Shown: piece by piece, positions 1 through 64,000 of the stretch | Layout: every line of letters begins with the position of its first letter | How positions within the stretch are numbered: position 1 is the first letter of the stretch | Assembly: GCA_963783375.1 (NCBI GenBank) | Contig: CAWANH010000029.1 | Coordinates: 608,001-672,000, forward strand | Length of the DNA: 64,000 bases | Reading direction: 5' to 3' | Source of the DNA: Candidatus Eiseniibacteriota bacterium | GTDB lineage: Bacteria > Eisenbacteria > RBG-16-71-46 > JABDJR01 | Program-made: the position numbers and the translations under genes | The notes under the pieces: model-generated | Database searches by the model: none | What the model was told of the DNA's origin: nothing | The model's input: only the letters and a program-made list of their open reading frames with translations

Positions 1-1132
1 GGATGTTCAGGAGCTGTCCCCCCCGGGCCACGGTGAAGGTGATGGTGTCCCCGATCCGCGCCCCGAAGATCGTGCGCCGGGCCTCCTCCGCATCCCGCAC
101 CTGGATCCCGTCCACCGCCCGGACCACGTCCCCGAGCTGGATGCCGGCGCGGGCGGCCGGCGAACCGGCCTCCAGGCTCCATACCACCAATCCCTGGCGG
201 TCGGGCAGCCCGAGCTGGTTGGCCAGGGCCGGCGAGAGCTGCTGCACCGCCAGCCCGATCCAGACCCCCCGCACGTGGCCGTAGAGGATGAGCTCCTCGG
301 CCACCGACATCGCGGTGTTGATGGGGATCGCGAAACCGATGCCGAGGGAGCCGCCCCCCTGGCTGAAGATGAAGGTGTTGATCGCGATCACCTCGCCGTC
401 GGCATTCACCAGGGGCCCGCCCGAGTTCCCGGGGTTGATCGAGGCGTCGGTCTGGATCATGTCCTTGTAGATGGCCGATCCCTCGCTGATCTTGACGTCT
501 CGGTGGACCGCGCTCACCACCCCCACCGTCACCGAGGGACGAGGGTCGCCCACGAAGTTGCCGAAGGGATTTCCCAGCGCCAGCGCCCATTCCCCCACCA
601 TGAGGTCGTCGGAGTTCCCCAGGGGAGTGGTCTGGAAGACCTCGGTTCCCTGCTGCTTGACCCGGATCACCGCCAGGTCGTAGTTGGGGTCGGTCCCCAC
701 CACCTCGCATTCGAAGACCTCGCGATTGGGAAGGGTCACCCAGATCTGGGCCGCTCTCCCCACCAGGTGGTCGTTGGTGAGGAAGAAGCCCTTGGAGTCG
801 AGCACGATCCCCGAACCCATCCGGGGCAGGAATTGATCCTGCACACCCGGAAAATCCGGGAAGAAGCGCCGGAAGAACTCCAGGGTGCGGGGGTCGATTC
901 CCGAAATGGTGCGGCGCTCCAGCGCGTTCACGCTCACCACGGTGGGAGCAACGCGTTCCACCGCCTGCACCAGCGCGGTACGGCGGCTGGCGCTCACCCG
1001 GTCGTCGCCGGCAGCCGGCGGCGTGGCGGGAAGCCCCGACTCCTTTCCCCCGCATCCGGCCAGGAGGAGGAACAGGAGCGGAAGCCCCCGACGGAGCGTC
1101 CCCCGGACCGTTGTCGTGGTGTTTCGTCTCAT
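1..1132 (-). CDS. htrA: HtrA/DegP-family serine protease with PDZ domain, lipoprotein (runs off window start)
   Basis: Not in the ORF track; manual translation from ATG at 1132 gives a LAGC lipobox, TNDH, DLAVI, QTDASINPGNSGGPL and a PDZ-like GSPAARAGIQLGDVV segment. Confidence 0.92.
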   Translation of the reverse strand, partial: MRRNTTTTVRGTLRRGLPLLFLLLAGCGGKESGLPATPPAAGDDRVSASRRTALVQAVERVAPTVVSVNALERRTISGIDPRTLEFFRRFFPDFPGVQDQFLPRMGSGIVLDSKGFFLTNDHLVGRAAQIWVTLPNREVFECEVVGTDPNYDLAVIRVKQQGTEVFQTTPLGNSDDLMVGEWALALGNPFGNFVGDPRPSVTVGVVSAVHRDVKISEGSAIYKDMIQTDASINPGNSGGPLVNADGEVIAINTFIFSQGGGSLGIGFAIPINTAMSVAEELILYGHVRGVWIGLAVQQLSPALANQLGLPDRQGLVVWSLEAGSPAARAGIQLGDVVRAVDGIQVRDAEEARRTIFGARIGDTITFTVARGGQLLNI

Positions 1133-1179
1133 GGTGTTCCTCGCATCGCATCCGCGGGCCCTCTGGAGCCCGGCGCGAC

Positions 1180-1968
1180 TCACCCGCCCAACCCGGCCAG
1201 GCGCGCCGCCCGGAAGACCGGCGCCTCCACCCGCTCCCCGGGATATCCGACCGCGGCCAAGTAGAGGCCCCCCGGGGAAGCCGCCGGACCCGCCCGCGCG
1301 CGGTCCCGCCCCTCGAGGACGCGCCGCAGGGCGCCCACCGCGCCGCCCTCCTCGAAGTCCCGAAGCAGGCTTCCCACCACCGCGCGGACCATGCCGTAGA
1401 GAAAACGGTCGGCGGTGATCCGGATGAGCGCGCCGCCCTCCAACACGAGCCAGGATGCCTCGGTCACCGTGCACACCGTGGTCCGGGTTTCCGCGCCCGA
1501 CCGGGCGAACCCCGCGAAGTCGCCCACCCCCACCAGGGAGGCCAGTTCCCCCGCCGCCCACGCCGGATCGGGAAACCGTCGCGGGCAGGATCGGCGGTGG
1601 CGGAAGAAAACCGACTCCTCCCGCCCCAGGGCGTAGAGGTAGGTCCGCTCCACCGCGTCGAACCGGGCGTGGAACTCCGGCGCCGTCCGGACCGCTCCCC
1701 GGATCCTGAGATCCGCCGGGGTGAGCGAGGCCAGGGCGCGCGCCAGGGCGCCGGGTTCCCACTCCCGCTCCAGGTCCACGTGGCAGGGGTTCTGCAGGGC
1801 ATGAACCCCGGCATCCGTCCTCCCGGATCCGGTGGGACGCGCGCTCTCTCCGAGCCGGGCCAGGGCCCCGGCCAGCTCACCCTGCACCGTCCGACGTCCG
1901 GGCTGGACCTGCCACCCCGAAAAATCGGTGCCATCGTACTCAAGGTCGATCCGACAGCGCCACCCCAT
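1180..1968 (-). CDS. truA: tRNA pseudouridine(38-40) synthase
   Basis: YDGTDFSGWQVQP, GRTDAGVHA, FHARF, FLYGMVR motifs; ATG at 1968 overlaps the upstream TGA. Confidence 0.95.
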   Translation of the reverse strand: MGWRCRIDLEYDGTDFSGWQVQPGRRTVQGELAGALARLGESARPTGSGRTDAGVHALQNPCHVDLEREWEPGALARALASLTPADLRIRGAVRTAPEFHARFDAVERTYLYALGREESVFFRHRRSCPRRFPDPAWAAGELASLVGVGDFAGFARSGAETRTTVCTVTEASWLVLEGGALIRITADRFLYGMVRAVVGSLLRDFEEGGAVGALRRVLEGRDRARAGPAASPGGLYLAAVGYPGERVEAPVFRAARLAGLGG

Positions 1969-2711
1969 CAACCGGATCCCAGCCAGATCGCCCCCGCCAC
2001 CGCTGCGCCCACCATCGACCAATCCCAGAACCCCATGCGGTAGCCTCGGGCGAAGCCGCGCTCGGCGCCCGGACGATAGCCGCGCAGCGTCAGGGCCAGG
2101 GCGAGAGCCTCGGCCCGCTCCACCACCGTGATCATCCACACCGGGGCCAGCCCGGCCGCCCGGCGGAGCCCCGAGAGCCCCCGGCGGGGGCCGCGGCGGA
2201 GCCGATCCACGTCGAGAATCCGCACCGCTTCGGTCCCCAGGATGGGGAAGAGCCTGAGCGCGAGAACCACGGGCAGGAACGCCCGGTGGACGCGCCGGCG
2301 CCAGCCCGGCGCCCCCCGCACCGTCCACTCGAGGCTTCCGCCCAGCTCGAAGGCCCGGATGGTGCCCACCGCCCACGCCGCCACCGCGGCCAGGGCGCCG
2401 AGCCTCGCGCCCTGGACCGCGCCGAGACGGAGCCCCTCCGCGCTGGGGCGCACCCAACCCAACCACCCCGGTCCCAGGCGGTGACCGGGGGTGAGAAAGG
2501 CGTTGGCCACCAGGCTCAGCCCCCACAGGACGATCAGAAGCCGGAAGACGGAGGCCAGGCGCCGGAACCCCACCCCGGCGCTCACCAGCAGGAGGAGGGT
2601 CACGGGTAGGGCGGTGAGGGCGCGCCCCGCCGGGGCGGCGGCCAGGGCGACGCTCGAGAGCAGGGCCAGGAAGACCTTGGCCCGGGGGTCGCGGTCCGCC
2701 CAGAAGCTCAC
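1968..2711 (-). CDS. ecfT: ECF transporter transmembrane (EcfT/CbiQ) component
   Basis: DPRAK start, hydrophobic helices, LALRLFP..., RRG and ALTLRGY motifs; GTGA overlap with the lnt stop. Confidence 0.8.
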   Translation of the reverse strand: MSFWADRDPRAKVFLALLSSVALAAAPAGRALTALPVTLLLLVSAGVGFRRLASVFRLLIVLWGLSLVANAFLTPGHRLGPGWLGWVRPSAEGLRLGAVQGARLGALAAVAAWAVGTIRAFELGGSLEWTVRGAPGWRRRVHRAFLPVVLALRLFPILGTEAVRILDVDRLRRGPRRGLSGLRRAAGLAPVWMITVVERAEALALALTLRGYRPGAERGFARGYRMGFWDWSMVGAAVAGAIWLGSG

Positions 2712-4225
2712 GATCGTCGCCCCCGGATGAACGCGTAAATCCCGAGCAGGAAGAGGATCGCTCCGGCCGCCACCAACACCCAGTTCCCGTGCCGGTCGTA
2801 GAAAGTGGGCCCGTCCCCCAACTCCACCGCATCCACAAAACCCGTCTTCACGAAGGTGTCGGTGCGGTGCCTCACCAGGCCGTAGGGATCGATCACTCCG
2901 GAGATCCCGGTGTTGGCCGCCCGGACCAGGCCCACCCGGCTCTCGATGGCCCGGAGCACGTTCATGTTGAAGTGCTGGGCGGGAGCGGCGGAGTCTCCGA
3001 ACCACTGGTCGTTGGTGATGTTGACCAGGTAGCGCGCGCCGAGGTTCACCTCCTCGCGGGCCAGGCCGGGAAAGATGGACTCGAAGCAGATGAGAACCCC
3101 GAAGGGAACGCCGTTCTCCTTCATGATCCCGGGCTTCGTCCCCGGGGTGAAGTCGGATTGGCCGAAATCGAAGCGGTTGAGGAACGGCAGCGGGAAGTCC
3201 TCGCTGAAGGGGACAAGGTGCCGCTTGTCGTAACGGGCCACGATCCCCCGCTCCGGGAGGATGAGAGCCGCGGAATTGGTGAAGCGGATCGAGCCGTCCT
3301 CGAGGCGCACACCGTCGGGGAACCCGGCCAGAAGCGGCACGCCGGTGCTGTCCACCAGGCGTTCAACCAGGTACCGATAGTAAGGCTCGCGCGGGAGCCG
3401 GACCGGGATCGCGGTCTCCGGCCAGATGGTCATGGCCGGCGGACCGGCCTCGCTTTCCGCGGCCAGGTCCGCGGTCTGATCGAGGATCGCGTGGACCACC
3501 GAGTCCCGGACCGCCATTTCCCACTTGTCGTTTCCCACGTTGGGCTGGATCACCCCCACCGCCACCCCCGCCCGGGGCCGACGATGGTTGAGGACGTTCT
3601 GGCCGTGCAGGTAGGGAAGCACCACCACGATCGCGATGAGGGCGAATCCCGTCAGCTTGGGCCGAACCCAGGGAAGCGCGAGATACAAGTAGACCGACCC
3701 GTTCACCAGCGCCGCCCACAGGGAGACCCCCCACACCCCGGTGATGGAGGCGAACTGGATCAGGTGGGGATAGGGGGCGAAGGCGTAGCCCAACGACCCC
3801 CACGGGAAACCGAAGGTCCCGGTTCCCCGGAGCGCCTCGGTCAACGTCCAGGCCAGGGGAAGGGAGATCGCGGGAGAAACACCGCGGCGGGAGAGCCAGG
3901 CCGCGGCCGCGGCGGCGAGCGCCGGGTAGAGGGCGAGATAGGCCGCCATGACCCCCAGGGCGGGGATCATGAGGTAAGGGACGGTCACGTTCTCGGCCGG
4001 GAGCTTGGGGATCCAGTAGAGCAGCACCAGGAAGAACACCACCCCGGTGAGATAGCCCAGACGAAATGCGCTCCAGACCGACACCGTGGTCTCGGGGGGC
4101 GAACCGGGAGGCCGGATGGCCAGCATGAGCGGGAAGAGGGCGACGAACGCCACCAGCACCAGCGCGAACTTCGGGAAGCAGACCGCGAGAAGGAGACCGG
4201 AGAGGGCGGCGAGGGCGGGCTTCAC
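2708..4225 (-). CDS. lnt: Apolipoprotein N-acyltransferase
   Basis: GFPWGSLGY, WPETA, YDKRHLVPFSE, ICFESIF, TNDQWFG, RAANTGIS. Confidence 0.95.
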   Translation of the reverse strand: MKPALAALSGLLLAVCFPKFALVLVAFVALFPLMLAIRPPGSPPETTVSVWSAFRLGYLTGVVFFLVLLYWIPKLPAENVTVPYLMIPALGVMAAYLALYPALAAAAAAWLSRRGVSPAISLPLAWTLTEALRGTGTFGFPWGSLGYAFAPYPHLIQFASITGVWGVSLWAALVNGSVYLYLALPWVRPKLTGFALIAIVVVLPYLHGQNVLNHRRPRAGVAVGVIQPNVGNDKWEMAVRDSVVHAILDQTADLAAESEAGPPAMTIWPETAIPVRLPREPYYRYLVERLVDSTGVPLLAGFPDGVRLEDGSIRFTNSAALILPERGIVARYDKRHLVPFSEDFPLPFLNRFDFGQSDFTPGTKPGIMKENGVPFGVLICFESIFPGLAREEVNLGARYLVNITNDQWFGDSAAPAQHFNMNVLRAIESRVGLVRAANTGISGVIDPYGLVRHRTDTFVKTGFVDAVELGDGPTFYDRHGNWVLVAAGAILFLLGIYAFIRGRRS

Positions 4226-4232
4226 CGGCTCC

Positions 4233-5255
4233 TCAACCGAGACGGATCTCGCGCCCTTCGAGCGCCGACTGGTACACCGCCTCCAGGATGCGGTGCAGAA
4301 CCAGGGCGTCCTCCCCCGGCGAGCGGGGCCGGGATCCGGAGCGCGCGCACTCCACGAAGTGGCGGAGCTCGGCCTCGTAGGAGAGCTTGTAGCTGTTTCG
4401 GCCCGCGGTCACCGCCGGGGTGACGTTGACCAGGCTGCCGTGCATCTCCTTGTGCACCCGAAGCGGGTTCAAGAGCGCCGCTCCCTTGTCCCCGAAGAGA
4501 TTCAGGTAGGCGAAGTCCTTCTCCATGAGGAGGCCCCAGGACACCTCCAGGGCCACCGTGCCTCCGCTCTGGAGCCGGAGGAGGGCGGCCGCGCTGGTCT
4601 CCAGCTCATCGCGACGGGGCTTGGGGTGGGCGGTGGCCGAAACCGATTCCACCGGCGGCATGTCCAGGAGCCACATCACCGCATCCAGCATCTGGATCCC
4701 GAGATCGAGGAGCACGCCGCCTCCGGCGTACCGCTTCTTCCCCTTCCAGCTCGGTCCCGACCACTCGGAGGCCTGCATGAGCCAGCCGGTCTTGGCGTAG
4801 AACACCGTGCCCAGTTCGCCCTCGGAGATGAATCGCTTGAGCACGGCGGCGTCCTCCCGGTAGCGGCCGTTGAAGCCGCTCATCAGGATGCGGCCCTGTT
4901 TCCGGGCCGCCGCCACCATCTGCTCCGCCTCCTTGCTGCTGCGTGAGAACGGCTTCTCGCAGAGAACGTGCTTGCCGTTTTCCAGGGCGGCGATGGTCGC
5001 GGGCGCGTGGAGGTGGTTGGGAAGGCAGATATCCACCACCTCCACGTCCTCGAGTTCCACCAGTTCCTCTATGGACCGGGTGACGTGGGGGATGTTGTAC
5101 CGGCCGGCCACCCGGCGGGCCTTGGGAAGGTCGGTATCGCAGATCGCGGCCACCGTCGCTCCCGGGATGCGCGCATAGGCGGGCAAATGGCTGACCTGGG
5201 CGATCGCCCCCGCCCCGAGGATCCCCACCCGAACCTCCCGTTCGGCCTTCACCAT
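4233..5255 (-). CDS. Gfo/Idh/MocA-family oxidoreductase
   Basis: GILGAGAIA Rossmann motif, KHVLCEKP, GGGVLLDLGIQ. Confidence 0.9.
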   Translation of the reverse strand: MVKAEREVRVGILGAGAIAQVSHLPAYARIPGATVAAICDTDLPKARRVAGRYNIPHVTRSIEELVELEDVEVVDICLPNHLHAPATIAALENGKHVLCEKPFSRSSKEAEQMVAAARKQGRILMSGFNGRYREDAAVLKRFISEGELGTVFYAKTGWLMQASEWSGPSWKGKKRYAGGGVLLDLGIQMLDAVMWLLDMPPVESVSATAHPKPRRDELETSAAALLRLQSGGTVALEVSWGLLMEKDFAYLNLFGDKGAALLNPLRVHKEMHGSLVNVTPAVTAGRNSYKLSYEAELRHFVECARSGSRPRSPGEDALVLHRILEAVYQSALEGREIRLG

Positions 5256-6277
5256 CGGGGTTCGCCCTCCAGGCGCACCGTGCCCGTCCCCTCGACCGCC
5301 TCCCCCACCACGAACGCCCCGTTGCCGGCGCGGGCCACGGCCTCGGCTGCCCGCTCCGCGGGCACCGCCGCCACCAGACCCACCCCCAGATTGAACGTCC
5401 GGGTCATCTCATCCAGCGGAACGTCGCCGTAGCGCGCGATCAGCCCGAACAGGGGGGGGATCCGCCAGGCGCTCCGGTCCACCCGGGCGTCGATCCCCGG
5501 GGGAAGGATCCGCGACAGGTTTCCCGGTATCCCCCCTCCGGTGATGTGGGCGGCCCCTTTCAGGGTGCCCCGCAGGGCCTTGAACACCGGGCGATAGGAA
5601 CGGTGGACGGCGAGGAGCGCGTCCCCCAGGGGGACCTTGGTCCCCGGCACCTCGTCGTCGGGGTGGAGCCCGGCCGCCTCGAAGAGCACTCTCCGGGCGA
5701 GAGAGTAGCCGTTGGTGTGGAGGCCGGTGGAAGGAAAGCCCAGGAACACGTCCCCGGGCGCGATCCCGGAACCGTCGACGAAGTCCTCGCGGCGGACCGT
5801 GCCCACGATGCAGCCGACCAGATCCAGATCGGGAGGGGTGTACACCCCGGGCATCTCCGCGGTCTCCCCCCCGATCAGGGCGCAACCGTTGGCCCGGCAT
5901 CCCCGGACCATACCCTCCACCACCTGTTCCACCACTTCGGGGTCCAGCTTCCCCATGCCGACGTAGTCCAGGAAGAGGAGGGGATCGGCGCCGTGCACCC
6001 CGATGTCTCCCGTGCAGTGGTTGACCAGGTCCTCCCCCACCGTGTCGTAGCGACCCAGCATGGCCGCGACCTTGAGCTTGGTCCCCACCCCGTCGATGCT
6101 GGAGACGAGGAGGAGATCGGGATCGCCGCCGGGAATCGTGCAGACGCCGCCGAAGGTGCCGAGTTCGGTGAGCACGTTGGGTCCGAACGTCTCGCGGACC
6201 TTTCCCTTGATGCGGCGGACCGCTTCCTCACCGGCGCTCAGATCCACCCCGGCGTCGCGGTAGCGGATGGGGCTCAT
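5249..6277 (-). CDS. purM: Phosphoribosylformylglycinamidine cyclo-ligase (AIR synthetase)
   Basis: YRDAGVD, DGVGTK, GGETAEMPG, STGLHTNGYSL, HITGGG. Confidence 0.97.
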   Translation of the reverse strand: MSPIRYRDAGVDLSAGEEAVRRIKGKVRETFGPNVLTELGTFGGVCTIPGGDPDLLLVSSIDGVGTKLKVAAMLGRYDTVGEDLVNHCTGDIGVHGADPLLFLDYVGMGKLDPEVVEQVVEGMVRGCRANGCALIGGETAEMPGVYTPPDLDLVGCIVGTVRREDFVDGSGIAPGDVFLGFPSTGLHTNGYSLARRVLFEAAGLHPDDEVPGTKVPLGDALLAVHRSYRPVFKALRGTLKGAAHITGGGIPGNLSRILPPGIDARVDRSAWRIPPLFGLIARYGDVPLDEMTRTFNLGVGLVAAVPAERAAEAVARAGNGAFVVGEAVEGTGTVRLEGEPRW

Positions 6278-6293
6278 GACCCGGGGGCTCCCC

Positions 6294-7691
6294 TCATACC
6301 ACCCCGGCGTTGACCAGCCCGGGGCGGGCCAGAAGTTCCGGTGGGGGCGGGGCCACCTCCCCTCCCACCTCGATCTCGCCGCGACGAACGAGACGCTCCA
6401 GGGCGGTGACCACCTCGGGGTCGAACTGGTCCCCGGAGCAGCGCCGCATCTCGGCCATGGACTCCTCCAGGGTCAGGGCCTTCCGGTATACCCGGTCCGA
6501 GGTCATGGCGTCGAAGGCGTCGGCGGTCATCACGATGCGGGCGCCCAGGGAGAACTCCTTGGCCGGCAGGTTGTGGTAGCCGCGGCCGTCCAGCCGCTCG
6601 TGGTGGAAGCGGACCAGGGGGGCCACCCGCCGGAACGCGCGCACCTGTTCCAGGATGTCCGCTCCGAGGCCGGCGTGGAGGCAGATCCGCTCCCGCTCCT
6701 CGGGGCTGAGACGGCCCGGCTTGAGGATCAGGTCCCGCTGGGACATCTTGATCTTTCCGATGTCGTGGAGGAGCCCGCCGTACTCGATCCGCTCCACCTC
6801 CCGCTCGGAGAGCCCCAGCTCCCGGGCCAGGACGGCGCTGTACTTGCTCACCCGCTGGGAGTGCTGACGGGTATAGGGGTCGAACTCATCGATGACACTG
6901 GCCAGCACCCCGGCGAAATCGAGAAGATCGCGTTTGGTCTCGATGTAGAGCTTGAAGCTGTACCGGGCCAGGAGCAGGGGGAAGATGAAGAGCACGACCC
7001 CCCAGGTCCCGAGCCCGAAATAAGCCACCGCCACCGCCGCCCCGAAGGGGAGCGAGGCCACCATGTGAAAGATGGTCCAGATGTAGTTGACCTGCCAGAC
7101 CTGCCACGTCTTTCGTCCCTCGGAAAGCGCGATGACCAGGCTCACGATCATGGTGTTCAGCGCGTAGTAGCTCATCCCCATGGCCACGATCGGCAACAGG
7201 ACGTGGGGAAAGCCGAGGGGCTGTCCGGGCACCCCGCCCAGAACCTGGTACACCCACCCCGCCACCATCACCGTGCCCGCGAAGGCGCAGGCGTTGAAGA
7301 TGGCTTTGTGGAGCGGGCGGCGCTGAACGCCGAGCTGCAGGAGCATGGTGGCCGCGAACTCGGCCAGGGCGGTGGGAAGCGGTCCCAGGATGAGGATGCC
7401 CGCGTAGTCCAGGGTCGAGGACACCGTGATGAACCCGCCTCCCGGCAGGTTGACCGGAGCGGCGTCGGTGACCACGATGAGGGCGAACCAGAGGAGAAGG
7501 AGGAACGGAGAGGTTCCGGCCAGGTCGGGCAGGTGCCAACCGAGCAACGTCAACCCCGCGGCCACGATCAGCCCGTAGTAGGCGCGAAACCAGCGGGAAG
7601 CCCCCGTCGGCGCCCCCAGCCGTGAAGGCTGCTGAATGGTGATGCCCTCCACGCTCGCGTCAAGCATACCCCCCCGATCCGCCCCCCCCAT
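6294..7691 (-). CDS. Membrane-sensor (MASE9-like) HD-GYP phosphodiesterase; start uncertain
   Basis: About 7 TM helices followed by HSQRV, LLHDIGK, HHERLDGRGYH, ADAFDAMTSDRVYR. Confidence 0.88.
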   Translation of the reverse strand: MGGADRGGMLDASVEGITIQQPSRLGAPTGASRWFRAYYGLIVAAGLTLLGWHLPDLAGTSPFLLLLWFALIVVTDAAPVNLPGGGFITVSSTLDYAGILILGPLPTALAEFAATMLLQLGVQRRPLHKAIFNACAFAGTVMVAGWVYQVLGGVPGQPLGFPHVLLPIVAMGMSYYALNTMIVSLVIALSEGRKTWQVWQVNYIWTIFHMVASLPFGAAVAVAYFGLGTWGVVLFIFPLLLARYSFKLYIETKRDLLDFAGVLASVIDEFDPYTRQHSQRVSKYSAVLARELGLSEREVERIEYGGLLHDIGKIKMSQRDLILKPGRLSPEERERICLHAGLGADILEQVRAFRRVAPLVRFHHERLDGRGYHNLPAKEFSLGARIVMTADAFDAMTSDRVYRKALTLEESMAEMRRCSGDQFDPEVVTALERLVRRGEIEVGGEVAPPPPELLARPGLVNAGVV

Positions 7692-7763
7692 CGGGGCGCG
7701 GTTCCGGAGGGCTCGGGCTGGTGACGGCAGAAAATGTTCCGGCCGAGCACCCCTACGCCGGGT

Positions 7764-7826
7764 CTACATCCAACCGGATTTTCCCTCGAAAATCACGGAC
7801 ATCAGGTCCAAGAGAAGCTCCCACAT
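7764..7826 (-). CDS. 20-aa small peptide MWELLLDLMSVIFEGKSGWM
   Basis: AAGGAG RBS (7834-7839) 7 nt before ATG, TAG stop, fills the gap between two co-oriented genes. Confidence 0.6.
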   Translation of the reverse strand: MWELLLDLMSVIFEGKSGWM

Positions 7827-7934
7827 GGCTTTGCTCCTTGTTTAGAGGAATCTGAGGTCAGGGTCGCCATCGGTGGTTCGCTTCGCTCGTTCGCTTGCTT
7901 GGCTTGTATACGGCTCTGGGTCGGGTGTTTCTCC

Positions 7935-8696
7935 TCAGGGCAAGGATGTCGGCCGGATCTCGTACTCGACCGGCTCCCGGTAGCGGAGCCGGCCCAGAAT
8001 GCGGTTCAGGGCGTCCAACGTAGCATAGACAACCGACTGCTGCAAATCGTGGCTGACCGGACACGATCCGGTCAACGTCTTCTCCGATCTATCTTTATAG
8101 AATTTGACCGCAACCACCACCACGTCCTCTCCGCCCAGTTCCAGGATCTCCATGTCGGTCAGGGAAAACACGTAGGTCTCGTCCACGAAGCGCTCCACCG
8201 CCTCCAGGGCGGCCTGCCCGATGAGAAGCGGGACCTGCCGGCGGGAGTTGGACCCCGCCGCCTCCCCCACGGTTTCCCGGTCTCCCAGGGACAATTCCAC
8301 CCGGGCACGGCAGGAGGCCTGGTCCAGTCCCACCGTCACCCCCACGAAGCGGAGGCGGATGGCGGCGGGTTCCTCATCGATGCGCAGGGCGGGCAGGGTG
8401 AGCACGTTGGGGAGACGGGGAGGCTCGGCGGCCGGCGGCTCGCCGCCGGTATCGCGCTTCTGAGCCACCGAGATCTTGCGGTAATCCACGTCCATCTGAT
8501 ACTCGGCGCGGAGCGCGGAGCGCACGTCGCGGACGATCTGCTTGGGCGGGCGCTGCCCGTCAGCCAGGATATTGATCTCGGCGATATCCCGGTCGTCTTC
8601 GGTCAGGGAGATCGAGGCCCGCGCGATATTGCGAAGGCTGAGCAGCAACTTCTCCGCCTCGATCACCCACTCGCGCCCGCGTGAAACGTTGTTCAA
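7935..8696 (-). CDS. Conserved hypothetical protein (KQIVRDV..A..DYRKISVAQ N-domain; duplicated beta-beta-beta-alpha C-domain resembling the LeuA regulatory domain)
   Basis: Natural protein composition, RBS, upstream sigma70-like promoter; ends in VVYATLDALNR. Confidence 0.75.
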   Translation of the reverse strand: MNNVSRGREWVIEAEKLLLSLRNIARASISLTEDDRDIAEINILADGQRPPKQIVRDVRSALRAEYQMDVDYRKISVAQKRDTGGEPPAAEPPRLPNVLTLPALRIDEEPAAIRLRFVGVTVGLDQASCRARVELSLGDRETVGEAAGSNSRRQVPLLIGQAALEAVERFVDETYVFSLTDMEILELGGEDVVVVAVKFYKDRSEKTLTGSCPVSHDLQQSVVYATLDALNRILGRLRYREPVEYEIRPTSLP

Positions 8697-8728
8697 GCTA
8701 CCCTCTTTGCTTGAAGATCCACCGACGG

Positions 8729-8757
8729 TTTATATCAGACCCCCCCCGGGGAAGCAA
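8729..8757 (-). promoter_or_regulatory. Sigma70-like promoter TTGCTT-17-TATAAA with extended TG, for the hypothetical/peptide/HD-GYP cassette
   Basis: Read directly from the reverse complement. Confidence 0.55.
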
Positions 8758-8797
8758 GCTGATCCCCCCGCAGGACGGGCGGAAGGCGTTCCGGGAC

Positions 8798-9700
8798 TCA
8801 GAATTGCGCCATCTTCCGGACCTCGTGGAAACGGGCCTCGATCTCCTCCCGGGACGCGGTGGCCAGCCGTCCGAGGCTGAACGCCTCCACCGTGAACGAG
8901 GCGAGCACGGTGCCGTAGATCGCCGCCCGGCGGATCTCCGCCTCGCTCCGGCTGTCTCCGCACCCGGCCAGGTAGCCCAGGAACCCCCCGGCGAAGGTGT
9001 CCCCGGCCCCGGTGGGATCGTAGATCAGCTCGATGGGATACGCGGGAGCGGCGAACGTGAACTCGGGGGTCAGGACCAGGGATCCGTGCTCCCCCTTCTT
9101 CACGATCACCATGTCCGGACCCAGGCCGAGGACCGATCGCGCCGCCTTGATGAGGTTGGGCTCGCCGGTGAGCATCCGCACTTCCTCATCGTTCAGAAGC
9201 ACCACGTTCACCCGGCGGAGGGTGGCCATGAGGTCGTCCCGCGACCGCTCGATCCAGTAGTTCATGGTGTCGAGCACCACCAGGGAGGGGTCGCTCACCT
9301 GGTCCAGGACGCTTCCCTGAAGTCCCGGGTGGATGTTGGCCAGGAAGACGTACTTCGCCGCCCGGTAGGATTCAGGGAGCACCGGCTTGAATTCGGCAAA
9401 TACGTTGAGCTGGGTGTCCAGGGTGGTCCTGGTGTTGAGGTCGTAGCCGTACTCCCCCGCCCACCGGAACGTGCGTCCCGAGGCGGTCTCCAGACCGCCG
9501 ACGTCGATTCCCCGGTTGCGGAAGAATTCCACGTGTTCCTCGGGGAAATCATTTCCTACCACCGCCACCATCGCCACCGGGGCGAAATGACGCGCGGCCA
9601 CCGCGAAGTAGGAGGCGGAGCCCCCCAGGGCGTCCTTGGCCTCCCCGAAGGGGGTCTTCACCGAATCCAGGGCCACCGACCCCACCACCAGTACGCTCAC
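8798..9700 (-). CDS. PfkB-family carbohydrate/nucleoside kinase
   Basis: GSVALD, GGSASY, DPTGAGDTFAGG. Confidence 0.92.
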   Translation of the reverse strand: MSVLVVGSVALDSVKTPFGEAKDALGGSASYFAVAARHFAPVAMVAVVGNDFPEEHVEFFRNRGIDVGGLETASGRTFRWAGEYGYDLNTRTTLDTQLNVFAEFKPVLPESYRAAKYVFLANIHPGLQGSVLDQVSDPSLVVLDTMNYWIERSRDDLMATLRRVNVVLLNDEEVRMLTGEPNLIKAARSVLGLGPDMVIVKKGEHGSLVLTPEFTFAAPAYPIELIYDPTGAGDTFAGGFLGYLAGCGDSRSEAEIRRAAIYGTVLASFTVEAFSLGRLATASREEIEARFHEVRKMAQF

Positions 9701-9728
9701 GTCGGAGATTCTCCTTCCGTTCGCCCGG

Positions 9729-11396
9729 TCACATGCGTTCCGGGGCCCCGATGTCCATGAGGGCGAGGCCGTTGGCCAGCACCCGCCGCGCCCCCTCGGT
9801 GAGGGCGAGCCGGGCTCGGGTGAGCTCGGCGTCCGGCCCCACCACCCGGCAATGATGATAGAAGAGATGGAAGGCCTGGGCCAGCTCGCGGAGATAGTTG
9901 GTGAGCCGGTGGGGTTCCCGGGCCTCCGCCGCCCCCGCCACCACCGCGGGGAACTGGAGCAGGGTCTTCATGAGCACCAGCTCCTGATCGGCCTCGAGCC
10001 GCGTCGTGTCCGCCCCCTCCGGGTCCGGCGCCCCCTCATCCCGGGCCTTGCGGAGGATACCCGAGATCCGGGCGTGAGCGTATTTCACGTAGAACACCGG
10101 GTTCTCCTCGCTCTGTTTCTTGGCCAGGTCGAGGTCGAAGTCCAGGTGGCTCTCCGCGCGCCGCTGGAGAAAGAAGAAGATCGCGGTGTCCTTGCCGACA
10201 TCCTCGATCAGGTCCTCCAGGGTGATGAACTCACCCCGTCGCTTGGACATCTTCACCGGTTGGCCGCCGGACAGGAGGTTCACCTGCTGGACGATCAGCA
10301 CCTCCAGCCAGTCCGCACCGTACCCCGAGGCCTCGGCCGCCGCCTGCATCCGCCCGATGTACCCGTGGTGGTCCGGCCCCCAGATATCGATCACCTTCTC
10401 GAAGCCCCGCTCGTGCTTGTCCACGTGGTAGGCCACGTCGGCCAGGAAGTAGGTGGGCTGTCCGTTGCCGCGCACCAGGACCCGGTCCTGGTCGTCGCCG
10501 TAGCGGGTGGCGGCGAACCAGAGCGCGCCCTCGCGCTCCTCGACCTCCCCGCGCTCCCGGAAGAGCCGGAGCGCCCGCTCCACCGCGTCGGGATAGAGCT
10601 CGCTCTGGTAGAACCAGCGGTCGAAGACCGTGCCGTAGGCGCCCAGGTCGCGGCGTTGCCAGGCCGTCACCTGCTCCACCGCCTTCCGCCCCATGATCGC
10701 CGCCGCCTCCTCGGAGGGTTTTCCGTCGAGGAGGGCGTCGAACTCGACCGGGTCGAGGGTGGCGGCCAGGTCCCGGAGGTAATCCCCCTGGTAGCCCCCC
10801 TCGGGGATGGTCGCCTCGCCCTCCCCCCGCGCCTCGCGGTAGCGGGCCAGGAAGCTCGCCCCCAGGAGATCGATCTGGCGCCCCACGTCGTTCACGTAGA
10901 ATTCGGAGCGGGCATCGTAGCCGGCGGCGGCGAGGAGCCGGGTGAGGGCGCCGCCGAAGGCCGCGGCGCGGGCGTTCACCACGTTCAGGGGTCCGGTGGG
11001 GTTGGCGCTCACGTACTCCACCTGCACCCGCTTCCCCCGGCCGGTCCCGCTCCGGCCCCACGCCGGGCCGGCCTCGAGGATCTCGGCCAGGCCCCGGCGA
11101 AGCCGTGCCGGGGCCACCCGGAAGTTCAGGAACCCCGGTCCCGCCACCTCCACCGCGGCGAAGAGATCATCGCGAGAGCGAAGCGCTTCGGCCAGGGTTT
11201 CGGCGATGGAGCGCGGTGGCTTCCGGAGGGGCCGGGCCAGGCCGAGGGCCACGTTGGTGGCGTAGTCGCCGTGACCGGCCTCCCGGGGGATTTCCACCTC
11301 GGCGATCACCCCGGCCTCGGGGTAGAGACGGGCCAGGGCCTCGTTCAGCGCGTCACGAATCTCCTGTTCCAGTTTCGATCGCCTCCCGCGGAGCAT
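9729..11396 (-). CDS. argS: Arginine--tRNA ligase (start uncertain)
   Basis: HGDYATN, EYVSANPTGPL, GPDHHGY, KMSKRRG, YVKYAHAR. Confidence 0.97.
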   Translation of the reverse strand: MLRGRRSKLEQEIRDALNEALARLYPEAGVIAEVEIPREAGHGDYATNVALGLARPLRKPPRSIAETLAEALRSRDDLFAAVEVAGPGFLNFRVAPARLRRGLAEILEAGPAWGRSGTGRGKRVQVEYVSANPTGPLNVVNARAAAFGGALTRLLAAAGYDARSEFYVNDVGRQIDLLGASFLARYREARGEGEATIPEGGYQGDYLRDLAATLDPVEFDALLDGKPSEEAAAIMGRKAVEQVTAWQRRDLGAYGTVFDRWFYQSELYPDAVERALRLFRERGEVEEREGALWFAATRYGDDQDRVLVRGNGQPTYFLADVAYHVDKHERGFEKVIDIWGPDHHGYIGRMQAAAEASGYGADWLEVLIVQQVNLLSGGQPVKMSKRRGEFITLEDLIEDVGKDTAIFFFLQRRAESHLDFDLDLAKKQSEENPVFYVKYAHARISGILRKARDEGAPDPEGADTTRLEADQELVLMKTLLQFPAVVAGAAEAREPHRLTNYLRELAQAFHLFYHHCRVVGPDAELTRARLALTEGARRVLANGLALMDIGAPERM

Positions 11397-11733
11397 CCCC
11401 CCAGAGGCGCTCCAGCATGTAGATCTCGCGGGTCCGTTCGTGGAACACGTGCACCACGACGTGCACGTAGTCCAGGAGGAGCCAGGTCTTTCCCTTCAGG
11501 CCCTCGACGTGCCAGGGGGACTCGCCGTCTTCCTTGAGTCCCGCTTCCACCCGTTCGGCGATCGCCTTGACCTGAGGCTCGGACTCCCCGCTGACCAGCA
11601 CGAAATAGTCGCATACCGAGGACTGTTCGCGCAGGTCCATGATGACGACATGCTTTCCCTTCTTCTCCAGGGCCAAACGAGCCGCCTTCTCGGCCAGCTC
11701 ATGGGAGGGAAGGGAGCGGTTCGCGGGGTTCAC
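11353..11733 (-). CDS. rsfS: Ribosome silencing factor
   Basis: DYFVLVSG, WLLLDY..VVVHVF, YMLERLW; GTG start inferred. Confidence 0.92.
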   Translation of the reverse strand: MNPANRSLPSHELAEKAARLALEKKGKHVVIMDLREQSSVCDYFVLVSGESEPQVKAIAERVEAGLKEDGESPWHVEGLKGKTWLLLDYVHVVVHVFHERTREIYMLERLWGDAPREAIETGTGDS

Positions 11734-11740
11734 GCCGGGA

Positions 11741-12751
11741 TCATTGGCGGCGGTCGAGTACGTACTCAACGGCGTCGTGCAGGGTATCCCGGATGGGGCT
11801 TCGCTCGAAGTCATCAAGGAGTTCAAGGGCGCGGTCCGCGTATCCCCGGGCGCGCTGGCGCGCGTATTCCAGGCCGCCGAAGTCCGCGGCGAACGAAGCC
11901 ACCTCGCTCGCGCCGCCGTCGTCCATGACCCCGGCCATGCGCTCACGGATGTGGGCGGTGCGCTTGGGGGGCGCGTTGGCGATGGAATGGATCAGGGGAA
12001 GGGTGACCTTTCCGTCCCGGATGTCGGAACGGGTGGACTTGCCCATGGTGTCGGCATCGCCCTCGATGTCGAGGATGTCGTCGGTAATCTGGAAGGCCAT
12101 CCCCAGGTTGGTGCCGAAATCGGCGAGGAGCCGCCGCTCCCGTCCGTCCCCCCAGGCCAAGAGGCCGCCTATCTCACACGCCGCGGAGAGAAGGACCGCG
12201 GTCTTGTCCATGATGAGGCGGTAGTAGATGTCCTCGGTCAAACCGAAATTGAGCTTGTGTTCCAGCTCCAGCATCTCCCCCAGGCTCATGCGATGGGTGG
12301 TCCGGGCGAGGACGATCATCGGCTCGAACATGCCCCGCTCCACCAGGAGAAAGAAGGCCTTGGAGTAGAGGTAGTCCCCCATGATCACCGAGGTCTGATC
12401 GTTCCACAGGCTGTTGACGGTGGGGATGCCCCGGCGGAGGAAGGAGCGGTCGATGGAATCGTCGTGCACCAGGGTAGCGGTGTGGACCAGTTCCACGATG
12501 GTGGCGGCGATGATGGCGTCCCCGGAGACCGGGCCCTTGAGGCGGTTCACCAGGAGGAGCAGGGTGGGCCGGAACCGCTTGCCGTTGGCCCGCAGCATGT
12601 GGGTGGAGATCTCGTTGATCAGGGGAACGTCGGAGACGAAGAACCGGGCCAGCTCGTCCTGGACCTGTTCCAATTCGTCCCGCACCGGGCCCTGGAGCCC
12701 CCCGATGTTCACCCGGAGCCGAGCGTCGGTTCCCTGAGTTCTTTCGATCAT
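11741..12751 (-). CDS. Polyprenyl diphosphate synthase (IspB/HepT-like)
   Basis: GKRFRP, LVHDDSID..RRG, FQITDDILD. Confidence 0.93.
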   Translation of the reverse strand: MIERTQGTDARLRVNIGGLQGPVRDELEQVQDELARFFVSDVPLINEISTHMLRANGKRFRPTLLLLVNRLKGPVSGDAIIAATIVELVHTATLVHDDSIDRSFLRRGIPTVNSLWNDQTSVIMGDYLYSKAFFLLVERGMFEPMIVLARTTHRMSLGEMLELEHKLNFGLTEDIYYRLIMDKTAVLLSAACEIGGLLAWGDGRERRLLADFGTNLGMAFQITDDILDIEGDADTMGKSTRSDIRDGKVTLPLIHSIANAPPKRTAHIRERMAGVMDDGGASEVASFAADFGGLEYARQRARGYADRALELLDDFERSPIRDTLHDAVEYVLDRRQ

Positions 12752-13062
12752 CGGTTACGGGTTCCTGGGCGCTCGTGCGATGGAAAGTGGTGCGACTTCG
12801 GTCGATCCCGATTCGTCCCGACCGGGTACAGTCATGACCGGTACGGCCGGATCCAAGACAGCCTGACCCGAAGCCGAACTATGGATAAAGGGAATTGGGA
12901 TAAGCTGCCTCCGGCCGGCAGTCGGGCGGCATCGCATGGGGGTGAAGCCGCGTCCGCGCTCCGCCGGCAAAGACGATCACGGCAACGGCCCCCGCCGAGT
13001 GGATCCCGATCCGAGTTCCTCCGGGAGAATTCCTGGCGTGTCGGTGAATCGGTCGAACGGTA

Positions 13063-14430
13063 TCAAGAGGAAGGAGTAGTGTCAAGGCGGGCCGAGGCCA
13101 GGGCGGGCGCTTCCCCGTCCCCTCCCCACGGCGCCGACTCTCCCGGTCCCAGCTTCTCCATGAGCCGGTGCGCCCGGGCCACCGCAAGGTCGAATCCGGG
13201 CCGGTAGCGGGCGGGCAGCGGCTCCGCGGCGCCGCCCTTCAGGGTGAGGGGGTTGATCCATCTCCCGTTCGCCTGCACCCGGAAGTCCAGGTGGGGGCCG
13301 GTGGCCAGGCCCGACGCCCCCACGTAGCCGATCACCTGACCCTGCTTCACCCGGGTTCCGGCCCGGATGCCCTTGCCGTAGCGTGAGAGGTGGGCGTACT
13401 GGGTCAGGTAGGTGGCGTTGTGCTTGATCTTCACCGTGCGTCCGAAGCCCCCGTGCCAGCTCGCGTCCACCACCTTCCCGTTGCCCAGGGCCACCACCGG
13501 GGTCCCCGCGGCGGCGGCGTAATCCACCCCCAGGTGCGGGCGGAGCTTCTTCAGGATGGGATGCATGCGCGCGGTGGTGAAGGTGGAGGAGATGCGCCGG
13601 TAGTTGAGAGGGGACTTGAGGAAGAACTTCTTCACCGATCTTCCGTCGGGGAGGTAGTACCCGTCCTGACCGGCCTGGTCGCCCCAGGCGTAGTGGATCG
13701 CTTCCAGGGGTTCGTCGGCTCCCGCGGGAAGATAGCCCGCGGCCACGATGCGGCCGAACCCGGCCGGCTGGCCCCCTACCGTCCGGTCCTCCACCAGGAG
13801 CTCGAACCGGTCCCCGTTCCGGGTGTCGGTAAAGAAATCGAAGTCCCAGGAGAACAGGTCCGCGAACTCCACCACCAGCGCCGGATCCCCCCCCGAAGCG
13901 GTGAGGCTCAGGTACAGGTTGTCGGTCACCGTCCCGGCCAGCTTCCGGAGGACGACGTGGACGGGAATGGTCTCGACCTCGGCCCGGTAGGCCGCACCCG
14001 CCGGGGTGACCACCACCCGCTGCTCGGGATTGCGCTGGTACTCCAGCCGCCGGAGATCGCCGGACCGGGAGCGGAAGATCAGGAACCGGTCCTCGGGGCG
14101 GATCCGCCGGAGGTCCACCCGGGAGTCCAGGGTCCTGAGAACCTCGAAGGCCCCCGCGGGGTCCATCCCCGCTTCCACCAGGGCCCCTTCCGCGGTCTGG
14201 CCCGGGCGAACGCGGAACTCGTCCACGCAGGAGAGGATTTCCTCGGGGACCGGGCCCACCGCCGCGGCGCGAAGGATTTCCCCGGTCCCCTCGTGGAGGA
14301 GCCGGTCGGCGGGAGACGGGCCGCGCCGGGACATTATCCCGATAGCGCCGATCAATATCGCCACCAAGCCTAGAAAATAAACAGTACGGAAGCGGGTCCG
14401 GACGCGCCGGAACCATGTAGAGCCTGCCAC
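13063..14430 (-). CDS. M23 peptidoglycan endopeptidase (MepM/OapA-like)
   Basis: N-terminal TM, HLGVDY, YAHLS, GPHLDF. Confidence 0.9.
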   Translation of the reverse strand: MAGSTWFRRVRTRFRTVYFLGLVAILIGAIGIMSRRGPSPADRLLHEGTGEILRAAAVGPVPEEILSCVDEFRVRPGQTAEGALVEAGMDPAGAFEVLRTLDSRVDLRRIRPEDRFLIFRSRSGDLRRLEYQRNPEQRVVVTPAGAAYRAEVETIPVHVVLRKLAGTVTDNLYLSLTASGGDPALVVEFADLFSWDFDFFTDTRNGDRFELLVEDRTVGGQPAGFGRIVAAGYLPAGADEPLEAIHYAWGDQAGQDGYYLPDGRSVKKFFLKSPLNYRRISSTFTTARMHPILKKLRPHLGVDYAAAAGTPVVALGNGKVVDASWHGGFGRTVKIKHNATYLTQYAHLSRYGKGIRAGTRVKQGQVIGYVGASGLATGPHLDFRVQANGRWINPLTLKGGAAEPLPARYRPGFDLAVARAHRLMEKLGPGESAPWGGDGEAPALASARLDTTPSS

Positions 14431-14480
14431 GTCTTGCTCATCCCTCCTTGAGTTCGACGGGTGATGTCGCGATCCGGGGC

Positions 14481-14510
14481 ACTTTAGGATCGCCCCCCCG
14501 CTCTCGTCAA
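14481..14510 (-). promoter_or_regulatory. Sigma70-like promoter TTGACG-18-TAAAGT upstream of the M23 gene
   Basis: Sequence match in the intergenic gap. Confidence 0.45.
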
Positions 14511-15898
14511 CCCGTTCCGTGCATTTCCCCGAGAATCCTCAGGAGATCCTCCCGGGTATTGAGCCCGGGCTCCTCGAGTACCCGCTCCAGGAGCGCGTCC
14601 AGAGCCCGTCCCACCTCGGGCCCGGGGGGAATCCCCATCGCCTCCATCACGTCCCCGCCGTCCACCCTTAGATCGGTCACATCGAGGGCCGTCTCCACCC
14701 CCAGGACCCCATCAATCCGCGCCCGGAACTCTCCCAGCGGACCGTCGGAGGCCAAGCCCGTCCCGTGGGCCAGGGTATCCGCCTCCCGGAGCAGGAAGAG
14801 GTCCTCCAGGTTTTCCCGTCCCACCCGGCGGATGAACCGGCGCACCGCGGCGTCCGTCCACTCGGGGGTGTAGAAGAACATGTGCTGGGCCACCAGATGG
14901 GACACCCGGTCGCGTTCGGCGTGGGGGAAACGCAGCCGGTCGAGGATCTCCCGGGTCATGAGCGCCCCCAGGTTCTGGTGGTCGTAGAACGTCCCCTCCC
15001 CGTCCACCACCCGCTTGGTGCGGGGCTTGGCCACGTCGTGGAGGAGGGCGGCCAGGCGCACGTCCGGGGCCTCGGCGGGCGCCGCATCGAGGGCACGCAG
15101 CGTGTGCTCGTAGACGTCGTAGGCATGAAACCGGTTCTGCTCCATCCCGACTCCCTCCAGGAGCTCGGGGATGATCAGGGCCAGAATGCCCGTCTCTCGC
15201 ATGAGTTCGATTCCCACCGAAGGCCGGCGCGCCCGAAGGAGCTTCATCAGCTCATCCCGAACCCGCTCGCGGGCCACCCCGGCCACCCGGTCCCGCATCC
15301 GCTCCATGGCGGCCAGGGTCTCCGGCTCCACCGCCAGCTCCAGCGCCGCGGCCAGGCGGATTCCCCGGAGCGGCCGGAGCCCGTCCTCATCGAAGCGCCG
15401 GTCGGGGTTCCCCACCGCCCGGAGCCTCCGGCCCTCCAGGTCCGCCTCCCCCGAGAAGGGATCCACGAAGATCCCCGCCTCGGGATCCAGGGCCATCGCG
15501 TTGATCGTGAAATCCCGCCGCGACAAGTCCTCTTCCAGGCTCGCCCCGAAGCGAACCCAGTCCGGGTGCCGCCCGTCGGTATAGGGTCCCTCCGAGCGGT
15601 AGGTGGTGATCTCGACCGGCCGCCCTCCGGGAAGCGCGGTCACCGTTCCGTGGCGGATCCCGGTGGGAACCGCCTCCGGCCAGAGTCCCATCACCGCGTC
15701 GGGATGGGCGGACGTGGTCACGTCCCAGTCGGAGACCGTCCGGCCCAGGAGCAGGTCCCGGACCCCTCCGCCCACCAGCCACGCCTCGTATCCCGCCCCC
15801 TTCAGGCGGCGGAGCACCGGCAGGACCCAACCATAGGAGGCGCGGGCGGTTTCATCCAGGAGCTTCGGTGAGGCGGGTCGTCGGGCGGGGTGTTCCAT
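14507..15898 (-). CDS. cca: CCA tRNA nucleotidyltransferase / poly(A) polymerase family with HD domain
   Basis: VGGGVRDLLLG, DWDVTT, RRDFTINA, EDGLRPLR, LLHDVAKP. Confidence 0.9.
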   Translation of the reverse strand: MEHPARRPASPKLLDETARASYGWVLPVLRRLKGAGYEAWLVGGGVRDLLLGRTVSDWDVTTSAHPDAVMGLWPEAVPTGIRHGTVTALPGGRPVEITTYRSEGPYTDGRHPDWVRFGASLEEDLSRRDFTINAMALDPEAGIFVDPFSGEADLEGRRLRAVGNPDRRFDEDGLRPLRGIRLAAALELAVEPETLAAMERMRDRVAGVARERVRDELMKLLRARRPSVGIELMRETGILALIIPELLEGVGMEQNRFHAYDVYEHTLRALDAAPAEAPDVRLAALLHDVAKPRTKRVVDGEGTFYDHQNLGALMTREILDRLRFPHAERDRVSHLVAQHMFFYTPEWTDAAVRRFIRRVGRENLEDLFLLREADTLAHGTGLASDGPLGEFRARIDGVLGVETALDVTDLRVDGGDVMEAMGIPPGPEVGRALDALLERVLEEPGLNTREDLLRILGEMHGTG

Positions 15899-15916
15899 CT
15901 GCCAGCGGGCGGCCGA

Positions 15917-16780
15917 TCAGCCGCCCCCTCCCCTCGGGGCCTCGGAGCCGGCGCGCGCCCCCCACCCGGAGGAGCGGCGGTCGAGAGCGCGCTTGATGCG
16001 GCCCAGAACCCCCCGGCTCTCCGGCCCACCCAGCGCCTCCACCCTCACGATCTCCACCGTCACGTTATCGGTCCCACCCCGCTCCAGGGCGAGGTCCACC
16101 AGCTTCCGGGCGGCGGACTCCGGGTCATTTTGCGACACGACCGGGGCCATGTCCGTCCCGGTCACCGTCCCGCTCAACCCGTCCGAGCAGAGGAGGAAGA
16201 CGTCGCCGGCCTGGACGGTCAGGGGAGGGTCGGAGGCGTCCACCCGGACCAGGGCGGCCGCTCCCAGGGCGCGGGTGAGCATGTGGGCGTGGGGGGGACG
16301 GGTGACGGTGTCGTCCCCGTCCGGGATCCCCAATTCCGCCCCTACCGAGTGATCCCGGGTGAGCTGGGTGGAGACACCGTTCCGGAAGAGGTAGGCCCGG
16401 GAGTCGCCGACGTGGGCCACCACCGCCTCCTTTCCCCGGAGCACCAGGGCGGTCAGGGTGGTTCCCATCCCGGCCAGGGCGGGGTCCCCGGCGGCCCGCC
16501 GGAACACCGCCTCGTTGGCCGCCTCCACCGCCCGGGCAAGTCGCCGGCCGACAGTGCCTTCCGAGGCGGAGGCATAGGTCCCGGCTACAACGTCCACCGC
16601 GATCCGGCTGGCCACCTCCCCCGCCGCATGCCCGCCCATGCCGTCCGCCACCACCACCAGGGCGCCCTCACCCGAATCAAAGTTCTCCAGGTAGGCGTGG
16701 CTGTCCTCGTTGTTGGCGCGCCGGCCCACTACCGAGCGGCCGGCGTGGATGAGGCGGATCGGGGGTTCGGGATGGATCAC
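15917..16780 (-). CDS. PP2C-family Ser/Thr phosphatase (Stp1/PppA-like)
   Basis: NNED, VADGMGGH, MGTT, HVGDSRAY, LCSDGL, DNVT; GTG start inferred. Confidence 0.9.
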   Translation of the reverse strand: MIHPEPPIRLIHAGRSVVGRRANNEDSHAYLENFDSGEGALVVVADGMGGHAAGEVASRIAVDVVAGTYASASEGTVGRRLARAVEAANEAVFRRAAGDPALAGMGTTLTALVLRGKEAVVAHVGDSRAYLFRNGVSTQLTRDHSVGAELGIPDGDDTVTRPPHAHMLTRALGAAALVRVDASDPPLTVQAGDVFLLCSDGLSGTVTGTDMAPVVSQNDPESAARKLVDLALERGGTDNVTVEIVRVEALGGPESRGVLGRIKRALDRRSSGWGARAGSEAPRGGGG

Positions 16781-16925
16781 GTGATCTGCCCTCTGGTCGG
16801 GGGGACTGCCGCCGGCGGGAGCGCCGCCACCCCCGGCCAGACCGTCGGAAAGGGCCGACGACGGCGTTGACTGTAGCAAATACGACGGGGGGCGTCTCCG
16901 TTTCAAACGGTTTCCCAGGGGCGGC

Positions 16926-16954
16926 TTGAGCCGGTTCATGTCTGGTGCTAGTGT
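16926..16954 (+). promoter_or_regulatory. Sigma70-like promoter TTGAGC-17-TAGTGT with extended TG, heading the plus-strand accessory operon
   Basis: Sequence match about 70 nt before ATG 17026. Confidence 0.45.
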
Positions 16955-17025
16955 ATCTGCTCCCGGCCGAGAACTTCGGCGCCCACCGTCATCGTGCCCC
17001 CGAAATCAGACGGAGTACCCGAGCC

Positions 17026-18186
17026 ATGATCCGTTCGCTTCCACTCCGATCGTGCATCCCCTCTCCCGTAATCTCCTGGAGTCTTGCCGCGGTGACCGCC
17101 TGCCTCCTCGGCGCCGTTCCCGTCTCCTCCGCCCCGACCCAGAGCCCCGATCCCACCACCCTGGCCGCCTTCAAACAGGACCCGATGAGTTTCTTTTTCG
17201 ATCTGCGCCGGACCGATGCGGTGGCCTGCGGGCAGGTCGTGCTCGAGGACGCCGCCGTCCAGCCCGACGAGCGGCGGAAGGTCCTGACCGCCCTGGCCGC
17301 GGTGCACCTGGCCTCGGGACGGGAGCCCCAGGCCCGGGCCGCGGTCATGGCCATGCTGAGCGAGGACCCCCGCGCCGACCTGACCCGGCCGGAGATGCTC
17401 CCTCCCCCCCTGGTTTCGCTCTTCTACGGCCTCCGGGACAGCGTCCTTCTGGCCTCGGGGGACGCGGGCGACAGCACGGGCCCGGCGCCGGACATCCACA
17501 CCCTGGCGGTGGGTGACATCGAGAACAACTCCATCGTCGCCGGCAAGTACAACCTCGACGCCTTCGCCAAGGGACTCACCCAGATCATGATCACCGATCT
17601 CCAGGAAACCACCCCGCTGACCCTGGTGGACCGCCAGCGCCTGAGCGTGCTCCGGGAGGAGATCAAGATGAACCAGAACGCGCAGATCACCGATCCGCGC
17701 TACCGGGTCCCCCTGGGGCGGCTGACCGGGGCCCAGTCCTTCCTCTTCGGAAGCATCATGCAGGTGGACGAGAAGAAGGTGCGGCTGGACCTCCGGTGGG
17801 TGGACACCTCCACCGGGGAGATTCTCCTCGCCGACGGGGTGGAGGGAAAGCTGGGCTCCTCGGACGACCTGTTCAAGCTGGAGCGGACGGTGCTCCTGGA
17901 CCACCTGGTTCCCCGGCTTCAGAAGCTCCTGGGTGGCGAAGACCTCGAGCGAGCGGTGAAGCCGTACCTCGAGCAGAAGAAGAAGTCCCTCCCCAAGGGG
18001 ACGTCCTACGTGAACCTGTTGATCAAGACCGGCGACGCCATCCTGGCCGAGGATCGGGGGGATCTCGCCGCTGCCCAGACCGCCTGGAGCGAGGTGGCCC
18101 GCATGAACCCGGAGAACGCCGGGGCGGGCGGCCGGGCCCGGGCGCTCACCGCTTACCTGGCCATGAACGCGGAGGATGATCGATGA
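17026..18186 (+). CDS. Secreted TPR-like + CsgG/FlgO/TolB-N-like protein
   Basis: Signal-peptide-like N-terminus, TLAVGDIEN, LVDRQRLSVLREE, LGRLTGAQSFLFGS, RWVDTSTGEIL. Confidence 0.75.
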   Translation: MIRSLPLRSCIPSPVISWSLAAVTACLLGAVPVSSAPTQSPDPTTLAAFKQDPMSFFFDLRRTDAVACGQVVLEDAAVQPDERRKVLTALAAVHLASGREPQARAAVMAMLSEDPRADLTRPEMLPPPLVSLFYGLRDSVLLASGDAGDSTGPAPDIHTLAVGDIENNSIVAGKYNLDAFAKGLTQIMITDLQETTPLTLVDRQRLSVLREEIKMNQNAQITDPRYRVPLGRLTGAQSFLFGSIMQVDEKKVRLDLRWVDTSTGEILLADGVEGKLGSSDDLFKLERTVLLDHLVPRLQKLLGGEDLERAVKPYLEQKKKSLPKGTSYVNLLIKTGDAILAEDRGDLAAAQTAWSEVARMNPENAGAGGRARALTAYLAMNAEDDR

Positions 18187-19790
18187 ACCGAGTCCGGGGT
18201 TTCTTGTTCCTGGCGGCGGCGCTCACCGCCGCGGGGTGCGCGGTCGCCCCTCATGGCCCGGGGGACGACCTCCTTCGCCACGGGGACTTCGCGGCCGCGA
18301 TACCGGTGATTCAGCAGGCGCTGGTCGCCCAACCCGACAACCCGGTCCTGAACCGGAACCTGGGAATCGCGCTTCTCGAGACCGGAAAACCCGAGGCCGC
18401 GGCCACCGCCCTGGAGAGGGCGCGGTCCCTCGACCCGCGCGATCCGGTCGCCGCCTTCCAGTTGGGACGGGCGGCGGAAGCGGCGGGGAGTTGGGACGCC
18501 GCGGCCCGGGCCTACGGCGACTATCTCGCCCTGGGCGGAAAGCAGGAGTCGGCGGTTCGTGTTCGTCTCAACACCCTCAGCCACCGCCGGGCGGAGGCCG
18601 AGGTGAAGGCGGCCCTGGCCCGGGAGCGGAGCCTCTCCGCCGCCTCGGTCCCCGAAAACACCCTCGCCGTCCCCGACTTCGTGAACGTGGCGGCCAGCGA
18701 CACCCTGGCCCCGCTCTCCCGGGGCCTCTCCGCGGTCCTGGTCACCGATCTCTCCCAGGTGGGGGCGTTCCGGGTCCTGGAGCGCGATCGGCTCCAGGTG
18801 CTCCTGGACGAGCTGAACCTGAGCCATCCGAACCCGGAGGCGTCGACGCCCGCCGCCCCCCTCCACGACCCCTCCACCGCCCTGGGGCTCAAGGAGCGCC
18901 TCGCCGCGCTCCGCAGCGCATCGAGCGGGAAGCCGTATTACTCCGGCCCGGTGGACGATCAGCGGGATGCCGGTCTGGAGGCGGCGGTGCGGGAGTTTCA
19001 GGGGGATCATGGCCTGAAGGCCGACGGCGTTCCCGGACCCCGGACCCTGGCCGCCCTGGCCGGGGCGGTGGGCGATCGCCCCCCCGAGACCCCGGCCAAA
19101 CCCGCCGAGGTCGCGGAGGTGGCCCCCGACACCGCCCCCCGCCTCGGAAAGCTGATCGGAGCGCGGCGGTTCGTCCAGGGGGCCTTCGCTCCCCTCGGCG
19201 CGAGCGCGGTCCGCCTCGATGCGTCGGTGATCGCCACCCACGAAGGAACGCTGACCGCAGCGGGAGATCCGGTCAACGGCCCCCTCCCCCGGGTTCTTCA
19301 CCTGGAGAAGGACCTCCTGGCCGAGATCCTGGCCGCCCTGGGCATCACGCCTACCCCGGCGGAAGAGGATGCGCTGGCCCGGATCCCCACCGAGAACTTC
19401 GACGCCTTCATGGCCTGGTCCCGGGGCCTGGTCTTCCAGGACCAGGGACGCCGGGCCGAGGCGCTGGCCGCCTTCCGGGAGGCGGTCCGGCTCGACCCCG
19501 GCTTCAACGAGGCCCGCGCATCCGAGGAGCTGGCTGCGGTCACTCCCGACGATCAGGACGAGCTCGACCGGGCCGAGCTGGACCGGGCCTTCGCCTCGCC
19601 CCCGGCCGGCGCCACCGATCGCCTGCTCCGAAGCGGGGCCTGGACCGGCCTCGGGCCCGGACCCGACCTGGACCGCTGGGCGGACACCGACCCCACCGTG
19701 ACCGAAACCGAAAAGCTGGCCGAGGGAGGAGGGGACGCCACCGGCACCATCGAGGTCGGGGGCACCCTTCCCGGGAGGAACCGGCAATGA
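18183..19790 (+). CDS. TPR lipoprotein with a CsgG/FlgO-like domain and inserted peptidoglycan-binding domain
   Basis: AAGC lipobox, TPRs, TLAVPDF..VLERDRLQVLLDE..RLGKLIGA, AAVREFQ..HGLKADGVPGPRT. Confidence 0.78.
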   Translation: MNRVRGFLFLAAALTAAGCAVAPHGPGDDLLRHGDFAAAIPVIQQALVAQPDNPVLNRNLGIALLETGKPEAAATALERARSLDPRDPVAAFQLGRAAEAAGSWDAAARAYGDYLALGGKQESAVRVRLNTLSHRRAEAEVKAALARERSLSAASVPENTLAVPDFVNVAASDTLAPLSRGLSAVLVTDLSQVGAFRVLERDRLQVLLDELNLSHPNPEASTPAAPLHDPSTALGLKERLAALRSASSGKPYYSGPVDDQRDAGLEAAVREFQGDHGLKADGVPGPRTLAALAGAVGDRPPETPAKPAEVAEVAPDTAPRLGKLIGARRFVQGAFAPLGASAVRLDASVIATHEGTLTAAGDPVNGPLPRVLHLEKDLLAEILAALGITPTPAEEDALARIPTENFDAFMAWSRGLVFQDQGRRAEALAAFREAVRLDPGFNEARASEELAAVTPDDQDELDRAELDRAFASPPAGATDRLLRSGAWTGLGPGPDLDRWADTDPTVTETEKLAEGGGDATGTIEVGGTLPGRNRQ

Positions 19791-20929
19791 GCCGCCGTCA
19801 CGCGCGCCTCTTCCGATCGGCGTCCGTTCTGGCCCTCGCCCTCATCCCCGCCGCGGCGGCGGCCAGCTCGGGAACGGTGCGCGTCCCCGGGAGCTACCGC
19901 ACCTGGACGGTGAAACAGGACGGGACCGAGACCTCGATCAGCCAGTTCCACCTCCCCCTGGTTGTAACCGCCGGCCTCGGCCGTGGGACCGACCTCGTGG
20001 TCTCGGGTTCCGGGGCCTTCGCCTCGACGGATCCCTCCGGCGCCTCGTCGAATTCCCTGAACGGCTTGACCGACGTCACCGCGCAGCTCTTCATGCGCCT
20101 CGCCGGCGATCGATTCCTGATCCACGCCGGGGCCGGGCTTCCCACCGGGAAGACCGAACTCGACGACCGGGAGATCGTGGTGGCCCGCAACCTGGCCCTT
20201 CCCGTCCTGGGCTTCAGGGCCAAGGACTACGGAGAAGGCTTGAACCTGAGCGCGGGCGGAGCGGTGGCGTTTCCGCTCTCCGGGACCGCGCGGTTCGCGA
20301 TGGGGGCGGGGTTCGTCCATCGCGGGAGCTACACCCTTTTCGCCGGGGGCGGGGACTACCGCCCGGCCCCCGAGGTCTCGGCGACGGCGGGATTGGACCT
20401 CCAGGGCCGGGGAAAGGGGAGCACCGCTCCCCTCCTCCGCCTCGACGCGGTCTACCGTATCTACGGAAACGACGAGCTCGACGGAGAGACGGTCTTCGAG
20501 GAAGGAAACCAACTCGAGCTCCAGGCGGCGGGATCGAGCGGGGGAAGCGGGCTCCGGCTGACCGGCCTCGCCCGCACCGTGCTCAAGGCGGACAACACGG
20601 TGACCGGAGGTCAAGGTCAAACCGTGGAGGCGCTCAAGGCCAGCTCCGGGAACGCGGTGCTCGGCCGGCTCGAAGTCGACCTCCCGGTGGGCACCGCTCT
20701 CCGCGCGGGGATCACCTCGGAGTGGAACCACGTGAGCGGGAGCGACACCCCGGTCTGGAACGGCGATTCCTACGGACTCGGCCCCGTGCTCCGGGCGGCG
20801 CTCGGAGCGCACGCCCGGTTGGAGTTCAACGTCATGCGCCTCGGCGGCACCCTGGACGGCGGCGCGAACCCCGACCTCGACCTCTCCGGCACCTCCATAG
20901 GAGTCACCTTCTCCTGGCGGGCATCATGA
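19787..20929 (+). CDS. Putative outer-membrane beta-barrel protein
   Basis: Signal peptide, amphipathic strands, GLPTGK motif, C-terminal IGVTFSWRAS; ATGA coupling on both sides. Confidence 0.65.
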   Translation: MSRRHARLFRSASVLALALIPAAAAASSGTVRVPGSYRTWTVKQDGTETSISQFHLPLVVTAGLGRGTDLVVSGSGAFASTDPSGASSNSLNGLTDVTAQLFMRLAGDRFLIHAGAGLPTGKTELDDREIVVARNLALPVLGFRAKDYGEGLNLSAGGAVAFPLSGTARFAMGAGFVHRGSYTLFAGGGDYRPAPEVSATAGLDLQGRGKGSTAPLLRLDAVYRIYGNDELDGETVFEEGNQLELQAAGSSGGSGLRLTGLARTVLKADNTVTGGQGQTVEALKASSGNAVLGRLEVDLPVGTALRAGITSEWNHVSGSDTPVWNGDSYGLGPVLRAALGAHARLEFNVMRLGGTLDGGANPDLDLSGTSIGVTFSWRAS

Positions 20930-23900
20930 GGAACGTCATGCAATTCGGAAATCGAATGATTCCGCTTTCCCGGTTCATCGGGGTCCTTTTCGCCGCCGCT
21001 CTCGGCGCCGCGCTCTTTTCCCTGGGCTGCGGGGACCATGCCGCCACCGGGCCCCGCACCGCGGTGCCGCTGAGGGTGCGGGTGGAGTTCCCGGACGGCG
21101 CTTCGGCCAAGGGAGCGGGACTCACCCCGGCCGCGGTCATCGACCAGGTGCGGGCCTTCGCCTGGGAGGTGGTGGACGACACCACCCAGGTGCTGCGCGA
21201 TCAGGCCTCCCAGGACATCGCCCCCACCGACACCTCGTTCAGCCTGGTGCTGACCGTGCCTCCCGCCCCGCTCTACCGGGTGCGGGTGGAGGCCCGGAGC
21301 GGCAACGTGGTCCACTTCGAAGGCGAGGCCCTCGTGGAGGACGTGGGCTCGGGAGAGACCGCGACCATCAGCCTGGTCCTGGTGGATGCGCTCCCCCCCA
21401 CCGCCCCCACCGGCCTCACCGCGACTCTCTCCACCTTGACCAGCGTCGATCTGAGCTGGACGGACAACGCGGAGAACGAGACCCGCTATCGCGTGGAGCG
21501 CCGGATCGGCGCCGAAGGCTCCTTCGCCGAGATAGCGGTCCTGGAGGGCAGCTTCGCCGGAACCGTGACCTATGCCGACAAGAACCTCTCCGAGCGCACT
21601 TCCTACCAGTACCGCGTCCGGGCGCAGGGGGCGGCCGGCTTCTCCGGCTACTCGAACATCGCTTCGGCGCGGACCGGAATCGGCGCCCCCACCGGACTCG
21701 CCGTGGCCCCGCTCACCGATACCTCGCTCCGCATCACCTGGAGCTACTCCTCCGACCCCGGGGGCTTCCAGCTCCAACGCCGGACCGGATCCGGGGCCTG
21801 GGGAACGATGCTCTATCCGGGCGCCTCGGCCCGCGGCTACAACGACGGCGGCCTCCAGCCCAAGACTTCCTACGGCTACCGCCTCCGCGCCTTCGCCGGC
21901 CCCGACACCTCGGTCTGGACGCCGGAGGCGACCGGAAGCACCGAGGACCGCGCCCCGGTCTGCGCTCTCTCCGAGCCCAGCCATGATTTCGGCACTCTGA
22001 CGGTTGGGAACAGCTCCGTGTGGAGCTTCACCATCACCAACACCGGCGGCGGGACTCTGGCCGGAACCGTGGCCCTGGCGAGTTGCGGGAACGGCTTCAG
22101 CCTGACCGACGGCGAGGGACCGTTCAGCCTGACCGCGGGGCAGAGCCGGACGGTGCGCGTCCGGTTCGAACCGACCGTCCCCGGATCCCGCGCCTGCACG
22201 GTGGCCACCGGCCTCGCCTGCACGGTATCGCTCTCCGGGAACGCGGTCACCCTGGGCGCATGCTCGGTGGACCTTCCATCGATCGGGTTCGGAACCCTCG
22301 AGGTCGGTTCCACCGCGGACACGACCTTCGTGATCACCAACACCGGCGGATCGAGCCTCGACGTTCCCCTCGGGGCAAGCGGGGGGGGCTGCCCGGCCTT
22401 CACCCTGGATCCGCCGGCCGGGAACTACAGCCTCGACCCCGGGGCCAGCCTTCCGGTGAAGGTCCACTTCGCGCCCACCCAGGCCGTGACCTACACCTGC
22501 ACGGTCACCGCCGGGAGCGGGTGCTCGGTGGCCTTGAGCGGCGCCGGGCGATTGAGCCCCCTCTGCTCCGTCACCCCCACCACCCTCGACTTCGGCTCCC
22601 GCGAGGCGGGCACCGACAGCCTCCTCTCCTTCCAGATCACCAACGTCGGCGGCGGAACCCTGACCGGGTCGGTGGTCCTGTTCGAGTGCAGCGGCTTCAG
22701 CCTGGAGTCCGGCGGCGGGAACTTCGCCCTGGGGGCGGGGGCGTCGCGGGCGGTGACCGTCCGCTTCTCGCCGGGGCAATCGGGTAGCTACGCCTGCACC
22801 GTGGCCACCGGGACCGACTGCTCGGTGGCCCTCGTGGGCGAGGCGTTCGAGCTTCCGGTCTGCTCGGTGGTCCCGGCCAGCCTGGACTTCGGCACCGTGT
22901 TCACCGACGGGGACAGCGTGCGTAGCGTCACCGTCACCAATCGCGGCGACGGGGTGCTGAGCGGCGCGGCGACCCTGGGCGAGTGCAGTGGGTTCACCCT
23001 GAGCTCGGGGAGCGGCGCGTTCAGCCTGGGAGCGGGCGAGTCGCGGTCGATCGACATCGAGTTCGCCCCCCCCACCGCCGGTCCCTTCGCCTGCCAGCTC
23101 GACCTGGGAACGGACTGCGATCCGGTCGCCCTCACCGGGACCGGGGAACTCCCCCCCGCGTGCACGATCGAGCCCCAGGCCCTGGTGTTCGACACCCTCG
23201 ACGTCGAGACCTCCCAGGTCAAGAGCTTCACCATCACCAACACCGGGGGCGGAACCGTCGAGGGCACGGTGGCCCTGCCCGAGTGCACCGAGTTCACCCT
23301 CGACTCCGGAGCGGGCGGCTTCAGCCTGGGGGCGGGCGAGTCCCACACCGTGAGCGTCCGGTTCAGTCCGCTCATCCCCGGGGGCGTGGCCTGCGAGGTC
23401 ACCACCGGCACCCAGTGCTTCCAGGTCCCGGTCGCCGGCGCAGGACGGCTTCCCCCCTACTGCACCCTCGACACCTACTCCCTCGACTTCGGCGCCCCCC
23501 AGCCCGGGACGCCGGTCCAGCGGAGCTTCACCATCACCAACGACGGGGGCGGGTTCTTGACCGGCTCGGCAACCGAGAGCTGCCCCGACTTCTCGATCGT
23601 CTCCGGCGGGGGTCCGTTCAGCCTGGGGGCCCAGCAGAGCCGCCGGGTCACGGTGGAATACAACAGCACGTCCGCCGCCGGGGGGAGCTGCAGCGTGGAC
23701 CTGGGCACCGACTGCGGCTCGGTGTCGTGCACGGCGGCGGGGGTGCCGGAGTGCTCGGTGAGCCCCGCCACCCTGAACTTCGGCACCATACCCGCCGGGA
23801 CCGTCGCCGATCGTACCCTCACCGTCACCAACAGCGGGGGTGGCGTCCTGAGCGGCTCGGTGAGCGAGAACTGCGCCGAGTTCACGGTGTTCCAGGCGGG

Positions 23901-24413
23901 AGTGGGAGCGCCGTCGGCCCCCGCCTCCCCCGAGGCCAGCGTCCCCTATTCCCTGGCAGCCGGACAGAGCATCGACGTGACCGTCCGGTTCCAGCCCAAG
24001 ACCGGCGGGTCCTACAACTGCACCATCCTCGCCGGGGATCAGTGCATCGGGGTTCAGGCGGTGGGGAACGCCGCGGTGTGCTCGATCTCGCCGGGGACGA
24101 CATCGACATGGGGTACACGTACTACACGGGGGACTCGGCTACCAGCTGGTGACGATCACCAACACCGGGGCGGGCATCCTGGCCGGGGCTACCGACCGAG
24201 AGCTGCCCGAATTTCTCGCTCACCGACTACACCTACGAAAACCCGGTGAGTTCCTTCGCCCTCGGGCCGGGCCAGTCCTACAGCTTCGTGATCTGGTTCA
24301 CCGCCCCCGTCGACTTCGGGACCTATAACTGCACGGTCAGCCTCGGGCCGAACTGCCCGAGCATCGTGTGCACCGTGAACCACTCCTGCCTCGGAAAGCC
24401 GGGGAAGCGATGA
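20926..24413 (+). CDS. Large lipoprotein adhesin-like protein: 2 FN3 domains + 8 Cys-rich ASH (choice-of-anchor D) Ig-like repeats; 3 apparent frameshifts at 24090-24200
   Basis: SLGC lipobox, LSWTDN..YRVRA FN3 motifs, repeats C.V.P..LDFG..TITNTGGG.L.G; the last repeat continues across shifted frames to TGA 24413. Confidence 0.78.
21961..24400 (+). repeat. Eight ~300-bp intragenic tandem repeats encoding ASH/Ig-like domains
   Basis: Recurrent (t/g)atcaccaac..cggcgg and ttcagcctggg nucleotide motifs with a conserved Cys pattern. Confidence 0.8.
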
Positions 24414-26201
24414 GCGCGAACCGAATCCCGGGACCGGACACCCCGCTGGATCTGCTGATCCTGGCCGATCTCGTTCCGGAAGGCGCGGCCGATGCCCCCC
24501 TCCGCGCCCGCCCCCACCGGGTGGACGCGGCGGGCTTCGCCGAGCTGTTGCGGACGACCGCCCCCACCGTGTCCATCGTGACCGGGGACGGGGAGACGAT
24601 CGCGCTCCGGTTCGACGAGCTCCGCGCCTTCCGCCCCGAGGCCCTGGCCGCCGCCCTACCCGGGCTCCGGGGCCTGACCGCGGTCCACCGGATCCTCGAG
24701 GACCTCCACCGCGGGCGGATCGATCTCACCAAGGCCCTGGCCGAGCTGGACGCCCGCGCCGAAACCGTCCCCGGGGTGAAGGCGGTGCGGAAGGCGCTGG
24801 CCGGCGGCGCGTCCCCGGAGGGGAAGGCGTCGCCCGAGCCACCCCCACCCGCGACCCCGGCCCCTCCCCCGGCGGAGGGCGGGCTTTTCGACCTGGTGGA
24901 CGTGGACGCCTCCACCGCCCCCACCGAACCGGAAGCCCCGGCCAAGGCCCTCGACCGGCTGGTTCGCGAGATCGCCGGCGGCGGGGTGGCTCTGAACCGC
25001 GACCGCCTCGGCCGGCTCACCGCCCGCCTGGACGAGGCCTCGGCGCGACGGCCTCCGCGGCGTCCTTCACCACCCCGCGGTGCGAAACCTGGAAGCGGCG
25101 TGGCGCGGGCTCGATTTTCTCCTCCGGCGGATCGACCCGCGCTCCGGGGTTCGCGTTCACGTCCTGGCCGCGCCGGCCGGCGGACGCGTGGAGGCGTTCC
25201 GGGAACTCCTCCTTCCCCTGGCCGCGGAGATCCGCGAGGAGGCCCGAACCGCGGTGGCGCTGGTGGACGCCGAGTTCGGGGGCGGCCCCGACTCCCTGGC
25301 CGAGGCCCGCGAGCTCGCCGCCCTGGCCGAGGAGGCCCGGACCCCGCTCGTCGCCTCCGCCGATCCCCGGCTCCTGGGCCTCGATTCGTGGAAAGCGATC
25401 CAGTCCCTGGGTCCGGTGGACGAGATGCTCCACGACGCCCCGCCCGCCGGCTGGGCCGCCCTCCGGGGCGACCCCGCCGCCCGGTGGCTGACCCTGGCCG
25501 CCAACCCGTACCTTCTCCGCCTCTCCTACGGGGCGGATCTGGACCGGGTGAAGGGGTTCGCCTTCGAGGAAAACCCCGGCCCCGGCGATCCGACCTACCT
25601 CTGGGGACGGCCGGGCTGGATCGTGGTCGCCCTGATCGCCCTCGGCGCGATCCGGGACGGCTGGGGCGCGGCGATCACCGGCCCCGCCGCCGCCCTGGAG
25701 GTGACCGATCTCCCGGTCCGTCCGCTGGCCCTTCGCGGCGGAGACCCGGTCCAGATCCCCCTGGAGATGCTCCTCCCCGAGAACCGCGTGCTGGAGCTCT
25801 CCCGCGCCGGTCTGGCCGCGCTGGCCTGCGCGCGAAACCGCGACCATGCCTTCCTTCCGAGCGCGCCTTCCACCGCGGCGCCCGCACCTCCCACCGCGGC
25901 CTCGGACCGGCGAACCGAGGCGCTCCGGGTGTCGCTGGCCTACCAGATCTTCACCGCGCGGATCACCGCCCTCCTGGATCACCTGCTGCGTTGGATGGGA
26001 CCCACCCAGGGCCCGGAGGAAACCGCGGCCGGGCTCGCGACCGGGCTCCAGACCCTCACCGCAACCGCGGCCGGACCGGAAGTGGAGGTGGCCGGGGCGG
26101 TGGGCGACGGCGGGACGTCCATCGTGCTTCGCATCGTGCCGCGGGGCGAGCCGGTTCGGGGCCTGCCGGTTCTGGAGCTCCGCCTCCCGGTGGAGCGGTG
26201 A
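24410..26201 (+). CDS. TssB-TssC fusion sheath-like protein 1 (~596 aa; one frameshift near 25045)
   Basis: N-terminal LLILADL..LRFDELRAFRPEAL resembles this window's TssB; VLHHPAVRNLEAAWRGL..LLRLSYG..YLWG..DLPV resembles its TssC. Confidence 0.72.
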
Positions 26202-26204
26202 TCG

Positions 26205-26678
26205 GTGAGCCTGGACATCGCCCCCACCCAGATGAACTACTACGACGTCTCCGGGACCACCCTGGAGGAGGCGGCCGGCAATCTGGGCCTGCCCGGAGGC
26301 GAGGACGGGCTCACCGAGTTCGACCTCGGGTACGAGTACGACGGCGTGAGCCGGGGCCTTCCCCAGAACTTCATCCTGCACCTTTCGCTGGCCATCACCA
26401 TGCCCCGCTGGTTGGAACGGGACGCCGCCACCACGCCCGAGCAGGCCGAGTGGGACCGGTTCTACGCCGCGCTCCTGGCCCACGAACGGGAGCACGCCTC
26501 GCGGACCCGGGCGGAGGCGCGCCGGGTGCACGCCCGCCTGGCCCGCACCCGGGCCGCCGACCTCGAGGAGCGCTTCCAGGCCGGCAAGCGGGTGATCCAG
26601 CGGGAGAACGACGCGTTCGACGACGCCACCCATCACGGCCAGGTGCCGGCGCCCGGAACGATCATCACGATCCCCTGA
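26205..26678 (+). CDS. DUF922-like HExxH putative zinc protease without signal peptide
   Basis: YYDVSGTT, ITMPRW, WDRFYAALLAHEREH, FDDATHHG. Confidence 0.72.
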   Translation: MSLDIAPTQMNYYDVSGTTLEEAAGNLGLPGGEDGLTEFDLGYEYDGVSRGLPQNFILHLSLAITMPRWLERDAATTPEQAEWDRFYAALLAHEREHASRTRAEARRVHARLARTRAADLEERFQAGKRVIQRENDAFDDATHHGQVPAPGTIITIP

Positions 26679-26709
26679 ACGGGGCCGGCGACCGGCCGGA
26701 GGAACGATC

Positions 26710-28045
26710 ATGAAACCCTTGCCCTGGAAGATCACCGTGTTCTCCGACCTGGGGGGACGGTCCGACCCGCCGGTTCGCGTCCGCGCCGGGGACCTGGACG
26801 AACGCCTGCACGCGATGGGGGTCTCGGCGGCGATCCCGGTGCCCGGAAAAGGAACCGCGACCCTCTCCCCCGAATCCCTCGACGATCTCTCCCCCCGCGC
26901 GCTCCGGGACTTCCTCGGGGTTTCCGGAGAAGCCCTCGACGCCGTCCTCCACGCTCCCGCCTTTCAGGGGCTGGAAGCGGCCTGGCGTGGCCTGGCGCGC
27001 CTCACCGCCGAGGCGGGGGACGAGGTGTCGGTCGAGGTGGCGTCGGCGCCTCGGGGATCGCTGGCCGAGCGTCTGCGGGAGACCGTGCTCGGCCCGGGGC
27101 TCTCCACCGACGCCCCCCCCACCCTGCTGGTCCTGGACTACGACTTCACCCACAAGCCGGCCGACCTGGCTCTGCTCCGGGAGATCGCGGGAATGGCCAA
27201 GGTGCTCCAGGCCCCGGCGGTGGCCGCGGCGAGCGCCGGGCTTCTTCGATCTCCGCCACCTGGCCCACGTCCTCACCCTCCCCGACATGGTGGGGCGTTT
27301 GAACGACCCCGCCCACGCCGGCTGGACCGCGTTCCAGGCCACCGAGGAGGCGCGCTGGCTGGCCCTGACCCTGAACCGCTACCTGGAGCGCGCCCCCTAT
27401 CAGGGCGAGGACCACACCGAGGCCGCCACGGTGGCGAAACCGGAGACCTACCTCTGGGCGCGGGGCGGCTGGCTGGTGGCCACGGCCCTGGCCCGGAGCG
27501 CCCGGGCCCACGGCCACGCCCTGGACATGTCGGGGGGCCGGGGGGGCCGGTTCGACGGGCTTCCGGTCCGGGATTACCCGGTCTCGGCCAACGAAACCGC
27601 ATCCTTGGCCACCGAGGTTCCGATTCCCGACATGAAATCCCAGGAGCTTTCCCGCGCCGCCTTCACCCCGCTGGTGGGCCAGCTTCGCGGCGGGGCGGTG
27701 GTGGTCCCCATCGCGGTGTCGGTGTCGCGGCTCGGCCCGGGACGACTCACCGTGGAGGGGACCCTGGCCTACCAGATCACCGCCGGCCGGCTGGCGCGGT
27801 TCTGCGGCAATCTTCTCGACGCCGCCCCCGGCGGCTCGCCCGACGACGTTGCCGCTTTCTTCAGGGAATCCCTGAGCGCCTTCCTGGGCCCGGTGGGCGG
27901 CGAGGACGCGGTCACCGTGACCCCCACCACCGCCGAAGGCCCGGACGGCCCCCGCCCCATGGCGGAGATCCAGGTGCGCTCCGCGGTGCCCCTGGAGGGA
28001 AAGCCCATCTCGTTCACCTTCCTGCTCCCCCTGGCGCAGGACTGA
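26710..28045 (+). CDS. TssB-TssC fusion sheath-like protein 2 (~444 aa; one frameshift near 27240)
   Basis: LPWKITVFSDL..SLDDLSP (TssB-like) joined to VLHAPAFQGLEAAWRGL..DYDF..EEARW..YLW..ATEV (TssC-like). Confidence 0.72.
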
Positions 28046-28055
28046 CGGAGGAACC

Positions 28056-28592
28056 ATGAGCCTCGACCGCGCTTCCCAAGACGATGCTTCTTCCACCCAC
28101 GAGTTCCACGCGGTGGAGCGGGGCGACTCGGTGGAGATCGGGGCCGGGCTGGTGGTGGACGCGCCTCCCGCCGGGGTTCCCGACGCTCCCGCCCGCCTCC
28201 GCCTGGCCTCCGGGCGCCGGGCCGAGTTCGCCCGGGAGGGGGCGGACGACCTCCTCACCGTCTCCGCCGCCGACGGTCGGGTGGAGCTCCGGGTCCGCTT
28301 CACCGAGGCCGGTCCGGTCCTCTCCTTCGAGGCCGCGGGCCTGAAGCTGGCCAGCGTGGGGGAGGTGGCGGTGGAGTGCGACCGCTTCCGGGTGGAGGCG
28401 CGGGAGGCGGTGGAACTCCGTTCGGGGGGATCGATCGAATCCACGGCCGAGGGCGACGCGGTGACGCGCGCGGGAGGCACCGCCCGGGTCGAGGGACGCG
28501 CGGTGGAGGTGCGCTCCCGGCGGGGAGACGTGGACCTCAAGGCCAACGACGACGTCCGGCTCCGCGGGGAGCGGATCAAGCTCAACTGCTGA
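28056..28592 (+). CDS. Hypothetical beta-strand-rich protein resembling a VgrG/gp5 C-terminal spike segment
   Basis: GGAGG RBS; short alternating strands ending DVDLKANDDVRLRGERIKLNC, like the VgrG tail LTLSGTPVKAN. Confidence 0.55.
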   Translation: MSLDRASQDDASSTHEFHAVERGDSVEIGAGLVVDAPPAGVPDAPARLRLASGRRAEFAREGADDLLTVSAADGRVELRVRFTEAGPVLSFEAAGLKLASVGEVAVECDRFRVEAREAVELRSGGSIESTAEGDAVTRAGGTARVEGRAVEVRSRRGDVDLKANDDVRLRGERIKLNC

Positions 28593-28600
28593 GGCCGCGA

Positions 28601-29634
28601 ATGGACTTCGAGAACACCTCCGCCTTTCCCCGCCGAGCTGGTCCGGAGCGCCCTCTCCACCGACGACCGCGAGCCCATGCTGGCGGTGGTGGTGGTGAAG
28701 GTCACCTACATGGTGGACGCGGCGGGGACCGTCGAGCCGGCCCCGGAGCAGGATCCCATCCGGCTCGAGGCGGAGGAGACCGAGCTGGGGGTGCTCCCGC
28801 CCGACGCCGCGCCGGTCAAGCCCGGCTTCGACGTGCTGGTCCTGGGCCGGGCCCTCGCTCCGGAGGGAAAGCCGGTGCCGCAGATGACTGGTGCGGCTGG
28901 AGGTGGGTGAGGCGGCGCGCGAGCTGGCGGTGTTCGGCGAGCGGCGCTGGGTGAAACGTCCCCCGGAAGGAAAACCGAAGAAGCGGAAGAAGAACGAGCC
29001 GGAGCCGCCGCCGGTCTTCGCGGCCTCGCTCCCCGAGCCCTTCATCGCGCTTCCCCTGACCTACGCCAACGCCTACGGCGGGAAGGCCAAGGTCGGGGTC
29101 TACGAGGCTCCCTTCGCCTACAACCTGGAGGGAAAGGGATTCTGCATGGAGGCCGACGCCGCCGAGGGACTGCCCCTTCCCAACGTGGAGGATCCCCGCG
29201 CGCTGATCCGGAGCTGGGAGGACCAGCCCCGTCCGGCCGGGTTCGCTCCCCTCCCCCTCGGCACCCTCTTCACCGTGGAGCGCGGGGTCACCCACGACGC
29301 GGAGACGAACGAGCAGACCGTGCACCCGGAGGTGTTCCAGAACGCCCATCCCGACCTGGTCTTTCCGGAGGTTCCGCCGGGGACCCCGATCGTCCTCACC
29401 GGCATGACCCCGGAGGGACGCCTCGCCTTCGCCCTCCCCGACCTCCGGGCCTCGGTGACCGTGCGCCTGGGCGAGACGGAATATCATCCCGAGGGGAAGG
29501 TGGACACCCTGACCATCCACCCCGAGGAAGGGCGCATCGTGCTCACCCACCGCACCCCGTTCAAGTACCGGGTGGTGCCGGAGCAGATCCGGACCACCGT
29601 GCTCGCCGTGGAGAGCCCGGGGGGCGCATCATGA
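28601..29634 (+). CDS. DUF2169 T6SS accessory chaperone 1 (frameshifts near 28630 and 28890)
   Basis: VVVVKVTY, KPGFDVLVLG, VFGERRW, PL.YANAYGG, LPNVEDP, FQNAHPD. Confidence 0.75.
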
Positions 29635-30521
29635 GCATGCCCACCTTCGCCATCCACACCGTGAACGTCCGGTTGGCCTTTCTCTATGCCACCCACCTGG
29701 ATATCCCCCCGCCCTACACCGCGCCCCCCGCCCCCCTTCCCTTCGTAGAGGTGCCCCACACCTGCTTCTGGGGACCGGGGGCGGCCATGGCCGCGCCCAA
29801 CAAGGTGCTCACCGACAACTTCACCCCCGCTCAGATCGGTCACGACTGCGGGATCGGGGTGATCCACGTGGACATCCCGGTGGGGCCCCTGTGCCCGGTG
29901 GCCATCGCCACCTCCTCCTGCAAGGTGGTGTTCGCCGCCGGCACCGTGCTGTCGGACGGGAAGCCCACCGCCGGGCACTTCCCGCCCCTCATCAACCTGC
30001 TTCAGTGCTTCGTCCCGGTGCCGCTTCCCATCGGGGGCTTCCTCCTGGTGATGAACACGGTGTTCGTGGGGATGACCCTGCTGGACATCTTCATGGGGAT
30101 CGTCCGGATCGCCATCGCCATCGTCATCGCCCTCATCTTCAACAAGCTGGGGAGCTCGGCGGGCAAGATGGGGCAGGCCTGGCAGTGGGTGGGGAAACTG
30201 GGAGAACGGTTCGGGACCAGCTGGGCGGGGGCGATGGGGAACGCCCTCCTCGGCACCCTGGCCGAGGACATGGTGAAGGGCCTCGTCCTGGGTCCGATCA
30301 TGGAGGGCAAGATCGCCCTCCCCTACCAGATCGCCGAGCTGGATCTCACCAACGGCCAGGTCAAGGTGTTCTACTGGAACGTGGGCGGTCCGAACTGGAC
30401 GCCGGCCCAGAATCGATCCGTGGGCGGTCTCCTGGACAGCGCCCAGCAACCTACCGCGGTGCCGAGCGGATCGTCCCCCGCCCAGCAGGCCACCAGCGGC
30501 GTTCCCGTCCTGGGAGGATGA
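29631..30521 (+). CDS. Putative PAAR-like spike-tip protein with C-terminal transmembrane/Gly-rich region
   Basis: Pro-rich IPPPY..PLPF, GHDCG..H, SS.KVVF..TV..DGKP, C.VPVPLP..NTVFVG, then hydrophobic helices; lies between two DUF2169 genes. Confidence 0.55.
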   Translation: MSMPTFAIHTVNVRLAFLYATHLDIPPPYTAPPAPLPFVEVPHTCFWGPGAAMAAPNKVLTDNFTPAQIGHDCGIGVIHVDIPVGPLCPVAIATSSCKVVFAAGTVLSDGKPTAGHFPPLINLLQCFVPVPLPIGGFLLVMNTVFVGMTLLDIFMGIVRIAIAIVIALIFNKLGSSAGKMGQAWQWVGKLGERFGTSWAGAMGNALLGTLAEDMVKGLVLGPIMEGKIALPYQIAELDLTNGQVKVFYWNVGGPNWTPAQNRSVGGLLDSAQQPTAVPSGSSPAQQATSGVPVLGG

Positions 30522-30522
30522 C

Positions 30523-31758
30523 ATGGTGAGCGATCGCGCCATGAAGACGGCGCCCTACCTGGCCAAAGACCCCGAGGGACACCAGGCGGTGAACGTGCTG
30601 GTGAAGCTCGCCTACGTCCTCGAACCCGGGGGCGGGCTGGTCCCGGCCCCGGACCCGGTGGACTTCGCCGCCGAGGACGTCCTCGAGGCCAAGGGGGACG
30701 AGCCGGGGACGTTCCCCACCGAGGAGTGCGAGATCATTCCGTTCAAGCTCCGGACCGACGTGGTGGTGACGGGAACCATCCGCACCCCTGATGCCTACCC
30801 CCGGCGCGACATGCTGGCCGGGGTCCGGATCGGCCCCTACGGGAAGGCCATCCAGGTGTTCGGTGACCGCCGGATCGAGGCCGGGAAGGACGGCGCCCTC
30901 ATCTTCACCCCCCCCGAGCCCTTCACCGAGATGCCCCTCGCCTACACCCGGGCCTACGGCGGCGTGGATCCCTCGGTCCCCCGGGTCAACGACGACCCCC
31001 GCACCGCCGAGGAGTGGCTGGAGTACCTGACCCTGGAGCGCCATCCCGGGGTGTACCCGCGAAACCCGGTGGGCTCGGCCTACGTGGTGAACCCCCACCC
31101 GTGGCTCCTCTTCGGCCGCCCCCTCCCCAACTTCGAGGACCCCGACGACCTGCTCACCCCGGAGCGGATCGTGGTCACCGACCCCCGGCTCTGGTGGCGG
31201 CAGCCGATCCCCGCCGGGCTGGGATGGTTCGGGCGAAGCTGGTATCCCCGTTCGGTCCTGGGGGGGCTCGCGCCGCCGCTTCCCGCCGCGGAACCGGCGA
31301 AGCTCCGGGAGGTGGAGCTGGGCATCGTGCCCGCGGACCACGCCGACCGGATCGCCGACCCGGACCTCGACCGGCGGATGCGGCGGGAGTTCTTCAACGG
31401 GGCGTCGCCCGGCCTGGCCGTACCGCTCCTGCGCGGGGACGAGCCGGTGTCCCTGGTGGGACTCGACGTGGCCGGCGAACGGCGGTTCCGCCTCCCCGGA
31501 GAGGTTCCGAGGGTGAGCATGGCCTTCCGGGGCGAGGCCATGGAGGTGCGAGTCCACCTCCACACCGTCTGGATCCGGAAGGACGAGGATCTGGTGACCC
31601 TGGTCTGGAGCGCCCTCGCCCGCCCCCCCCGGATGCTACCGGTCACCCTCCCCACCCGGGAAGCCCCCGAGGTGGACGAGCTGGAGGGCATGGAGATCCG
31701 GGTGGAGGGACGCGAGGTTCCCCACGAGCCGGTGAACCTCGGCAAATCGCCGCTCTGA
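30523..31758 (+). CDS. DUF2169 T6SS accessory chaperone 2
   Basis: PFKLRTDVVVTG, VFGDR, MPLAYTRAYGG, NPVG, LPNFEDP, FFNGA. Confidence 0.82.
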   Translation: MVSDRAMKTAPYLAKDPEGHQAVNVLVKLAYVLEPGGGLVPAPDPVDFAAEDVLEAKGDEPGTFPTEECEIIPFKLRTDVVVTGTIRTPDAYPRRDMLAGVRIGPYGKAIQVFGDRRIEAGKDGALIFTPPEPFTEMPLAYTRAYGGVDPSVPRVNDDPRTAEEWLEYLTLERHPGVYPRNPVGSAYVVNPHPWLLFGRPLPNFEDPDDLLTPERIVVTDPRLWWRQPIPAGLGWFGRSWYPRSVLGGLAPPLPAAEPAKLREVELGIVPADHADRIADPDLDRRMRREFFNGASPGLAVPLLRGDEPVSLVGLDVAGERRFRLPGEVPRVSMAFRGEAMEVRVHLHTVWIRKDEDLVTLVWSALARPPRMLPVTLPTREAPEVDELEGMEIRVEGREVPHEPVNLGKSPL

Positions 31759-31788
31759 CCGCGCCGGGGCCTGGGATCCCCGGCGGCT

Positions 31789-33900
31789 TCAGTTCGCCTT
31801 GACCGGGGTGCCGCTCAGGGTGAGGGGGCCGGTGGCGGTCACCGTGGTCGGCTTCCCGGCCACGCTGCAGGGACCGGTGGCGCTCACCTGGACCGTGGCT
31901 CCCCCCACCTTGCACAGGGCGTCGGCGGCGACCTCCACCGACGCCCCGCCCAGCTTGGCCTCGCCGGTGGCCTGGACGGTGATCTTGGGCGCCTTGATCT
32001 CGATCCCTCCCGGGGTCATGGTGATGGTGCTTCCCCCCACCTTGAGCTCGATCTTCCCGGAGTCCAGGGTGATGGTGTTGGCGGTGGCCTTGATCTCGAT
32101 CTTTCCCGGGTCCACCGTCGTCCAGTTGTCCTTCACCCGGTGCTCGCTCTTCTCGGTGTCCTCCTGGTAGGAGGTCTTGGACAACCGGTAGTACTGCTTG
32201 TCGACGATCACCACGCGGTTGTCGCCGTCCACGAACAGCTCGGCCGGTCCCTCGGACACCTTGATCGTCTGCTTGTTCTTCACGGTGATGGTCTGGTCGT
32301 GGCCGACGTTCCGGTTCTCGTCGTTTCCGATGCTCTGGGACTCGTCGTGCTCCACCCGGGCCACCCAGTCCTTCTGGGCGTGCAGGAACACCTCCTCGTT
32401 CCCGGACGCATCCTCGAACCGGAGCTCGTTGAACCCGTTGCTTCCCGGGGAGGAGGCGGAGCGGATGGTGCTCTTGGTCTTCTCGTCGGGAAGCGGATAG
32501 GGGGGCGGGTTGTCCCCGTTGTAGACGCAGCCGGTGACCAGGGGGCGGTCCGGGTCGCCCTCGAGGAAGCTCACCACCACCTCCATGCCGACCCGGGGAA
32601 TGAACATGGAACCCCAGCCCGGGCCGGCCCAGGTCTGCCCCACCCGGACCCAGCAGGAGCTCCGCTCGTCGTCCTGACCCTCCCGGTCCCAGTGGAACTG
32701 GACCTTGATCCGGCCGAAGTTGTCCGGGTAGATCTCCTCCCCGGCCGGGCCCACCACCTTCGCGGTCTGAGGCCCCTCCAGGCGGGGCGGCGGGGTGATC
32801 CGGCGGGGGCTCAGCGAATCGTCGGCGGGGATGCAGTCGAAGGTGTTGGAATAGACCGGCTCCCCTTCGGCCTGCCCCGACTCCTCGGCCAGGACCTGGG
32901 GCTGGCTCCCCCAGTGGTTCACCCGGAGGAGCAGGTACTCCCGGTTGAAATCCATCCGGGGATGATCCTCCAGGGTGAAGCGGAAGCCGGGAAGGAACCG
33001 GCGGCAGTTGCTCTGGCCCTGGCCGCGATCGCGCTCGGTGCGGTGCTCGGACAGGCGGACCGTCGCCCGCTCCTTGGCCGCCGACACCTCCACGAAGCGC
33101 CCGGGATAGTCGTAGTCCTCGTAGCTCCCCTCGTCCCCGGGGTCGGACAGCTCGCCGGTGGCCGAGAGATCCAGGGTGGGTTTCTTGAAGTCGTAGTCCC
33201 GCACCATGGTCTTTCCGGTCCGGACCTCGCGCCGGACCCGCAGGCGGGAGATCTCCTTCCCCGGGACGGTTCCGAACTCGGTTTCCCGGTACACCAGGGC
33301 GGGATCGCCGGCCAGATCGGGGTGGCACTCCGGGGCGTCGCCGGTCACCAGCACGTGGGAATTCTCGGTGTGGCGGAAGAAGTAGTGGATGCCCTCTTCC
33401 TCCAGGAGCCGGCTCAGGAAGTCGAAGTCGCTCTCCCGGTACTGCACGCAGTACTCCCGGGTGGCGTAGGTCCCGTTGAGCTGGGGATCGTAGAGGTCCG
33501 AAGGGATCCCGGCCTGGGTCAGCACCTCCTCCACGATTTCCGGAACGCTCATGTCCTGGAAGATGCGGCTCTGCCGGCGGAGGCGGAGCAGCCACAGTCT
33601 CGGCACCAGACGAGCCCGGTAGTAGGTGTACATCCGCCCCCGGCCGAGCTGCTCGAAGCGCGCGATCATCCCGTGCACCAACCGCTCCCCGAACTGGCTC
33701 TGGAGGGAGAGCAGCGCGTCCTTCCCCACCACATCGTCGAAGTCCATCCCCGGGTCGCGGGAAGCGAGATCCATCTCGAACCGATAGAGGTTCGAGACCC
33801 CCTCGTGGCCGCTGAACCGGGTGATCAGGAACTCGTCGGCGGGGAGGCCGTCCACCTCGAGGGAGAAATCGGCCTGCCGAGTGGACCGGATGATCGCCAT
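31789..33900 (-). CDS. tssI: T6SS spike protein VgrG (no evolved effector domain)
   Basis: YCVQYRESDFDF.SRLLEEEGI, GRIKVQFHWDR, PRVGMEVVV.FLEGDPDRP, LHAQKD. Confidence 0.97.
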   Translation of the reverse strand: MAIIRSTRQADFSLEVDGLPADEFLITRFSGHEGVSNLYRFEMDLASRDPGMDFDDVVGKDALLSLQSQFGERLVHGMIARFEQLGRGRMYTYYRARLVPRLWLLRLRRQSRIFQDMSVPEIVEEVLTQAGIPSDLYDPQLNGTYATREYCVQYRESDFDFLSRLLEEEGIHYFFRHTENSHVLVTGDAPECHPDLAGDPALVYRETEFGTVPGKEISRLRVRREVRTGKTMVRDYDFKKPTLDLSATGELSDPGDEGSYEDYDYPGRFVEVSAAKERATVRLSEHRTERDRGQGQSNCRRFLPGFRFTLEDHPRMDFNREYLLLRVNHWGSQPQVLAEESGQAEGEPVYSNTFDCIPADDSLSPRRITPPPRLEGPQTAKVVGPAGEEIYPDNFGRIKVQFHWDREGQDDERSSCWVRVGQTWAGPGWGSMFIPRVGMEVVVSFLEGDPDRPLVTGCVYNGDNPPPYPLPDEKTKSTIRSASSPGSNGFNELRFEDASGNEEVFLHAQKDWVARVEHDESQSIGNDENRNVGHDQTITVKNKQTIKVSEGPAELFVDGDNRVVIVDKQYYRLSKTSYQEDTEKSEHRVKDNWTTVDPGKIEIKATANTITLDSGKIELKVGGSTITMTPGGIEIKAPKITVQATGEAKLGGASVEVAADALCKVGGATVQVSATGPCSVAGKPTTVTATGPLTLSGTPVKAN

Positions 33901-33902
33901 GA

Positions 33903-36614
33903 CTACGCCTCCTTCGTCGCCGTTCCCCCGAACTCCAGGGCAAAGCCTTCGTCGTCACCCACCGTGACCCGCACCCGGTCGGGAAGCGGACCTTCCGACA
34001 TCCGTTCCAGGAGCGCGGTGGAGAGCATGGGGAGCAGGGTCTGCTGGATGATGTGATCGATGTTCCGGGCCCCGGTTTCCACCTCGGTGCACCGGGCGGC
34101 GATCACATCCTCCACCCGTGGATCGGTCTCCAGGAGCATGCGGTGGCTGTCCCAGAGCCGGTTCACCACCTTGCCCATCTTGAGCCGGATGATCTCCTTC
34201 AGGAAGTCGCCGGCCAGGGGGTAGAAGGGTACGATCTCCATCCGGGCCAACAGCGCCGGTTTGAAGTGCTGGGAGAGGACGGGCCGGATGGCCCCGGTCA
34301 CCTCCTCCAGGGTGGGAGGCACCGGGCCCCCGCACATCTGCATGATCACGTCCGAGGCCAGGTTGCTGGTCAGGAAGACCACGGTGTTCTTGAAGTCGAT
34401 GACCCGGCCTTCCCCGTCGGCCAGCATTCCCTTGTCGAAGACCTGGTAGAAGAGGTTCAGCACCTCGGGGTCGGCCTTCTCCACCTCGTCCAGGAGCACC
34501 ACCGAGTAGGGGCGCTGCCGGACCGCCTCGGTGAGCACCCCCCCCTCGCCGTAACCCACGTAGCCGGGAGGCGACCCGATGAGGCGGCTCACGGTGTGCT
34601 TCTCCTGGAACTCGGACATGTTGATGGTGGTGAGGAACCGCTCCCCGCCGAACATGAGGTCGGCCACCGAGAGCGCAGCCTCGGTCTTTCCCACCCCGCT
34701 CGGACCCACGAACAGGAACACCCCGATGGGGGTGCCGGGGTTCTTGAGTCCGGCATGGGACGCCCGGAGCCCCCGGTCCACCGCCTCGATGGCGTGGTCC
34801 TGCCCCTTGATCCGCTCCGCCATGCGGCGATGGAAGTCGAGAACGCTCGCGGCCTGGTCCCGCACCATCTTCCCGGCCGGGATTCCGGTCCAGTCGCTGA
34901 TCACCGCCGCGATGAGCGCGGCGTCGACCTCGACCGGAATGAGGGGGTTCTTGCCCTGGAGCTTACCGAGCCCGGCCAGGGCCTCGTCCAGCTCCCGCCG
35001 GGTCACCTTGGCCGGGGCGGGCGCGGCTTCGCCCTCTCCGGGCTTTCCCGCCGCCGGCTTGGCGCTCGCGTCCTTGCCGTCCCCGGTCTTGGCCGGAACG
35101 TCCTTGCCGAGATAGATCCGGCGGAGGTCGAGGAGCCGGTTCACCGCCTCCCGCTCCTTCTCCCAACGCGCGGTGAGCTCGGTGCGGCTGGTGTCGAGCG
35201 CGGCCAGCTCCTTCTCCAGCGCCCCGGCCCGGTCCTTCTTCGGGTCCCGTCCCAGCTCCTCGTCCTCGGCCAGCGCCTTCCGCTCCCGATCCAGGGTCTG
35301 GATCCGACGCTCCACCGCGTCCAGGGCCTCGGGCTTCGTGGCCTGGGCGATCTTCACCCGCGCCGCCGCGGTGTCGAGGAGGTCCACCGCCTTGTCCGGG
35401 AGCTGGCGCCCCGAGATGTAGCGGCTGGAAAGGCGGGCCGCCGCCTCCACCCCCTCATCGGTGATCCGGACTCCGTGGGCCTCCTCGTACTTCGAGCGAA
35501 GGCCCCGCATGATGAGGATGGCGTCCTCTTCCGTCGGCTCATCCAGCTTCACCAACTGGAAACGGCGGGCCAGGGCGGGGTCCTTCTCGAAGTACTTCTT
35601 GTACTCGGACCAGGTGGTGGCGGCGATGGTGCGGAGCTCGCCCCGGGCCAGGGCGGGCTTCAGGAGGTTGGCGGCGTCGCCTCCGCCCGCCGAGCCGCCG
35701 GCCCCGATCAGGGTGTGGGCCTCGTCGATGAAGGTCACCACCGGGGTCGGCGATCCCTTGACCTCGCTGATCACCGCCTTCAACCGGTTCTCGAACTCCC
35801 CCTTCACCCCCGCGCCGGCCTGGAGGAGCCCCAGGTCCAGGGTCAGGAGCCGCACGTTCTTGAGGAGGTCGGGCACGTCCCCCTCGACGATGCGGAGCGC
35901 CAGCCCCTCCACCACCGCCGTCTTCCCCACCCCCGGCTCCCCCACCACGATGGGGTTGTTCTTCCGGCGCCGGGCCAGGATGTCGATCATCTGCCGGATC
36001 TCCCGGTCGCGTCCGAACACCGGGTCGATCTCCCCCTTCCGCGCCCGCTCGGTGAAGTCGATCATGAACCGCCCGATGGCCGTTTCGTCGGCGGGACGGC
36101 TCGGACCCTGGGTCCGGGGCTCACCCTCGCCCGGGGCCTCGTGTTCGCTGCTCGAGGCGGTGATGCGGTAGAGATCGCGCTTGAGCTCGTCCTTCCGGAT
36201 CGGATCCAGGTAGCCGGAGAGATCCTCGTCGGTGAAGCGGTCGGGCTTCTGCACCAGGACCAGGAAGAGACCGCCGGAGCGGACCCGGTCCTCGCCGTAG
36301 TCCACCGAGGTCGCGAGCCAGGCGTCCTGGATCCAGCCCAGGAGGAGGGGCGAGAAGACCGGGCGGCCGGTGTTCCCCGCCCGCACCCGATCCAGGACGT
36401 GCTGCACCGTCTTCAGGAGCCCCGCGGGGTTGATCTCGAAGTGGCGGAGGATCGCCTGGACGTCCCCGGAGGGATCCTCCAGGAATTGCATGAGCAGGTG
36501 CTCCGCCGTGACCTCGTAGTGGCCGCGGGAGACGCAGTTTCCCGCCGCGGCCTCCAGGGCCCGCCGGGTGGGACCGTTCAGCTTGTTGATAAGGCCTTTG
36601 ATGTCCACGTCCAT
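33903..36614 (-). CDS. tssH: T6SS AAA+ ATPase ClpV
   Basis: GEPGVGKT and GPSGVGKT Walker A motifs, EYKKYFEKDPAL, TGARNIDH. Confidence 0.97.
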   Translation of the reverse strand: MDVDIKGLINKLNGPTRRALEAAAGNCVSRGHYEVTAEHLLMQFLEDPSGDVQAILRHFEINPAGLLKTVQHVLDRVRAGNTGRPVFSPLLLGWIQDAWLATSVDYGEDRVRSGGLFLVLVQKPDRFTDEDLSGYLDPIRKDELKRDLYRITASSSEHEAPGEGEPRTQGPSRPADETAIGRFMIDFTERARKGEIDPVFGRDREIRQMIDILARRRKNNPIVVGEPGVGKTAVVEGLALRIVEGDVPDLLKNVRLLTLDLGLLQAGAGVKGEFENRLKAVISEVKGSPTPVVTFIDEAHTLIGAGGSAGGGDAANLLKPALARGELRTIAATTWSEYKKYFEKDPALARRFQLVKLDEPTEEDAILIMRGLRSKYEEAHGVRITDEGVEAAARLSSRYISGRQLPDKAVDLLDTAAARVKIAQATKPEALDAVERRIQTLDRERKALAEDEELGRDPKKDRAGALEKELAALDTSRTELTARWEKEREAVNRLLDLRRIYLGKDVPAKTGDGKDASAKPAAGKPGEGEAAPAPAKVTRRELDEALAGLGKLQGKNPLIPVEVDAALIAAVISDWTGIPAGKMVRDQAASVLDFHRRMAERIKGQDHAIEAVDRGLRASHAGLKNPGTPIGVFLFVGPSGVGKTEAALSVADLMFGGERFLTTINMSEFQEKHTVSRLIGSPPGYVGYGEGGVLTEAVRQRPYSVVLLDEVEKADPEVLNLFYQVFDKGMLADGEGRVIDFKNTVVFLTSNLASDVIMQMCGGPVPPTLEEVTGAIRPVLSQHFKPALLARMEIVPFYPLAGDFLKEIIRLKMGKVVNRLWDSHRMLLETDPRVEDVIAARCTEVETGARNIDHIIQQTLLPMLSTALLERMSEGPLPDRVRVTVGDDEGFALEFGGTATKEA

Positions 36615-36679
36615 GGGAACTTCTCCTTCAGGAAGCCGCCCCGGGTCCGGCCGCGGCCGGACCGGGAGCGGAGACTGCG

Positions 36680-37743
36680 TCAGCGCGCCGGGAGTGGGCC
36701 CGCCGTCCCGGCCACCGGGTCGGCGCTCCGCGTGGAGAGGACCACCAGGCCCTCCTCGTCCCCCCGAGGCACGATCCAACTCATTTCTCCCAGCGGTCGG
36801 CTCTCATCCCCCCCCAGTCGGAGGGGGGAACGGCCTCCGGCTTGACCCGGAGCGCCACGTCGAAATCAAGGGGGTCGCTCACGAAGTAACGGGCCAGGCG
36901 CACCAGGCGCCGGAACTCCTCACCGCCGGGAAGAAAGCGCGAGGCCTCGTCGGCCTCCAGCGGCCCCAGGACGACCCGAAACGAACCGGTGCGGTCCTGG
37001 ATTCTCTCCCCCAGGCAGGCGGAGTCCCCCAGGAGCGCGCTCGCCGACCCCAGGCGGAGGATCTGCTCGGCAGGGATGGGCACCGTCCGCTCGCGAAAGG
37101 ACTCCACCTCCACCGGCACCCCTTCGAACTGGTCTCCCAGGAAGCCTTGGAGAGAGGAGGCGGAACGGGCATGCCCGCCCAGCAGTCCGGCCCCGCGAAG
37201 CAACAGGGGGAACGGGATCCCCAGGGCTTCCTTCATCCCCGCCGTCCCCAGGCCGACCAGGCAAAGCATGCGGTCGGTGAAAGGATCGTCCCCCCCGACG
37301 CCGTATTGCACCGGATAGCGGTACTTCACCCAGCTCCGGTACACGAAGGAGATCAGCCGGTGGTTGAAGAGATCGAGGAAATCCCTCAGGCCCTGCGCGT
37401 CGATCCCGTCCCACAGAAGGTCCTCGGTGAAGTGGTTGGGCATGGGCGAGGAAGGCCCGTAGAGCCCGAAGAAGTTCACCGTCACCTGGTAGCGGACCGG
37501 GATCTCCGCCGAAGCGTCCTCGCTCCGCTCCACCGAAGCCACGTCGGCGTCGGGGAAACCCAGGCTCAGGGCGGGCCGAAACCGCACGGTCTCCCGCCCG
37601 GGAGGGCCTCCTTCACCGGGAACCACCGCCCCTTCCCGGCGATCCAGGAGCAGGCGAACCAGCTGGGGGAACGAGAAGCGGTAGGGCTCCTCGAAGATCA
37701 GCCGGTTCAGATCAGCGTTTTCTGTCCGATCTTCGACGGCCAC
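36680..37743 (-). CDS. tssG: T6SS baseplate TssG (1-nt deletion in a G/C run near 36825 gives a premature stop at 36781)
   Basis: FSFPQLVRLL, FFGLYGPSSPMP, DFLDLFNHR; the shifted frame restores PPLRLGG..LG.MSW. Confidence 0.9.
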
Positions 37744-39467
37744 GTGGTCTCCTCGCCGCGTTGAATCCCCCGCGTGCGGAGTCGGGTGAAGGAATTGATC
37801 GAGGCATGGAGGCTCAGGAACTCGTTCACCAGGGTGGCGAACAGGAACAGGTCGCCGTCCCCGGCGTAGTGGTCCTCCAGGAGGTCCAGTTCCACCTCCC
37901 ATCCGCGAATCGGCGCCCCCCGGACCAGGACCTGGGCGGGCCGGCTTCGCACCCGCTCGATGCCGCGGATACGCATGGCGTTGGCCCGCGCCGCCCGCGG
38001 GTCGCGCAGGGCCTGGAAGTTGTAGAGATCGAGGATTCCCCGGAGGGCCTCCACGCTGGTCAGGGAGACGTAGTTCAGGGACAGGTGCGAGATCAGCCGC
38101 CAGTGGAGGTCTCCCTCCAGGGGAGGGGGCACCGACGGGGTGGGAATGGTGAGGTTCTTGAACCGCACGAACTCCGGGGAGGAGTCGGTGGGCACGCTCA
38201 CGTCCCCCACCCGGAGGGCCTCGGGCAGACGGCGGTTGGTGACGGTCAGATCCACCGCGATGGTCTCCACCGGCGGGATGGCGCTGGCGCCCTGGACGTC
38301 CATGAAGGACAGGTAGTGCTCGGACCGGTCGTCCACCACCGACTCGCGGATGCGGTCGTGGTAGAAGGTGGACTCCCCCGTCTCCCGACCGTGGCGGAAG
38401 GCGTAGAAGGGGGGGATGACCCGCTCCCGGGCGGTCCCGGGGAGCACCCCGGTCACCCGATCCACGGTGAAGACCTCGTAGTGGAGCGCGTCGGAGCCCG
38501 AGGGGCGCAACCGGTACTCCGCCTGGGTCCGGTCGATCCGGAAGGGGTCGGCCTGGTGTTCGAACAGGTTGGCGATCGGGGTGCAGTAGAGGCGGATCTG
38601 ATCCTTGGTGGGACGGAGGCTCACCGGCAGGGTCCGATCGAAGCGAATCTCCACCTGGAACCGGTCCTCCACCGGGAGGGCGGCGAGCTTGTCCAGGCCC
38701 ACCAGGTCCAGGAAGAGGAACTTCTCCGGAAGGGAGAAATACTCCTGGAGCAGCCGGTAGCCGGGAAAGGCCCGGGGCGGATATGGAAGCAGCGCCTCGG
38801 AGTCGTCGAACCCCGCCGCCTCCAGGGTCACCGGGACGCGCCCCCCGGGGGCCGCTTCGCCGCCGGGCGCCGCCGCGGGCCCGGCCACCGCCTCCCGCAC
38901 CTGTCTGCACAGGGCGTGATAGAGCGTGAAGCTCACCGCGGGATCGCCGTGGAGGTAGAGGCGTATTCGCCGGAGGTCCAGGGAATCCAGCCGGGCCTGG
39001 TTCCAGACCCGAAACTCGAGAAACAGTCGCGAGGGTCCCGCGGTCCGGTCCTCCAGGGTCACCTTGTCCAGGGAGATCGGGTTCAGGAGCACCTCGGTCG
39101 AGGTGCGAAAGCGGCACGGGGTTCCCTCCACCGGCACCGACTGGACCTCCACCCCGCGGGGAACCCGCTGGGACTGGCGGAGCGCGGCCAGAACCGGGGA
39201 GAACTCGAGCACCGACATGGCGGGCACCGGCCGGAGGTAGTGCGGCCAGAGCATTCCCAGGAGGGAATGGGTGATCTCGGGAAGCTCGTCGTCCAGCTTC
39301 TGGCGGATCCGGCCGGAGAGGAAGGCGAATCCCTCGAGAAGCCGCTCCACGTCGGGATCGCTTCCCACCTGGCCCAGGAAGTGGGCGGCGGCGGGATGGG
39401 CCCGGGAGAACTCCTCGCCGAGCTGCCGCAGGAACAGAAGCTCGTCCTGATAGTACTTGTTGAACAT
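37707..39467 (-). CDS. tssF: T6SS baseplate TssF
   Basis: YYQDELLFLR, DPDVERLLEGFAFL, LYCTPIANLF, WRLISHLSLNY. Confidence 0.97.
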   Translation of the reverse strand: MFNKYYQDELLFLRQLGEEFSRAHPAAAHFLGQVGSDPDVERLLEGFAFLSGRIRQKLDDELPEITHSLLGMLWPHYLRPVPAMSVLEFSPVLAALRQSQRVPRGVEVQSVPVEGTPCRFRTSTEVLLNPISLDKVTLEDRTAGPSRLFLEFRVWNQARLDSLDLRRIRLYLHGDPAVSFTLYHALCRQVREAVAGPAAAPGGEAAPGGRVPVTLEAAGFDDSEALLPYPPRAFPGYRLLQEYFSLPEKFLFLDLVGLDKLAALPVEDRFQVEIRFDRTLPVSLRPTKDQIRLYCTPIANLFEHQADPFRIDRTQAEYRLRPSGSDALHYEVFTVDRVTGVLPGTARERVIPPFYAFRHGRETGESTFYHDRIRESVVDDRSEHYLSFMDVQGASAIPPVETIAVDLTVTNRRLPEALRVGDVSVPTDSSPEFVRFKNLTIPTPSVPPPLEGDLHWRLISHLSLNYVSLTSVEALRGILDLYNFQALRDPRAARANAMRIRGIERVRSRPAQVLVRGAPIRGWEVELDLLEDHYAGDGDLFLFATLVNEFLSLHASINSFTRLRTRGIQRGEETTWPSKIGQKTLI

Positions 39468-39469
39468 CC

Positions 39470-39886
39470 CTATCCCTTGACGTCGACTTCGCCGGAGGCG
39501 TCGATCCGGGTCTCGAACCAGACCGACGCCCGCTCATCGGCGGTGGCCAGCTCGGCGGTGATCTCGAAGCGCAACGCCAGGGGGTCGTCGTCGGTCTCCA
39601 CGTACTTCACGTTGACCCGGCGGAGCCGCGGTTCGTAGGTTTCGATGGTCTCCTTGATCGCCCGCCGCATCCCCGTCACCCCCTCCGGGAAGCTGGCGGT
39701 CAGGTCCACCATGTCCGGAATGCCGTAACCGGGCTGGGCGGGGGCGATCCCACGACGGGAATTGAGGAGGTTCCGCAGGTTGGAAAGCACCGACTCCGCC
39801 AGGCGGCTGGTGTTCTCGTGGATGGTCCGGGAACCCTCGGCCCCCGGATCGCGCAGACGCTCGAACAGGCTTCGATCCCGCGGCAC
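39470..39886 (-). CDS. tssE: T6SS baseplate TssE (gp25-like)
   Basis: SLFERL, NLRNLLNSR, YGIPD, YEPRL. Confidence 0.93.
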   Translation of the reverse strand: MPRDRSLFERLRDPGAEGSRTIHENTSRLAESVLSNLRNLLNSRRGIAPAQPGYGIPDMVDLTASFPEGVTGMRRAIKETIETYEPRLRRVNVKYVETDDDPLALRFEITAELATADERASVWFETRIDASGEVDVKG

Positions 39887-39922
39887 GGACCCTCCCGGCG
39901 AGGTTCAGGGGACGGCAAGGAC

Positions 39923-39955
39923 GGCCGGGAGGGCGCGATCCGCGTCCTCCCGGCC
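39923..39955 (-). terminator. GC-rich hairpin between hcp and tssE (stabiliser or partial terminator)
   Basis: ggccgggagggcgcg-atc-cgcgtcctcccggcc inverted repeat; no U tract. Confidence 0.45.
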
Positions 39956-39981
39956 CTGCCCGATCGGTTCCCGACGGAGGC

Positions 39982-40473
39982 CTAGGCCTGTTCCCGCCAG
40001 CTATCCTGATGCATCGACCCGCTGGGCTCGAAGGTCCAGGAGATGGTCTCGAACATGACCGAGATCTCCTCCAGCGGAGGATGGGTGGAGGAGGCCGGAT
40101 CGATGCTGTCCGGGCTTACCGCGGTGAAGCTCGAAATCCGGCCGCCCTTGACCTCGATGGTGTAGAACTGCTCGGTGGTGCCGTCCCCGTCCGGGTTGGG
40201 CCGGTAGAACTTGAAGGTCCCCTCGATGACCTCGTTGTTGACCAGAGCCCTGTAGAGAAGCGGGGTGGCCTTGTCGATCCGCTTACGGAACACGATGGGT
40301 TCGTAGGACCGGCGGCCGGTTGACATGCCGCTCCCCGCCTCGCGTCCGGTGCGGACGGCGGACTGGAAGAACACGCACTCGATCGAGTCCTCGCGGTCCA
40401 TGGACGTGATCGAGCTGTCGCCCGGGACGTCGGCCCCGTTCGCCTTGAGCCACAAGTGGACATTCTGCGCCAT
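39982..40473 (-). CDS. hcp: T6SS tube protein Hcp
   Basis: KRIDKATPLLY.AL..NE, FYRPNP, E.IS..F..I.W. Confidence 0.95.
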   Translation of the reverse strand: MAQNVHLWLKANGADVPGDSSITSMDREDSIECVFFQSAVRTGREAGSGMSTGRRSYEPIVFRKRIDKATPLLYRALVNNEVIEGTFKFYRPNPDGDGTTEQFYTIEVKGGRISSFTAVSPDSIDPASSTHPPLEEISVMFETISWTFEPSGSMHQDSWREQA

Positions 40474-40589
40474 TACCCTTTGCCTCCTGGGTGACGGTGA
40501 ATCGCGAGAGGATCGGGCGGGTCACCTTGCCGCCGGATCTGCATCCTCTCCAGGATTGAATCTGCGTTCGGACAGAGCCGGACCAGGAC

Positions 40590-42077
40590 CTACTTCTTGT
40601 CCAGCTTGCCCACCAGGGACAGGGTGAAGAAGGCGCCCATGTACTTGAAGTGGGGGCGCACCTTCAACCCGACCTTGTACCAGCCGGGATCCCCTTCCAC
40701 GTCGTCCACCACGACCTCCGCCTCCCGCAACGGCCGGCGCCCCTTGGTGGCGGCGCTGGCGTTGTCCATCTCCGACACGTACTGCCGGATCCACAAATTG
40801 AGCTCACGGTTCAGATCGGACTTCTCCTTCCAGCTTCCGATGTTCTCCCGCTGGATGACCTTGATGTAGTGGGCCAGCCGGTTGACGATGAACATGTAGG
40901 GAAGCTGGGTCCCGAGCTTGTAGTTGGCCTCGGCGTCCTTCCCCTCCTTGCTGTTCCCGAAGAACTTCGGCTTCTGGCAGGAGTTCGCGGAGAAGAAGCA
41001 GGCGTTGTCGCTCCCCTTCCGCATGGTGAGGGGAATGAAGCCCTCCTCGGCCAGCTCGAACTCCCGACGCTCGGAGATCAGCACCTCGGTGGGGATCTTC
41101 TGCTCGGTGGTGCCCATCGCCTTGTAGGTGTGCACCGGAAGGTCCTCCACCGCGCCCCCGCTCTGGGGACCGATGATGTTGGGGCACCACCGGTACTTGG
41201 CGAAGCTGTCGGTCAGCCGGGAGGCGAAGGCGAAGACCGCGTTCCCCCACAGGTACTTGTCGTGGTTGCCCGCGACCTGCTCGTCGTAGTTGAACTCCTT
41301 GACCGGCACCGTCTCCTCGCCATAGGGGAGCCGCAGAAGGAACCGCGGCATGACCAACCCGACGCTCCGGGCGTCCTCCGACTCGCGGAAGGAGTTCCAT
41401 TTCGCGTAGGTCGGCGACTCGAAGATGGAGTGCATGTCCTTCAGGTTCGGGAGCTGGGTGATGTCGTCCACCCCGAAGAACTTGGGGCTGGCCGCGGCGA
41501 TGAACGGGGCGTGGGACATCGAGGCCACGCTGGCCGCGTACTGCAGCAGCTTCATGTCCTGGGGATGCGCCGAGAACTCGTAGTTGGCGATCATGGCCCC
41601 GATGGGCTCACCGCCGAACTGTCCGTACTCCGCGGTGTAGACCTGCTTGTAGAGGCCCGACTTCACCACCTCGGGGGAGTCCTCGAAGTCGTTCAGGAGA
41701 TCGTCCTTGGAGACGTTGAGGATCTGGATCTTCGTGTTCTCCCGGAAGTCGGTCCGGTCCACCAGCATCTTGAGGCCGCGCCAGGTGGATTCCACCTTCT
41801 GGACCTCGGGATGGTGGAGCACCTCGTCGATCTGGGAGCTCATCTTCTTGTCCAGCTCGGAGATGATCCCGTTGATCACCGACTGGTGGACCTTGGGGGT
41901 GGTGACGCCGGGGCGGACCAGTTCCTTGATGAAGGCCTCCAGCCCCCGCTTCGCCACCGCGTAGCTCTCGTCGCTGGGTTTCACCTTCGTGGTCAGGACG
42001 ATTTCATCGAGCAGCGAGCCGCCGGCCTCCTCGGCCTGACCGGACGCGGCCTGCGCTTGGTTTTCCATTTCAGACAT
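40590..42077 (-). CDS. tssC: T6SS contractile sheath large subunit (VipB)
   Basis: ESTWRGL, EYGQFGGEP, PRFLLRLPYG, YLWGNA, RLAHYIKV. Confidence 0.98.
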   Translation of the reverse strand: MSEMENQAQAASGQAEEAGGSLLDEIVLTTKVKPSDESYAVAKRGLEAFIKELVRPGVTTPKVHQSVINGIISELDKKMSSQIDEVLHHPEVQKVESTWRGLKMLVDRTDFRENTKIQILNVSKDDLLNDFEDSPEVVKSGLYKQVYTAEYGQFGGEPIGAMIANYEFSAHPQDMKLLQYAASVASMSHAPFIAAASPKFFGVDDITQLPNLKDMHSIFESPTYAKWNSFRESEDARSVGLVMPRFLLRLPYGEETVPVKEFNYDEQVAGNHDKYLWGNAVFAFASRLTDSFAKYRWCPNIIGPQSGGAVEDLPVHTYKAMGTTEQKIPTEVLISERREFELAEEGFIPLTMRKGSDNACFFSANSCQKPKFFGNSKEGKDAEANYKLGTQLPYMFIVNRLAHYIKVIQRENIGSWKEKSDLNRELNLWIRQYVSEMDNASAATKGRRPLREAEVVVDDVEGDPGWYKVGLKVRPHFKYMGAFFTLSLVGKLDKK

Positions 42078-42164
42078 TGTCGTTCCTCCCGGTCACGCCG
42101 GCCGGACCTTCGGCCGCGGCGACCCATTCCAGGGATTTCATCCTCCGGTAGCCTGTTCCGGCGG

Positions 42165-42725
42165 CTAGGCGCCGCTCTCGGGACTCGGGGGCTCTCCGCC
42201 GCCCTCCGGCGGCGCCGCCGCTTCCGGAGCCGGCGCACCGCCCTCGCCCAGGCCCAGCTCCTTCATGATCTTCTCCCGTTGGGTCGGATCCTGGAGCAGG
42301 GCCTCGATCTTCTTCCTGAACGCGGGGACGTTGGCCAGCGGACCCTTGAGCGCGGTGAGAGCCTCGCGGAGATCGAGGAGCTTGTTCAGCTCCGGGACCT
42401 GCCGCGCCACCGCCGCGGGCTCGAAGTCCTTGAGGGTCTTGAACTGGAGCTTCGCGCTCAGCTCCTCTCCCTCGCCGCCGGTCAGGGTATTGGGGACGTT
42501 GATGGCCACGCCGAGCTTCTGCTGCCCCATCACGTCGTTGAAATTGTCCTTGTCCACCGAGAGCGCCTTGCGTTCTTCCAGCGCCGTCTCGTCCTCCCGG
42601 TTGGTGAAATCTCCCAGGACCATGAGCTTGAGCGGAAGCTCGATCTCCGCCTGGGCCCCACCGGTGGCGGGCTTGTAGACGATGTTCACTCGCTCCTTGG
42701 GAGCTACCGATCCTTCCTTGGCCAT
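42165..42725 (-). CDS. tssB: T6SS contractile sheath small subunit (VipA)
   Basis: APKERVNIVY, ELPLKLMVLGDF, DFEPAAVARQVPEL. Confidence 0.98.
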   Translation of the reverse strand: MAKEGSVAPKERVNIVYKPATGGAQAEIELPLKLMVLGDFTNREDETALEERKALSVDKDNFNDVMGQQKLGVAINVPNTLTGGEGEELSAKLQFKTLKDFEPAAVARQVPELNKLLDLREALTALKGPLANVPAFRKKIEALLQDPTQREKIMKELGLGEGGAPAPEAAAPPEGGGEPPSPESGA

Positions 42726-42843
42726 GGTCCTCTCCTTGGCGTTGATGACAACGAGGGCGGCGCCGTCTCACGAGGCCGGAACCCTCCGGCCTCCCGGTCC
42801 CGCCGGGTCTCCGTCTCCGAACAACCGGGCGCGGCTTCGGGGA

Positions 42844-44415
42844 TCAACCCCTTCCGTCCGCGTCCAGGGCCGCCGGCACGTCGAGTCGATAGAGCCGGCT
42901 CAGGAGGTCGCGGTTTCGCTCCACGGCCTCGGGTCCGGTCCCCCGTCCCGCCTTGCGGCGACAGGCGAGCAGGGCCTTGAGAACCTCCGCCCCCAGCTCG
43001 GGGGCCCAGTCCTCGTAGGTGGTCCGGGCCAGCTCCCGGTCCAGGTTGTCGAGCAGCGCCTCGCCCGCCCCGGGCTGCCCGCGATCCAGACACAGCCGGG
43101 CCGTCTCGAGCTTCCACTGGACCCGCGCCCGGACGGTGCCGGCGCGGGCCGCTCCGTCTTCCAGGAGGCGGAGCGCTTCGGGAAGGCGCTTCTTCCCGGC
43201 GAGTTTCCGGGCCTCCTGGCGCGCCTCCTCGAACCCCTCCATCTCGGTCTCGTCCCCGGCGGAGACGCTCGCCGGAGCGGGCTCGGGCGCGCCCCCGCCT
43301 CCACCCAGGGCGCCGGCCACCCGCGTCTGGATCCAGGTCCGGGTGGCGTTGTCGGCCAGGGGCGTCCCGTCGGCGAAGCGAAGGTCCTTGAGCTCCGGCA
43401 GGCGCTTGAGCAGGAGGGCCAGCTCCTCGCACACCGCCTCGGCGGCCGGGACGAATTCCTCCCCCATTCCCTCCAGGGCGCTCACCGCGAATCGGTGGAG
43501 GTCCAGCCAGAAGATCCCGGTGGAAAGCTTGTCCTCGGCGCGGGTGAGCACGCCTTTGAACTCCCCGCGGCCGAGCGCCGCCTCGAGTTCGGCACCGAGA
43601 TCCCCGGGGGACGGAATCTGGGTCTGGCCCCCGGTGCTGGGCGGCGCACCGGCGACCCGGGCCCACACCATCTGCCGGGGCAGCCGATAGGCCAACGGGT
43701 TGGTCGGCTCGCTCTCCCGGAGCACCGCGGCCGTAGCCAGGGCCAGACGCCGGATCTCGGTCAGGGCCTTCTGGGCTTCGTCGGGTGAACTCACCGTCCC
43801 CACCGAGGAACCACCCCCCGACGCAGCCGGCGTTCCCCCGGCCGGCGTGGCGGGTTGGGGCGGAGGAGCCGCCCGCATCGCCGCCTCGTCGAGAGCCCGC
43901 CGAAGCTCGGACAGGAGCGTCCCCCCGTCCGGGACGCGCTCGGCCAGGAGCGCGCCGATCTCCTTCAACCGCTCCAGGCAGGTGGCGAGATCCTCCGGGC
44001 TTCCGCGCTTTGCTCCCGGGGCGGACACCTGCTTCGCGCCGCGCTCGCCCAACCACTCGATGGCCGCTACCCGGCCGCGCATGCGCTTCATCGGCGGGAA
44101 CAGGGTTTCCCAGAAGTTGCTCACCAGATCGCGAAGAATGGTAAGCCCGGCGACCAGGCCGGCGAAGCCGTCCCGCTCGTACAGGCCGACGCAGAGCCAG
44201 GCCGCCACGAGGAGATCCTTGGATCGCGTCTCCAGGATCGCCCCCGCTCCCTGGACCACGTCCCCCCATGCCACCTCGGGCAGGGTGGGGAGCTCCAGCT
44301 TCCGGATTTCCTGCTGAATGCTCTCGTATTCAGGATCGTCCCGCGCCGAATCTCCGGCGGGGGCGTCGTCTCGAATCGGTTTGGACCCGAGGTCCAGGAG
44401 CTCGGCTACGCTCAC
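42844..44415 (-). CDS. tssA: T6SS TssA (ImpA N-terminal + VasJ-like domain)
   Basis: PI..DAPAG, SKDLLVAAW, FWETLFPP, FWLDLHR, LRFADGTP. Confidence 0.93.
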   Translation of the reverse strand: MSVAELLDLGSKPIRDDAPAGDSARDDPEYESIQQEIRKLELPTLPEVAWGDVVQGAGAILETRSKDLLVAAWLCVGLYERDGFAGLVAGLTILRDLVSNFWETLFPPMKRMRGRVAAIEWLGERGAKQVSAPGAKRGSPEDLATCLERLKEIGALLAERVPDGGTLLSELRRALDEAAMRAAPPPQPATPAGGTPAASGGGSSVGTVSSPDEAQKALTEIRRLALATAAVLRESEPTNPLAYRLPRQMVWARVAGAPPSTGGQTQIPSPGDLGAELEAALGRGEFKGVLTRAEDKLSTGIFWLDLHRFAVSALEGMGEEFVPAAEAVCEELALLLKRLPELKDLRFADGTPLADNATRTWIQTRVAGALGGGGGAPEPAPASVSAGDETEMEGFEEARQEARKLAGKKRLPEALRLLEDGAARAGTVRARVQWKLETARLCLDRGQPGAGEALLDNLDRELARTTYEDWAPELGAEVLKALLACRRKAGRGTGPEAVERNRDLLSRLYRLDVPAALDADGRG

Positions 44416-44547
44416 AAATGCACTCGTTCCTTACCAGGCACCAGAAAAACCGAACCGTCCTGGGTGAGATCCGGGAGGCTCCGGCGGAAATAGGCGGCGC
44501 CCGGCCGGATCGGCTTCCGGAGTGATCCGGTCGGGTATGGCTCAGCG

Positions 44548-44590
44548 AGTCTAGAGGAGGTGGGGCCCGGATTCAAGCCCGGCATGAATC
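44548..44590 (-). promoter_or_regulatory. Sigma70-like promoter TTGAAT-17-TAGACT for the tssA-vgrG operon, with a palindrome over the -35
   Basis: Promoter 44548-44576; palindrome GATTCA-AGCCCGGCA-TGAATC at 44570-44590. Confidence 0.55.
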
Positions 44591-44658
44591 TCACGGTCGC
44601 CCCCCCTTCCGGACGGAGGCCGAACCGGGGGGCTCGCGTACAAATCGATCCACGCGAC

Positions 44659-45633
44659 TCACGAGCCCCCCCCCAGGAGGCCCAGCGCGTCACCGAGGGT
44701 GGCCCCGGGACGGCCCGAGAGCTCCACCACCGCCGCCGCCCAGGACCCGGCCGCCGGGCCGGGACGAGGAGGGTCCGCCTCGTCGAGGGGATACAAGGTG
44801 TCGCTGTCCAGATCCGGATCCACCAGGTGGAGAAAGGCGGTGGTCCCCGGCGGACGGAAGTAGAGATCGAGGGTTCCCGCGGCGTTCTCTCCGCCCGCCG
44901 ACCAGAAGAGCGCCCGGGGCGAAGCCAGGGCGCGGCCGGTCAGCTCCACCCAGAAGCGCACCCACCCCGCCGCCTCGGGACCGCGACCGGGAACCGGCGC
45001 GCGAAGCCCGTAGGCCGGGGTCCGCCCTTCTGCCGCCCCCACCCGGGTCGCCACCTCCAGGAGATTGGCTCCTACCCGGGAGAGGACCCGCGTCGGTCCG
45101 GATCCATCCGGTCCGGACCAGCTCCCCATCGCGGGCCAGGAGGGCGTCTCTCCGGCCGTCGCCGGGAGAGCGGCGGGAAGCCCGGCCACCGCCTCGGCCA
45201 CCGGTTTGAGGGGCGCGGGGCCGGGCACGTCGCTCAACTCCAGGAGCCGGAGCGCCTCGCTCTCCGCCCGATCCAGAAACGGGACCAGCCCGGCGAGATG
45301 CGTCGCCGGACCCGTGGTTCCCCCGGCCTGGAAGCCGGTGAAGAGAACGAAGGGAAATTTCCGGCCGCTCCGGTCTCGGCCCGCCACCATGACCCCGGCC
45401 AAGCTCTCCCCTTCCCCGCCGGGGGTGAGGAGGAACCGCCAGGCCGGCATCCGGGGGAAGCTCGCGTCCCAGGCGCCCCCCAGCCGGGCGTGGCCCAATC
45501 CCACCCCTTCCTGGAGCCATTCGGTGAAGCCGCGCACCCCGGGGCCGCCCGCGTTCACCGACACGAAATCGGCGGCCAGGGGGAGCTTCCCGAACGCGCC
45601 GGGGCGGGGATCGGGAACGGGTCCGCTCACCAC
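44659..45633 (-). CDS. tagF: T6SS-associated TagF
   Basis: FGKLP..ADF, WRF, DRSGRKFPF; directly downstream of tssM. Confidence 0.88.
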   Translation of the reverse strand: MVSGPVPDPRPGAFGKLPLAADFVSVNAGGPGVRGFTEWLQEGVGLGHARLGGAWDASFPRMPAWRFLLTPGGEGESLAGVMVAGRDRSGRKFPFVLFTGFQAGGTTGPATHLAGLVPFLDRAESEALRLLELSDVPGPAPLKPVAEAVAGLPAALPATAGETPSWPAMGSWSGPDGSGPTRVLSRVGANLLEVATRVGAAEGRTPAYGLRAPVPGRGPEAAGWVRFWVELTGRALASPRALFWSAGGENAAGTLDLYFRPPGTTAFLHLVDPDLDSDTLYPLDEADPPRPGPAAGSWAAAVVELSGRPGATLGDALGLLGGGS

Positions 45634-45640
45634 GTCCCCG

Positions 45641-48600
45641 TCATCGCCGCGCCGCCACGATATGGGAGGGAAGGCTGAAGCGGAAGAACCCGTTGGAGAG
45701 CGGATGAATCGAGGAGAGACCGCTCACGTTCATGGTCACCGTCACCGGGGACGGCTGGGCGTTGAGGGTCCAGGCAAGGGTGACCTGGTTCGATCCGCCG
45801 GCCTGGATCCGGCCCTGGTCGAGGAGATGGAAGAATCCCCAGGCCCCGGAGAAGCTCAGGGACGGGATCACCGCGGTGTCTCCGGCGTCCAGGCGCAGGT
45901 CGGCCCCGTTCTCGGGATTCGGACCCGGCCAGGTCATGGGGGTCCAGGTGCGCTGACCCATCTGATAGATGAGGGACTGCCCGCCGAGGTCCAGGCGCAC
46001 CCCGCGCATGACGATGGAGCTTTCGCGCTGCACCTGGTCGGGCTGGATGGAGAACCCGAAGCCCGCCTTCTTTCCCCCGTCCGGGAACATCCCGCGACGG
46101 ATCCGGTAGGCGGTTCGCAGACAGTCCAGGAACGCCGGGGACAGGTGGACCCTGGGGTTGGGAAGCTCGTGTCCGTCCTCGGAGACCAAACCGGAGAGCG
46201 ATTCCTGGTAGAATGTCCAGAAGGTACCGTTCGGCCCGAAGAACTGCTCGAAGTCGGCCAGGGAACAGTCCGCGCCGCCGGAGGCCAGGGGAAAGCGACC
46301 GGCCAGGGTGGACTGGTAGTCGCGGAGCACCCGGCTCCAGTTGCTCTGGACGTCGCGTCCCGCCTCGGCTCCCACCGAACCGGTGACCAGGCGCGCGGGG
46401 AGCTTCAGCACCCGGGCCATCTCCTGGGACGCGGGGCTGGTCTCGGTGTTCGGGATGCGCGTATCCACCCAGCTCACCAGCCCGAGCACCGGTTCGCTCT
46501 GGGCGGGGTCGCCGCCCGAGGCGACGGCGGCGTACCCGTTGGCCAGGGCCTTCACCTTGTCGATGTAGTCGAGGTACGGAGCCTGGCCGCCGGAGTCGCC
46601 TCCGTGGAGGAACTTGAACGGCCCACCGCCCCCGGGAGCGCGGAAGAACTCGTGGAGGGCGCCGAATTCGGTTTCCACCGCGATGAGCCCCGGGGCGGAC
46701 TCCTGGTCGAACCGCGTGTTCTGGTCGACCGCCCGGAGCACCTTGAGCACCGGCCCGCTCTCGCCGGCGGCGCGCTCGAGGAAGGAGCGGGTGGCCTCGG
46801 GGTCGGCCCCCGGCTCCACCCGGATCGCGGCCATGAAGTCCTGCCAGTGCGCGCCGTAGTCCCGGCCGTACCGGGTGAGCACCGCTTCCCGGATGCCGGG
46901 AGGGGTGCCGTTCCAGCACTCGCGAAGCACCCAGTCTCCGCGCACGGTCTCCAGCCAGTCCATGTAGTCGGTGACCGGACCCTTCCATCCGTCCTCGGTG
47001 TAGGCGCCGGGGACGGCCACGTCCCCGTACACCCCGACGTCCGCGCCCAGGATGCCCCCCACGGTGATCGACGGGACGGCAGCGCCGGCCTCGCCCACCC
47101 CGGAGTAGACCCCGTCCGCCGACCAGTAACGCTGGATGGCCCGGCGGGACACGTTCTCCACGTGCTCGTCCCGGTAGGGCGCGGGGGGGAAGAGATCGGC
47201 CAGGATCTCCGGGTACCGGGCGGCGTAGGCGATCTGCTTGACGAAGAGCCGGTCGAAATCCTCGCGGTCTTTTCCGTCGGGCACCCCGGTCACCGGAGCC
47301 CAGTAGCCGGAGAGCTGGGCGGCCACCGGCTCGGCGTCGGCCGGGTCCAAACGCGCCGCCGGATCCTGGAGAATGCGCCAGGTCCGGTACCAGCCGTAGT
47401 ACCGGGGAAAGGTCACCCCGAGGCTGTCCGCGTGCTGGACCAGGTTCCGGGCCAGGTAGGGCTGGACCGGCGCCATCACCGCGTCGTGGAGCGAGGCCAG
47501 GTAGAGCCGTCTCGCCGCCTCGGCCGCCTTCTCCCCCTGATAGGTGCCGAGGAGAACCGCCTTGGTCACCGGCCGGCCCCGGTCGTCCATGGCCTCGAGC
47601 TTGGAGCGGAGCGACTCCAGGGTGTGGAGATCGTCCACGGTGAAGTCGAGCGATCCACGCTGCGCCGAGGCCGCCGCGCGATCGCTCAGGGACTGCACCT
47701 GGTGGAGGAGGCGCCGGTTGCCGGCGGAGAGCACCACCAGGGCCACGGTCAGGAGCGCCAGCCCCACGCAGCCCGCGGCGAACACCTTGGCCCGGCGGGA
47801 CCGCCGCCGGCGCTCCCCTTCCGCCGAGGGCCCGGCCACGTAGCGGTCGGGGAACACCACCTTGGAGAACGCGTTCTCGATGAAGTAGCTCTTGGTCTGG
47901 CTGGGCGCGACGGTCATCCCCTCCTCGGAGGCGGCGATCCCGAAGCCCCGGAGCATGGCGTTGATGACCTGATCGATGGGCCGCCCTTCCTGGGTGCCGC
48001 TGGTGAAGTAGAACCCCCGGAAGATCGGACGTTCGTGGTACGGGTTCTCGCGGAACAGGATCTCCACGAACGTGGCCAGACGCTCGGTCAGGGCATGGAA
48101 CTGAAGGGGGAAGAACAGGATCTCCGGACGGCTCTCCGGGTTGGCCGCCTCGGCGGTGCGCGGCACCCGCGCCTGTCGGAGCGCCCCGGTGAGCTTTTCC
48201 ATCTCCGCCCGGAAGATGCCCTCGGCCGGCTCCCGCGCGAACCGCTCCCGGGCGATGGTGGCCCCCCACACCGCCGCCCGCTCGGTCTTGGAGAGGTCCC
48301 CGAAGAACTCCACGAACCCGCGGATGAGATCGCACTTCGTGAACACCACGTAGATCGGGAAGCTGATCCCCAGGCGCTGGATGAGTTCGTCCACCCGGGC
48401 GCGGATCTTCTGGGCGTGGCTCTCGACGTCCTCCTCGCCGCCCATGACCAGGTCCTGGATGGACACCCCCACGATGAGGCCGTTGATGGGCTTCTTCCCC
48501 CGGTGCTTGCGGAGGAGATCGAGGAAGGCCAGCCACTCCTGGGTGTCGTCGGCCTCCACCGGAAGCACGTAGCGTCCGGCGGTGTCGAGGATCACCGCCT

Positions 48601-49132
48601 CGTCGGCGAACCACCAGTCGCAGTTCCGGGTCCCTCCCACCCCGCGCACCGAGGGGCGGTTCCGGCCGGGATCGAGGTAGGGGAAGTTGAGCCCGGAGTT
48701 GGCCAGCACGGTGGTCTTGCCCGACGCCGGCGGGCCGATGATCATGTACCAGGGGAGCACGTAGAGGGCGCCCGCGCCGCCCTTCGACTTCCCCATGCGG
48801 GAACTCTTGAGCGCCTGCACCGCCTCCAGGAGCTGGGTCCGGAGGTGGTCGATCTCCTCCTCCCGGCCGGGACGGCTGGAGACCAGCTGGGACTGGGCCT
48901 GATCCTCCAGCGATTTCTCCAGCGCCGCCCCCGCCCGCTGGGCCCTGAGCCGGAGCAGGAACATGACGATGAGCCAGAGGAAGAGAACGGCCAGGATGCC
49001 CAGGGCCAACCACGGTCCACGGATGCCGAACTGCGGGCCGACCCAGACCAGGATGAGGATGAGGCCCGCGGCGCCGCCGGTCATCAGCGATCCCGGACGG
49101 AGGAGGCGGGACAAGAGGCTCATGAACATCAT
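45641..49132 (-). CDS. tssM: T6SS membrane complex TssM/IcmF
   Basis: LPWYMIIGPPASGKTT, CDWWF, LDTAGRY, RGFYFTSGTQEG, FFGPNG. Confidence 0.96.
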   Translation of the reverse strand: MMFMSLLSRLLRPGSLMTGGAAGLILILVWVGPQFGIRGPWLALGILAVLFLWLIVMFLLRLRAQRAGAALEKSLEDQAQSQLVSSRPGREEEIDHLRTQLLEAVQALKSSRMGKSKGGAGALYVLPWYMIIGPPASGKTTVLANSGLNFPYLDPGRNRPSVRGVGGTRNCDWWFADEAVILDTAGRYVLPVEADDTQEWLAFLDLLRKHRGKKPINGLIVGVSIQDLVMGGEEDVESHAQKIRARVDELIQRLGISFPIYVVFTKCDLIRGFVEFFGDLSKTERAAVWGATIARERFAREPAEGIFRAEMEKLTGALRQARVPRTAEAANPESRPEILFFPLQFHALTERLATFVEILFRENPYHERPIFRGFYFTSGTQEGRPIDQVINAMLRGFGIAASEEGMTVAPSQTKSYFIENAFSKVVFPDRYVAGPSAEGERRRRSRRAKVFAAGCVGLALLTVALVVLSAGNRRLLHQVQSLSDRAAASAQRGSLDFTVDDLHTLESLRSKLEAMDDRGRPVTKAVLLGTYQGEKAAEAARRLYLASLHDAVMAPVQPYLARNLVQHADSLGVTFPRYYGWYRTWRILQDPAARLDPADAEPVAAQLSGYWAPVTGVPDGKDREDFDRLFVKQIAYAARYPEILADLFPPAPYRDEHVENVSRRAIQRYWSADGVYSGVGEAGAAVPSITVGGILGADVGVYGDVAVPGAYTEDGWKGPVTDYMDWLETVRGDWVLRECWNGTPPGIREAVLTRYGRDYGAHWQDFMAAIRVEPGADPEATRSFLERAAGESGPVLKVLRAVDQNTRFDQESAPGLIAVETEFGALHEFFRAPGGGGPFKFLHGGDSGGQAPYLDYIDKVKALANGYAAVASGGDPAQSEPVLGLVSWVDTRIPNTETSPASQEMARVLKLPARLVTGSVGAEAGRDVQSNWSRVLRDYQSTLAGRFPLASGGADCSLADFEQFFGPNGTFWTFYQESLSGLVSEDGHELPNPRVHLSPAFLDCLRTAYRIRRGMFPDGGKKAGFGFSIQPDQVQRESSIVMRGVRLDLGGQSLIYQMGQRTWTPMTWPGPNPENGADLRLDAGDTAVIPSLSFSGAWGFFHLLDQGRIQAGGSNQVTLAWTLNAQPSPVTVTMNVSGLSSIHPLSNGFFRFSLPSHIVAARR

Positions 49133-49148
49133 GTCGATGACTCCCCGG

Positions 49149-49916
49149 TCACCGGCCCATCCCGGCCATGAACTGGCGGATGGAATCGGCGGTGTTGCCG
49201 GCCGCCCCGTGGGCGAATAGCGCGAAAACCAGGATCAACAGGAGGGCGCCGGGCACGAAGAACGCCGCGGTCACCCACATCGGCACCCCTTCCCCCACCG
49301 CCTCGGAGAAGTCGTCGGGGCGCTTGCCGTGGGGAGAGAGCCCCTCCACGCTCCACCCCTGGCCCCGGGCCAGTTCCCGGGAGAGCTCGCCGATCAGGAC
49401 TTCCAGCTTCTCGCGGCCGAAGAGCTTGAATCGCCCCTCGAACCCCAGGGCGAGACAGTCGTAGTAGATCTCGAGCACCTCGCGGTTCTCGTCCAGGTTC
49501 TGCCGGAGCCGCTCCAGACGGTTGAAGAATTCCTCTCCCGCCACGTTGATCTTGAGGAGCTCGAGCTGGAGCGGGGTCACTCTCCAGGTGTCCTTCCCCG
49601 GCCAGGCGGAGTTCAGGACCGCCTCATCGAAGAGGGCGACCAGGGCGAACCGGGCCTCCTCCACCGCGACCGAGGAGACCCCGGCCTTGCGGGCATCCTC
49701 CTCCATCTTCTCCACCATTTTCACCACGCGCTTGCGGAACTCGGCGGGGTCGCCCAGATCCACCGCCGAACGGAGGGAAAGCACCAGGGAGAAGAGATCG
49801 GCGGCGGCTCCGCCGAGGGAGGTCACCTTGTCCGAGGCGGGCGGCGGGGCCGCCCGCGAAGGGACCGGCGTCGCGCCGGGATTTCGGTTCGCGGATTTCG
49901 AGAACGGGAGTTTCAT
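49149..49916 (-). CDS. tssL: T6SS TssL/DotU (no OmpA domain)
   Basis: ALFDEAVL, AGEEFF, CLALGFEGRF, single C-terminal TM. Confidence 0.94.
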   Translation of the reverse strand: MKLPFSKSANRNPGATPVPSRAAPPPASDKVTSLGGAAADLFSLVLSLRSAVDLGDPAEFRKRVVKMVEKMEEDARKAGVSSVAVEEARFALVALFDEAVLNSAWPGKDTWRVTPLQLELLKINVAGEEFFNRLERLRQNLDENREVLEIYYDCLALGFEGRFKLFGREKLEVLIGELSRELARGQGWSVEGLSPHGKRPDDFSEAVGEGVPMWVTAAFFVPGALLLILVFALFAHGAAGNTADSIRQFMAGMGR

Positions 49917-49921
49917 GGTTT

Positions 49922-51274
49922 TCAATCGTTGAGCGCGATGAGCTCGAGCTGGATGTTGGGGAATTCGGGTGGAGCGTAGAGGGCGATGGCATGGGACCCG
50001 GCCACCAGGTCCCACACGTCCCCCGATTTCTCCACCTGGAAGTAGACGTATCCGGCCTGCACCGGGAGCGAGGCGGGGGCGGTCTGCACGTGACGCACCG
50101 ACACTCCGGTCAGCGCGTTCGAGATCAGGAACTCGATCCGGTCCGGGGTGGCGATCTTGATCTTCTGGGGAAGGCTGGTCTGGATCTCGCCGGTGGGCAT
50201 GGAGGCATAGACCCCCAGGTAGAACCCGACCTTGGGGGCGAGCAGGCGGTCGTCCTCCAACCGCCCGGCGAAGACCTCGTTGGCTCCCTTCTCCAGCGGG
50301 ATGCGGGTGTAGTGCCGCGGCAGCACCGTCTCCATGAGCTTGGGAATGCGGGTCCCGAGATCGGCGAAGGCGGCCTCGGGACGCTCGTGCTCGTAGACCG
50401 CGATGTCCCGGACGTCCTTGTCGCTCATGGTGGTCAACGTGCCGGCCAGCCGGGCCAGGGAGGTGTAGACGCGCTCGGGATGGGCCACCGCTCCGCGCAG
50501 ATAATGGGAGATCTCGGGAATGGCCGCGTTCACCACCCCCAGGAGCCAGAACCCGGCCACGTCGTCCCGGCCGAACTCGGCCACCCCCTTCCCGCTGTGG
50601 CGGCGCCGCTCGGAGAGCTCGCGGGACTTGGCCACCAGGAGTTCCAGGAGCCTCCGCAGGGTGCGAAGAACCGCGTCCGAGGCCCCGATGCTCAGGCAGG
50701 GGGGAACGTGGTCCTCGCGGTAGGCGAACCCCCCCTCGGGCTTCCGCACCACCTCTGCGATGGGAAGGTGGTCGTAGTTCCCCAGGGTCTCCCCCGGGAG
50801 GAGAAGCCGGAAGTTGCGGTGCGAGACGACGATCTCCCGCTCGTTCTCTCCGCTGGTCTCGTCCATCGCCCGCAGGGTGGCCTCCCGGTACCGGGTCTCG
50901 GCCCGGTCGCCGTCGCCGGCGCCGGCCACCTCGCGCTCCCCCGGCCGGTGGATGCGAAGTCCCAGGTAGAGCGGCAGCCGGCTCTCGCTCAACGGGAAGC
51001 GATCCTCGATGTTCAGGCCGGGAGGGGCTTCATCCCGATCGGGGATGGAGAAGGCGCCCCCCAGGGGAAGCACCCCCGCGGCCGAATGGACGACCACCTG
51101 GCCGTTGTGGATGGCGTCCCGGTCGAGCTCGAGAGAGGTCAACCCCCACCCGAAGGGACGGGCGGAGCGGAAAAGCTCCACCGCGGTCTCCTCGTGGTAC
51201 CGATCGAGATGCTGGAGGTGTTGGGGAGTGAGGAGCAGGCCCTCGTTCCACACCAGACGGGTGCGTTTGCTCAT
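49922..51274 (-). CDS. tssK: T6SS baseplate TssK
   Basis: WNEGLLLTPQHLQ, PPCL, HPE, KIA, YFQ. Confidence 0.95.
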   Translation of the reverse strand: MSKRTRLVWNEGLLLTPQHLQHLDRYHEETAVELFRSARPFGWGLTSLELDRDAIHNGQVVVHSAAGVLPLGGAFSIPDRDEAPPGLNIEDRFPLSESRLPLYLGLRIHRPGEREVAGAGDGDRAETRYREATLRAMDETSGENEREIVVSHRNFRLLLPGETLGNYDHLPIAEVVRKPEGGFAYREDHVPPCLSIGASDAVLRTLRRLLELLVAKSRELSERRRHSGKGVAEFGRDDVAGFWLLGVVNAAIPEISHYLRGAVAHPERVYTSLARLAGTLTTMSDKDVRDIAVYEHERPEAAFADLGTRIPKLMETVLPRHYTRIPLEKGANEVFAGRLEDDRLLAPKVGFYLGVYASMPTGEIQTSLPQKIKIATPDRIEFLISNALTGVSVRHVQTAPASLPVQAGYVYFQVEKSGDVWDLVAGSHAIALYAPPEFPNIQLELIALND

Positions 51275-51296
51275 CGTGCCCGGGTCCTTCCGGCGG

Positions 51297-51812
51297 TCAT
51301 GGCGCCGCCGACTCGATGCAGTGTTCGCTGCAGTTCAGGGTGACCTTGGACGGGATCTCGGCCAGGGGGCGGATCCAGCGCCAGCAGTTCCCCTCCGATT
51401 TGCAGAAGTTCCCCACCACGGCCAGGTACTGGGCCCCGGACGTGGGATGCACCTCGAACGGCACCTTGGCCCCGGGCTCCAGGATCAGCTCCGACTTGTC
51501 CACCAGCTCCTTCCCGAGCTCCGCGTTCTCGTTCCCCCACAGGGTGCCGAGGGCGGACATGGAGATCCGGGCGTCGCCGGAGAGCTGGTAGACCCGCAGG
51601 GTGAGCGCGTTCCCCACCCCCTCGTCGCAGGAATTCAACAGGTCGACGGCGGCGAGGTTGAGGGTCACCGTCTTCGGCCCCGGCGGGGCTTCGGGCTTGT
51701 CCCCGCCCCCTCCGAATATCGCGCACCCCCCGATCAGCGCGGCGGCGCCGATCCCCCCGATCACCCCGAGGACCGGCCGCAGCCGGCCGGCTCCGCGTCG
51801 TTGCATGCTCAT
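51297..51812 (-). CDS. tssJ: T6SS lipoprotein TssJ
   Basis: IGGC lipobox, LN, LRVYQL, L.PG, VVGNF..WR. Confidence 0.88.
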   Translation of the reverse strand: MSMQRRGAGRLRPVLGVIGGIGAAALIGGCAIFGGGGDKPEAPPGPKTVTLNLAAVDLLNSCDEGVGNALTLRVYQLSGDARISMSALGTLWGNENAELGKELVDKSELILEPGAKVPFEVHPTSGAQYLAVVGNFCKSEGNCWRWIRPLAEIPSKVTLNCSEHCIESAAP

Positions 51813-51850
51813 CTCCCTCTGGTCCAGGCGAACCGGGTCCGCCGTCGACC

Positions 51851-52525
51851 TCATGCGGTGTCCGGGTCGCCGGTTTCGGAGCGGCGCCCCAATCGTGCCT
51901 CACGAAATCCGCGGTAGCCGCGGCGAAATCCGTCCCGGTGGAAGCGTTCGTAATCCGCCGGGGCCAGGGACCGGAGCCCCGCGAAGCGGCGGAGGAACTC
52001 CTCCCAGACCACCTGCATCATGACCGGACGCCAGCGGCTGGGCAACTTGAGCGGCCCCACCTCGATCCCGGTCCCCGCGTACTCCCGGCGGATGGCTTCC
52101 GGGTCCAGAACATCGAGGAGCCGGCGCGCACCCTCGTGGGCCGCCTCCTGGTAGCCCTCGAGGAGACCGGCCTGATGCACCTTGATTTCCTGCACCGCCT
52201 CCTGGAGGCGAATTCGAACCTCGTCCCCCTCTTCACCCAGAAGCCGGGCGGCCACCTCCGCCGCCGAGGGATCACCCGCCCCGGCGTCCGGTCCGGGGAT
52301 TCCGTAGGCCTTGCGGAACTGCTCCATCCCCCGCTGCATGTCCAGAAAAAAACCGAGGAGCATGAGGGTCACCTCGGCCGTACGACCGGCGAACCGTTCA
52401 AGCTCCTCTGCGTCCTTGAGCGGGGGCTTCCCCGGGCCCCGGAGCTCCAGCATGTGCCGAAGGGCGGCCAGAACCTCCGGTGACACCGGCGTTCCTCCCG
52501 GACGTGCCGACGCTTCACCGTTCAT
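51851..52525 (-). CDS. TagH/Fha C-terminal-domain-only protein (no FHA domain)
   Basis: IKVHQAGLLEG..LLDVLDP..W..F..F..GY pattern of the TagH C-terminus; first gene of the tssJKLM operon. Confidence 0.6.
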   Translation of the reverse strand: MNGEASARPGGTPVSPEVLAALRHMLELRGPGKPPLKDAEELERFAGRTAEVTLMLLGFFLDMQRGMEQFRKAYGIPGPDAGAGDPSAAEVAARLLGEEGDEVRIRLQEAVQEIKVHQAGLLEGYQEAAHEGARRLLDVLDPEAIRREYAGTGIEVGPLKLPSRWRPVMMQVVWEEFLRRFAGLRSLAPADYERFHRDGFRRGYRGFREARLGRRSETGDPDTA

Positions 52526-52578
52526 CGTGCGCCCCCTTTCCCCGGGATCGGCGCTGAACGGACGCCGAGCGGCCATGT

Positions 52579-52634
52579 TTGACCCCCACGGCGAAGGCCG
52601 CTACTATGTAAAAGCATGATTGCCCGGTGGTCAA
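52579..52634. promoter_or_regulatory. Divergent promoter region: TTGACC-17-TACTAT (+) with an opposing TTGACC -35 (-)
   Basis: AT-richer island between the tssJ operon and the PEGA/CsgG cluster; the minus-strand -10 is weak. Confidence 0.5.
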
Positions 52635-52726
52635 GGCCGGGGTGAGATCCATGGTCGATTCCTTCCAACCGAGTCCGTGCTCCGGACTCATGAACCCGTC
52701 GAGGACGCGGCTATACGCACCCGCCG

Positions 52727-52924
52727 ATGGTAACTGATCCGCTCCCATCTCTCATCACACCTCGACGCTCCCCGAGGACCGGGGGCGGGAACGCCCATTG
52801 GCTTCCGGTAGCCCTCGCGCTCGTGTTCCTGGTGGCCGCGGCGTGGTTGGCCTGGGCGGGACCCTCGGCGCCCCTGGGGCGCCTCGACCGGGTCCTCACC
52901 CCCGATTCCGGCGGCGCCCGGTGA
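52727..52924 (+). CDS. Small membrane protein (65 aa)
   Basis: One hydrophobic helix; GTGA overlap with the next gene. Confidence 0.4.
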   Translation: MVTDPLPSLITPRRSPRTGGGNAHWLPVALALVFLVAAAWLAWAGPSAPLGRLDRVLTPDSGGAR

Positions 52925-53937
52925 GCCTTCCCGTCTCTTCGTCCACCGCCGACCGGGTGGCGCGGATCGGCCCCGGCGCCCTCCTGGCCCGTAGCGCCGG
53001 AGTTCTGCTGTGGGGCCTCGCCCGGCCGGAGAGCCTGCCGGTGCCCGAACCTGGCGCCGAGGCCACCCCGGCGCAGAGACTCCCCGCCGCGGGAGGAGCC
53101 CTCCCCCGGATCCTGGCCGGAGGACTCGCCGTGCTGGCCCTGGCCGTCCTCGCGGTCGGCTACACCGCCTGGCACGCCACCCGGGCCGCGGTGACCGAAT
53201 TCGTCCACACCACGCCCGGCACCCCCCTCACCGTCACCGCGGACCGGCTCTCCAATCGCCTGGACGGGTCCTGGTGGACGATCTTCTACCCCGGGTTCCC
53301 CGGCCGTCTCGACCGGGCGGCGGAGCGCATCCGGGAGGGCGAGACGGACCTCGAACGGCTGGCCGCGACGTACCGCTCCGAACGCGACGCGGTCAACCGG
53401 CGCGGGCTCCCCGCCCGGATCCTCGCGGGACCGGATTTCCTGGCTCCCCTCGATTCCGCCCTGGCCGCGGTGCGCTATCCGTGGCACCGGGGAACCCTGG
53501 TCTACTCCGAGATCGAGCAGGCGGTTCGTCCCTATCGGGACGCGGCCGGCGGCGAGCCGGCCAAGGTGACGGCCACCCTGGTCCAGGCTCCCCCGGACCA
53601 CGCCCTGGTGGTGACGGTGACCGGACCCGACGGGAGCGCGCTCTTGGCCAGCCCTCCCCTCGAGGTGGGAAAGTCGATCACCGTCCCCCTGGTGCCGGGG
53701 TCCCGGGTGGGCCTCACCACCCTGCTCCGGCCCGCCCCGGGTGCGGCCTACCGGGTGGAAACCGAGACGTCCTTCCCCCTCGCCGCATGGCCGTCGGGGG
53801 AGCTGACCGTCCCGGGAGGCGGCGGGTTCCAGTTCCGGTTCGACCCCGAGGCGGCGCGATCGGCTCCCCCCCTTCCCGCTCTGAGCGGGGCGGCGGAGTC
53901 GGAGATCCAGCTCCCCGGGGGAGCGAGCCGACGTTGA
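52921..53937 (+). CDS. Hypothetical single-pass membrane protein
   Basis: TM segment ILAGGLAVLALAVLAVGY followed by a soluble domain; GTG start inferred. Confidence 0.55.
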   Translation: MSLPVSSSTADRVARIGPGALLARSAGVLLWGLARPESLPVPEPGAEATPAQRLPAAGGALPRILAGGLAVLALAVLAVGYTAWHATRAAVTEFVHTTPGTPLTVTADRLSNRLDGSWWTIFYPGFPGRLDRAAERIREGETDLERLAATYRSERDAVNRRGLPARILAGPDFLAPLDSALAAVRYPWHRGTLVYSEIEQAVRPYRDAAGGEPAKVTATLVQAPPDHALVVTVTGPDGSALLASPPLEVGKSITVPLVPGSRVGLTTLLRPAPGAAYRVETETSFPLAAWPSGELTVPGGGGFQFRFDPEAARSAPPLPALSGAAESEIQLPGGASRR

Positions 53938-54004
53938 CACGGGCCACCCCTCCCCCGGAGAATCGGGGACCGGACGTCGCCGGTTTCCCTACCTGGAGAA
54001 TGCC

Positions 54005-55174
54005 TTGAGCCCGATCCTTCCCTTCATCCGCCTGCGCCCGCTCGCTGCCGCGGGAATCGTGATCCTCTCGCTCCTTTCCGCGCTCGGCTGCGGAAAATCG
54101 GCCGAACTCACCGTGGACGTGCGCGACGGTGCCAACCACCCGATCGCGGGGATCGAGATTCGCCAGGTCGGAAACGACAAGCGGCTCGGGGTCACCGGCG
54201 CCGACGGCCGGGCCTCCATCAGCCCCGCGGTGAGCGGGGACGCGGTCCGGGTGCGTCTGACCTCGGCCGCCGACGCGGGCGGTGGAGAGACCCTGCTCCT
54301 CCAGAACCCCTACACCATCGACCAGGACGCCCTGAAGCGGGGCTACAAGCTCTTCCGGCTGGACCGCGGCGCCAGGGCCCCGGTCGACAGCACCGCGACC
54401 CTGGAGGTCGTCTCCGTCCCGCCGGGGGCGCGGATCCTCCTGGGGGGCTCCCCCCGCGGCGCCACCCCCGCCGTCCTCGATTCTCTGGCCCCCGGTCCGG
54501 TGACCCTGGAGCTCCAGCTCGACGGGTGGCATACCCACCGGGTGGATCTCTACCTCACCCCGGGACGGAACAGCTACAACCACGAGCTCACCCGCGAGGA
54601 GGTGACCACCGCCTCCCTCCAGGTCCTTTCGGATCCCCCGGGAGCCAAGGTCAGCCTGAACGGAAAGGCCTCGGGAAAGACCACCCCCGCCTCCTTCCTG
54701 TCGCTCCCCGCCGGCACCTACCGGGTGCGGGTGACCCGATCCGGGTATCGGACCTGGGAGACCCGGCTCGACCTGGAGCCGGGACGGAAGGGCGTGGCCG
54801 ACGCCGGGCTCCTGGTCTCGGCCGCCCCCTCGCCGCCTCCGGCGAAGAACCGCTCCACCCCCAAGCCACCCTCGGGCCGGACCGAGACCCCCCCCCCTCC
54901 ACCGAGCAATTTCCGTCAGACCTACAGCATCAGCACCGCCCCCGGCTTCACCGAGGTCTACGTGGACGGCGCGACCATCAACCGGAACCAGACCGGGAAC
55001 TTCAAGATCACGCTCACCGCGGGGGACCATCGATTCCGTCTGAAAAACGAGAATGCGGGCATCGACCTGGTGCTTCGCTATACGGTCAAGCCGGGCGATA
55101 CGAACAACGTTCTCATCCTGAACTACGAGAACCGGAGAGTCGCCGCCCGCAATGATCCACGAGCCGGCCGTTGA
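54005..55174 (+). CDS. PEGA-domain lipoprotein
   Basis: ALGC lipobox; two S.PPGA.....G...G.TP PEGA repeats, Pro-rich linker, third PEGA-like unit. Confidence 0.82.
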   Translation: MSPILPFIRLRPLAAAGIVILSLLSALGCGKSAELTVDVRDGANHPIAGIEIRQVGNDKRLGVTGADGRASISPAVSGDAVRVRLTSAADAGGGETLLLQNPYTIDQDALKRGYKLFRLDRGARAPVDSTATLEVVSVPPGARILLGGSPRGATPAVLDSLAPGPVTLELQLDGWHTHRVDLYLTPGRNSYNHELTREEVTTASLQVLSDPPGAKVSLNGKASGKTTPASFLSLPAGTYRVRVTRSGYRTWETRLDLEPGRKGVADAGLLVSAAPSPPPAKNRSTPKPPSGRTETPPPPPSNFRQTYSISTAPGFTEVYVDGATINRNQTGNFKITLTAGDHRFRLKNENAGIDLVLRYTVKPGDTNNVLILNYENRRVAARNDPRAGR

Positions 55175-55223
55175 GGCGATCCCGTTCCTCGGCGGCCGCA
55201 TCCCACCAACCAGGGAGGTAACC

Positions 55224-56330
55224 ATGCACGTCCTTCCCGCCCTCCGTCGACGTCTCCACATCACGGTCGTCCCCGCCGCCGCCGTCCTCCTGGCCGCGGT
55301 GTTCGCCGCCCCCCCCGGCCCGGCCCGGGCGGATTCCAACGCGGTCTGCACCGCCTACCACGACCAGGATTACGACCAGGCCCTGGCCCTGGCCGCCAAG
55401 GCGCTCGCCGCCGACCCTTCCGCCCCCGACAAGATCGACGTCTACAAGTGCCAGACCTGTACCTACGTGGCGCTCATGAAGCAGACCGACGCCAAGGGCT
55501 CGGTGGCGGGGATGCTCCAGACCGATCCCACCGCCCGGTTCTCCCCCGAGTACAACTATCCCCCGCCGGTGATCGACATCTACAACGTCGTCCGGGACAG
55601 CGTCCTGGGCGGAGGGGGGGGGCCCATCGACGCCAAGACGGTGGCCATCGGGGACTTCGAGGACAACTCGGTCTACACCGGGAAGTTCAAGAACTACGAT
55701 TTCTCGCTGTTCAAGGACGCCTTGATCCACACCGTGACCGCCGACCTGGCCGAGGCCACCGATCTCAAGATCGTCGACCGCCAGCGCACCCAGAAGATCC
55801 TCGACGAGATCCAGCTCTCCCAGTCCTCCTTCGCCGATCCCGAACAGGCGGTGAAGGCGGGAAAGCTCCTCGGGGCCCAGACCTTCATCTTCGGCCAGTA
55901 CATGGTGCTCTCGGCCAAGAAGGTCCGGATCGACGCCCGCGTGGTACGCACCTCGACCGGCGAGGTGCTGCTCACCAAGCAGGTGACCGGTGAGTTCTCG
56001 GGGGACCCGGAGAAATTCCTGGAGATCGAGAGGTCCCTGGTGGAGGCGCTGGCCCAGGGGATCGACCAGGTGTTGAGCCAGAACGGGGACGACCCTAACG
56101 CCGCCGAGGGGGTCGCGAACCGGTTCGCCTCCCTGGAGAAGGGGATCGGGAAACGCAATGGCTACGTAGAGGCCAAGTTCCTCACCGCCGAGGCCCTGGA
56201 ACTGGAAGACCAGGGAAAGTACTCCGATGCGGTCAAGAAGTGGCAGGCGGTCAAGAAGATGGATCCGGCCAACGACGTGGCCGACGCCCGGCTGAACGCG
56301 CTCACCGGCTTCGCCATGAACACCAACTGA
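55224..56330 (+). CDS. Secreted TPR-like + CsgG/FlgO-like protein, paralogue of 17026-18186
   Basis: TVAIGDFEDNS, IVDRQRTQKILDE, AGKLLGAQTFIFG, RVVRTSTGEVL. Confidence 0.8.
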   Translation: MHVLPALRRRLHITVVPAAAVLLAAVFAAPPGPARADSNAVCTAYHDQDYDQALALAAKALAADPSAPDKIDVYKCQTCTYVALMKQTDAKGSVAGMLQTDPTARFSPEYNYPPPVIDIYNVVRDSVLGGGGGPIDAKTVAIGDFEDNSVYTGKFKNYDFSLFKDALIHTVTADLAEATDLKIVDRQRTQKILDEIQLSQSSFADPEQAVKAGKLLGAQTFIFGQYMVLSAKKVRIDARVVRTSTGEVLLTKQVTGEFSGDPEKFLEIERSLVEALAQGIDQVLSQNGDDPNAAEGVANRFASLEKGIGKRNGYVEAKFLTAEALELEDQGKYSDAVKKWQAVKKMDPANDVADARLNALTGFAMNTN

Positions 56331-56346
56331 TCCCTTCGTCCGGATC

Positions 56347-56372
56347 GCGAGCCCTCCGATCGGGGGGCTCGC
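56347..56372. terminator. Hairpin between convergent genes
   Basis: gcgagccctccg-at-cggggggctcgc. Confidence 0.5.
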
Positions 56373-57800
56373 TCAGGCGGCGGGGAGCAGGACCCGGTAG
56401 GCCTCATCGGGATCCCCCGGCGGGGTCGTCTCGAACCGGCCCTGGTGGCGGTCGAGGATGCGGTTGACCACGCCGAGGGCGGCCTCGACGGACTCGGTCT
56501 CGCTCTCCCCCGCCCCACCGGTCACGGCTTCGCGGGGAGTCCGGAGTTCGATGGTCACCGTCTTCCGGCGGTCGTCGACAAAGGTCCGGATCTCCAGGTT
56601 CCGCATGGCCGGACCGGCGCCCGGCCGGTCGGCCATCCGCCCGAAGAGGGTCAGGAGGACCTGCTGGATCTGGCCGGGATCCATCTCCACCGGGGGAAGA
56701 TCGGGGTCCAGCCGGAAGGCGAAGCTCATCCCCCGGAACCGGGTCTGGGGACGGACGAAGTCCACCGTCTTCTCCACCAACTCGTTGAGCCCGCACGCGG
56801 AGCGCTTCACTTCCCGATGGGAGAAGTCCATGAGGCCCCGGGCCAGCTCCGCCATCTGGGTGGAGAGCTGGCGGATGCGCTCCGCCTCGACGGTGAGCAC
56901 GTTGCCGGCGGTGTCGCCCAGGTTCCGGATGAGGAGCTGGGCCCGTCCCGAGACCGCGGCGAGGTAGTTGTTGAGTTCGTGCCCGATCTCCGCCGCCATC
57001 TCGCCCTTGGCGGCCAGCCGCTCGTTCTGGATGAGCTTGGCCTGGGCCGCCTCCAGCTCGAGGTACCGCCTCGAACCGTCGCGCACGAACAGGATGGGCA
57101 TCACGCAGAGCAGGAGCCCGCGGTAGCCCAGGATCTCGTAGCAGAAGACCGCCAGCCCCCCCACCGTGATCATGGCTGCCGAGGTCACGAGCTCGGTCTC
57201 GGTTCCATAGGCCCCCAGCCAGGCGCGGATCGGGTCGACCCCGCGCCGCCTTCCGGTAACCAGGGCGCGCACGCCCTGGCTCACCACCAGATACGCCCCC
57301 CCGGCCACGATGAGCCAGAATATCTGCCGGGGATGGAGCAGCACGAACGCCGCGCTCAATCCCCGCTCGGTGACCGGAATGTGGGTTCCGGTGAGCACCA
57401 GCACCTCCAGCGCGGCCACCGAGGGGACGACGGAGGCGAGCGCCCACCCGAGCGCCTCCCGCGGTTTCTCGCGCCGCCACAGGAGCCCTCCCGCCAGGCA
57501 TGAAAGGGGAACCAGGAGAAGGCTCCAGGGAATCGGGAGCACGGCCACTGCGGCCAGATGGGCGGCGGGGGCCATGGTCAGGACAGTGGTCTGGTCCAGC
57601 GCGGGGTGCCAGAGAGCTTCGGCGGCGAGACAGGCGGCGAACCACGTGGCCAGGACCACCGGGAACGGTCCCAGGGACCGGTTCGAGGCCAGGAACAATC
57701 CCCCCAACAACCCCACCACCAGCAGGGTCATGAGGTGTACGTTTTGAAAGCGTTTGGGCATGGTTGTCCCCGGAGCCGTGCGGTGTCCCCTATCCTCCAC
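56373..57800 (-). CDS. Multi-TM sensor histidine kinase-like protein with degenerate HATPase domain
   Basis: About 7 TM helices, H-box AAEIGHELNN, MDPGQIQQVL; N, G1 and G2 boxes eroded. Confidence 0.8.
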   Translation of the reverse strand: MEDRGHRTAPGTTMPKRFQNVHLMTLLVVGLLGGLFLASNRSLGPFPVVLATWFAACLAAEALWHPALDQTTVLTMAPAAHLAAVAVLPIPWSLLLVPLSCLAGGLLWRREKPREALGWALASVVPSVAALEVLVLTGTHIPVTERGLSAAFVLLHPRQIFWLIVAGGAYLVVSQGVRALVTGRRRGVDPIRAWLGAYGTETELVTSAAMITVGGLAVFCYEILGYRGLLLCVMPILFVRDGSRRYLELEAAQAKLIQNERLAAKGEMAAEIGHELNNYLAAVSGRAQLLIRNLGDTAGNVLTVEAERIRQLSTQMAELARGLMDFSHREVKRSACGLNELVEKTVDFVRPQTRFRGMSFAFRLDPDLPPVEMDPGQIQQVLLTLFGRMADRPGAGPAMRNLEIRTFVDDRRKTVTIELRTPREAVTGGAGESETESVEAALGVVNRILDRHQGRFETTPPGDPDEAYRVLLPAA

Positions 57801-57879
57801 TATTTTCGGCGCTTGCCCGGACGATCTTGAGGGCGGGAAGGCTGCCGGGCCGGTTTCCGGGATCCCGTCGGTAACGGCC

Positions 57880-57950
57880 GAGGCCCCGGCTCGAGGAAAC
57901 CGGGGCCTCTCTCCAAATTGCTTTAAACAGAGACGGTAACTTCTCTGTTT
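57880..57950 (-). terminator. Two inverted repeats downstream of csp
   Basis: aaacagaga/tctctgttt (57925-57950) and gaggccccgg/ccggggcctc (57880-57909). Confidence 0.45.
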
Positions 57951-57977
57951 TCAAAAAATTCCAGCCGGAGTGCTCGC

Positions 57978-58193
57978 TCAGAAACCGACGTCGACCAGGG
58001 AAACCCGGCGAGCTTGAGGACCCTCGGGGCTGTCCTCGACCTCGAACTCCACTTCGGTTCCGGGCTCGAGGGTCCGGTAGCCGTCCATCTGGATCGCGGA
58101 GTGATGGACGAACACGTCGGGGCCCTTGACCCGCTCGATGAACCCGTAGCCCCGTCGCTCGTTGAACCACTTCACGATGCCGGTATGCTCCAT
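57978..58193 (-). CDS. csp: Cold-shock domain protein (CspA family)
   Basis: [22 protein letters not shown]; AGGAGG RBS. Confidence 0.95.
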
Positions 58194-58287
58194 GTTCGCC
58201 TCCTGATTCGATTTTCGGGGATTCACACGGTCACGGACCCCCTGGACCGGGGACGAGCCCCACTTCCCGGGACCGCTTCCCGGGCAC

Positions 58288-58310
58288 AAAAAAACCGCGC
58301 AAGGGCGCGG
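58288..58310 (-). terminator. Intrinsic terminator ccgcgc-cctt-gcgcgg-T7 upstream of csp
   Basis: Perfect 6-bp GC stem followed by 7 T. Confidence 0.75.
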
Positions 58311-58388
58311 CGGACGGGTGGACTCGGTTGTTCCGAAACGTGGGCATAGGCCGGATCCTCCGAGGGAAAACGGCTGCTCGTCCTCCTC

Positions 58389-58417
58389 ATGGTACTCCCC
58401 CATGGGGGGCGGGTCAA
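58389..58417 (-). promoter_or_regulatory. Sigma70-like promoter TTGACC-17-TACCAT overlapping the oppF stop
   Basis: Sequence match with canonical spacing. Confidence 0.55.
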
Positions 58418-59823
58418 CGCGTGGATCGGGTCTGGATGTCCAGTCCCCAGGGAGGCAGATCGGGGACCCGGTGGCAGGCCACCCAGTGCCCGGGCTCGAC
58501 CTCGGTCAGGACCTGGTTCCGCTCGGCGCAGGCGGGACGGGCCTCGGGGCACCGTGGGTGAAACCGGCATCCGGAGGGAGGGCGGGCCGGGCTCGGCACG
58601 TCCCCGCGCAGGATGATGCGCGCCTTGGCCATGGCCGGATCGGGAACCGGCACCGCGGAGAGAAGAGCCCGGGTGTAGGGATGGAGGGGGTTCCGGTAGA
58701 TGGCGTCCCGCTCCGCCAGCTCCACAACCCGTCCCAGGTACATGACCGCCACCCGGTCGCTGATGTGCTCGACCACATTGAGATCGTGGGCGATGAAGAC
58801 GTAGGTCAGGTTGAACCGGCGCTGGAGGTCCTTGAGAAGGTTCACGATCTGGGCCTGGATGGAGACGTCCAGGGCGCTCACCGGCTCGTCGCAGATGAGG
58901 AGCCGAGGCTCCACCGCCAGGGCGCGGGCAATGCCGATCCGCTGGCGCTGCCCTCCCGAGAACTCGTGGGGATAGCGGCGGGCGTGGTAGGCGGAGAGCC
59001 CCACCGTCTCCAGGAGCTCCCCCACCCGGCGCGAGGCATCGCGACCCCGGGCGATGCCGTGAATGGCCAGGGCCTCCTTGATCATCGACTCCACCGTCAT
59101 GCGCGGGTTGAGGCTGGAGTAGGGGTCCTGGAAGATGATCTGGATCTCCTTCCGCATGATGCGGAGCTCGGAGGTGGTGAGCTGGGCCAGGTCCACCCCG
59201 CGATACCGGATGGCTCCGGCGGTGGGCTCGAGCAGGCGGAGCACCAACCTTCCGGTTGTGGTCTTGCCGCATCCGGATTCCCCCACCAGGCCCAGGGTCT
59301 CGCCCTCCCGAACCTGGAGGTTCACCCCGTCCACCGCGCGCACCGCGCCCACGGTGCGGTTCAGGAACCCCTTATGGATCGGGAAGTGCTTGGTCAGCCC
59401 TTCCAGGACCAGGAGCTCCCCATGAACGTCGACCCGGCGACCCATCCGCTCGGCCCGCCCCAGGATCCGTTTCACGGTGAGGCGGGGACGGCGTGCCACG
59501 TAGGCCAGCTGGAACCCCAGCCAGAGCGCGCCCCCGGTGAGGATCGCCACCAGCGGAGCAACCCTCGCGAGGACGAGAATTTCCGCGGAAAGCGCGGCGA
59601 CCAGGCCCGCCGCACCCCAGACCCTCGGAGCCCCCAGCTCCCGCACCCGCGCGTCCCGCGTCACCGAGGACGCGTAGTAGCCGTAGAGCCCGAAGCCCAG
59701 AAGGAGGCCTCGGGCCAGGATCGGGGACATTCCGGCATCCCGGGCTTCCCGCGCCACCCGCGTCCCCAGCGGCAGGGCCAGAAGGATGAACACCACGTGG
59801 GCCACCAGGAGATTTCCGATCAT
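58414..59823 (-). CDS. oppF: Peptide ABC transporter ATPase (OppF/DppF) with ~130-aa N-terminal membrane extension
   Basis: [35 protein letters not shown]; ATG 59823 coupled to the oppD TGA. Confidence 0.88.
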
Positions 59824-60848
59824 CAGAAGCTCACCCCCTCGCCGCGGAGCGCCGGAACCTCGCGCCAGCGATGGCAGCGCACCTGGTGGCCGTCGCCGCA
59901 CGCCTCGAGCGCGGGCTCCTCCCGCCGGCACCCATCGTCCAGGAAGGGGCAGCGCGGATGGAAGGTGCAGCCCGGCGGGAAGGCGGTGGGCGGGGGCACC
60001 GTCCCCGGGATCACGCTCAGCCGCTCCTTCCGCTCGGTCATACGGGGGATCGATTCGAGGAGGCCGATGGTGTAGGGATGGCGCGGGGAGGCGAAGAGGG
60101 TGCGGATGTCGGTGTATTCCACCACTTTTCCCGCGTACATCACCGCCACCCGGTCCGCGGTCTCCGCGATCACCCCCAGATCGTGGGTGATGAGGATCAT
60201 GGCCATGCCCAGCTCGGCCTGAAGGCTCTTCAAGAGCTCGAGGATCTGGGCCTGGATGGTGACGTCGAGGGCGGTGGTGGGCTCGTCGGCGATCAGCACC
60301 GCGGGATTGCAGGAGAGGGCCATGGCGATCATCACCCGCTGGCGCATCCCCCCCGAGAGCTGGTGAGGATACTCGTCCACCCGCTGGTCCGGGGAGGGAA
60401 TCCCCACCTTGGCCAGCATCTCCACCGCGCGCCGCCGGGCCTCCTTCTTTCCCACCCTCTGGTGGAGGCGCACCGCCTCCATGATCTGGTCCCCGACGGT
60501 GTACACCGGGTTGAGGGCGGTCATGGGCTCCTGGAACACCATCGAGATCTCGTTTCCCCGGATCCGCCTCATGGCGTCGTCGTCGAGGGACAGCAGATCG
60601 CGACCGCGGAACAGCACCTGTCCCCCGGCGATCCGCCCGGGGGGCGACGGAATCAGCCGGAGGATGCTGAACGCGGTCACGCTCTTTCCGCAGCCCGACT
60701 CCCCCACCACCCCCAGGGTCTCCCCCGCCCTCACCTCGAAGGAGACCCCGTTCACCGCCTGCACCTCGCCATCGTCGGTGTCGAACACCGTGCGGAGGTC
60801 CCGGACTTCCAGAATGGGGGCGGGCCCGGAGGTCGGATTCGGGGTCAC
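59823..60848 (-). CDS. oppD: Peptide ABC transporter ATPase (OppD/DppD)
   Basis: [24 protein letters not shown]; AAGGAG RBS before GTG. Confidence 0.93.
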
Positions 60849-60892
60849 GGAAACTCCTTGGCCGCGGTCGGCGGCCGGATCGCGGGGGGGCA

Positions 60893-62026
60893 CTATTTCC
60901 CCTCCACCTTGCGGGGATCGAGGGCGTCCCGCAACCCATCCCCCAGGAAGTTGAAGGCGAGGACGGTCAGGAAGATGAAGATTCCCGGGGTGAGAATCCA
61001 GGGGAACGAGGTGAGCACCCGGATGCTCTGGGCCTGCTGGAGCATGTTCCCCCAGGAGGCCACCGGCTCCTGGATGCCCGCCCCCAGGAAGGAGAGGGCG
61101 ACCTCCCCCAGGATGTACCCGGGCACGCTCAGGGTGGCGGCCACGATCACGAAGGAGGCGGTGTTGGGGAGGATGTGCCGGACGATGATCCGAAGCGAGG
61201 ACATGCCCAGGGCCTCGGCCGCGGTCACGTACTCGTTCTCCCTGAGGCTCAGCACCATGCCCCGGATGATACGGGCCAGGGAGGCCCAGAGCACCAGGGA
61301 GAGGATGAGAATGATGATCAGGTAGAGAACGTCGGAGCGCATGTCGGCGGGGAACGCGGCCCGAAGGGCCAGGATCAGGTAGAGGGCGGGGATGGACATC
61401 ATGATCTCGGAGAGGCGCATGAGGAGGTTGTCCACCAGCCCCCGGTAGTACCCGGCGATGCCCCCGAACAGGAGCCCCAGGGTGTAGGTGATGATTATGC
61501 CGAAGAGCCCCACCGAGAGGGAGATCCGCCCTCCGAAGAGGAGCCTCGAGAACACGTCGCGGCCGAACTGGTCGGCCCCGAAGAGGAAGACCTTCCCCGG
61601 TGGCTCCACCCCGAAGAGATGGATGTCGGTGGGGATGAACCAGAGGAGCTTGTAGGGCTCGCCGCGGACGAGGAGCTTCACCGGATAGCGCCGGGAGGTG
61701 TCGTCCTCGTAGACGATCCGGAGGCGGTCGGTGAGCCGGGTGCCGTAGACGAACGGGGCGTGCCACCCGCCCTGGGCGTCCTGCAGGTGGATTGCGGTGG
61801 GGGGGTGGAAGAACCGTTCCCGGTCCTGGGTCTCCATGGAGTAGGGAGCGACGAAGGGGGCGAACAGGGCGGTGAGGTAGAAGATGACGAGGACCACCCC
61901 TCCGGCCACCGCGAGCTGGGCCCGCCGGAAGTGCCGCCAGAACACCCGGTAAGGGCTCATCCGGAAGGGAGCGTCCGCCATGCCTTCCGTCCCGGTTCCG
62001 GAGACCCGTTCTTCCAGGGTGGCCAT
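60893..62026 (-). CDS. oppC: Peptide ABC transporter permease (OppC/DppC)
   Basis: [33 protein letters not shown]. Confidence 0.93.
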
Positions 62027-62027
62027 G

Positions 62028-62993
62028 TCAGACCTCGATCCGCGGGTCGACCAGGGCCAGGAGGATGTCCGCCACCAGGTTTCCCAGAATGAGCAGGGTC
62101 GAGGCCATGAGCACCGAACCCATGATGAGGTAGAGATCCCGGGCTACCAGAGCGTCGATGGTGATGCGTCCCAGGCCCGGCCAGGACATCACCACTTCCA
62201 CCAGGAACGCCCCGGACAGGAGGCTTCCCAGGGTGTAGCCGAAGAGGGTGATGAGAGGGTTGATGGCGTTTCGCACCGCGTGCTTCACGATCACCGTCCG
62301 CTCGGGGAGGCCCTTGGCCCGGGCGGTGGTCACGTAGTCGGCCCGGAGGACATCGAGGAGGTTTCCCCGCATCTGCCGCATGCGGCTGGCCAGGGGCACC
62401 GTGGCCAGCACCACCGCGGGGAGGAACAGGTGCCTCCCCACGTCCAACATCTTCCCCCACCAGGAGAACTGCTCGTAGTTGAGGCTCTTCATCCCCCCGG
62501 TGGGGAACCACCCGGTCTTGGCCGCGAGGAGGATGAACAGGAGAGCCAGGAAGACCTCGGGGACGGAGATTCCAAGGAAGGCCACGGTGGACGACAGCTT
62601 GTCCAGCCAGGAGTTCTGTTTCACCGCGGCCACGATGCCCAGGGGGACCGCGAACGCCCAGGTGAGGATCGCGGCGGCGGCGGCCAGGATGAAGGTGTTC
62701 AGGAGCGCGGTGCTCAGCACCCCGAACACCGCCTGGTGGCGGGAGAAGGATTCACCGAAGTCCAGGTGCAAAAAGATGTTCTTGAGCCAGGTCAGGTACT
62801 GGATGTACCAGGGTTGATCCAGGCCGAACCGGGCGCGCATGGAGGCGATGGTGGCCTCGCTGACCTGGGGATTGAGCTCCATGGTGGAGAGGAAGTCCCC
62901 CGGCGCGAGCTGCATCACCATGAAGGTGAGGAAGGAGATCCCCAGGAGCACGGGGATCATGTGCAGGAGCCGCTTGACGATGAGCTTGATCAC
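62028..62993 (-). CDS. oppB: Peptide ABC transporter permease (OppB/DppB)
   Basis: GLDQP, DYVTTARAKGL, WPGLG, DPRI. Confidence 0.93.
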   Translation of the reverse strand: MIKLIVKRLLHMIPVLLGISFLTFMVMQLAPGDFLSTMELNPQVSEATIASMRARFGLDQPWYIQYLTWLKNIFLHLDFGESFSRHQAVFGVLSTALLNTFILAAAAAILTWAFAVPLGIVAAVKQNSWLDKLSSTVAFLGISVPEVFLALLFILLAAKTGWFPTGGMKSLNYEQFSWWGKMLDVGRHLFLPAVVLATVPLASRMRQMRGNLLDVLRADYVTTARAKGLPERTVIVKHAVRNAINPLITLFGYTLGSLLSGAFLVEVVMSWPGLGRITIDALVARDLYLIMGSVLMASTLLILGNLVADILLALVDPRIEV

Positions 62994-63002
62994 GTCCCCG
63001 GG

Positions 63003-64000
63003 TCAGTTCCCTGCGCGCTGGGCCGCTTCCCGGTGCGCCCGCTCGGGATCGTAGCTCACCGTCTCGCTCTGCCAGAGCACCCAGGGCCTGAGGACGGTCG
63101 GCTCGAGGCCGGTGAAGTTGTTGCGGACGGCGATGAAGCCGCGTCGGCTCACCGTGTAGATCATGGGAACCTGCTGGGAGATGATGAGCTGGACCTGGTC
63201 GAACACCGCCTTCCGGGCCGCCGGATCCATCATGGACACCTGGGCGTTCATGAGGCTGTCCACCTGGGCCTCCCAGGCCAGGTGCGGATGCTTCTGCTCG
63301 GGGTACCAGAAGTGGGTCTTCCCCGAGGACTTGAACACGTTGGAGGACATGATGGGATCGGGGGGGACGCCCCCGGTGAGGCCCAGCAGAATGGCGTCGT
63401 AGTCGAAGGAATCCCGGAGCTTGGTGATGATGGCGTTGAACTCGCTGGGGGCCATGGTGGCCTTGATGCCGATCTTGGACAGATCGTCCACCAGGATGTT
63501 CCCGGTGGCCACCCGCTCGCGGCTGTCCGCGTTGGTGTAGATCACGAAGGAGATGGGGTGTCCCCCGGCGTCCTCCCGCACCCCATCCCCGTCCCGGTCC
63601 TTCATTCCCGCCTGGTCCAGGAGACTGCGCGCCTTGTCGAGGTCGTAGGTGAATTTCTGGATGTTGGGGTTGTACCACTTCTTGTTCACCGGGGGGATGG
63701 GTCCGTAGAGGGGGTCGGCGGTGCCGTAGTACACCGTCTCGGCGATGGACTTCCGGTCCACCGCGTGGGCCACCGCCCGCCGGAAATCGACGTTCTGGAA
63801 CCAGGCCTCCTTGACCGGGTCCACGTAGGGTTTCCCGGACTTGGGATTCTTCCCGGTGTTCAGGTTGAACCAGACCATGTTCGACCCCATCTCCATTCCC
63901 AGGTCGTACACGGTGTAGTTCCCCGCCTGCTCCCCGTCCTTCATGTGGGCGTAGTCCTCGGCCCGGAAGTAGATCTCGTCCGACTCGCCGCCCTGGAACT
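63003..64000 (-). CDS. oppA: Peptide ABC transporter substrate-binding protein (5' part outside the window)
   Basis: FRRAVAHAVDR, YDLDKARSLL, RDGDGVRE; SBP family 5 C-terminal half. Confidence 0.88.
   Translation of the reverse strand, partial: FQGGESDEIYFRAEDYAHMKDGEQAGNYTVYDLGMEMGSNMVWFNLNTGKNPKSGKPYVDPVKEAWFQNVDFRRAVAHAVDRKSIAETVYYGTADPLYGPIPPVNKKWYNPNIQKFTYDLDKARSLLDQAGMKDRDGDGVREDAGGHPISFVIYTNADSRERVATGNILVDDLSKIGIKATMAPSEFNAIITKLRDSFDYDAILLGLTGGVPPDPIMSSNVFKSSGKTHFWYPEQKHPHLAWEAQVDSLMNAQVSMMDPAARKAVFDQVQLIISQQVPMIYTVSRRGFIAVRNNFTGLEPTVLRPWVLWQSETVSYDPERAHREAAQRAGN

Follow-up and report, generated by a model that had tools for sequence, protein, structure and literature searches.

In the peptide quorum-sensing systems Agr and ComC/ComD, a short ribosomally made pro-peptide is encoded beside a multi-pass membrane receptor. 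The RRNPP systems (SHP/Rgg, ComS/ComR and Phr/Rap) use precursors of 16–25 residues in which the active part is C-terminal and often contains Trp, and some of these precursors occur in tandem. ECF S-components have a pocket open to the outside, where they hold small ligands tightly. The MASE9-type membrane domain is joined to an HD-GYP domain in Thermotoga TM1467 and Streptomyces venezuelae HdgA, which, like the protein described here, have the catalytic and guanine-binding motifs. According to the main text that describes MASE9, a ligand, left unnamed, should bind inside the membrane (10.1101/2021.11.05.467447), and the hdgA and hdgB mutants of S. venezuelae were reported to have no developmental phenotype, for which the authors suggest missing activating signals (PMC6205966). 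The main texts of these MASE9-HD-GYP papers (10.1101/2021.11.05.467447; PMC6205966) describe neither a ligand nor a peptide gene nor an RNA element, and the word "peptide" occurs in them 0 times. Across the main-text literature searched, no description of the peptide, the RNA or the pairing reported below was found. The peptide-MASE9 system is undescribed in this literature and is treated here as a variant of peptide signalling.

We analyzed a stretch of 64,000 nucleotides (the window) from a Candidatus Eiseniibacteriota bacterium. The gene order at the locus is a pfkB kinase gene, the gene of an unnamed 253-aa protein, the peptide gene, a membrane HD-GYP gene and purM. In the direction of transcription, the features are as follows.

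7935–8696, minus strand: conserved unnamed 253-aa protein, with an alpha/beta N-domain (residues 9–80) and a C-domain of predicted LeuA/citramalate-synthase allosteric fold
7933–7961, minus strand: 5' arm of the long-range closing stem, with CCGGCCGAC at 7948–7956 as its core; overlaps the final codons of the upstream gene
7877–7904, minus strand: AGCG(A/G)AGC-type repeats, AGCGAA at 7890–7895, 7882–7887 and 7877–7882; predicted protein-binding sites
7834–7839, minus strand: Shine-Dalgarno sequence AAGGAG, 7 nt 5' of the ATG; kept in homologous loci
7764–7826, minus strand: peptide gene of 20 codons, coding for an acidic amphipathic helix (residues 1–14) and the conserved tail G-K-S-G-W-M
7729–7757, minus strand: 3' arm of the same long-range stem, with TCGGCCGG at 7739–7746 as its core, then a short U-rich stretch at 7729–7737
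6294–7691, minus strand: MASE9-type sensor fused to HD-GYP, likely start at 7667; S-component fold modelled on a homologue

The minus-strand ORF at 7764–7826 translates to MWELLLDLMSVIFEGKSGWM*. The source genome holds 286 AGGAG-led ORFs of 12–40 codons, 33 of them with Trp within the last four residues. Because such short ORFs are common in this genome, chance is ruled out by conservation and not by the Shine-Dalgarno sequence. No second copy of the peptide was found in the source genome, and neither the window peptide nor 15 homologous peptides had a Pfam or NCBIfam match above cut-off. The preliminary description had proposed a 20-aa gene with AAGGAG-N7-ATG, lying between a conserved hypothetical gene and a membrane HD-GYP gene. 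The ORF was confirmed as a real gene, kept in homologous loci with selection on its tail, and its neighbors at 7935–8696 and 6294–7691 are of the kinds proposed.

An HD-GYP match at E 1e-40 was present in 163 of 201 genomes of the phylum, and the 20-codon version of the peptide was present in 6/6 closest relatives (Candidatus Eisenbacteria). Among the 29 best phylum loci, excluding the window and including six close relatives, 28 had the peptide, and the single miss was a contig end. Twenty further phylum loci, hand-picked for family spread, yielded the peptide in 12; those without it were seven loci of family f5 and L093. Taken together, the check that had been suggested, a search for short Trp-tailed ORFs upstream of homologous HD-GYP genes, found a relative of the peptide at the homologous position in 40 of 49 phylum loci. 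In a metagenome set of 80 loci found via the upstream protein, 13 with <200 nt downstream were set aside, and all 67 with enough sequence had the peptide (60 by script, 7 by eye). MASE9 was also found in 85 of 251 genomes of the phylum containing a Clostridia genome (Bacillota). The best 30 Bacillota MASE9 loci included 24 with the upstream gene, and all 24 had a peptide of 21–28 residues; at the 6/30 loci without the upstream gene, no peptide was seen. In Chloroflexota, the upstream gene occurred in 5 of 151 genomes, with a peptide of 31–33 residues after it in 3.

Among eight 20-codon versions, pN/pS was 0.25 overall and 0.08 in the last six codons, and third positions varied in 15 of 19 codons as against 3 of 19 for second positions. 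The ratios were weaker in 21 more diverged 16-codon versions (0.57 overall, 0.47 in the tail). Judged from these codon patterns, the tail is under purifying selection as amino acids. In an alignment of 27 peptides, W30 was invariant and G29 nearly so, and the N-parts varied freely. The tail takes the form G-K/R-x-G-W in Eisenbacteria and AGGA-x-x-x-W in Bacillota and Chloroflexota; the Bacillota peptides end mostly in AGGA-x-aromatic-x-W, and 3 of 24 have no Trp within the last seven residues. Two Eisenbacteria families carry the tail in two or three copies with variable spacers (L072, L079, L080, L109 and metagenome loci), which is the build of a multi-copy pro-peptide. At L186 (1218–1250) the cassette is intact and the peptide consists of nine codons, the tail alone; the contig stops before the next identifiable gene.

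As in Agr and ComC/ComD, a short pro-peptide with an amphipathic or hydrophobic leader is thus encoded beside a multi-pass membrane protein. In contrast to Agr, however, the window peptide has no Cys or thiolactone and the 27 aligned tails contain no Cys. The cassette also differs from Agr and Com in having no AgrB- or ComAB-type processor and in a candidate receptor of predicted S-component fold that mostly feeds a c-di-GMP enzyme. Unlike RRNPP systems, it includes no TPR receptor or importer: the neighbors are a PfkB kinase, a LeuA-fold protein, the MASE9-HD-GYP protein and PurM, and the partner is a membrane protein. Double-glycine (PCAT) leaders are conserved, end in GG and go with a peptidase-ABC exporter. 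Many homologues, but not the window peptide, have GG or GA before the tail; no leader-family match and no exporter in the locus were found.

The N-terminal half of the peptide had been described as hydrophobic, but this is too simple: the helix is amphipathic, its acidic stripe consists of E3/D7/S10/E14, and its moment is 0.43, a value reached by 58 of 10,000 shuffles. N-termini were acidic in 23 of 40 Eisenbacteria peptides. Sec-exported pro-peptides of the Phr-like kind have a basic n-region, a hydrophobic h-region and small residues ahead of the cleavage site. A basic N-terminal charge was found in 24/24 Bacillota and 3/3 Chloroflexota peptides and in 5/40 from Eisenbacteria, and not in the window peptide; the L113 peptide has a polar N-part. 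Many Eisenbacteria peptides have 16 residues and are therefore too short for a Sec signal.

The window sensor scored 18.3–20.6 bits against MASE9 (PF20972), under the gathering cut-off of 24.3. A homologue profile that includes 24 Bacillota proteins above this cut-off scored the window protein at E 5e-87, the window protein being itself part of that profile. The motif criteria for HD-GYP given in the main text of 10.1101/2021.11.05.467447 are HD, HHExxDGxGY, RxY[K/R] and KPG. The window protein keeps HDIGK, KPG, HHERLDGRGYH and DAMTSDRVYR, together with an Asp at the third-metal position, and its HD-GYP domain is a predicted c-di-GMP phosphodiesterase. The Pro of GYP is replaced by His (GYH) in family f1 only, whose domains also have RVYR; the other families have GYP. 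The window protein therefore differs from TM1467 and HdgA in GYH for GYP, and also in falling under the Pfam cut-off.

The sensor of the homologue L111, which is 39% identical to the window domain, was modelled with a pLDDT of 95 and has nine helices. The model agrees with the MASE9 hallmark of about eight membrane segments with aromatic and Asn/Ser positions; N133 is invariant among the sensors, and N179, W199, N202 and Y224 are conserved. When the L111 model was compared with 48,161 chains, the top 14 were all ECF S-components (Z 10.8–14.9; rmsd 2.8–4.2 Å over 152–188 residues), and the next unrelated rows had Z of about 6. Foldseek gave an S-component match with a probability of 1.0, at an E of only 2.6e-3. 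The modelled structure thus predicts that MASE9 has the ECF S-component fold, with a six-helix core and an L1 loop over an outward pocket. The predicted fold is shared by sensor residues 27–201 and RibU, BioY, FolT, ThiT, PanT and NikM/CbiM. In contrast to these proteins, to which it is 11–20% identical, the sensor shares its chain with signalling domains, its locus encodes neither T nor A components, and the proposed ligand is a peptide tail.

At the position of the Asp that follows the L1 hairpin (D95), 31/33 sensors from Eisenbacteria and 4/24 from Bacillota have an acidic residue, and the tails mostly contain Lys or Arg in Eisenbacteria and mostly lack them in Bacillota. This contrast tracks phylum lines, and the stand-alone MASE9 proteins encoded beside GRAGW tails have Asn at that position.

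The output domain downstream of the peptide was found to vary. Genome G033 has the cassette and peptide ahead of a gene for a MASE9 histidine kinase (L254; MASE9 E 6e-12), and the HD-GYP locus of this genome is without a peptide. The Chloroflexota loci L331 and L333 likewise have the peptide before MASE9 kinase genes, and at L334 it precedes a MASE9-HD-GYP gene without the upstream gene and under its own promoter-like sequence. After rearrangement the peptide remains with a MASE9 sensor, as in the f14 loci L099, L100, L248 and L250 and also in L254 and L334. The peptide follows the sensor domain whatever the output domain.

In families without the cassette, exported ZU5-type lipoproteins ending in HFS-x-Y-x-x-GRAGW are encoded upstream of MASE9 genes. 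All 12 homologues of the ZU5 lipoprotein that were retrieved end in GR[AV]GW. Among the best 30 ZU5 loci of the phylum, 25 end in G[RK][AS]GW and 28 in [RK][AS]GW, one ends in AGWGG and one has no tail; since the query contained the tail, hits carrying it were favored. A stand-alone MASE9 gene lies directly downstream in 10 of these 30 loci, including the two loci that prompted the search, and 20 of the 30 have no adjacent MASE9 gene. The lipoproteins are 190–500 aa long; HFS was present in 28/28 and a lipobox in 20/28 of those checked. HFS is the motif at which PIDD and Nup98 cleave themselves (PMC3210808). In the lipoproteins it lies some ten residues from the C-terminus, and the putative cleavage there would leave a short tethered peptide. 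The HFS motif of self-cleaving ZU5 (PIDD, CARD8, NLRP1) and MAIN domains is shared by this lipoprotein format and not by the gene in the window. In the covered portion of the MAIN preprint, the C-terminal fragment is without known signalling, and the terms MASE, HD-GYP, ZU5 and lipoprotein do not occur (10.64898/2026.05.12.724683).

The stand-alone MASE9 proteins encoded after GRAGW or GKAGW lipoproteins (L295, L296, L300, L304, L306, L308, L317, L321, L322 and L325) are about 250 aa long and have no output domain; they may serve as decoys or transporters, or may work with an output protein encoded elsewhere. In Chloroflexota, L332 (3–1223) encodes a subtilase with six NW(D/N)S(L/V)-type repeats and a DYWGK end, directly before MASE9-HD-GYP and MASE9-GGDEF genes.

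Losses were also compared among the genomes searched. Family f13 is without MASE9 (0/7), cassette (0/12) and ZU5 protein (0/14). Family f5 has MASE9-HD-GYP in 41/41 and the cassette in 0/32, but ZU5-GKAGW and MASE9 pairs at four loci. Because kin are not independent, this co-loss pattern amounts to two or three events. Three of the four MASE9-like genes of the source genome have no peptide in front of them, and the peptide is absent from 5 of 9 complete Chloroflexota MASE9 loci (12 hits less two at contig ends and one weak, unrelated hit). At L241 the peptide is followed by purM, with a MASE9 kinase gene about 8 kb away.

Two further MASE9-like genes of the source genome were observed. One lies in the window at 56376–57950 (minus strand), is fused to HisKA without an ATPase-domain match, and has no peptide ahead of it; the gene preceding it is presumably of the cold-shock type. 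The other (L002, G000:C29:1155247-1157568, minus strand) combines a MASE9-like domain, HD-GYP and a further region in a 770-aa frame and has no peptide upstream. From its motifs, we take the further region to be a PP2C-like phosphatase.

The sequence around the peptide gene also folds. In the window the cassette region folds at z = -2.9. Over 67 loci the best anchored stem scored a mean of 32, compared with 20 when the downstream part was shuffled, and 56 of the 67 exceeded all ten shuffles. In a 31-sequence alignment, 84% of cells pair, two-sided changes occur in 11 of 13 pairs, and 0 of 500 shuffles match; slid-alignment controls pair at 25–48%, a contrast somewhat inflated by trimming the alignment at the stem ends and taking the structure from the same sequences. 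The CC/GG core is invariant and is thus read as sequence as well as structure. The repeats lie between the 5' arm and the Shine-Dalgarno sequence; 47/53 loci carry two or more AGCG[AG]A words, and Bacillota add a hairpin with an AGCGG loop. The repeat was not assigned to the CsrA type: the CsrA consensus is ANGGA, and the repeat is AGCGAA or AGCGGA. Rfam gave no match in the window at E up to 5 and, for 18 loci at E up to 1, nothing except one tRNA. A scan of 7500–8900 gave no sigma-70-like promoter and three hits resembling terminators, of which none fell at the end of the cassette. A sequence-only model, with hits at E >1e-4 discarded as mostly Shine-Dalgarno plus signal-peptide starts, detected the cassette, nearly always as a single copy, in 82 of 150 genomes of the phylum, part of which had also served for training. 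The covariation shows a peptide gene enclosed in a conserved RNA cassette, which the preliminary description had missed.

In L334 and L329 the stretch from the peptide to the start of the sensor contains AGCGGAG repeats, which cover the ribosome-binding region of the sensor gene and hint at translational control. The Bacillota cassette often follows a gene (L197, L200, L201, L205, L208, L213 and L216) whose C-terminus we take to resemble the ribosome hibernation factor.

Membrane-active peptides include type I toxins and phenol-soluble modulins. A peptide of this kind, its message silenced by the 5'-3' pairing, would explain a short amphipathic product, a message closed by long-range pairing and a start region that is predicted to be paired in the source genome (unpaired probability 0.03). 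However, the position in the core genome is fixed and the gene occurs in three phyla, in 82/150 genomes and nearly always in one copy. Conservation also resides in the polar tail, the gene is tied to MASE9 genes and no antisense partner was seen, and we give a toxin-like function very little credence.

In attenuator or arrest leaders such as trp and tna, regulation depends on stalling in cis, at a codon no farther than a ribosome footprint from a terminator or antiterminator. A ribosome that stalls on the last Trp codon or on the stop codon could similarly alter the closing stem here and control the downstream sensor gene. The terminal Trp codons (six in L072), the very short version in L186, the conserved stem, the U-rich tail of some loci and the amino-acid-binding allosteric fold of the upstream protein would all suit such a leader. 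Yet the gap between stop codon and 3' arm ranges from 3 to 76 nt (median 19; at most 12 nt in 15 of the 53 loci, among 67, whose core is clear), and at least five U in eight occur in only 19 of the 53 tails, so that the geometry of attenuation or termination is not seen. The 5' arm lies 84–171 nt ahead of the peptide start, three Bacillota peptides are without Trp, and purM is the next gene in L241. Furthermore, the tail that ends the exported 190–500-aa lipoproteins lies outside the membrane and there cannot be a cis leader. We consider a cis leader decidedly unlikely.

The 253-aa upstream protein had no Pfam or NCBIfam match above cut-off. A PDB sequence search with its profile gave nothing below E 0.17, and the profile found nothing in five genomes reached via other loci. 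The family comprises 3,875 clusters at 50% identity and was present in 152 of 201 phylum genomes. The model (pLDDT 86) placed the C-domain in the LeuA/citramalate-synthase fold (Foldseek E 2e-5; Z 9.7, rmsd 2.9 Å over 108 residues). The N-domain resembles many small alpha/beta domains at Z 7–8.5 and no specific kind, and KH-type RNA binding is consequently unsupported. Every cassette-bearing family has the upstream gene. Family f5 lacks both (upstream gene 0/41, cassette 0/32), and f6, f9 and f13 have the gene without cassette or peptide (14 loci). That the gene occurs without the cassette and not the cassette without the gene fits a cassette needing the protein, and not the reverse; from this distribution we infer that the upstream protein is a candidate binder of the RNA cassette.

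The codons for a conserved R-P-T at the C-terminus of the Eisenbacteria upstream protein fall within the 5' stem arm (7945–7956, minus strand). In Bacillota the stem arm lies outside the gene, so the motif probably mirrors an RNA constraint.

The upstream protein might alternatively be the receptor itself, reading the tail in the cytoplasm through its LeuA-type domain, with the sensor gene merely co-transcribed. The peptide and upstream genes adjoin in most loci and are both absent in f5 and in the 6/30 Bacillota MASE9 loci noted above, and known enzymes with the LeuA-type fold use it to bind Leu or Ile where the two subunits of a dimer meet. Against this, the 14 loci of f6, f9 and f13 have no peptide after the upstream gene, a rearranged peptide stays with the sensor (the f14 loci, L254 and L334), and tails on exported lipoproteins would need import. 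Such a role for the upstream protein is very unlikely in our estimate.

The small membrane proteins MgrB and AcrZ act as accessory subunits. By analogy, the intact peptide could reside in the membrane of the producing cell and set the basal activity of MASE9 with no cell-to-cell signal, which would share the MASE9 target with the ligand explanation favored below and differ only in release and range. The amphipathic or single-helix N-part, with Bacillota helices that can span the membrane, suits this role, as does the lack of an exporter or protease in the cassette; the strong Shine-Dalgarno sequence and closed RNA suggest a high ratio of peptide to sensor. The tail is fixed, however, while the helix sequence varies freely, and a helix-helix regulator needs neither triple tails nor the same tail on soluble ZU5 lipoproteins. 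We regard an accessory subunit as unlikely, although it deserves some weight.

Given the conserved tail, its linkage to MASE9 and the modelled pocket, we think it on the whole probable that the tail is the ligand of the MASE9 pocket, reaching it from outside and tuning c-di-GMP. The N-part, which is amphipathic and in Bacillota and Chloroflexota is a helix resembling a signal peptide, would bring the peptide to or across the membrane. General peptidases may then free a tail of 4–6 residues, and the tandem versions would give three tails per chain. The Trp would enter the pocket, and in Eisenbacteria the Lys or Arg of the tail may pair with the lineage-conserved Asp D95. Occupancy of the pocket would be relayed through the last helix to the dimer of HD-GYP domains, most likely switching the phosphodiesterase on and lowering c-di-GMP, a direction that we favor only slightly over its opposite. 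The closing stem may let the peptide message of roughly 230 nt be excised or stabilized, and the upstream protein may bind the AGCG(A/G)AGC repeats and control that message.

The cassette contains no exporter or dedicated protease gene, which counts against the ligand explanation, and simple secretion is at odds with the acidic amphipathic N-terminus of the window peptide and with the nine-codon version. The preliminary description had inferred a peptide sensed by the membrane domain of the HD-GYP protein in a quorum-like cassette. The sensing part gains support, since the peptide travels with MASE9, its tail occurs on exported lipoproteins and the sensor has a predicted ligand-pocket fold. 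The quorum-like part does not, because the cassette lacks an exporter or protease and the local peptide lacks a classical signal sequence.

A broader proposal, to which we assign somewhat below an even chance, is that MASE9 is a vitamin-transporter-derived receptor for Trp tails in many phyla, with control of c-di-GMP or kinases and feedback through the RNA-binding LeuA-fold protein. The tails would arrive by four routes: the micro-peptide of the RNA cassette, the tandem pro-peptide, the self-cleaving ZU5 lipoprotein as a tethered agonist, and the protease tail.

MASE9 is a widespread orphan sensor with HdgA as its one studied member, and the present analysis names a synthesizable candidate ligand, a pocket and a residue to mutate, which makes the question of its ligand directly testable in cultured Bacillota. 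If the ligand explanation is true, it would add a receptor class to bacterial peptide signalling and tie peptide signals directly to c-di-GMP. It would also define a structured RNA of a new type, for which a large and unnamed protein family supplies the candidate binder.

What the first reader, a model, noticed from the sequence alone, without database searches (positions are those of the whole stretch)
17026..31758. One operon couples an outer-membrane CsgG/TPR/beta-barrel/adhesin module to extra T6SS sheath and spike-loading genes
Seen: 11 plus-strand genes with ATGA overlaps (18183, 19787, 20926, 24410, 29631) or gaps of about 30 nt or less. They run from CsgG-TPR proteins, a beta-barrel and an FN3/ASH lipoprotein into two TssBC fusions, DUF922, a spike-like protein and DUF2169-PAAR-like-DUF2169, and converge on vgrG. 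Known: none of the first four genes is a canonical Tss/Tag component. Inference: a surface attachment or contact-sensing apparatus co-expressed with a modified injection machine, i.e. an undescribed T6SS variant possibly used for adhesion-guided firing or predation.
Basis: partly seen in the sequence, partly recalled or inferred. Interest (0 to 1): 0.9.

Follow-up and report, generated by a model that had tools for sequence, protein, structure and literature searches.

The report
T6SS accessory operon with fused sheaths
Beside an ordinary type VI secretion gene cluster of an uncultured Eisenbacteria-type bacterium lies a conserved operon for outer-membrane lipoproteins, a barrel, a long Ig-repeat lipoprotein, two one-chain copies of the contractile-sheath unit and spike-loading chaperones; these are likely lineage-specific helpers of that machine, not a new machine.

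Summary
The 11 tightly packed plus-strand genes are real and converge on vgrG of a complete canonical T6SS (31789-52576, minus strand). Four of them (Ig lipoprotein, both sheath fusions, first DUF2169) carry seven single-base frame breaks in this assembly. Relatives have them intact, and the genome shows patchy frame breaks elsewhere, so these are probably assembly errors.

The whole block is syntenic in three relatives whose records are titled Candidatus Eisenbacteria. Close orthologues of the first CsgG-like gene occur in 24 of 206 genomes of the phylum. Of these, 23 have a T6SS and 19 have the gene within 20 kb of T6SS genes. Only distant paralogue modules occur in T6SS-less genomes. A second envelope operon (52798-56330) sits divergent from the tssJKLM operon in 9 of 9 loci examined.

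Each fusion is a single-chain TssB-TssC protomer (VIA-align Z 33.5 to TssC1). Such fusions form a large, apparently unstudied family, not a rarity. Genes g8 to g11 look like a Tvp-type spike-loading set; "PAAR-like" is unproven.

Verdict: a lineage-specific accessory set of a known machine. The adhesion or contact-sensing role is plausible but untested. This scan has found the fused-sheath family before on other DNA.

The parts
15917..16939 (-). PP2C-type Ser/Thr phosphatase (PppA-like), divergent from g1
   Evidence: Pfam PP2C E 2e-17. Same position in G001. In G008 it heads the envelope operon.
17026..18186 (+). g1: CsgG/HfaB-like lipoprotein-type protein with C-terminal TPR
   Evidence: Pfam CsgG 52.8 bits against a cut-off of 20.8, covering the N-terminal half of the profile only; also LpoB. 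Atlas nearest clusters are 'CsgG/HfaB family' plus TPR. Signal peptide with a possible lipobox VTAC.
18183..19790 (+). g2: lipoprotein with TPR, PG_binding_1 and a CsgG-like domain
   Evidence: Pfam; lipobox AAGC.
19787..20929 (+). g3: outer-membrane beta-barrel
   Evidence: AF2 model with pLDDT 85.7, all-beta closed barrel. Foldseek finds only generic OM barrels (FadL, OccK, AlgE, BcsC, PgaA; TM 0.4-0.58). Sec signal peptide.
20926..24413 (+). g4: about 1160-aa lipoprotein with 2 fn3 and about 8 HYDIN/ASH-type Ig domains; three single-base frame breaks near 24097, 24134 and 24188
   Evidence: Pfam; lipobox SLGC; frames. Indels at exactly these sites in relatives' contigs. Intact in G002 and G001.
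24410..26201 (+). Fusion 1: single-chain TssB-linker-TssC sheath-like protomer; frame break near 25046
   Evidence: Pfam VipA. Intact 562-642-aa relatives carry PF05591 + PF05943. AF2 model of orthologue P0003 has pLDDT 82.7. VIA-align Z 33.5 to TssC1 5n8n_B, model 181-579 against chain 54-478.
26205..26678 (+). DUF922 protein with an HExxH motif and no signal peptide
   Evidence: Pfam DUF922 E 4e-24; sequence. Also lies between the fusions in L042 and G069.
26710..28045 (+). Fusion 2: shorter TssB(N)-TssC-like protomer; frame break near 27235
   Evidence: Pfam VipB; frames. A 1-base deletion at 27235 in the X2 contig. Single ORF in G001, G003 and G004.
28056..28592 (+). g8: small beta-prism-like protein, candidate TvpC-type VgrG mimic
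   Evidence: Weak DUF2345/DUF3540 hits; BLASTP E 4e-5 to the DUF6484 protein of G048.
28601..29634 (+). DUF2169 protein 1 (TvpA-type chaperone); frame breaks near 28624 and 28886
   Evidence: Pfam DUF2169 E 1e-42 for profile positions 81-294; the N-terminal part is in other frames. Single ORF in G001, G003 and G004.
29631..30521 (+). g10: unassigned 296-aa protein with a hydrophobic middle; candidate spike-tip or effector protein
   Evidence: No Pfam or NCBIfam hit. Atlas: unnamed Myxococcota clusters at 0.93, PAAR_motif clusters only at 0.84. 66-86% identical in G001, G003 and G004.
30523..31758 (+). DUF2169 protein 2
   Evidence: Pfam E 5e-52.
31789..33900 (-). VgrG, convergent on the block
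   Evidence: Pfam Phage_GPD, Gp5_trimer_C, Phage_base_V.
33903..52576 (-). Canonical T6SS-i core: ClpV, TssG, TssF, TssE, Hcp, TssC, TssB, TssA, TagF, TssM, TssL, TssK, TssJ, FHA-C protein
   Evidence: Pfam.
52798..56330 (+). Second envelope operon: unassigned protein (about 53125-53937), PEGA lipoprotein (54005-55174), CsgG+TPR paralogue (55152-56330), divergent from the FHA-tssJ operon
   Evidence: Pfam. Same arrangement in 9 of 9 loci examined. In G015 it is fused with g1-g4 into one operon.

Best explanation
The 14.7-kb plus-strand block is a conserved accessory operon of a complete, canonical type VI secretion system, and it likely contributes three add-ons rather than a separate machine.

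(1) Envelope set. g1 is a CsgG/HfaB-like protein, g2 a TPR and peptidoglycan-binding lipoprotein, g3 an outer-membrane barrel and g4 an Ig/FN3-repeat lipoprotein of about 1160 aa. Together with the x52798-PEGA-CsgG2 operon on the other flank, these are predicted to form an outer-membrane and cell-wall-anchored platform next to the TssJLM membrane complex. That platform would display the Ig-repeat lipoprotein and promote contact with target cells and/or anchoring of the machine (inferred).

(2) Sheath-like set. Two paralogous single-chain TssB-TssC protomers, plus a cytoplasmic DUF922 HExxH protein, are predicted to join or cap the ordinary TssBC sheath, for example as a specialised ring near the baseplate and spike (inferred, low certainty).

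(3) Spike-loading set. g8 to g11 are predicted to load a VgrG-tip or effector protein (g10) onto the adjacent VgrG in the manner of Tvp complexes: a small VgrG-like beta-prism protein, two DUF2169 chaperones and g10 (inferred from family knowledge).

Shown directly: gene content, order, overlaps, folds and conserved linkage. The seven frame breaks in this copy are most likely consensus errors of the assembly.
For: Complete T6SS-i core next door.

Synteny. The whole block, PP2C(-)|g1..g11-><-VgrG-ClpV..., is conserved in G001, G003 and G004 at 45-86% identity, and every broken gene is a single ORF there.

Linkage beyond the family, in shuffled arrangements:
- G028 and G034: g1, g2, g3, fusion -><- ClpV.
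- G043: g1, Ig, fusion, fusion -><- PAAR-like, DUF2169, VgrG.
- G065: g1, g2, g3, Ig, fusion 1, fusion 2.
- G069: g1 lies between ClpV and VgrG.
- G079: g1, fusion 1, VgrG on one strand.
- L042: g2-like, barrel, fusion 1, DUF922, fusion 2 -><- PAAR toxin, DUF2169, VgrG.
- G008: PP2C, PEGA, CsgG2, g1, g2, g3, Ig divergent from tssABC.
- G015: one 8-gene envelope operon divergent from FHA-tssJKLM-tagF.

Counts, cross-tabulated by me over 206 genomes:
- 24 genomes have a g1 hit at E<=1e-60.
- 23 of these have T6SS hits.
- 19 have both on one contig within 20 kb.
- The other 4 are assemblies of 130-1250 contigs.
- Fusion-1-type genes occur in 17 genomes, and all 17 also have a canonical TssC.

Fusion fold. 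AF2 pLDDT 82.7. Z 33.5, rmsd 4.0, 385 residues aligned to TssC1. Single-chain phage, AFP and pyocin sheaths align over model residues 1/9-580 at Z 18-21. The N-terminal part matches TssB 5urw_1A.

Literature precedents:
- Tvp scheme: DUF2169 TvpA, DUF3540/DUF6484 TvpC and a DUF4150 PAAR (PMC13373197; abstract, section 12 and passages).
- Outer-membrane contact factors TasL (FN3-like lipoprotein), TslA, TagM1 and TagQ, and peptidoglycan or outer-membrane anchors TagL and TagV (PMC13584744, passages).
- A second, non-redundant TssC homologue in Agrobacterium (PMC3702570, passages).

Frame breaks as artefact:
- Relatives' contigs differ by 1 base exactly at the break sites, beside G4-G5 runs.
- My GC3-HMM finds 155 strict candidate frame breaks genome-wide, in patches.
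- Other few-contig relatives have breaks in different genes: G004 in TssC and ClpV, G003 in g11, and P0010 at another site in fusion 1.
Against: - No experiment and no expression data exist, and the organism is known only as an assembly.
- Twelve genomes have g1-type hits (mostly 27-39% identity, one partial hit at 47%) but no T6SS hit. For four of them (completeness 94-99%) TssF and TssC family searches were also negative. The module type can therefore work without a T6SS.
- CsgG/HfaB+TPR lipoproteins are common in FCB-group phyla.
- Kin are not independent, so the linkage counts overstate the support.
- In G015, G041 and G048 the fusion pair stands apart from envelope genes, beside unrelated genes or a histidine kinase plus sigma-54 activator.
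- 25 of 37 long metagenome loci of the related ~500-aa fused family show no other T6SS gene within 8 kb with my queries.
- Fusion 1 scores below the NCBIfam TssC equivalog cut-off (158.5 against 271.5) and has no Pfam VipB_2 hit, so its ability to polymerise is unknown.
- g10 is not demonstrably PAAR-like.
- If the frame breaks are real, this copy is decaying.
Confidence: 0.6

Rival explanations
1. The envelope genes (g1-g4 and x52798-PEGA-CsgG2) are an autonomous cell-surface system, for example for display of a giant adhesin or for polymer export by a TPR-lipoprotein/barrel pair. It would merely be inherited next to the T6SS, without functional coupling.
For: - Paralogue modules (CsgG2-like, g1-like, g2-like, barrel, 1430-1479-aa protein) occur in G046, G052 and G055 and partly in G039. 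These genomes have no TssF or TssC hits.
- 12 of the 37 genomes with a g1 hit lack T6SS hits.
- The CsgG/HfaB+TPR family is widespread.
- The g3 barrel resembles AlgE, BcsC and PgaA only generically, and g2 has weak TPR hits to PgaA, BcsC and PrsT.
Against: - 23 of 24 genomes with close orthologues have a T6SS, and 19 have the gene within 20 kb of T6SS genes.
- Linkage survives several rearrangements, including g1 inside the ClpV-VgrG operon in G069 and g1 directly before fusion 1 in G079.
- 9 of 9 loci have x52798-PEGA divergent from tssJ.
- In genus g36, only the T6SS-bearing genome G079 has the close orthologue. Its T6SS-less congeners G046 and G078 have only the distant paralogue.
Confidence: 0.2
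2. The fused sheath proteins do not enter the sheath. They would be soluble mimics or regulators, for example decoys or adaptors for ClpV, TssA or the phosphorylation switch, or terminators of polymerisation.
For: - The large related ~500-aa family has PF05591 + PF05943 but no VipB_2 domain.
- That family often lies next to PP2C, just upstream of tssBC (8 of 37 loci).
- Fusion 1 and that family keep a motif that aligns with the N-terminal 'LLDEI' stretch of TssC. That this stretch is the ClpV-binding helix is recalled, not tested here.
- Fusion 2 lacks that stretch and most of TssB.
- Earlier scan notes reached this reading on other genomes.
- HsiC polymerises via its C terminus (abstract of PMC3597794, search listing only).
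Against: - The Eisenbacterial fusion 1 aligns structurally with TssC to about residue 478 and ends in further beta-strands.
- It superposes over its whole length on single-chain phage and eCIS sheath proteins.
- Two paralogues that always occur as a pair are more like stacked structural subunits (as recalled for Afp2-4 of eCIS) than like a regulator.
Confidence: 0.3
3. In this particular genome the block from 24.1 to 28.9 kb is a genuinely decaying pseudogene cluster. The accessory functions would have been lost while the core T6SS stays intact.
For: - Seven frame breaks fall in 4.8 kb. My GC3-HMM flags three of them and finds no other convincing break in the window's other 59 kb.
- A 93%-identical relative (P0010) has its own, different break in fusion 1.
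- One X1 contig (24135-24373) differs from the window by 9 bases and 1 gap.
Against: - All breaks are single-base changes beside short G or C runs.
- There are no in-frame stops or larger deletions, and GC3 remains at coding level (0.86-0.98) in the shifted frames.
- About 155 strict candidates occur genome-wide, in patches, including one patch of 16.
- Few-contig relatives show breaks even in core TssC and ClpV.
- The near-identical X1 contigs do not cover most break sites, so the point stays open.
Confidence: 0.25

Closest known systems
Canonical T6SS sheath TssB/TssC (VipA/VipB, HsiB1/HsiC1; PDB 5n8n, 3j9g, 5urw/5urx)
   Same: Fusion 1 has Pfam VipA + VipB domains. It is 27% identical to the window's own TssC over TssC residues 20-406. 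Fold Z is 26-33.5 to TssC chains, and its N-terminal part matches TssB.
   Different: - One polypeptide with a disordered linker of about 50 residues.
- Two paralogues, encoded apart from tssBC.
- Below the NCBIfam TssC cut-off.
- No Pfam VipB_2 hit.
- Fusion 2 lacks most of TssB and the N-terminal helix of TssC.
Second TssC homologue TssC40/ImpD of Agrobacterium tumefaciens
   Same: An extra sheath-type paralogue beside TssB and TssC41. It is non-redundant and needed for Hcp secretion (PMC3702570, passages).
   Different: I could not compare sequences because none was available in the tools. It is not reported as a TssB-TssC fusion or as a pair, and it is encoded inside the core operon.
Tvp accessory complexes (TvpA DUF2169, TvpC DUF3540/DUF6484, DUF4150 PAAR) of Serratia, Pseudomonas and Agrobacterium
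   Same: Two DUF2169 proteins, a small beta-prism-like protein and a conserved unassigned protein lie next to vgrG. The scheme is from PMC13373197.
   Different: No recognisable DUF4150 or PAAR domain in g10. g8 matches DUF3540 and DUF6484 only weakly. There are two separate DUF2169 genes and no pentapeptide-repeat TvpB.
Outer-membrane T6SS accessory factors TasL, TslA/TagM1, TagQ, TagV, TagL
   Same: Lipoproteins or peptidoglycan-binding proteins encoded with a T6SS that promote cell contact, mark contact sites or anchor the membrane complex. TasL has an FN3-like domain, like g4 (review PMC13584744, passages).
   Different: No homology was tested or shown. Here there is a multi-gene set with CsgG/HfaB-like lipoproteins, a dedicated barrel, a PEGA protein and a lipoprotein of about 10 Ig domains. 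A text search of that review found no mention of CsgG, TPR or DUF922.
CsgG (curli) / HfaB (holdfast anchor) outer-membrane lipoproteins
   Same: g1, g2 and the 55152-56330 protein match Pfam CsgG above the cut-off. Atlas neighbours are labelled CsgG/HfaB.
   Different: Only the N-terminal half of the CsgG profile is matched. The proteins are fused to TPR and PG_binding domains. No curli or holdfast partner genes lie nearby. Channel formation is untested.

Membership tests
T6SS subtype i (canonical) | All 13 core genes TssA-TssM (including Hcp, VgrG and ClpV) present | tested here: met
   Pfam hits for TssA, B, C, Hcp, E, F, G, ClpV, VgrG, J, K, L and M at 31789-51854, plus TagF and FHA-C.
TssB/TssC sheath | Sequence membership of the TssB (PF05591) and TssC (PF05943, TIGR03355) families | tested here: inconclusive
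   Window pieces: VipA E 4e-6 and VipB E 5e-14. Orthologues: both domains above the Pfam cut-off. NCBIfam TssC equivalog: 158.5 bits against a cut-off of 271.5, not reached.
TssB/TssC sheath | Sheath protomer fold | tested here: met
   AF2 pLDDT 82.7. Z 33.5, rmsd 4.0, 385 residues aligned to 5n8n_B. Z 18-21 to single-chain phage and eCIS sheaths over residues 1/9-580.
TssB/TssC sheath | Two separate subunits forming a heterodimer | tested here: not met
   Single open frame of 562-642 aa in intact relatives.
TssB/TssC sheath | C-terminal gp25-like domain (PF18945) and polymerisation into tubes | tested here: inconclusive
   No Pfam VipB_2 hit, but the structural alignment reaches TssC residue about 478. 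Polymerisation cannot be tested with these tools.
Tvp spike-loading system | DUF2169 (TvpA) protein next to vgrG | tested here: met
   Two DUF2169 genes (E 1e-42 and 5e-52), with vgrG 30 nt away.
Tvp spike-loading system | DUF4150/PAAR-type partner protein | tested here: inconclusive
   g10 has no Pfam or NCBIfam hit and no BLAST similarity to the L042 Tox-PAAR-like protein. Atlas PAAR clusters score only 0.84.
Tvp spike-loading system | TvpC (DUF3540 or DUF6484) VgrG mimic | tested here: inconclusive
   g8: DUF3540 E 0.003, below the cut-off; E 4e-5 to a DUF6484 protein of G048.
CsgG curli secretion channel | Full-length CsgG domain with curli partners CsgA/B/E/F | tested here: not met
   Only profile positions 11-104 of 210 are matched. 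No curli genes among the Pfam-scanned neighbours.
T6SS target-recognition accessory factors (TasL/TslA type) | Outer-membrane lipoprotein encoded with the T6SS; needed for contact-dependent activity | not testable with these tools
   Lipobox and fn3 domains in g4, and conserved T6SS linkage. Function and homology to TasL or TslA were not tested.

The most novel reading that the evidence does not exclude
Eisenbacteria run a distinct T6SS elaboration. In it, a CsgG-like/PEGA/TPR lipoprotein-barrel platform docks on TssJLM and holds out a ten-domain Ig lipoprotein that senses or grips prey. A pair of single-chain sheath protomers forms a dedicated sheath ring, or an alternative sheath, that couples firing to a Tvp-loaded VgrG spike. 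That would be a contact-gated injection apparatus with parts not described for any T6SS.
Probability: 0.15. Interest if true: 0.85.

Novelty: new variant of a known kind. Interest (0 to 1): 0.55.

Why it matters
T6SS accessory genes decide where, when and at whom the machine fires, and they are known almost only from Proteobacteria and Bacteroidota. This locus gives a coherent candidate accessory set from an uncultured phylum. It contains an envelope and adhesin module with fixed linkage to the membrane-complex operon. It also contains paired single-chain sheath protomers.

These protomers belong to a large family: at least about 150 clusters at 50% identity score E<=1e-97. My full-text searches found no functional study of it. 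If the fusions enter or cap the sheath, they would be the first specialised sheath subunits of a T6SS, comparable to the several sheath paralogues of extracellular contractile injection systems (recalled, not from a call).

The practical lesson is that few-contig assemblies like this one carry patchy frame errors that can masquerade as fusions or pseudogenes.

Tried and rejected
- **Complex prediction** (g1 against TssJ plus the TssM C-terminal domain, alignments A3-A5): the queue was full or the call was not sent on at every attempt.
- **Promoter and terminator scan of 15800-32200**: 0 promoter-like sites and 7 terminator-like sites, against 5.7 expected. This is uninformative for this phylum.
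- **The search for homologous proteins** gave only 15 relatives of fusion 1, and I first read that as rarity. The exhaustive profile search showed this was a limit of the word index, so I dropped the rarity claim.
- **TssL compensation idea.** I considered that g2 compensates for a TssL without a peptidoglycan-binding domain. The TssL open-frame lengths are not reliable gene lengths at 70% GC, so I did not pursue it.
- **Read laying**: the contigs of X1 that match without any difference do not cover the break sites. The only X1 contig that spans some of them (24135-24373) differs from the window by 9 bases and 1 gap. No statement on this strain's true sequence is possible. Four indel rows were not shown, including any at about 25046 and 28886.
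- **Ser/Thr kinase search in the own genome**: 25 hits, none inside the window, so no PpkA partner of the PP2C was found nearby.
- **g10:** Pfam, NCBIfam, BLAST and the Atlas gave no assignment.
- **g8 against PDB sequences:** one weak hit only.
- **The listing of cluster members** gave only automatic names.
- **Literature:** searches on Eisenbacteria T6SS, on CsgG/PEGA with T6SS, and on DUF922 found nothing bearing on function.
- **A stand-alone contractile machine** built from the fusions plus g8 was rejected. There is no tube, baseplate or ATPase paralogue in the block, and every genome with the fusions has a canonical T6SS.

Full report
**Observation**

The window has 70% G+C, so I called genes by third-position GC and a small frame HMM as well as by ORFs. 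Eleven plus-strand genes run from 17026 to 31758. They have ATGA overlaps at 18183, 19787, 20926, 24410 and 29631, and gaps of 1-31 nt elsewhere. They end 30 nt from the stop of a minus-strand vgrG.

- g1: CsgG-like.
- g2: TPR + PG_binding_1 + CsgG-like lipoprotein.
- g3: a barrel. The Pfam hit is sub-threshold, but the AF2 model is a closed beta-barrel with pLDDT 85.7. It resembles only generic outer-membrane barrels.
- g4: an fn3 plus ASH/HYDIN-Ig lipoprotein.
- Two VipA/VipB-type genes, DUF922 and two DUF2169 genes.
- g10 has no assignable family.
- g8 is only weakly like the VgrG-type beta-prism families.

**Frame breaks**

Three-frame translation shows that four genes change frame without a stop:
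- g4 near 24097, 24134 and 24188.
- Fusion 1 near 25046.
- Fusion 2 near 27235.
- The first DUF2169 near 28624 and 28886.

Even so, the fusions are real. Relatives of 562-642 aa carry both PF05591 and PF05943, and in G001, G003 and G004 each of the four genes is a single open frame. G002 shows the intact 3' end of g4 overlapping the start of fusion 1 by ATGA.

Contigs of public runs from relatives about 92-93% identical differ from the window by one base at 24097, 24134, 24188, 27235 and 28623. These sites lie beside G4-G5 or C runs.

My HMM finds 336 loose and 155 strict candidate frame breaks in the 4.73-Mb, 29-contig genome. They cluster in patches, one with 16. Other few-contig relatives carry breaks in other genes, even in core TssC and ClpV. 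I therefore read the breaks as probable consensus errors (about 75%). Real decay remains possible, because no contig that matches the window exactly covers the break sites.

**Surroundings**

The minus strand from 31789 to 52576 encodes a complete canonical T6SS: VgrG, ClpV, TssG, F, E, Hcp, TssC, B, A, TagF, TssM, L, K, J and an FHA-C protein. A PP2C phosphatase lies divergent from g1. Beyond the T6SS lies a second plus-strand envelope operon with an unassigned protein, a PEGA lipoprotein and a CsgG+TPR paralogue. No Ser/Thr kinase lies in the window.

**Relatives**

Record titles name the nearest genomes 'Candidatus Eisenbacteria bacterium' MAGs. The whole block and the adjoining T6SS are syntenic in G001, G003 and G004. 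Further out the parts stay linked but are shuffled:
- G028 and G034: g1-g2-g3-fusion convergent on ClpV.
- G043: g1-Ig-fusion-(AbiE pair)-fusion convergent on PAAR-like, DUF2169 and VgrG.
- G065: g1-g2-g3-Ig-fusion 1-fusion 2.
- G069: g2-g3...fusion 1-DUF922-fusion 2, convergent on DUF2169-VgrG-g1-ClpV.
- G079: g1-fusion 1-VgrG.
- L042: TPR/PG lipoprotein-barrel-methyltransferase-fusion 1-DUF922-fusion 2-HEAT, convergent on a PAAR-GHH2 toxin, DUF2169 and VgrG.
- G008: PP2C-PEGA-CsgG2-g1-g2-g3-Ig divergent from tssABC.
- G015: one operon (x52798-like, Ig, PEGA, CsgG2, g1, g2, g3, g4) divergent from FHA-tssJKLM-tagF.

In 9 of 9 loci examined, the x52798-PEGA operon is divergent from the tssJ operon. 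These are the window, G001, G003, G006, G015, G043, G065, G069 and G079.

Of 14 fusion-bearing loci examined:
- 11 have g1-, g2- or g3-type genes within about 10 kb upstream.
- 9 have VgrG and/or DUF2169 within 10 kb.
- G015, G041 and G048 have the bare fusion pair. In G041 and G048 it lies beside a histidine kinase and a sigma-54 activator.

**Counts**

I cross-tabulated these from three searches over 206 genomes of the phylum:
- 52 genomes have TssC-type hits, 53 have TssL hits and 37 have g1 hits at E<=1e-20.
- 25 have both g1 and T6SS hits.
- 12 have g1 hits but no T6SS hit.

Restricting to close orthologues (E<=1e-60) leaves 24 genomes, 23 of them with a T6SS. The exception is a partial hit at a contig end. 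In 19 of the 23, the gene lies within 20 kb of a T6SS gene on the same contig. The other 4 are fragmented assemblies.

The T6SS-less genomes mostly carry a distant paralogue module (27-39% identity). For G039, G046, G052 and G055, searches with the TssF and TssC families were also negative at 94-99% completeness.

Fusion-1-type genes occur in 17 genomes of six families, always together with a canonical TssC. Related genomes are not independent samples, so these are descriptive counts and not tests.

**The fusions**

The AF2 model of orthologue P0003 (pLDDT 82.7, pTM 0.82) has a TssB-like N-terminal part, a disordered linker (residues 135-189) and a TssC-like body.
- Foldseek's best matches are T6SS TssC chains, and the N-terminal part matches TssB.
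- VIA-align gives Z 33.5 to P. aeruginosa TssC1, model 181-579 against chain 54-478.
- It gives Z 18-21 to single-chain phage, pyocin, AFP and PVC sheaths over nearly the whole model.
- Identity to the window's own TssC is 27%.

Each fusion is thus a complete sheath-type protomer in one chain. Fusion 2 is a shortened version.

An exhaustive profile search corrected my first impression of rarity. The best 150 of 1.84 billion representatives all score E<=1e-97, and most cover the TssB-like N-terminal part. Two further forms appear:
- About 500 aa, with VipA + VipB but no VipB_2 domain.
- 825-1440 aa, automatically named 'contractile sheath domain-containing protein', for example in Pseudorhodobacter.

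Of 37 long metagenome loci of the ~500-aa form, 12 lie in T6SS clusters. The typical order is PP2C(-)|fusion-tssB-tssC-tssA-tssE-tssF. The other 25 show no other T6SS gene within 8 kb with my queries.

Full-text searches for fusion or paralogue terms found no study. The nearest precedent is the second, non-redundant TssC homologue of Agrobacterium (passages). Earlier notes of this scan describe the same family on other genomes, one of them also with CsgG-like, TPR and barrel neighbours.

**Mechanism**

The following is inferred.

The envelope set has the sequence features of an outer-membrane assembly: lipoboxes, a barrel and a peptidoglycan-binding domain. Its fixed position beside the membrane-complex operon suggests that it works at the TssJLM site. 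It may be a contact or adhesion factor in the manner of TasL, TslA or TagQ. It may also act as an anchor in the manner of TagL or TagV (review PMC13584744, passages).

g8 to g11 fit the Tvp logic of DUF2169 chaperones preparing a spike-tip protein for VgrG (PMC13373197). The tip protein is not recognisably PAAR-like.

For the fusions I favour incorporation into, or capping of, the ordinary sheath. A regulatory mimic is nearly as likely. None of this was tested, and the one complex prediction I prepared could not be run.

**Verdict**

I class it as a new variant of a known kind: lineage-specific accessory modules of a canonical T6SS. It is of moderate interest, mainly for the unstudied single-chain sheath family and for the envelope module fixed beside tssJKLM.

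Noticed in passing
whole genome G000 (e.g. C29 around 1681062; C28 around 202725): My GC3 frame HMM flags 155 strict candidate frame breaks genome-wide. They cluster in patches, one with 16. The assembly probably has local indel errors, so any 'fusion' or 'pseudogene' in it needs checking.
   Followed up: partly
window 52798-56330: A second envelope operon (unassigned protein, PEGA lipoprotein, CsgG+TPR paralogue) lies divergent from the FHA-tssJKLM operon. The same arrangement holds in 9 of 9 Eisenbacterial T6SS loci examined. In G015 it continues directly into g1-g4 as one operon.
   Followed up: yes
L129-L208 (metagenome loci); P0033, P0035, P0039, P0046: There is a large family of natural single-chain VipA+VipB proteins. 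It has forms of about 500 aa without VipB_2 and forms of 825-1440 aa with long N-terminal extensions (one cluster from Pseudorhodobacter). 12 of 37 long loci lie inside T6SS clusters just upstream of tssBC, often next to a PP2C gene.
   Followed up: partly
L042:7879-9552, L129:6360-7943, L194:11348-12895, L203:9346-10674; HEAT proteins at L042:13689-14876, L194:4992-7665, L029:18149-19390: MTS-type methyltransferases (with DUF7059/DUF7782) and HEAT-repeat proteins recur next to fused sheath genes in unrelated loci. These are possible further partners and remain unexplained.
   Followed up: no
L029:9232-11024 (G043): A DUF6088 + AbiEii toxin-antitoxin-like pair is inserted between the two sheath-fusion genes.
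   Followed up: no
L024:8312-11163 (G041); L025:12899-15651 (G048); L028:8980-11249 (G034): Two-component regulators sit directly beside the fusion genes in several genomes: a histidine kinase with a sigma-54 NtrC-type activator, or with an OmpR-type regulator. This hints at dedicated transcriptional control.
   Followed up: no
L020/L021 (G004) and L018/L019 (G003): Relatives assembled into few contigs have their own frame breaks: G004 in core TssC and ClpV, G003 in the second DUF2169 gene.
   Followed up: partly
window 26205-26678: The DUF922 protein carries an HExxH motif (AHEREHA) and no signal peptide. It sits between the two fusions here and in G001, G003, G004, G069 and L042, but it is absent between them in G015, G041, G048 and G065. 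It might process the fusion-1 linker; this is speculation.
   Followed up: partly

Follow-up and report, generated by a model that had tools for sequence, protein, structure and literature searches.

A single-chain TssB-TssC sheath paralog in a T6SS locus of the Eisenbacteria: a putative low-copy ring of the sheath

Described sheath proteins and their variants

T6SS sheaths are treated as homopolymers of a single TssBC protomer, and in Vibrio the N-terminal linker of TssB is required for contraction. In the solved structures, each protomer hooks onto the ring on its baseplate side through the N-terminal strand of TssB and the C-terminal strand of TssC (PMC5807055; PMC5813253). Vibrio VipA with a lengthened linker co-assembles and blocks contraction in a dominant manner (PMC5797969), and such non-contractile subunits are connected to the previous ring by the VipB linker only (PMC5813253). 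The composition of the cap at the sheath's distal end is described as unclear (PMC5813253).

A natural TssB-TssC fusion, TssCL, has been described in roseobacters, where it accompanies the normal tssB and tssC. It is 1,684 aa long, with two VipA domains and one VipB domain. Identity to the canonical counterparts is 31% for the VipB domain and 26% for the shorter VipA domain, and TssCL was reported from the Alphaproteobacteria only (PMC9515649). It was the only natural fusion of this kind in the literature searched, outside of which lay most subscription papers, and the available sections of a 2026 review of T6SS accessory factors mention none (PMC13584744). Agrobacterium possesses a non-redundant extra TssC paralog in its one T6SS, the pair being TssC40 and TssC41, and TssC40 does not stabilize TssB (PMC3702570). 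In the PVC sheath, three single-fold paralogs that differ by their outer domain, Pvc2, Pvc3 and Pvc4, occupy set layers. Handshakes link these layers, and contraction involves the sheath as a whole; the particles are extracellular and are described as working without ClpV (PMC12546770).

The gene considered here, F1, was found in a window of 64,000 nucleotides, the whole stretch of DNA that was analyzed, from a genome whose close relatives are Candidatus Eisenbacteria. F1 shares its fold and domain order with canonical TssB/TssC (VipA/VipB; PDB 3J9G, 5MXN, 5URW, 5N8N, 9N4V), and the profile of its family covers TssB from approximately residue 25 and TssC from the first helix to the last strand. 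Unlike the canonical proteins, F1 is one chain, lacks the N-terminal linker of TssB, has a remodeled inner domain and is only ~25% identical to them. It is sheath-protomer-like and stands outside the canonical contractile class. Like TssCL, F1 is a TssB-TssC fusion next to the canonical pair, but its 596 aa and one VipA match set it apart from the 1,684 aa and two VipA domains given in the description of TssCL (PMC9515649). Like TssC40/TssC41, it is an extra sheath paralog; the Agrobacterium paralogs, however, are described as unfused to TssB (PMC3702570). Second-TssC genes at two further loci (L038 and L116) fall inside the canonical TssC clade, whereas F1 falls outside it. As in PVC, three sheath paralogs (TssBC, F1 and a second fusion, F2) accompany one Hcp and one TssE, although layering is here an analogy drawn from the genes alone. 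Unlike the PVC sheaths, which the model of an F1 homolog matches only at E ~1e-3 in Foldseek, F1 is derived from TssBC. A further comparison is with the engineered VipA-N2 to VipA-N7 proteins, which contact the previous ring by the C-terminal linker only, co-assemble and block contraction. Their lengthened linker still fills its slot (PMC5797969; PMC5813253), while F1 is a natural protein that has none.

The F1 gene and its locus

The window carries a full T6SS locus on the minus strand (tssJ, K, L, M, tagF, tssA, B, C, hcp, tssE, F, G, clpV and vgrG). Canonical tssC and tssB lie at 40590..42725, tssE and hcp at 39470..40473, and clpV, which encodes the sheath-recycling ATPase, at 33903..36611. 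A run of plus-strand genes that includes F1 meets these genes head-on. F1 (24410..26201, plus strand) extends from an ATG at 24410 to a TGA at 26201, and reading a four-base step at 25046 as X gives 596 residues. In the frame-corrected protein, the N-terminal part matches Pfam VipA (PF05591) with 30.5 bits against a cut-off of 24 (residues 11-101, model positions 26-125), and the C-terminal part matches Pfam VipB (PF05943) with 127 bits, also above the cut-off. The fusion claimed in the preliminary description is thereby confirmed. Pfam VipB_2 gives no match to the inner domain, which is strongly diverged, and F1 scores below the cut-offs of NCBIfam TIGR03355 (146.3 vs 271.5 bits) and TIGR03358 (24.7 vs 97.25 bits). 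Identities of 24-27% to the TssC of the locus, ~26% to its TssB and 29-35% to F2 agree with the strong divergence from all of these that had been noted.

The TssB-like half of F1 (24440..24802) comprises beta2, beta3 and the helices. It is followed by a Pro/Ala linker, SPEPPPPATPAPPP (residues 141-154; 24830..24871), which is modeled with low confidence, and by the motif GGLFDLVDV (24878..24904), which is conserved in the F1 clade at the site of the N-terminal ClpV-binding helix of TssC. The TssC-like middle domain (domain 2) occupies 25050..25907. The diverged inner domain (domain 1; 25908..26198) consists of two helices, two strands and a C-terminal arm strand past a conserved RGLP, and the strings IVLRIVP and PVLELRL are found at the C-terminus. 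All of these features are on the plus strand. The linker had been pointed out earlier but is not special: the Pro/Ala tail of the locus's own TssB aligns to it, so the linker is the natural TssB-TssC junction, equivalent to the C-terminal tail of TssB, and a new insertion is ruled out.

The single frameshift recognized earlier near 25045 was located at 25040..25050 (plus strand), where F1 has one extra base relative to its relatives. This base is missing from two related genomes and from a 93%-identical contig of a public run that covers 24734-25234, each being one base shorter at 25045; in F2, a second run contig is shorter by one base at 27235. Homologs at 93, 71, 59 and 50% identity read open across the position of the break, which rules out that they are split genes, and neither half of F1 contains an in-frame stop. 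Based on these comparisons, the extra base is very probably an assembly error. There is a slight chance instead that the break is real and that the window's F1 is a decaying pseudogene in a plus-strand accessory operon that is being lost in this strain. Non-triplet indels relative to related genomes occur at 24097, 24134, 24185, 25045, 27235, 28595 and 28889, and these seven are denser than those in the rest of the window; moreover, the contigs of the near-identical run X1 leave the break uncovered. Against decay, besides the absence of stops, the N-terminal part of F1 has a dN/dS of 0.37 against the closest genome, isolated non-triplet indels are also present at 36826, 55221 and 58278, and further long-contig assemblies (P0006, G051, G015) show comparable indels at different positions. 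Whichever way the break falls, the F1 family is intact in relatives. The cluster at 24097-28889 itself reflects either local assembly error or early decay.

Structure of F1

Through a profile built from 125 full-length fusions, TssB (residues 20-183; E 4e-36) and TssC (residues 9-488; E 3e-122) of the window align along F1 from end to end, in the order TssB then TssC. The AlphaFold model of an intact homolog that is 71% identical to F1 (P0002) has a pLDDT of 92.5 and a pTM of 0.90, and contains the middle, outer and inner domains. Its nine best Foldseek matches are all T6SS TssC chains (E 3e-19 to 9e-13; TMt 0.68-0.81), with PVC proteins matched only at E ~1e-3.

The TssB-like N-terminus that had been reported is upheld by the VipA match, but this half is incomplete: it starts ~19 residues later than TssB, and the N-terminal strand is gone. 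Specifically, F1 has 11 residues ahead of beta2 compared with 30 in canonical TssB, and the number is 4-11 in all 33 F1-clade sequences, while 79 of the 92 other long fusions measured have at least 16. Profile matches to solved TssB chains start at residues 24-32 in nine of ten chains. As judged from sequence, the F1 clade lacks the N-terminal linker strand of TssB.

Similarly, the TssC-like body had been called complete. The fold and the C-terminal strands are indeed complete, but part of the conserved TssC segment SGLYK..EYGQFGGEP is gone and the inner domain is diverged. F1 keeps the outer domain (domain 3). It also keeps the C-terminal arm strand of TssC, which aligns to the last strand of TssC and corresponds to strand 582-587 of the P0002 model, and both the arm and the RGLP turn are conserved. 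For unassembled sheath monomers, folding of the C-terminal strand in cis is described as normal (PMC6088184). The inner-domain residues that are invariant in canonical TssC (R400, H403, Y404, K406, R410, I413, G414 and W429) are replaced in F1, with the exception of R400, which the copy in the window still has. The counterpart of the tube-attachment helix, assigned by inference from diffocin and pyocin, is hydrophobic and rich in small residues. Because the invariant residues are replaced and this helix is remodeled, a normal contact between F1 and Hcp is doubtful. A complex prediction that paired an armless inner domain of TssC (372-477) with the inner domain of an F1 homolog (486-592) scored 0.00 with the fold of the partner uncertain, which counts neither for nor against their pairing.

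Where TssC has its ClpV-binding helix, the F1 clade has a conserved LFD(L/M)VDV motif, found in 33 of 33 sequences by a broad pattern and in 26 by a strict one. This region is unstructured in the P0002 monomer model. The motif resembles the EAEC TssC1 peptide ASLFEKINL, which binds ClpV1 (PMC5048182), and by this comparison of motifs it is a putative ClpV tag.

The partner fusion F2

Three bases past the stop of F1 begins a DUF922 gene with an HEREH motif (26205..26678, plus strand), which separates F1 from F2 (26710..28045, plus strand). F2 is broken by one extra base near 27235. This second fusion lacks the N-terminal linker and the entire outer domain (domain 3) that bears the ClpV-tag-like motif in F1, and the motif is present in none of the 13 F2 sequences. 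Without domain 3, F2 would escape ClpV. The inner domain is kept. A model of F2 matches T6SS sheaths with Z scores of 26-28 and the pyocin sheath 3j9r with a Z of 20.0 (rmsd 3.7, 303 residues aligned), and its alignment with single-chain sheaths starts only at approximately residue 20 of those proteins.

The genome (G000; 97% complete) encodes one Hcp, one TssE and one VgrG, the tssE and hcp of the window being its sole copies, and no phage-type sheath was found in it. There is thus no second machine for F1 and F2, and at this completeness membership of F1 in a second injection system is ruled out. F1 would work with the canonical machine or not at all.

Distribution and evolution

A search of 1.8 billion representatives returned 186 matches at E < 1e-30, and the best 150 of these are mostly fusions of 550-650 residues. 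Fusion loci come from the Myxococcota, KSB1, Planctomycetota, Acidobacteriota, Verrucomicrobiota, Rhodothermota and Proteobacteria. Their fusion genes are annotated as plain TssC/ImpC, a label that hides a family comprising more than 100 clusters at 50% identity. A FastTree tree was built from 267 middle-domain (domain 2) sequences, midpoint-rooted and re-read by clade because its automatic labels were partly wrong. It resolves canonical TssC, the short fusions and the long fusions as separate groups. F1 (36 rows, support 1.0) lies within the last of these, and F2 (12 rows, 0.996) forms a branch of its own. As the two clades are separate and not sisters, a recent duplication is ruled out. By their placement in this tree, F1 and F2 are distinct old clades, and F1 is part of a large family of accessory fusions that spans several phyla. 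The inner domain and the C-terminal arm are kept in F1, F2 and more than 100 other long fusions. Of five genomes tested, one from a planctomycete and one from an acidobacterium carry the same trio on a single contig: tssB/tssC, a long fusion and a gene of the F2 type.

Other fusions differ from this pattern. A widespread short class of ~450-510 aa keeps the N-terminal strand and domain 3 and ends before the inner domain. Its loci include L037, L039, L040, L045 and L051-L053, and tssF was present in all five carrier genomes tested. Since this class cannot build a sheath without the inner domain, the fusion family does not need to polymerize. In three Marinospirillum/Oceanospirillum loci (L098, L113, L117), tssB, tssC and hcp are followed further on by a fusion and then directly by a second hcp, an arrangement reminiscent of paired minor sheath and tube proteins. 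In addition, two TssB-TssC fusions, that of locus L086 and the protein P0147, are placed within the clade of canonical TssC. The former occupies the normal position before hcp and the latter keeps the N-terminal strand of TssB, which suggests that they are independent fusions and may be the main sheath.

Within the phylum, a TssF match was found in 57 of 206 genomes, 55 of them convincing. Sheath-like matches occur in 53 of the 206, every one among these 55, and in none of the 149 genomes that have no TssF match. The 55 were divided by TssF score into 38 window-like genomes and 17 of another type, an ad hoc grouping in which two fragmented genomes (G011 and G096) are less certain. With F1 and F2 profiles that were built partly from the counted genomes, and among kin that are not independent, F2 was detected in none of the 17 and in 35 of the 38, of which 34 matched at E < 1e-60 and one had the gene in pieces. 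F1 was detected in 17 of the 206 (16 at E < 1e-130, one contig-end fragment at 90% identity). Every F1 genome also has F2 and canonical tssC. The co-occurrence in related genomes bears out the claim of three sheath variants in one locus, since tssBC, F1 and F2 are separately conserved and occur together. However, F1 is dispensable in this type of T6SS, since 18 of the 35 F2-bearing genomes gave no match to it. Eight of the 17 genomes with the other TssF type carry a short fusion that ends before the inner domain. The gene order, with the fusions transcribed toward vgrG and clpV, is kept in the loci compared. In one genome (G054), a degenerate sheath-like ORF (L131, 3965-4633) directly upstream of the F2 ortholog is possibly an eroded F1.

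The dN/dS of F1 is 0.20-0.68 in six comparisons, which indicates purifying selection, while F1 evolves 6-12 times faster than TssC (dN 0.25 vs 0.028 and 0.42 vs 0.070). New here are the linker-less F1 clade, its strict pairing with an F2 that lacks domain 3, and the recurring set of three protomers.

Possible roles of F1

Two fusions beside the canonical pair had been taken to suggest specialized positions in a heteromeric sheath. The conserved trio, the single tube and baseplate and the complementary domain losses fit this proposal. However, the missing TssB linker and remodeled tube-facing helix of F1 fit a soluble regulator about equally, and the arrangement is not unique to this locus but belongs to a widespread family of accessory fusions. 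The reading preferred here, held tentatively, is that F1 may be a low-copy, non-propagating ring of the cell's one T6SS sheath. Its retention in relatives beside F2 and the normal pair points to a rare end-ring or brake subunit. F1 would dock on the previous ring through its C-terminal strand alone, as the subunits of Vibrio VipA-N3 do. With no linker to pull and an altered tube-facing helix, it would form a terminating or braking layer. Because it is one-armed, F1, if incorporated, would be expected to stop the contraction wave, which would suit a low-copy end layer rather than the trunk. It would be placed at an end of the sheath, the distal end being likelier than the first ring, and ClpV would be able to recycle it through the exposed LFDLVDV helix.

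A number of properties count against such an end ring. A normal contact with Hcp is doubtful given the remodeled inner domain and tube-attachment helix, F1 changes 6-12 times faster than TssC, and it is dispensable, with no match in 18 of 35 F2 genomes. Moreover, it lies in an oppositely transcribed accessory operon away from tssBC, and the related short class without an inner domain cannot build a sheath. The main rival explanation, which is rather unlikely, is that F1 is a soluble, self-capped mimic of the protomer that acts outside the sheath as a regulator, either by binding ClpV through the exposed helix or by binding TssA or free TssB/TssC. Fast evolution with loss of the conserved inner-domain residues, a place in an accessory operon, the lack of F1 in half of the genomes with F2 and the occurrence of the short class in other T6SS types would all suit a regulator, as would the ClpV-tag-like motif in 33 of 33 F1 sequences (26 strict) that is similar to the EAEC TssC1 peptide (PMC5048182). 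A decoy, however, would need neither the inner domain nor the C-terminal arm, yet F1, F2 and more than 100 long fusions keep both. In addition, F2, the more universal partner, has the inner domain but no ClpV-tag-like motif (0 of 13). It is improbable that F1, with or without F2, assembles into a separate polymer or into another sheath that at times replaces TssBC on the same Hcp tube. As complete single-chain protomers of three and two domains, F1 and F2 resemble the pyocin and PVC sheath proteins, but both lack the N-terminal linker that contractile sheaths need. The genome also holds no second tube, spike or baseplate, and the fusions were never found without canonical T6SS genes.

If F1 does form a ring of the sheath, the T6SS class found in the Eisenbacteria, Planctomycetota and Acidobacteriota could have a heteromeric sheath, in which a TssBC trunk is combined with one-armed F1 and F2 rings as terminator, brake or initiator; this broader proposal is possible but doubtful. 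F1 would then be a ClpV-recyclable ring and F2 a ClpV-blind one, so that three protomers with complementary deletions would share one sheath, and the engineered non-contractile VipA mutants would have an equivalent in nature. Naturally linker-less protomers and others without the ClpV domain or the inner domain form a conserved set and provide ready-made tests of how contraction starts and stops and how sheaths are recycled.

Neighboring genes

A scan of 23800-32200 for promoters and terminators found none. The DUF922 gene also adjoins F1 in five other loci (L021, L022, L023, L026 and L136), and one is found near short fusions in two acidobacterial loci (L092 and L103). Upstream of F1, the plus-strand genes at 16945-24390 encode CsgG-like, TPR/peptidoglycan-binding, beta-barrel and long Ig-repeat/Fn3 proteins, which are possibly a surface-contact module tied to the T6SS of the window. 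An Ig-repeat gene is also located near the fusions in L021-L023, L031, L033, L035 and L124-L126. Downstream of F2, the plus-strand genes at 28056-31758 comprise a DUF2345/DUF3540-like gene, two DUF2169 genes and a gene for a 296-aa protein. The latter has weak PAAR-like atlas leads only (0.81-0.84), and its best matches are unnamed myxobacterial clusters. Together, these genes are a probable spike-tip and effector-loading set.
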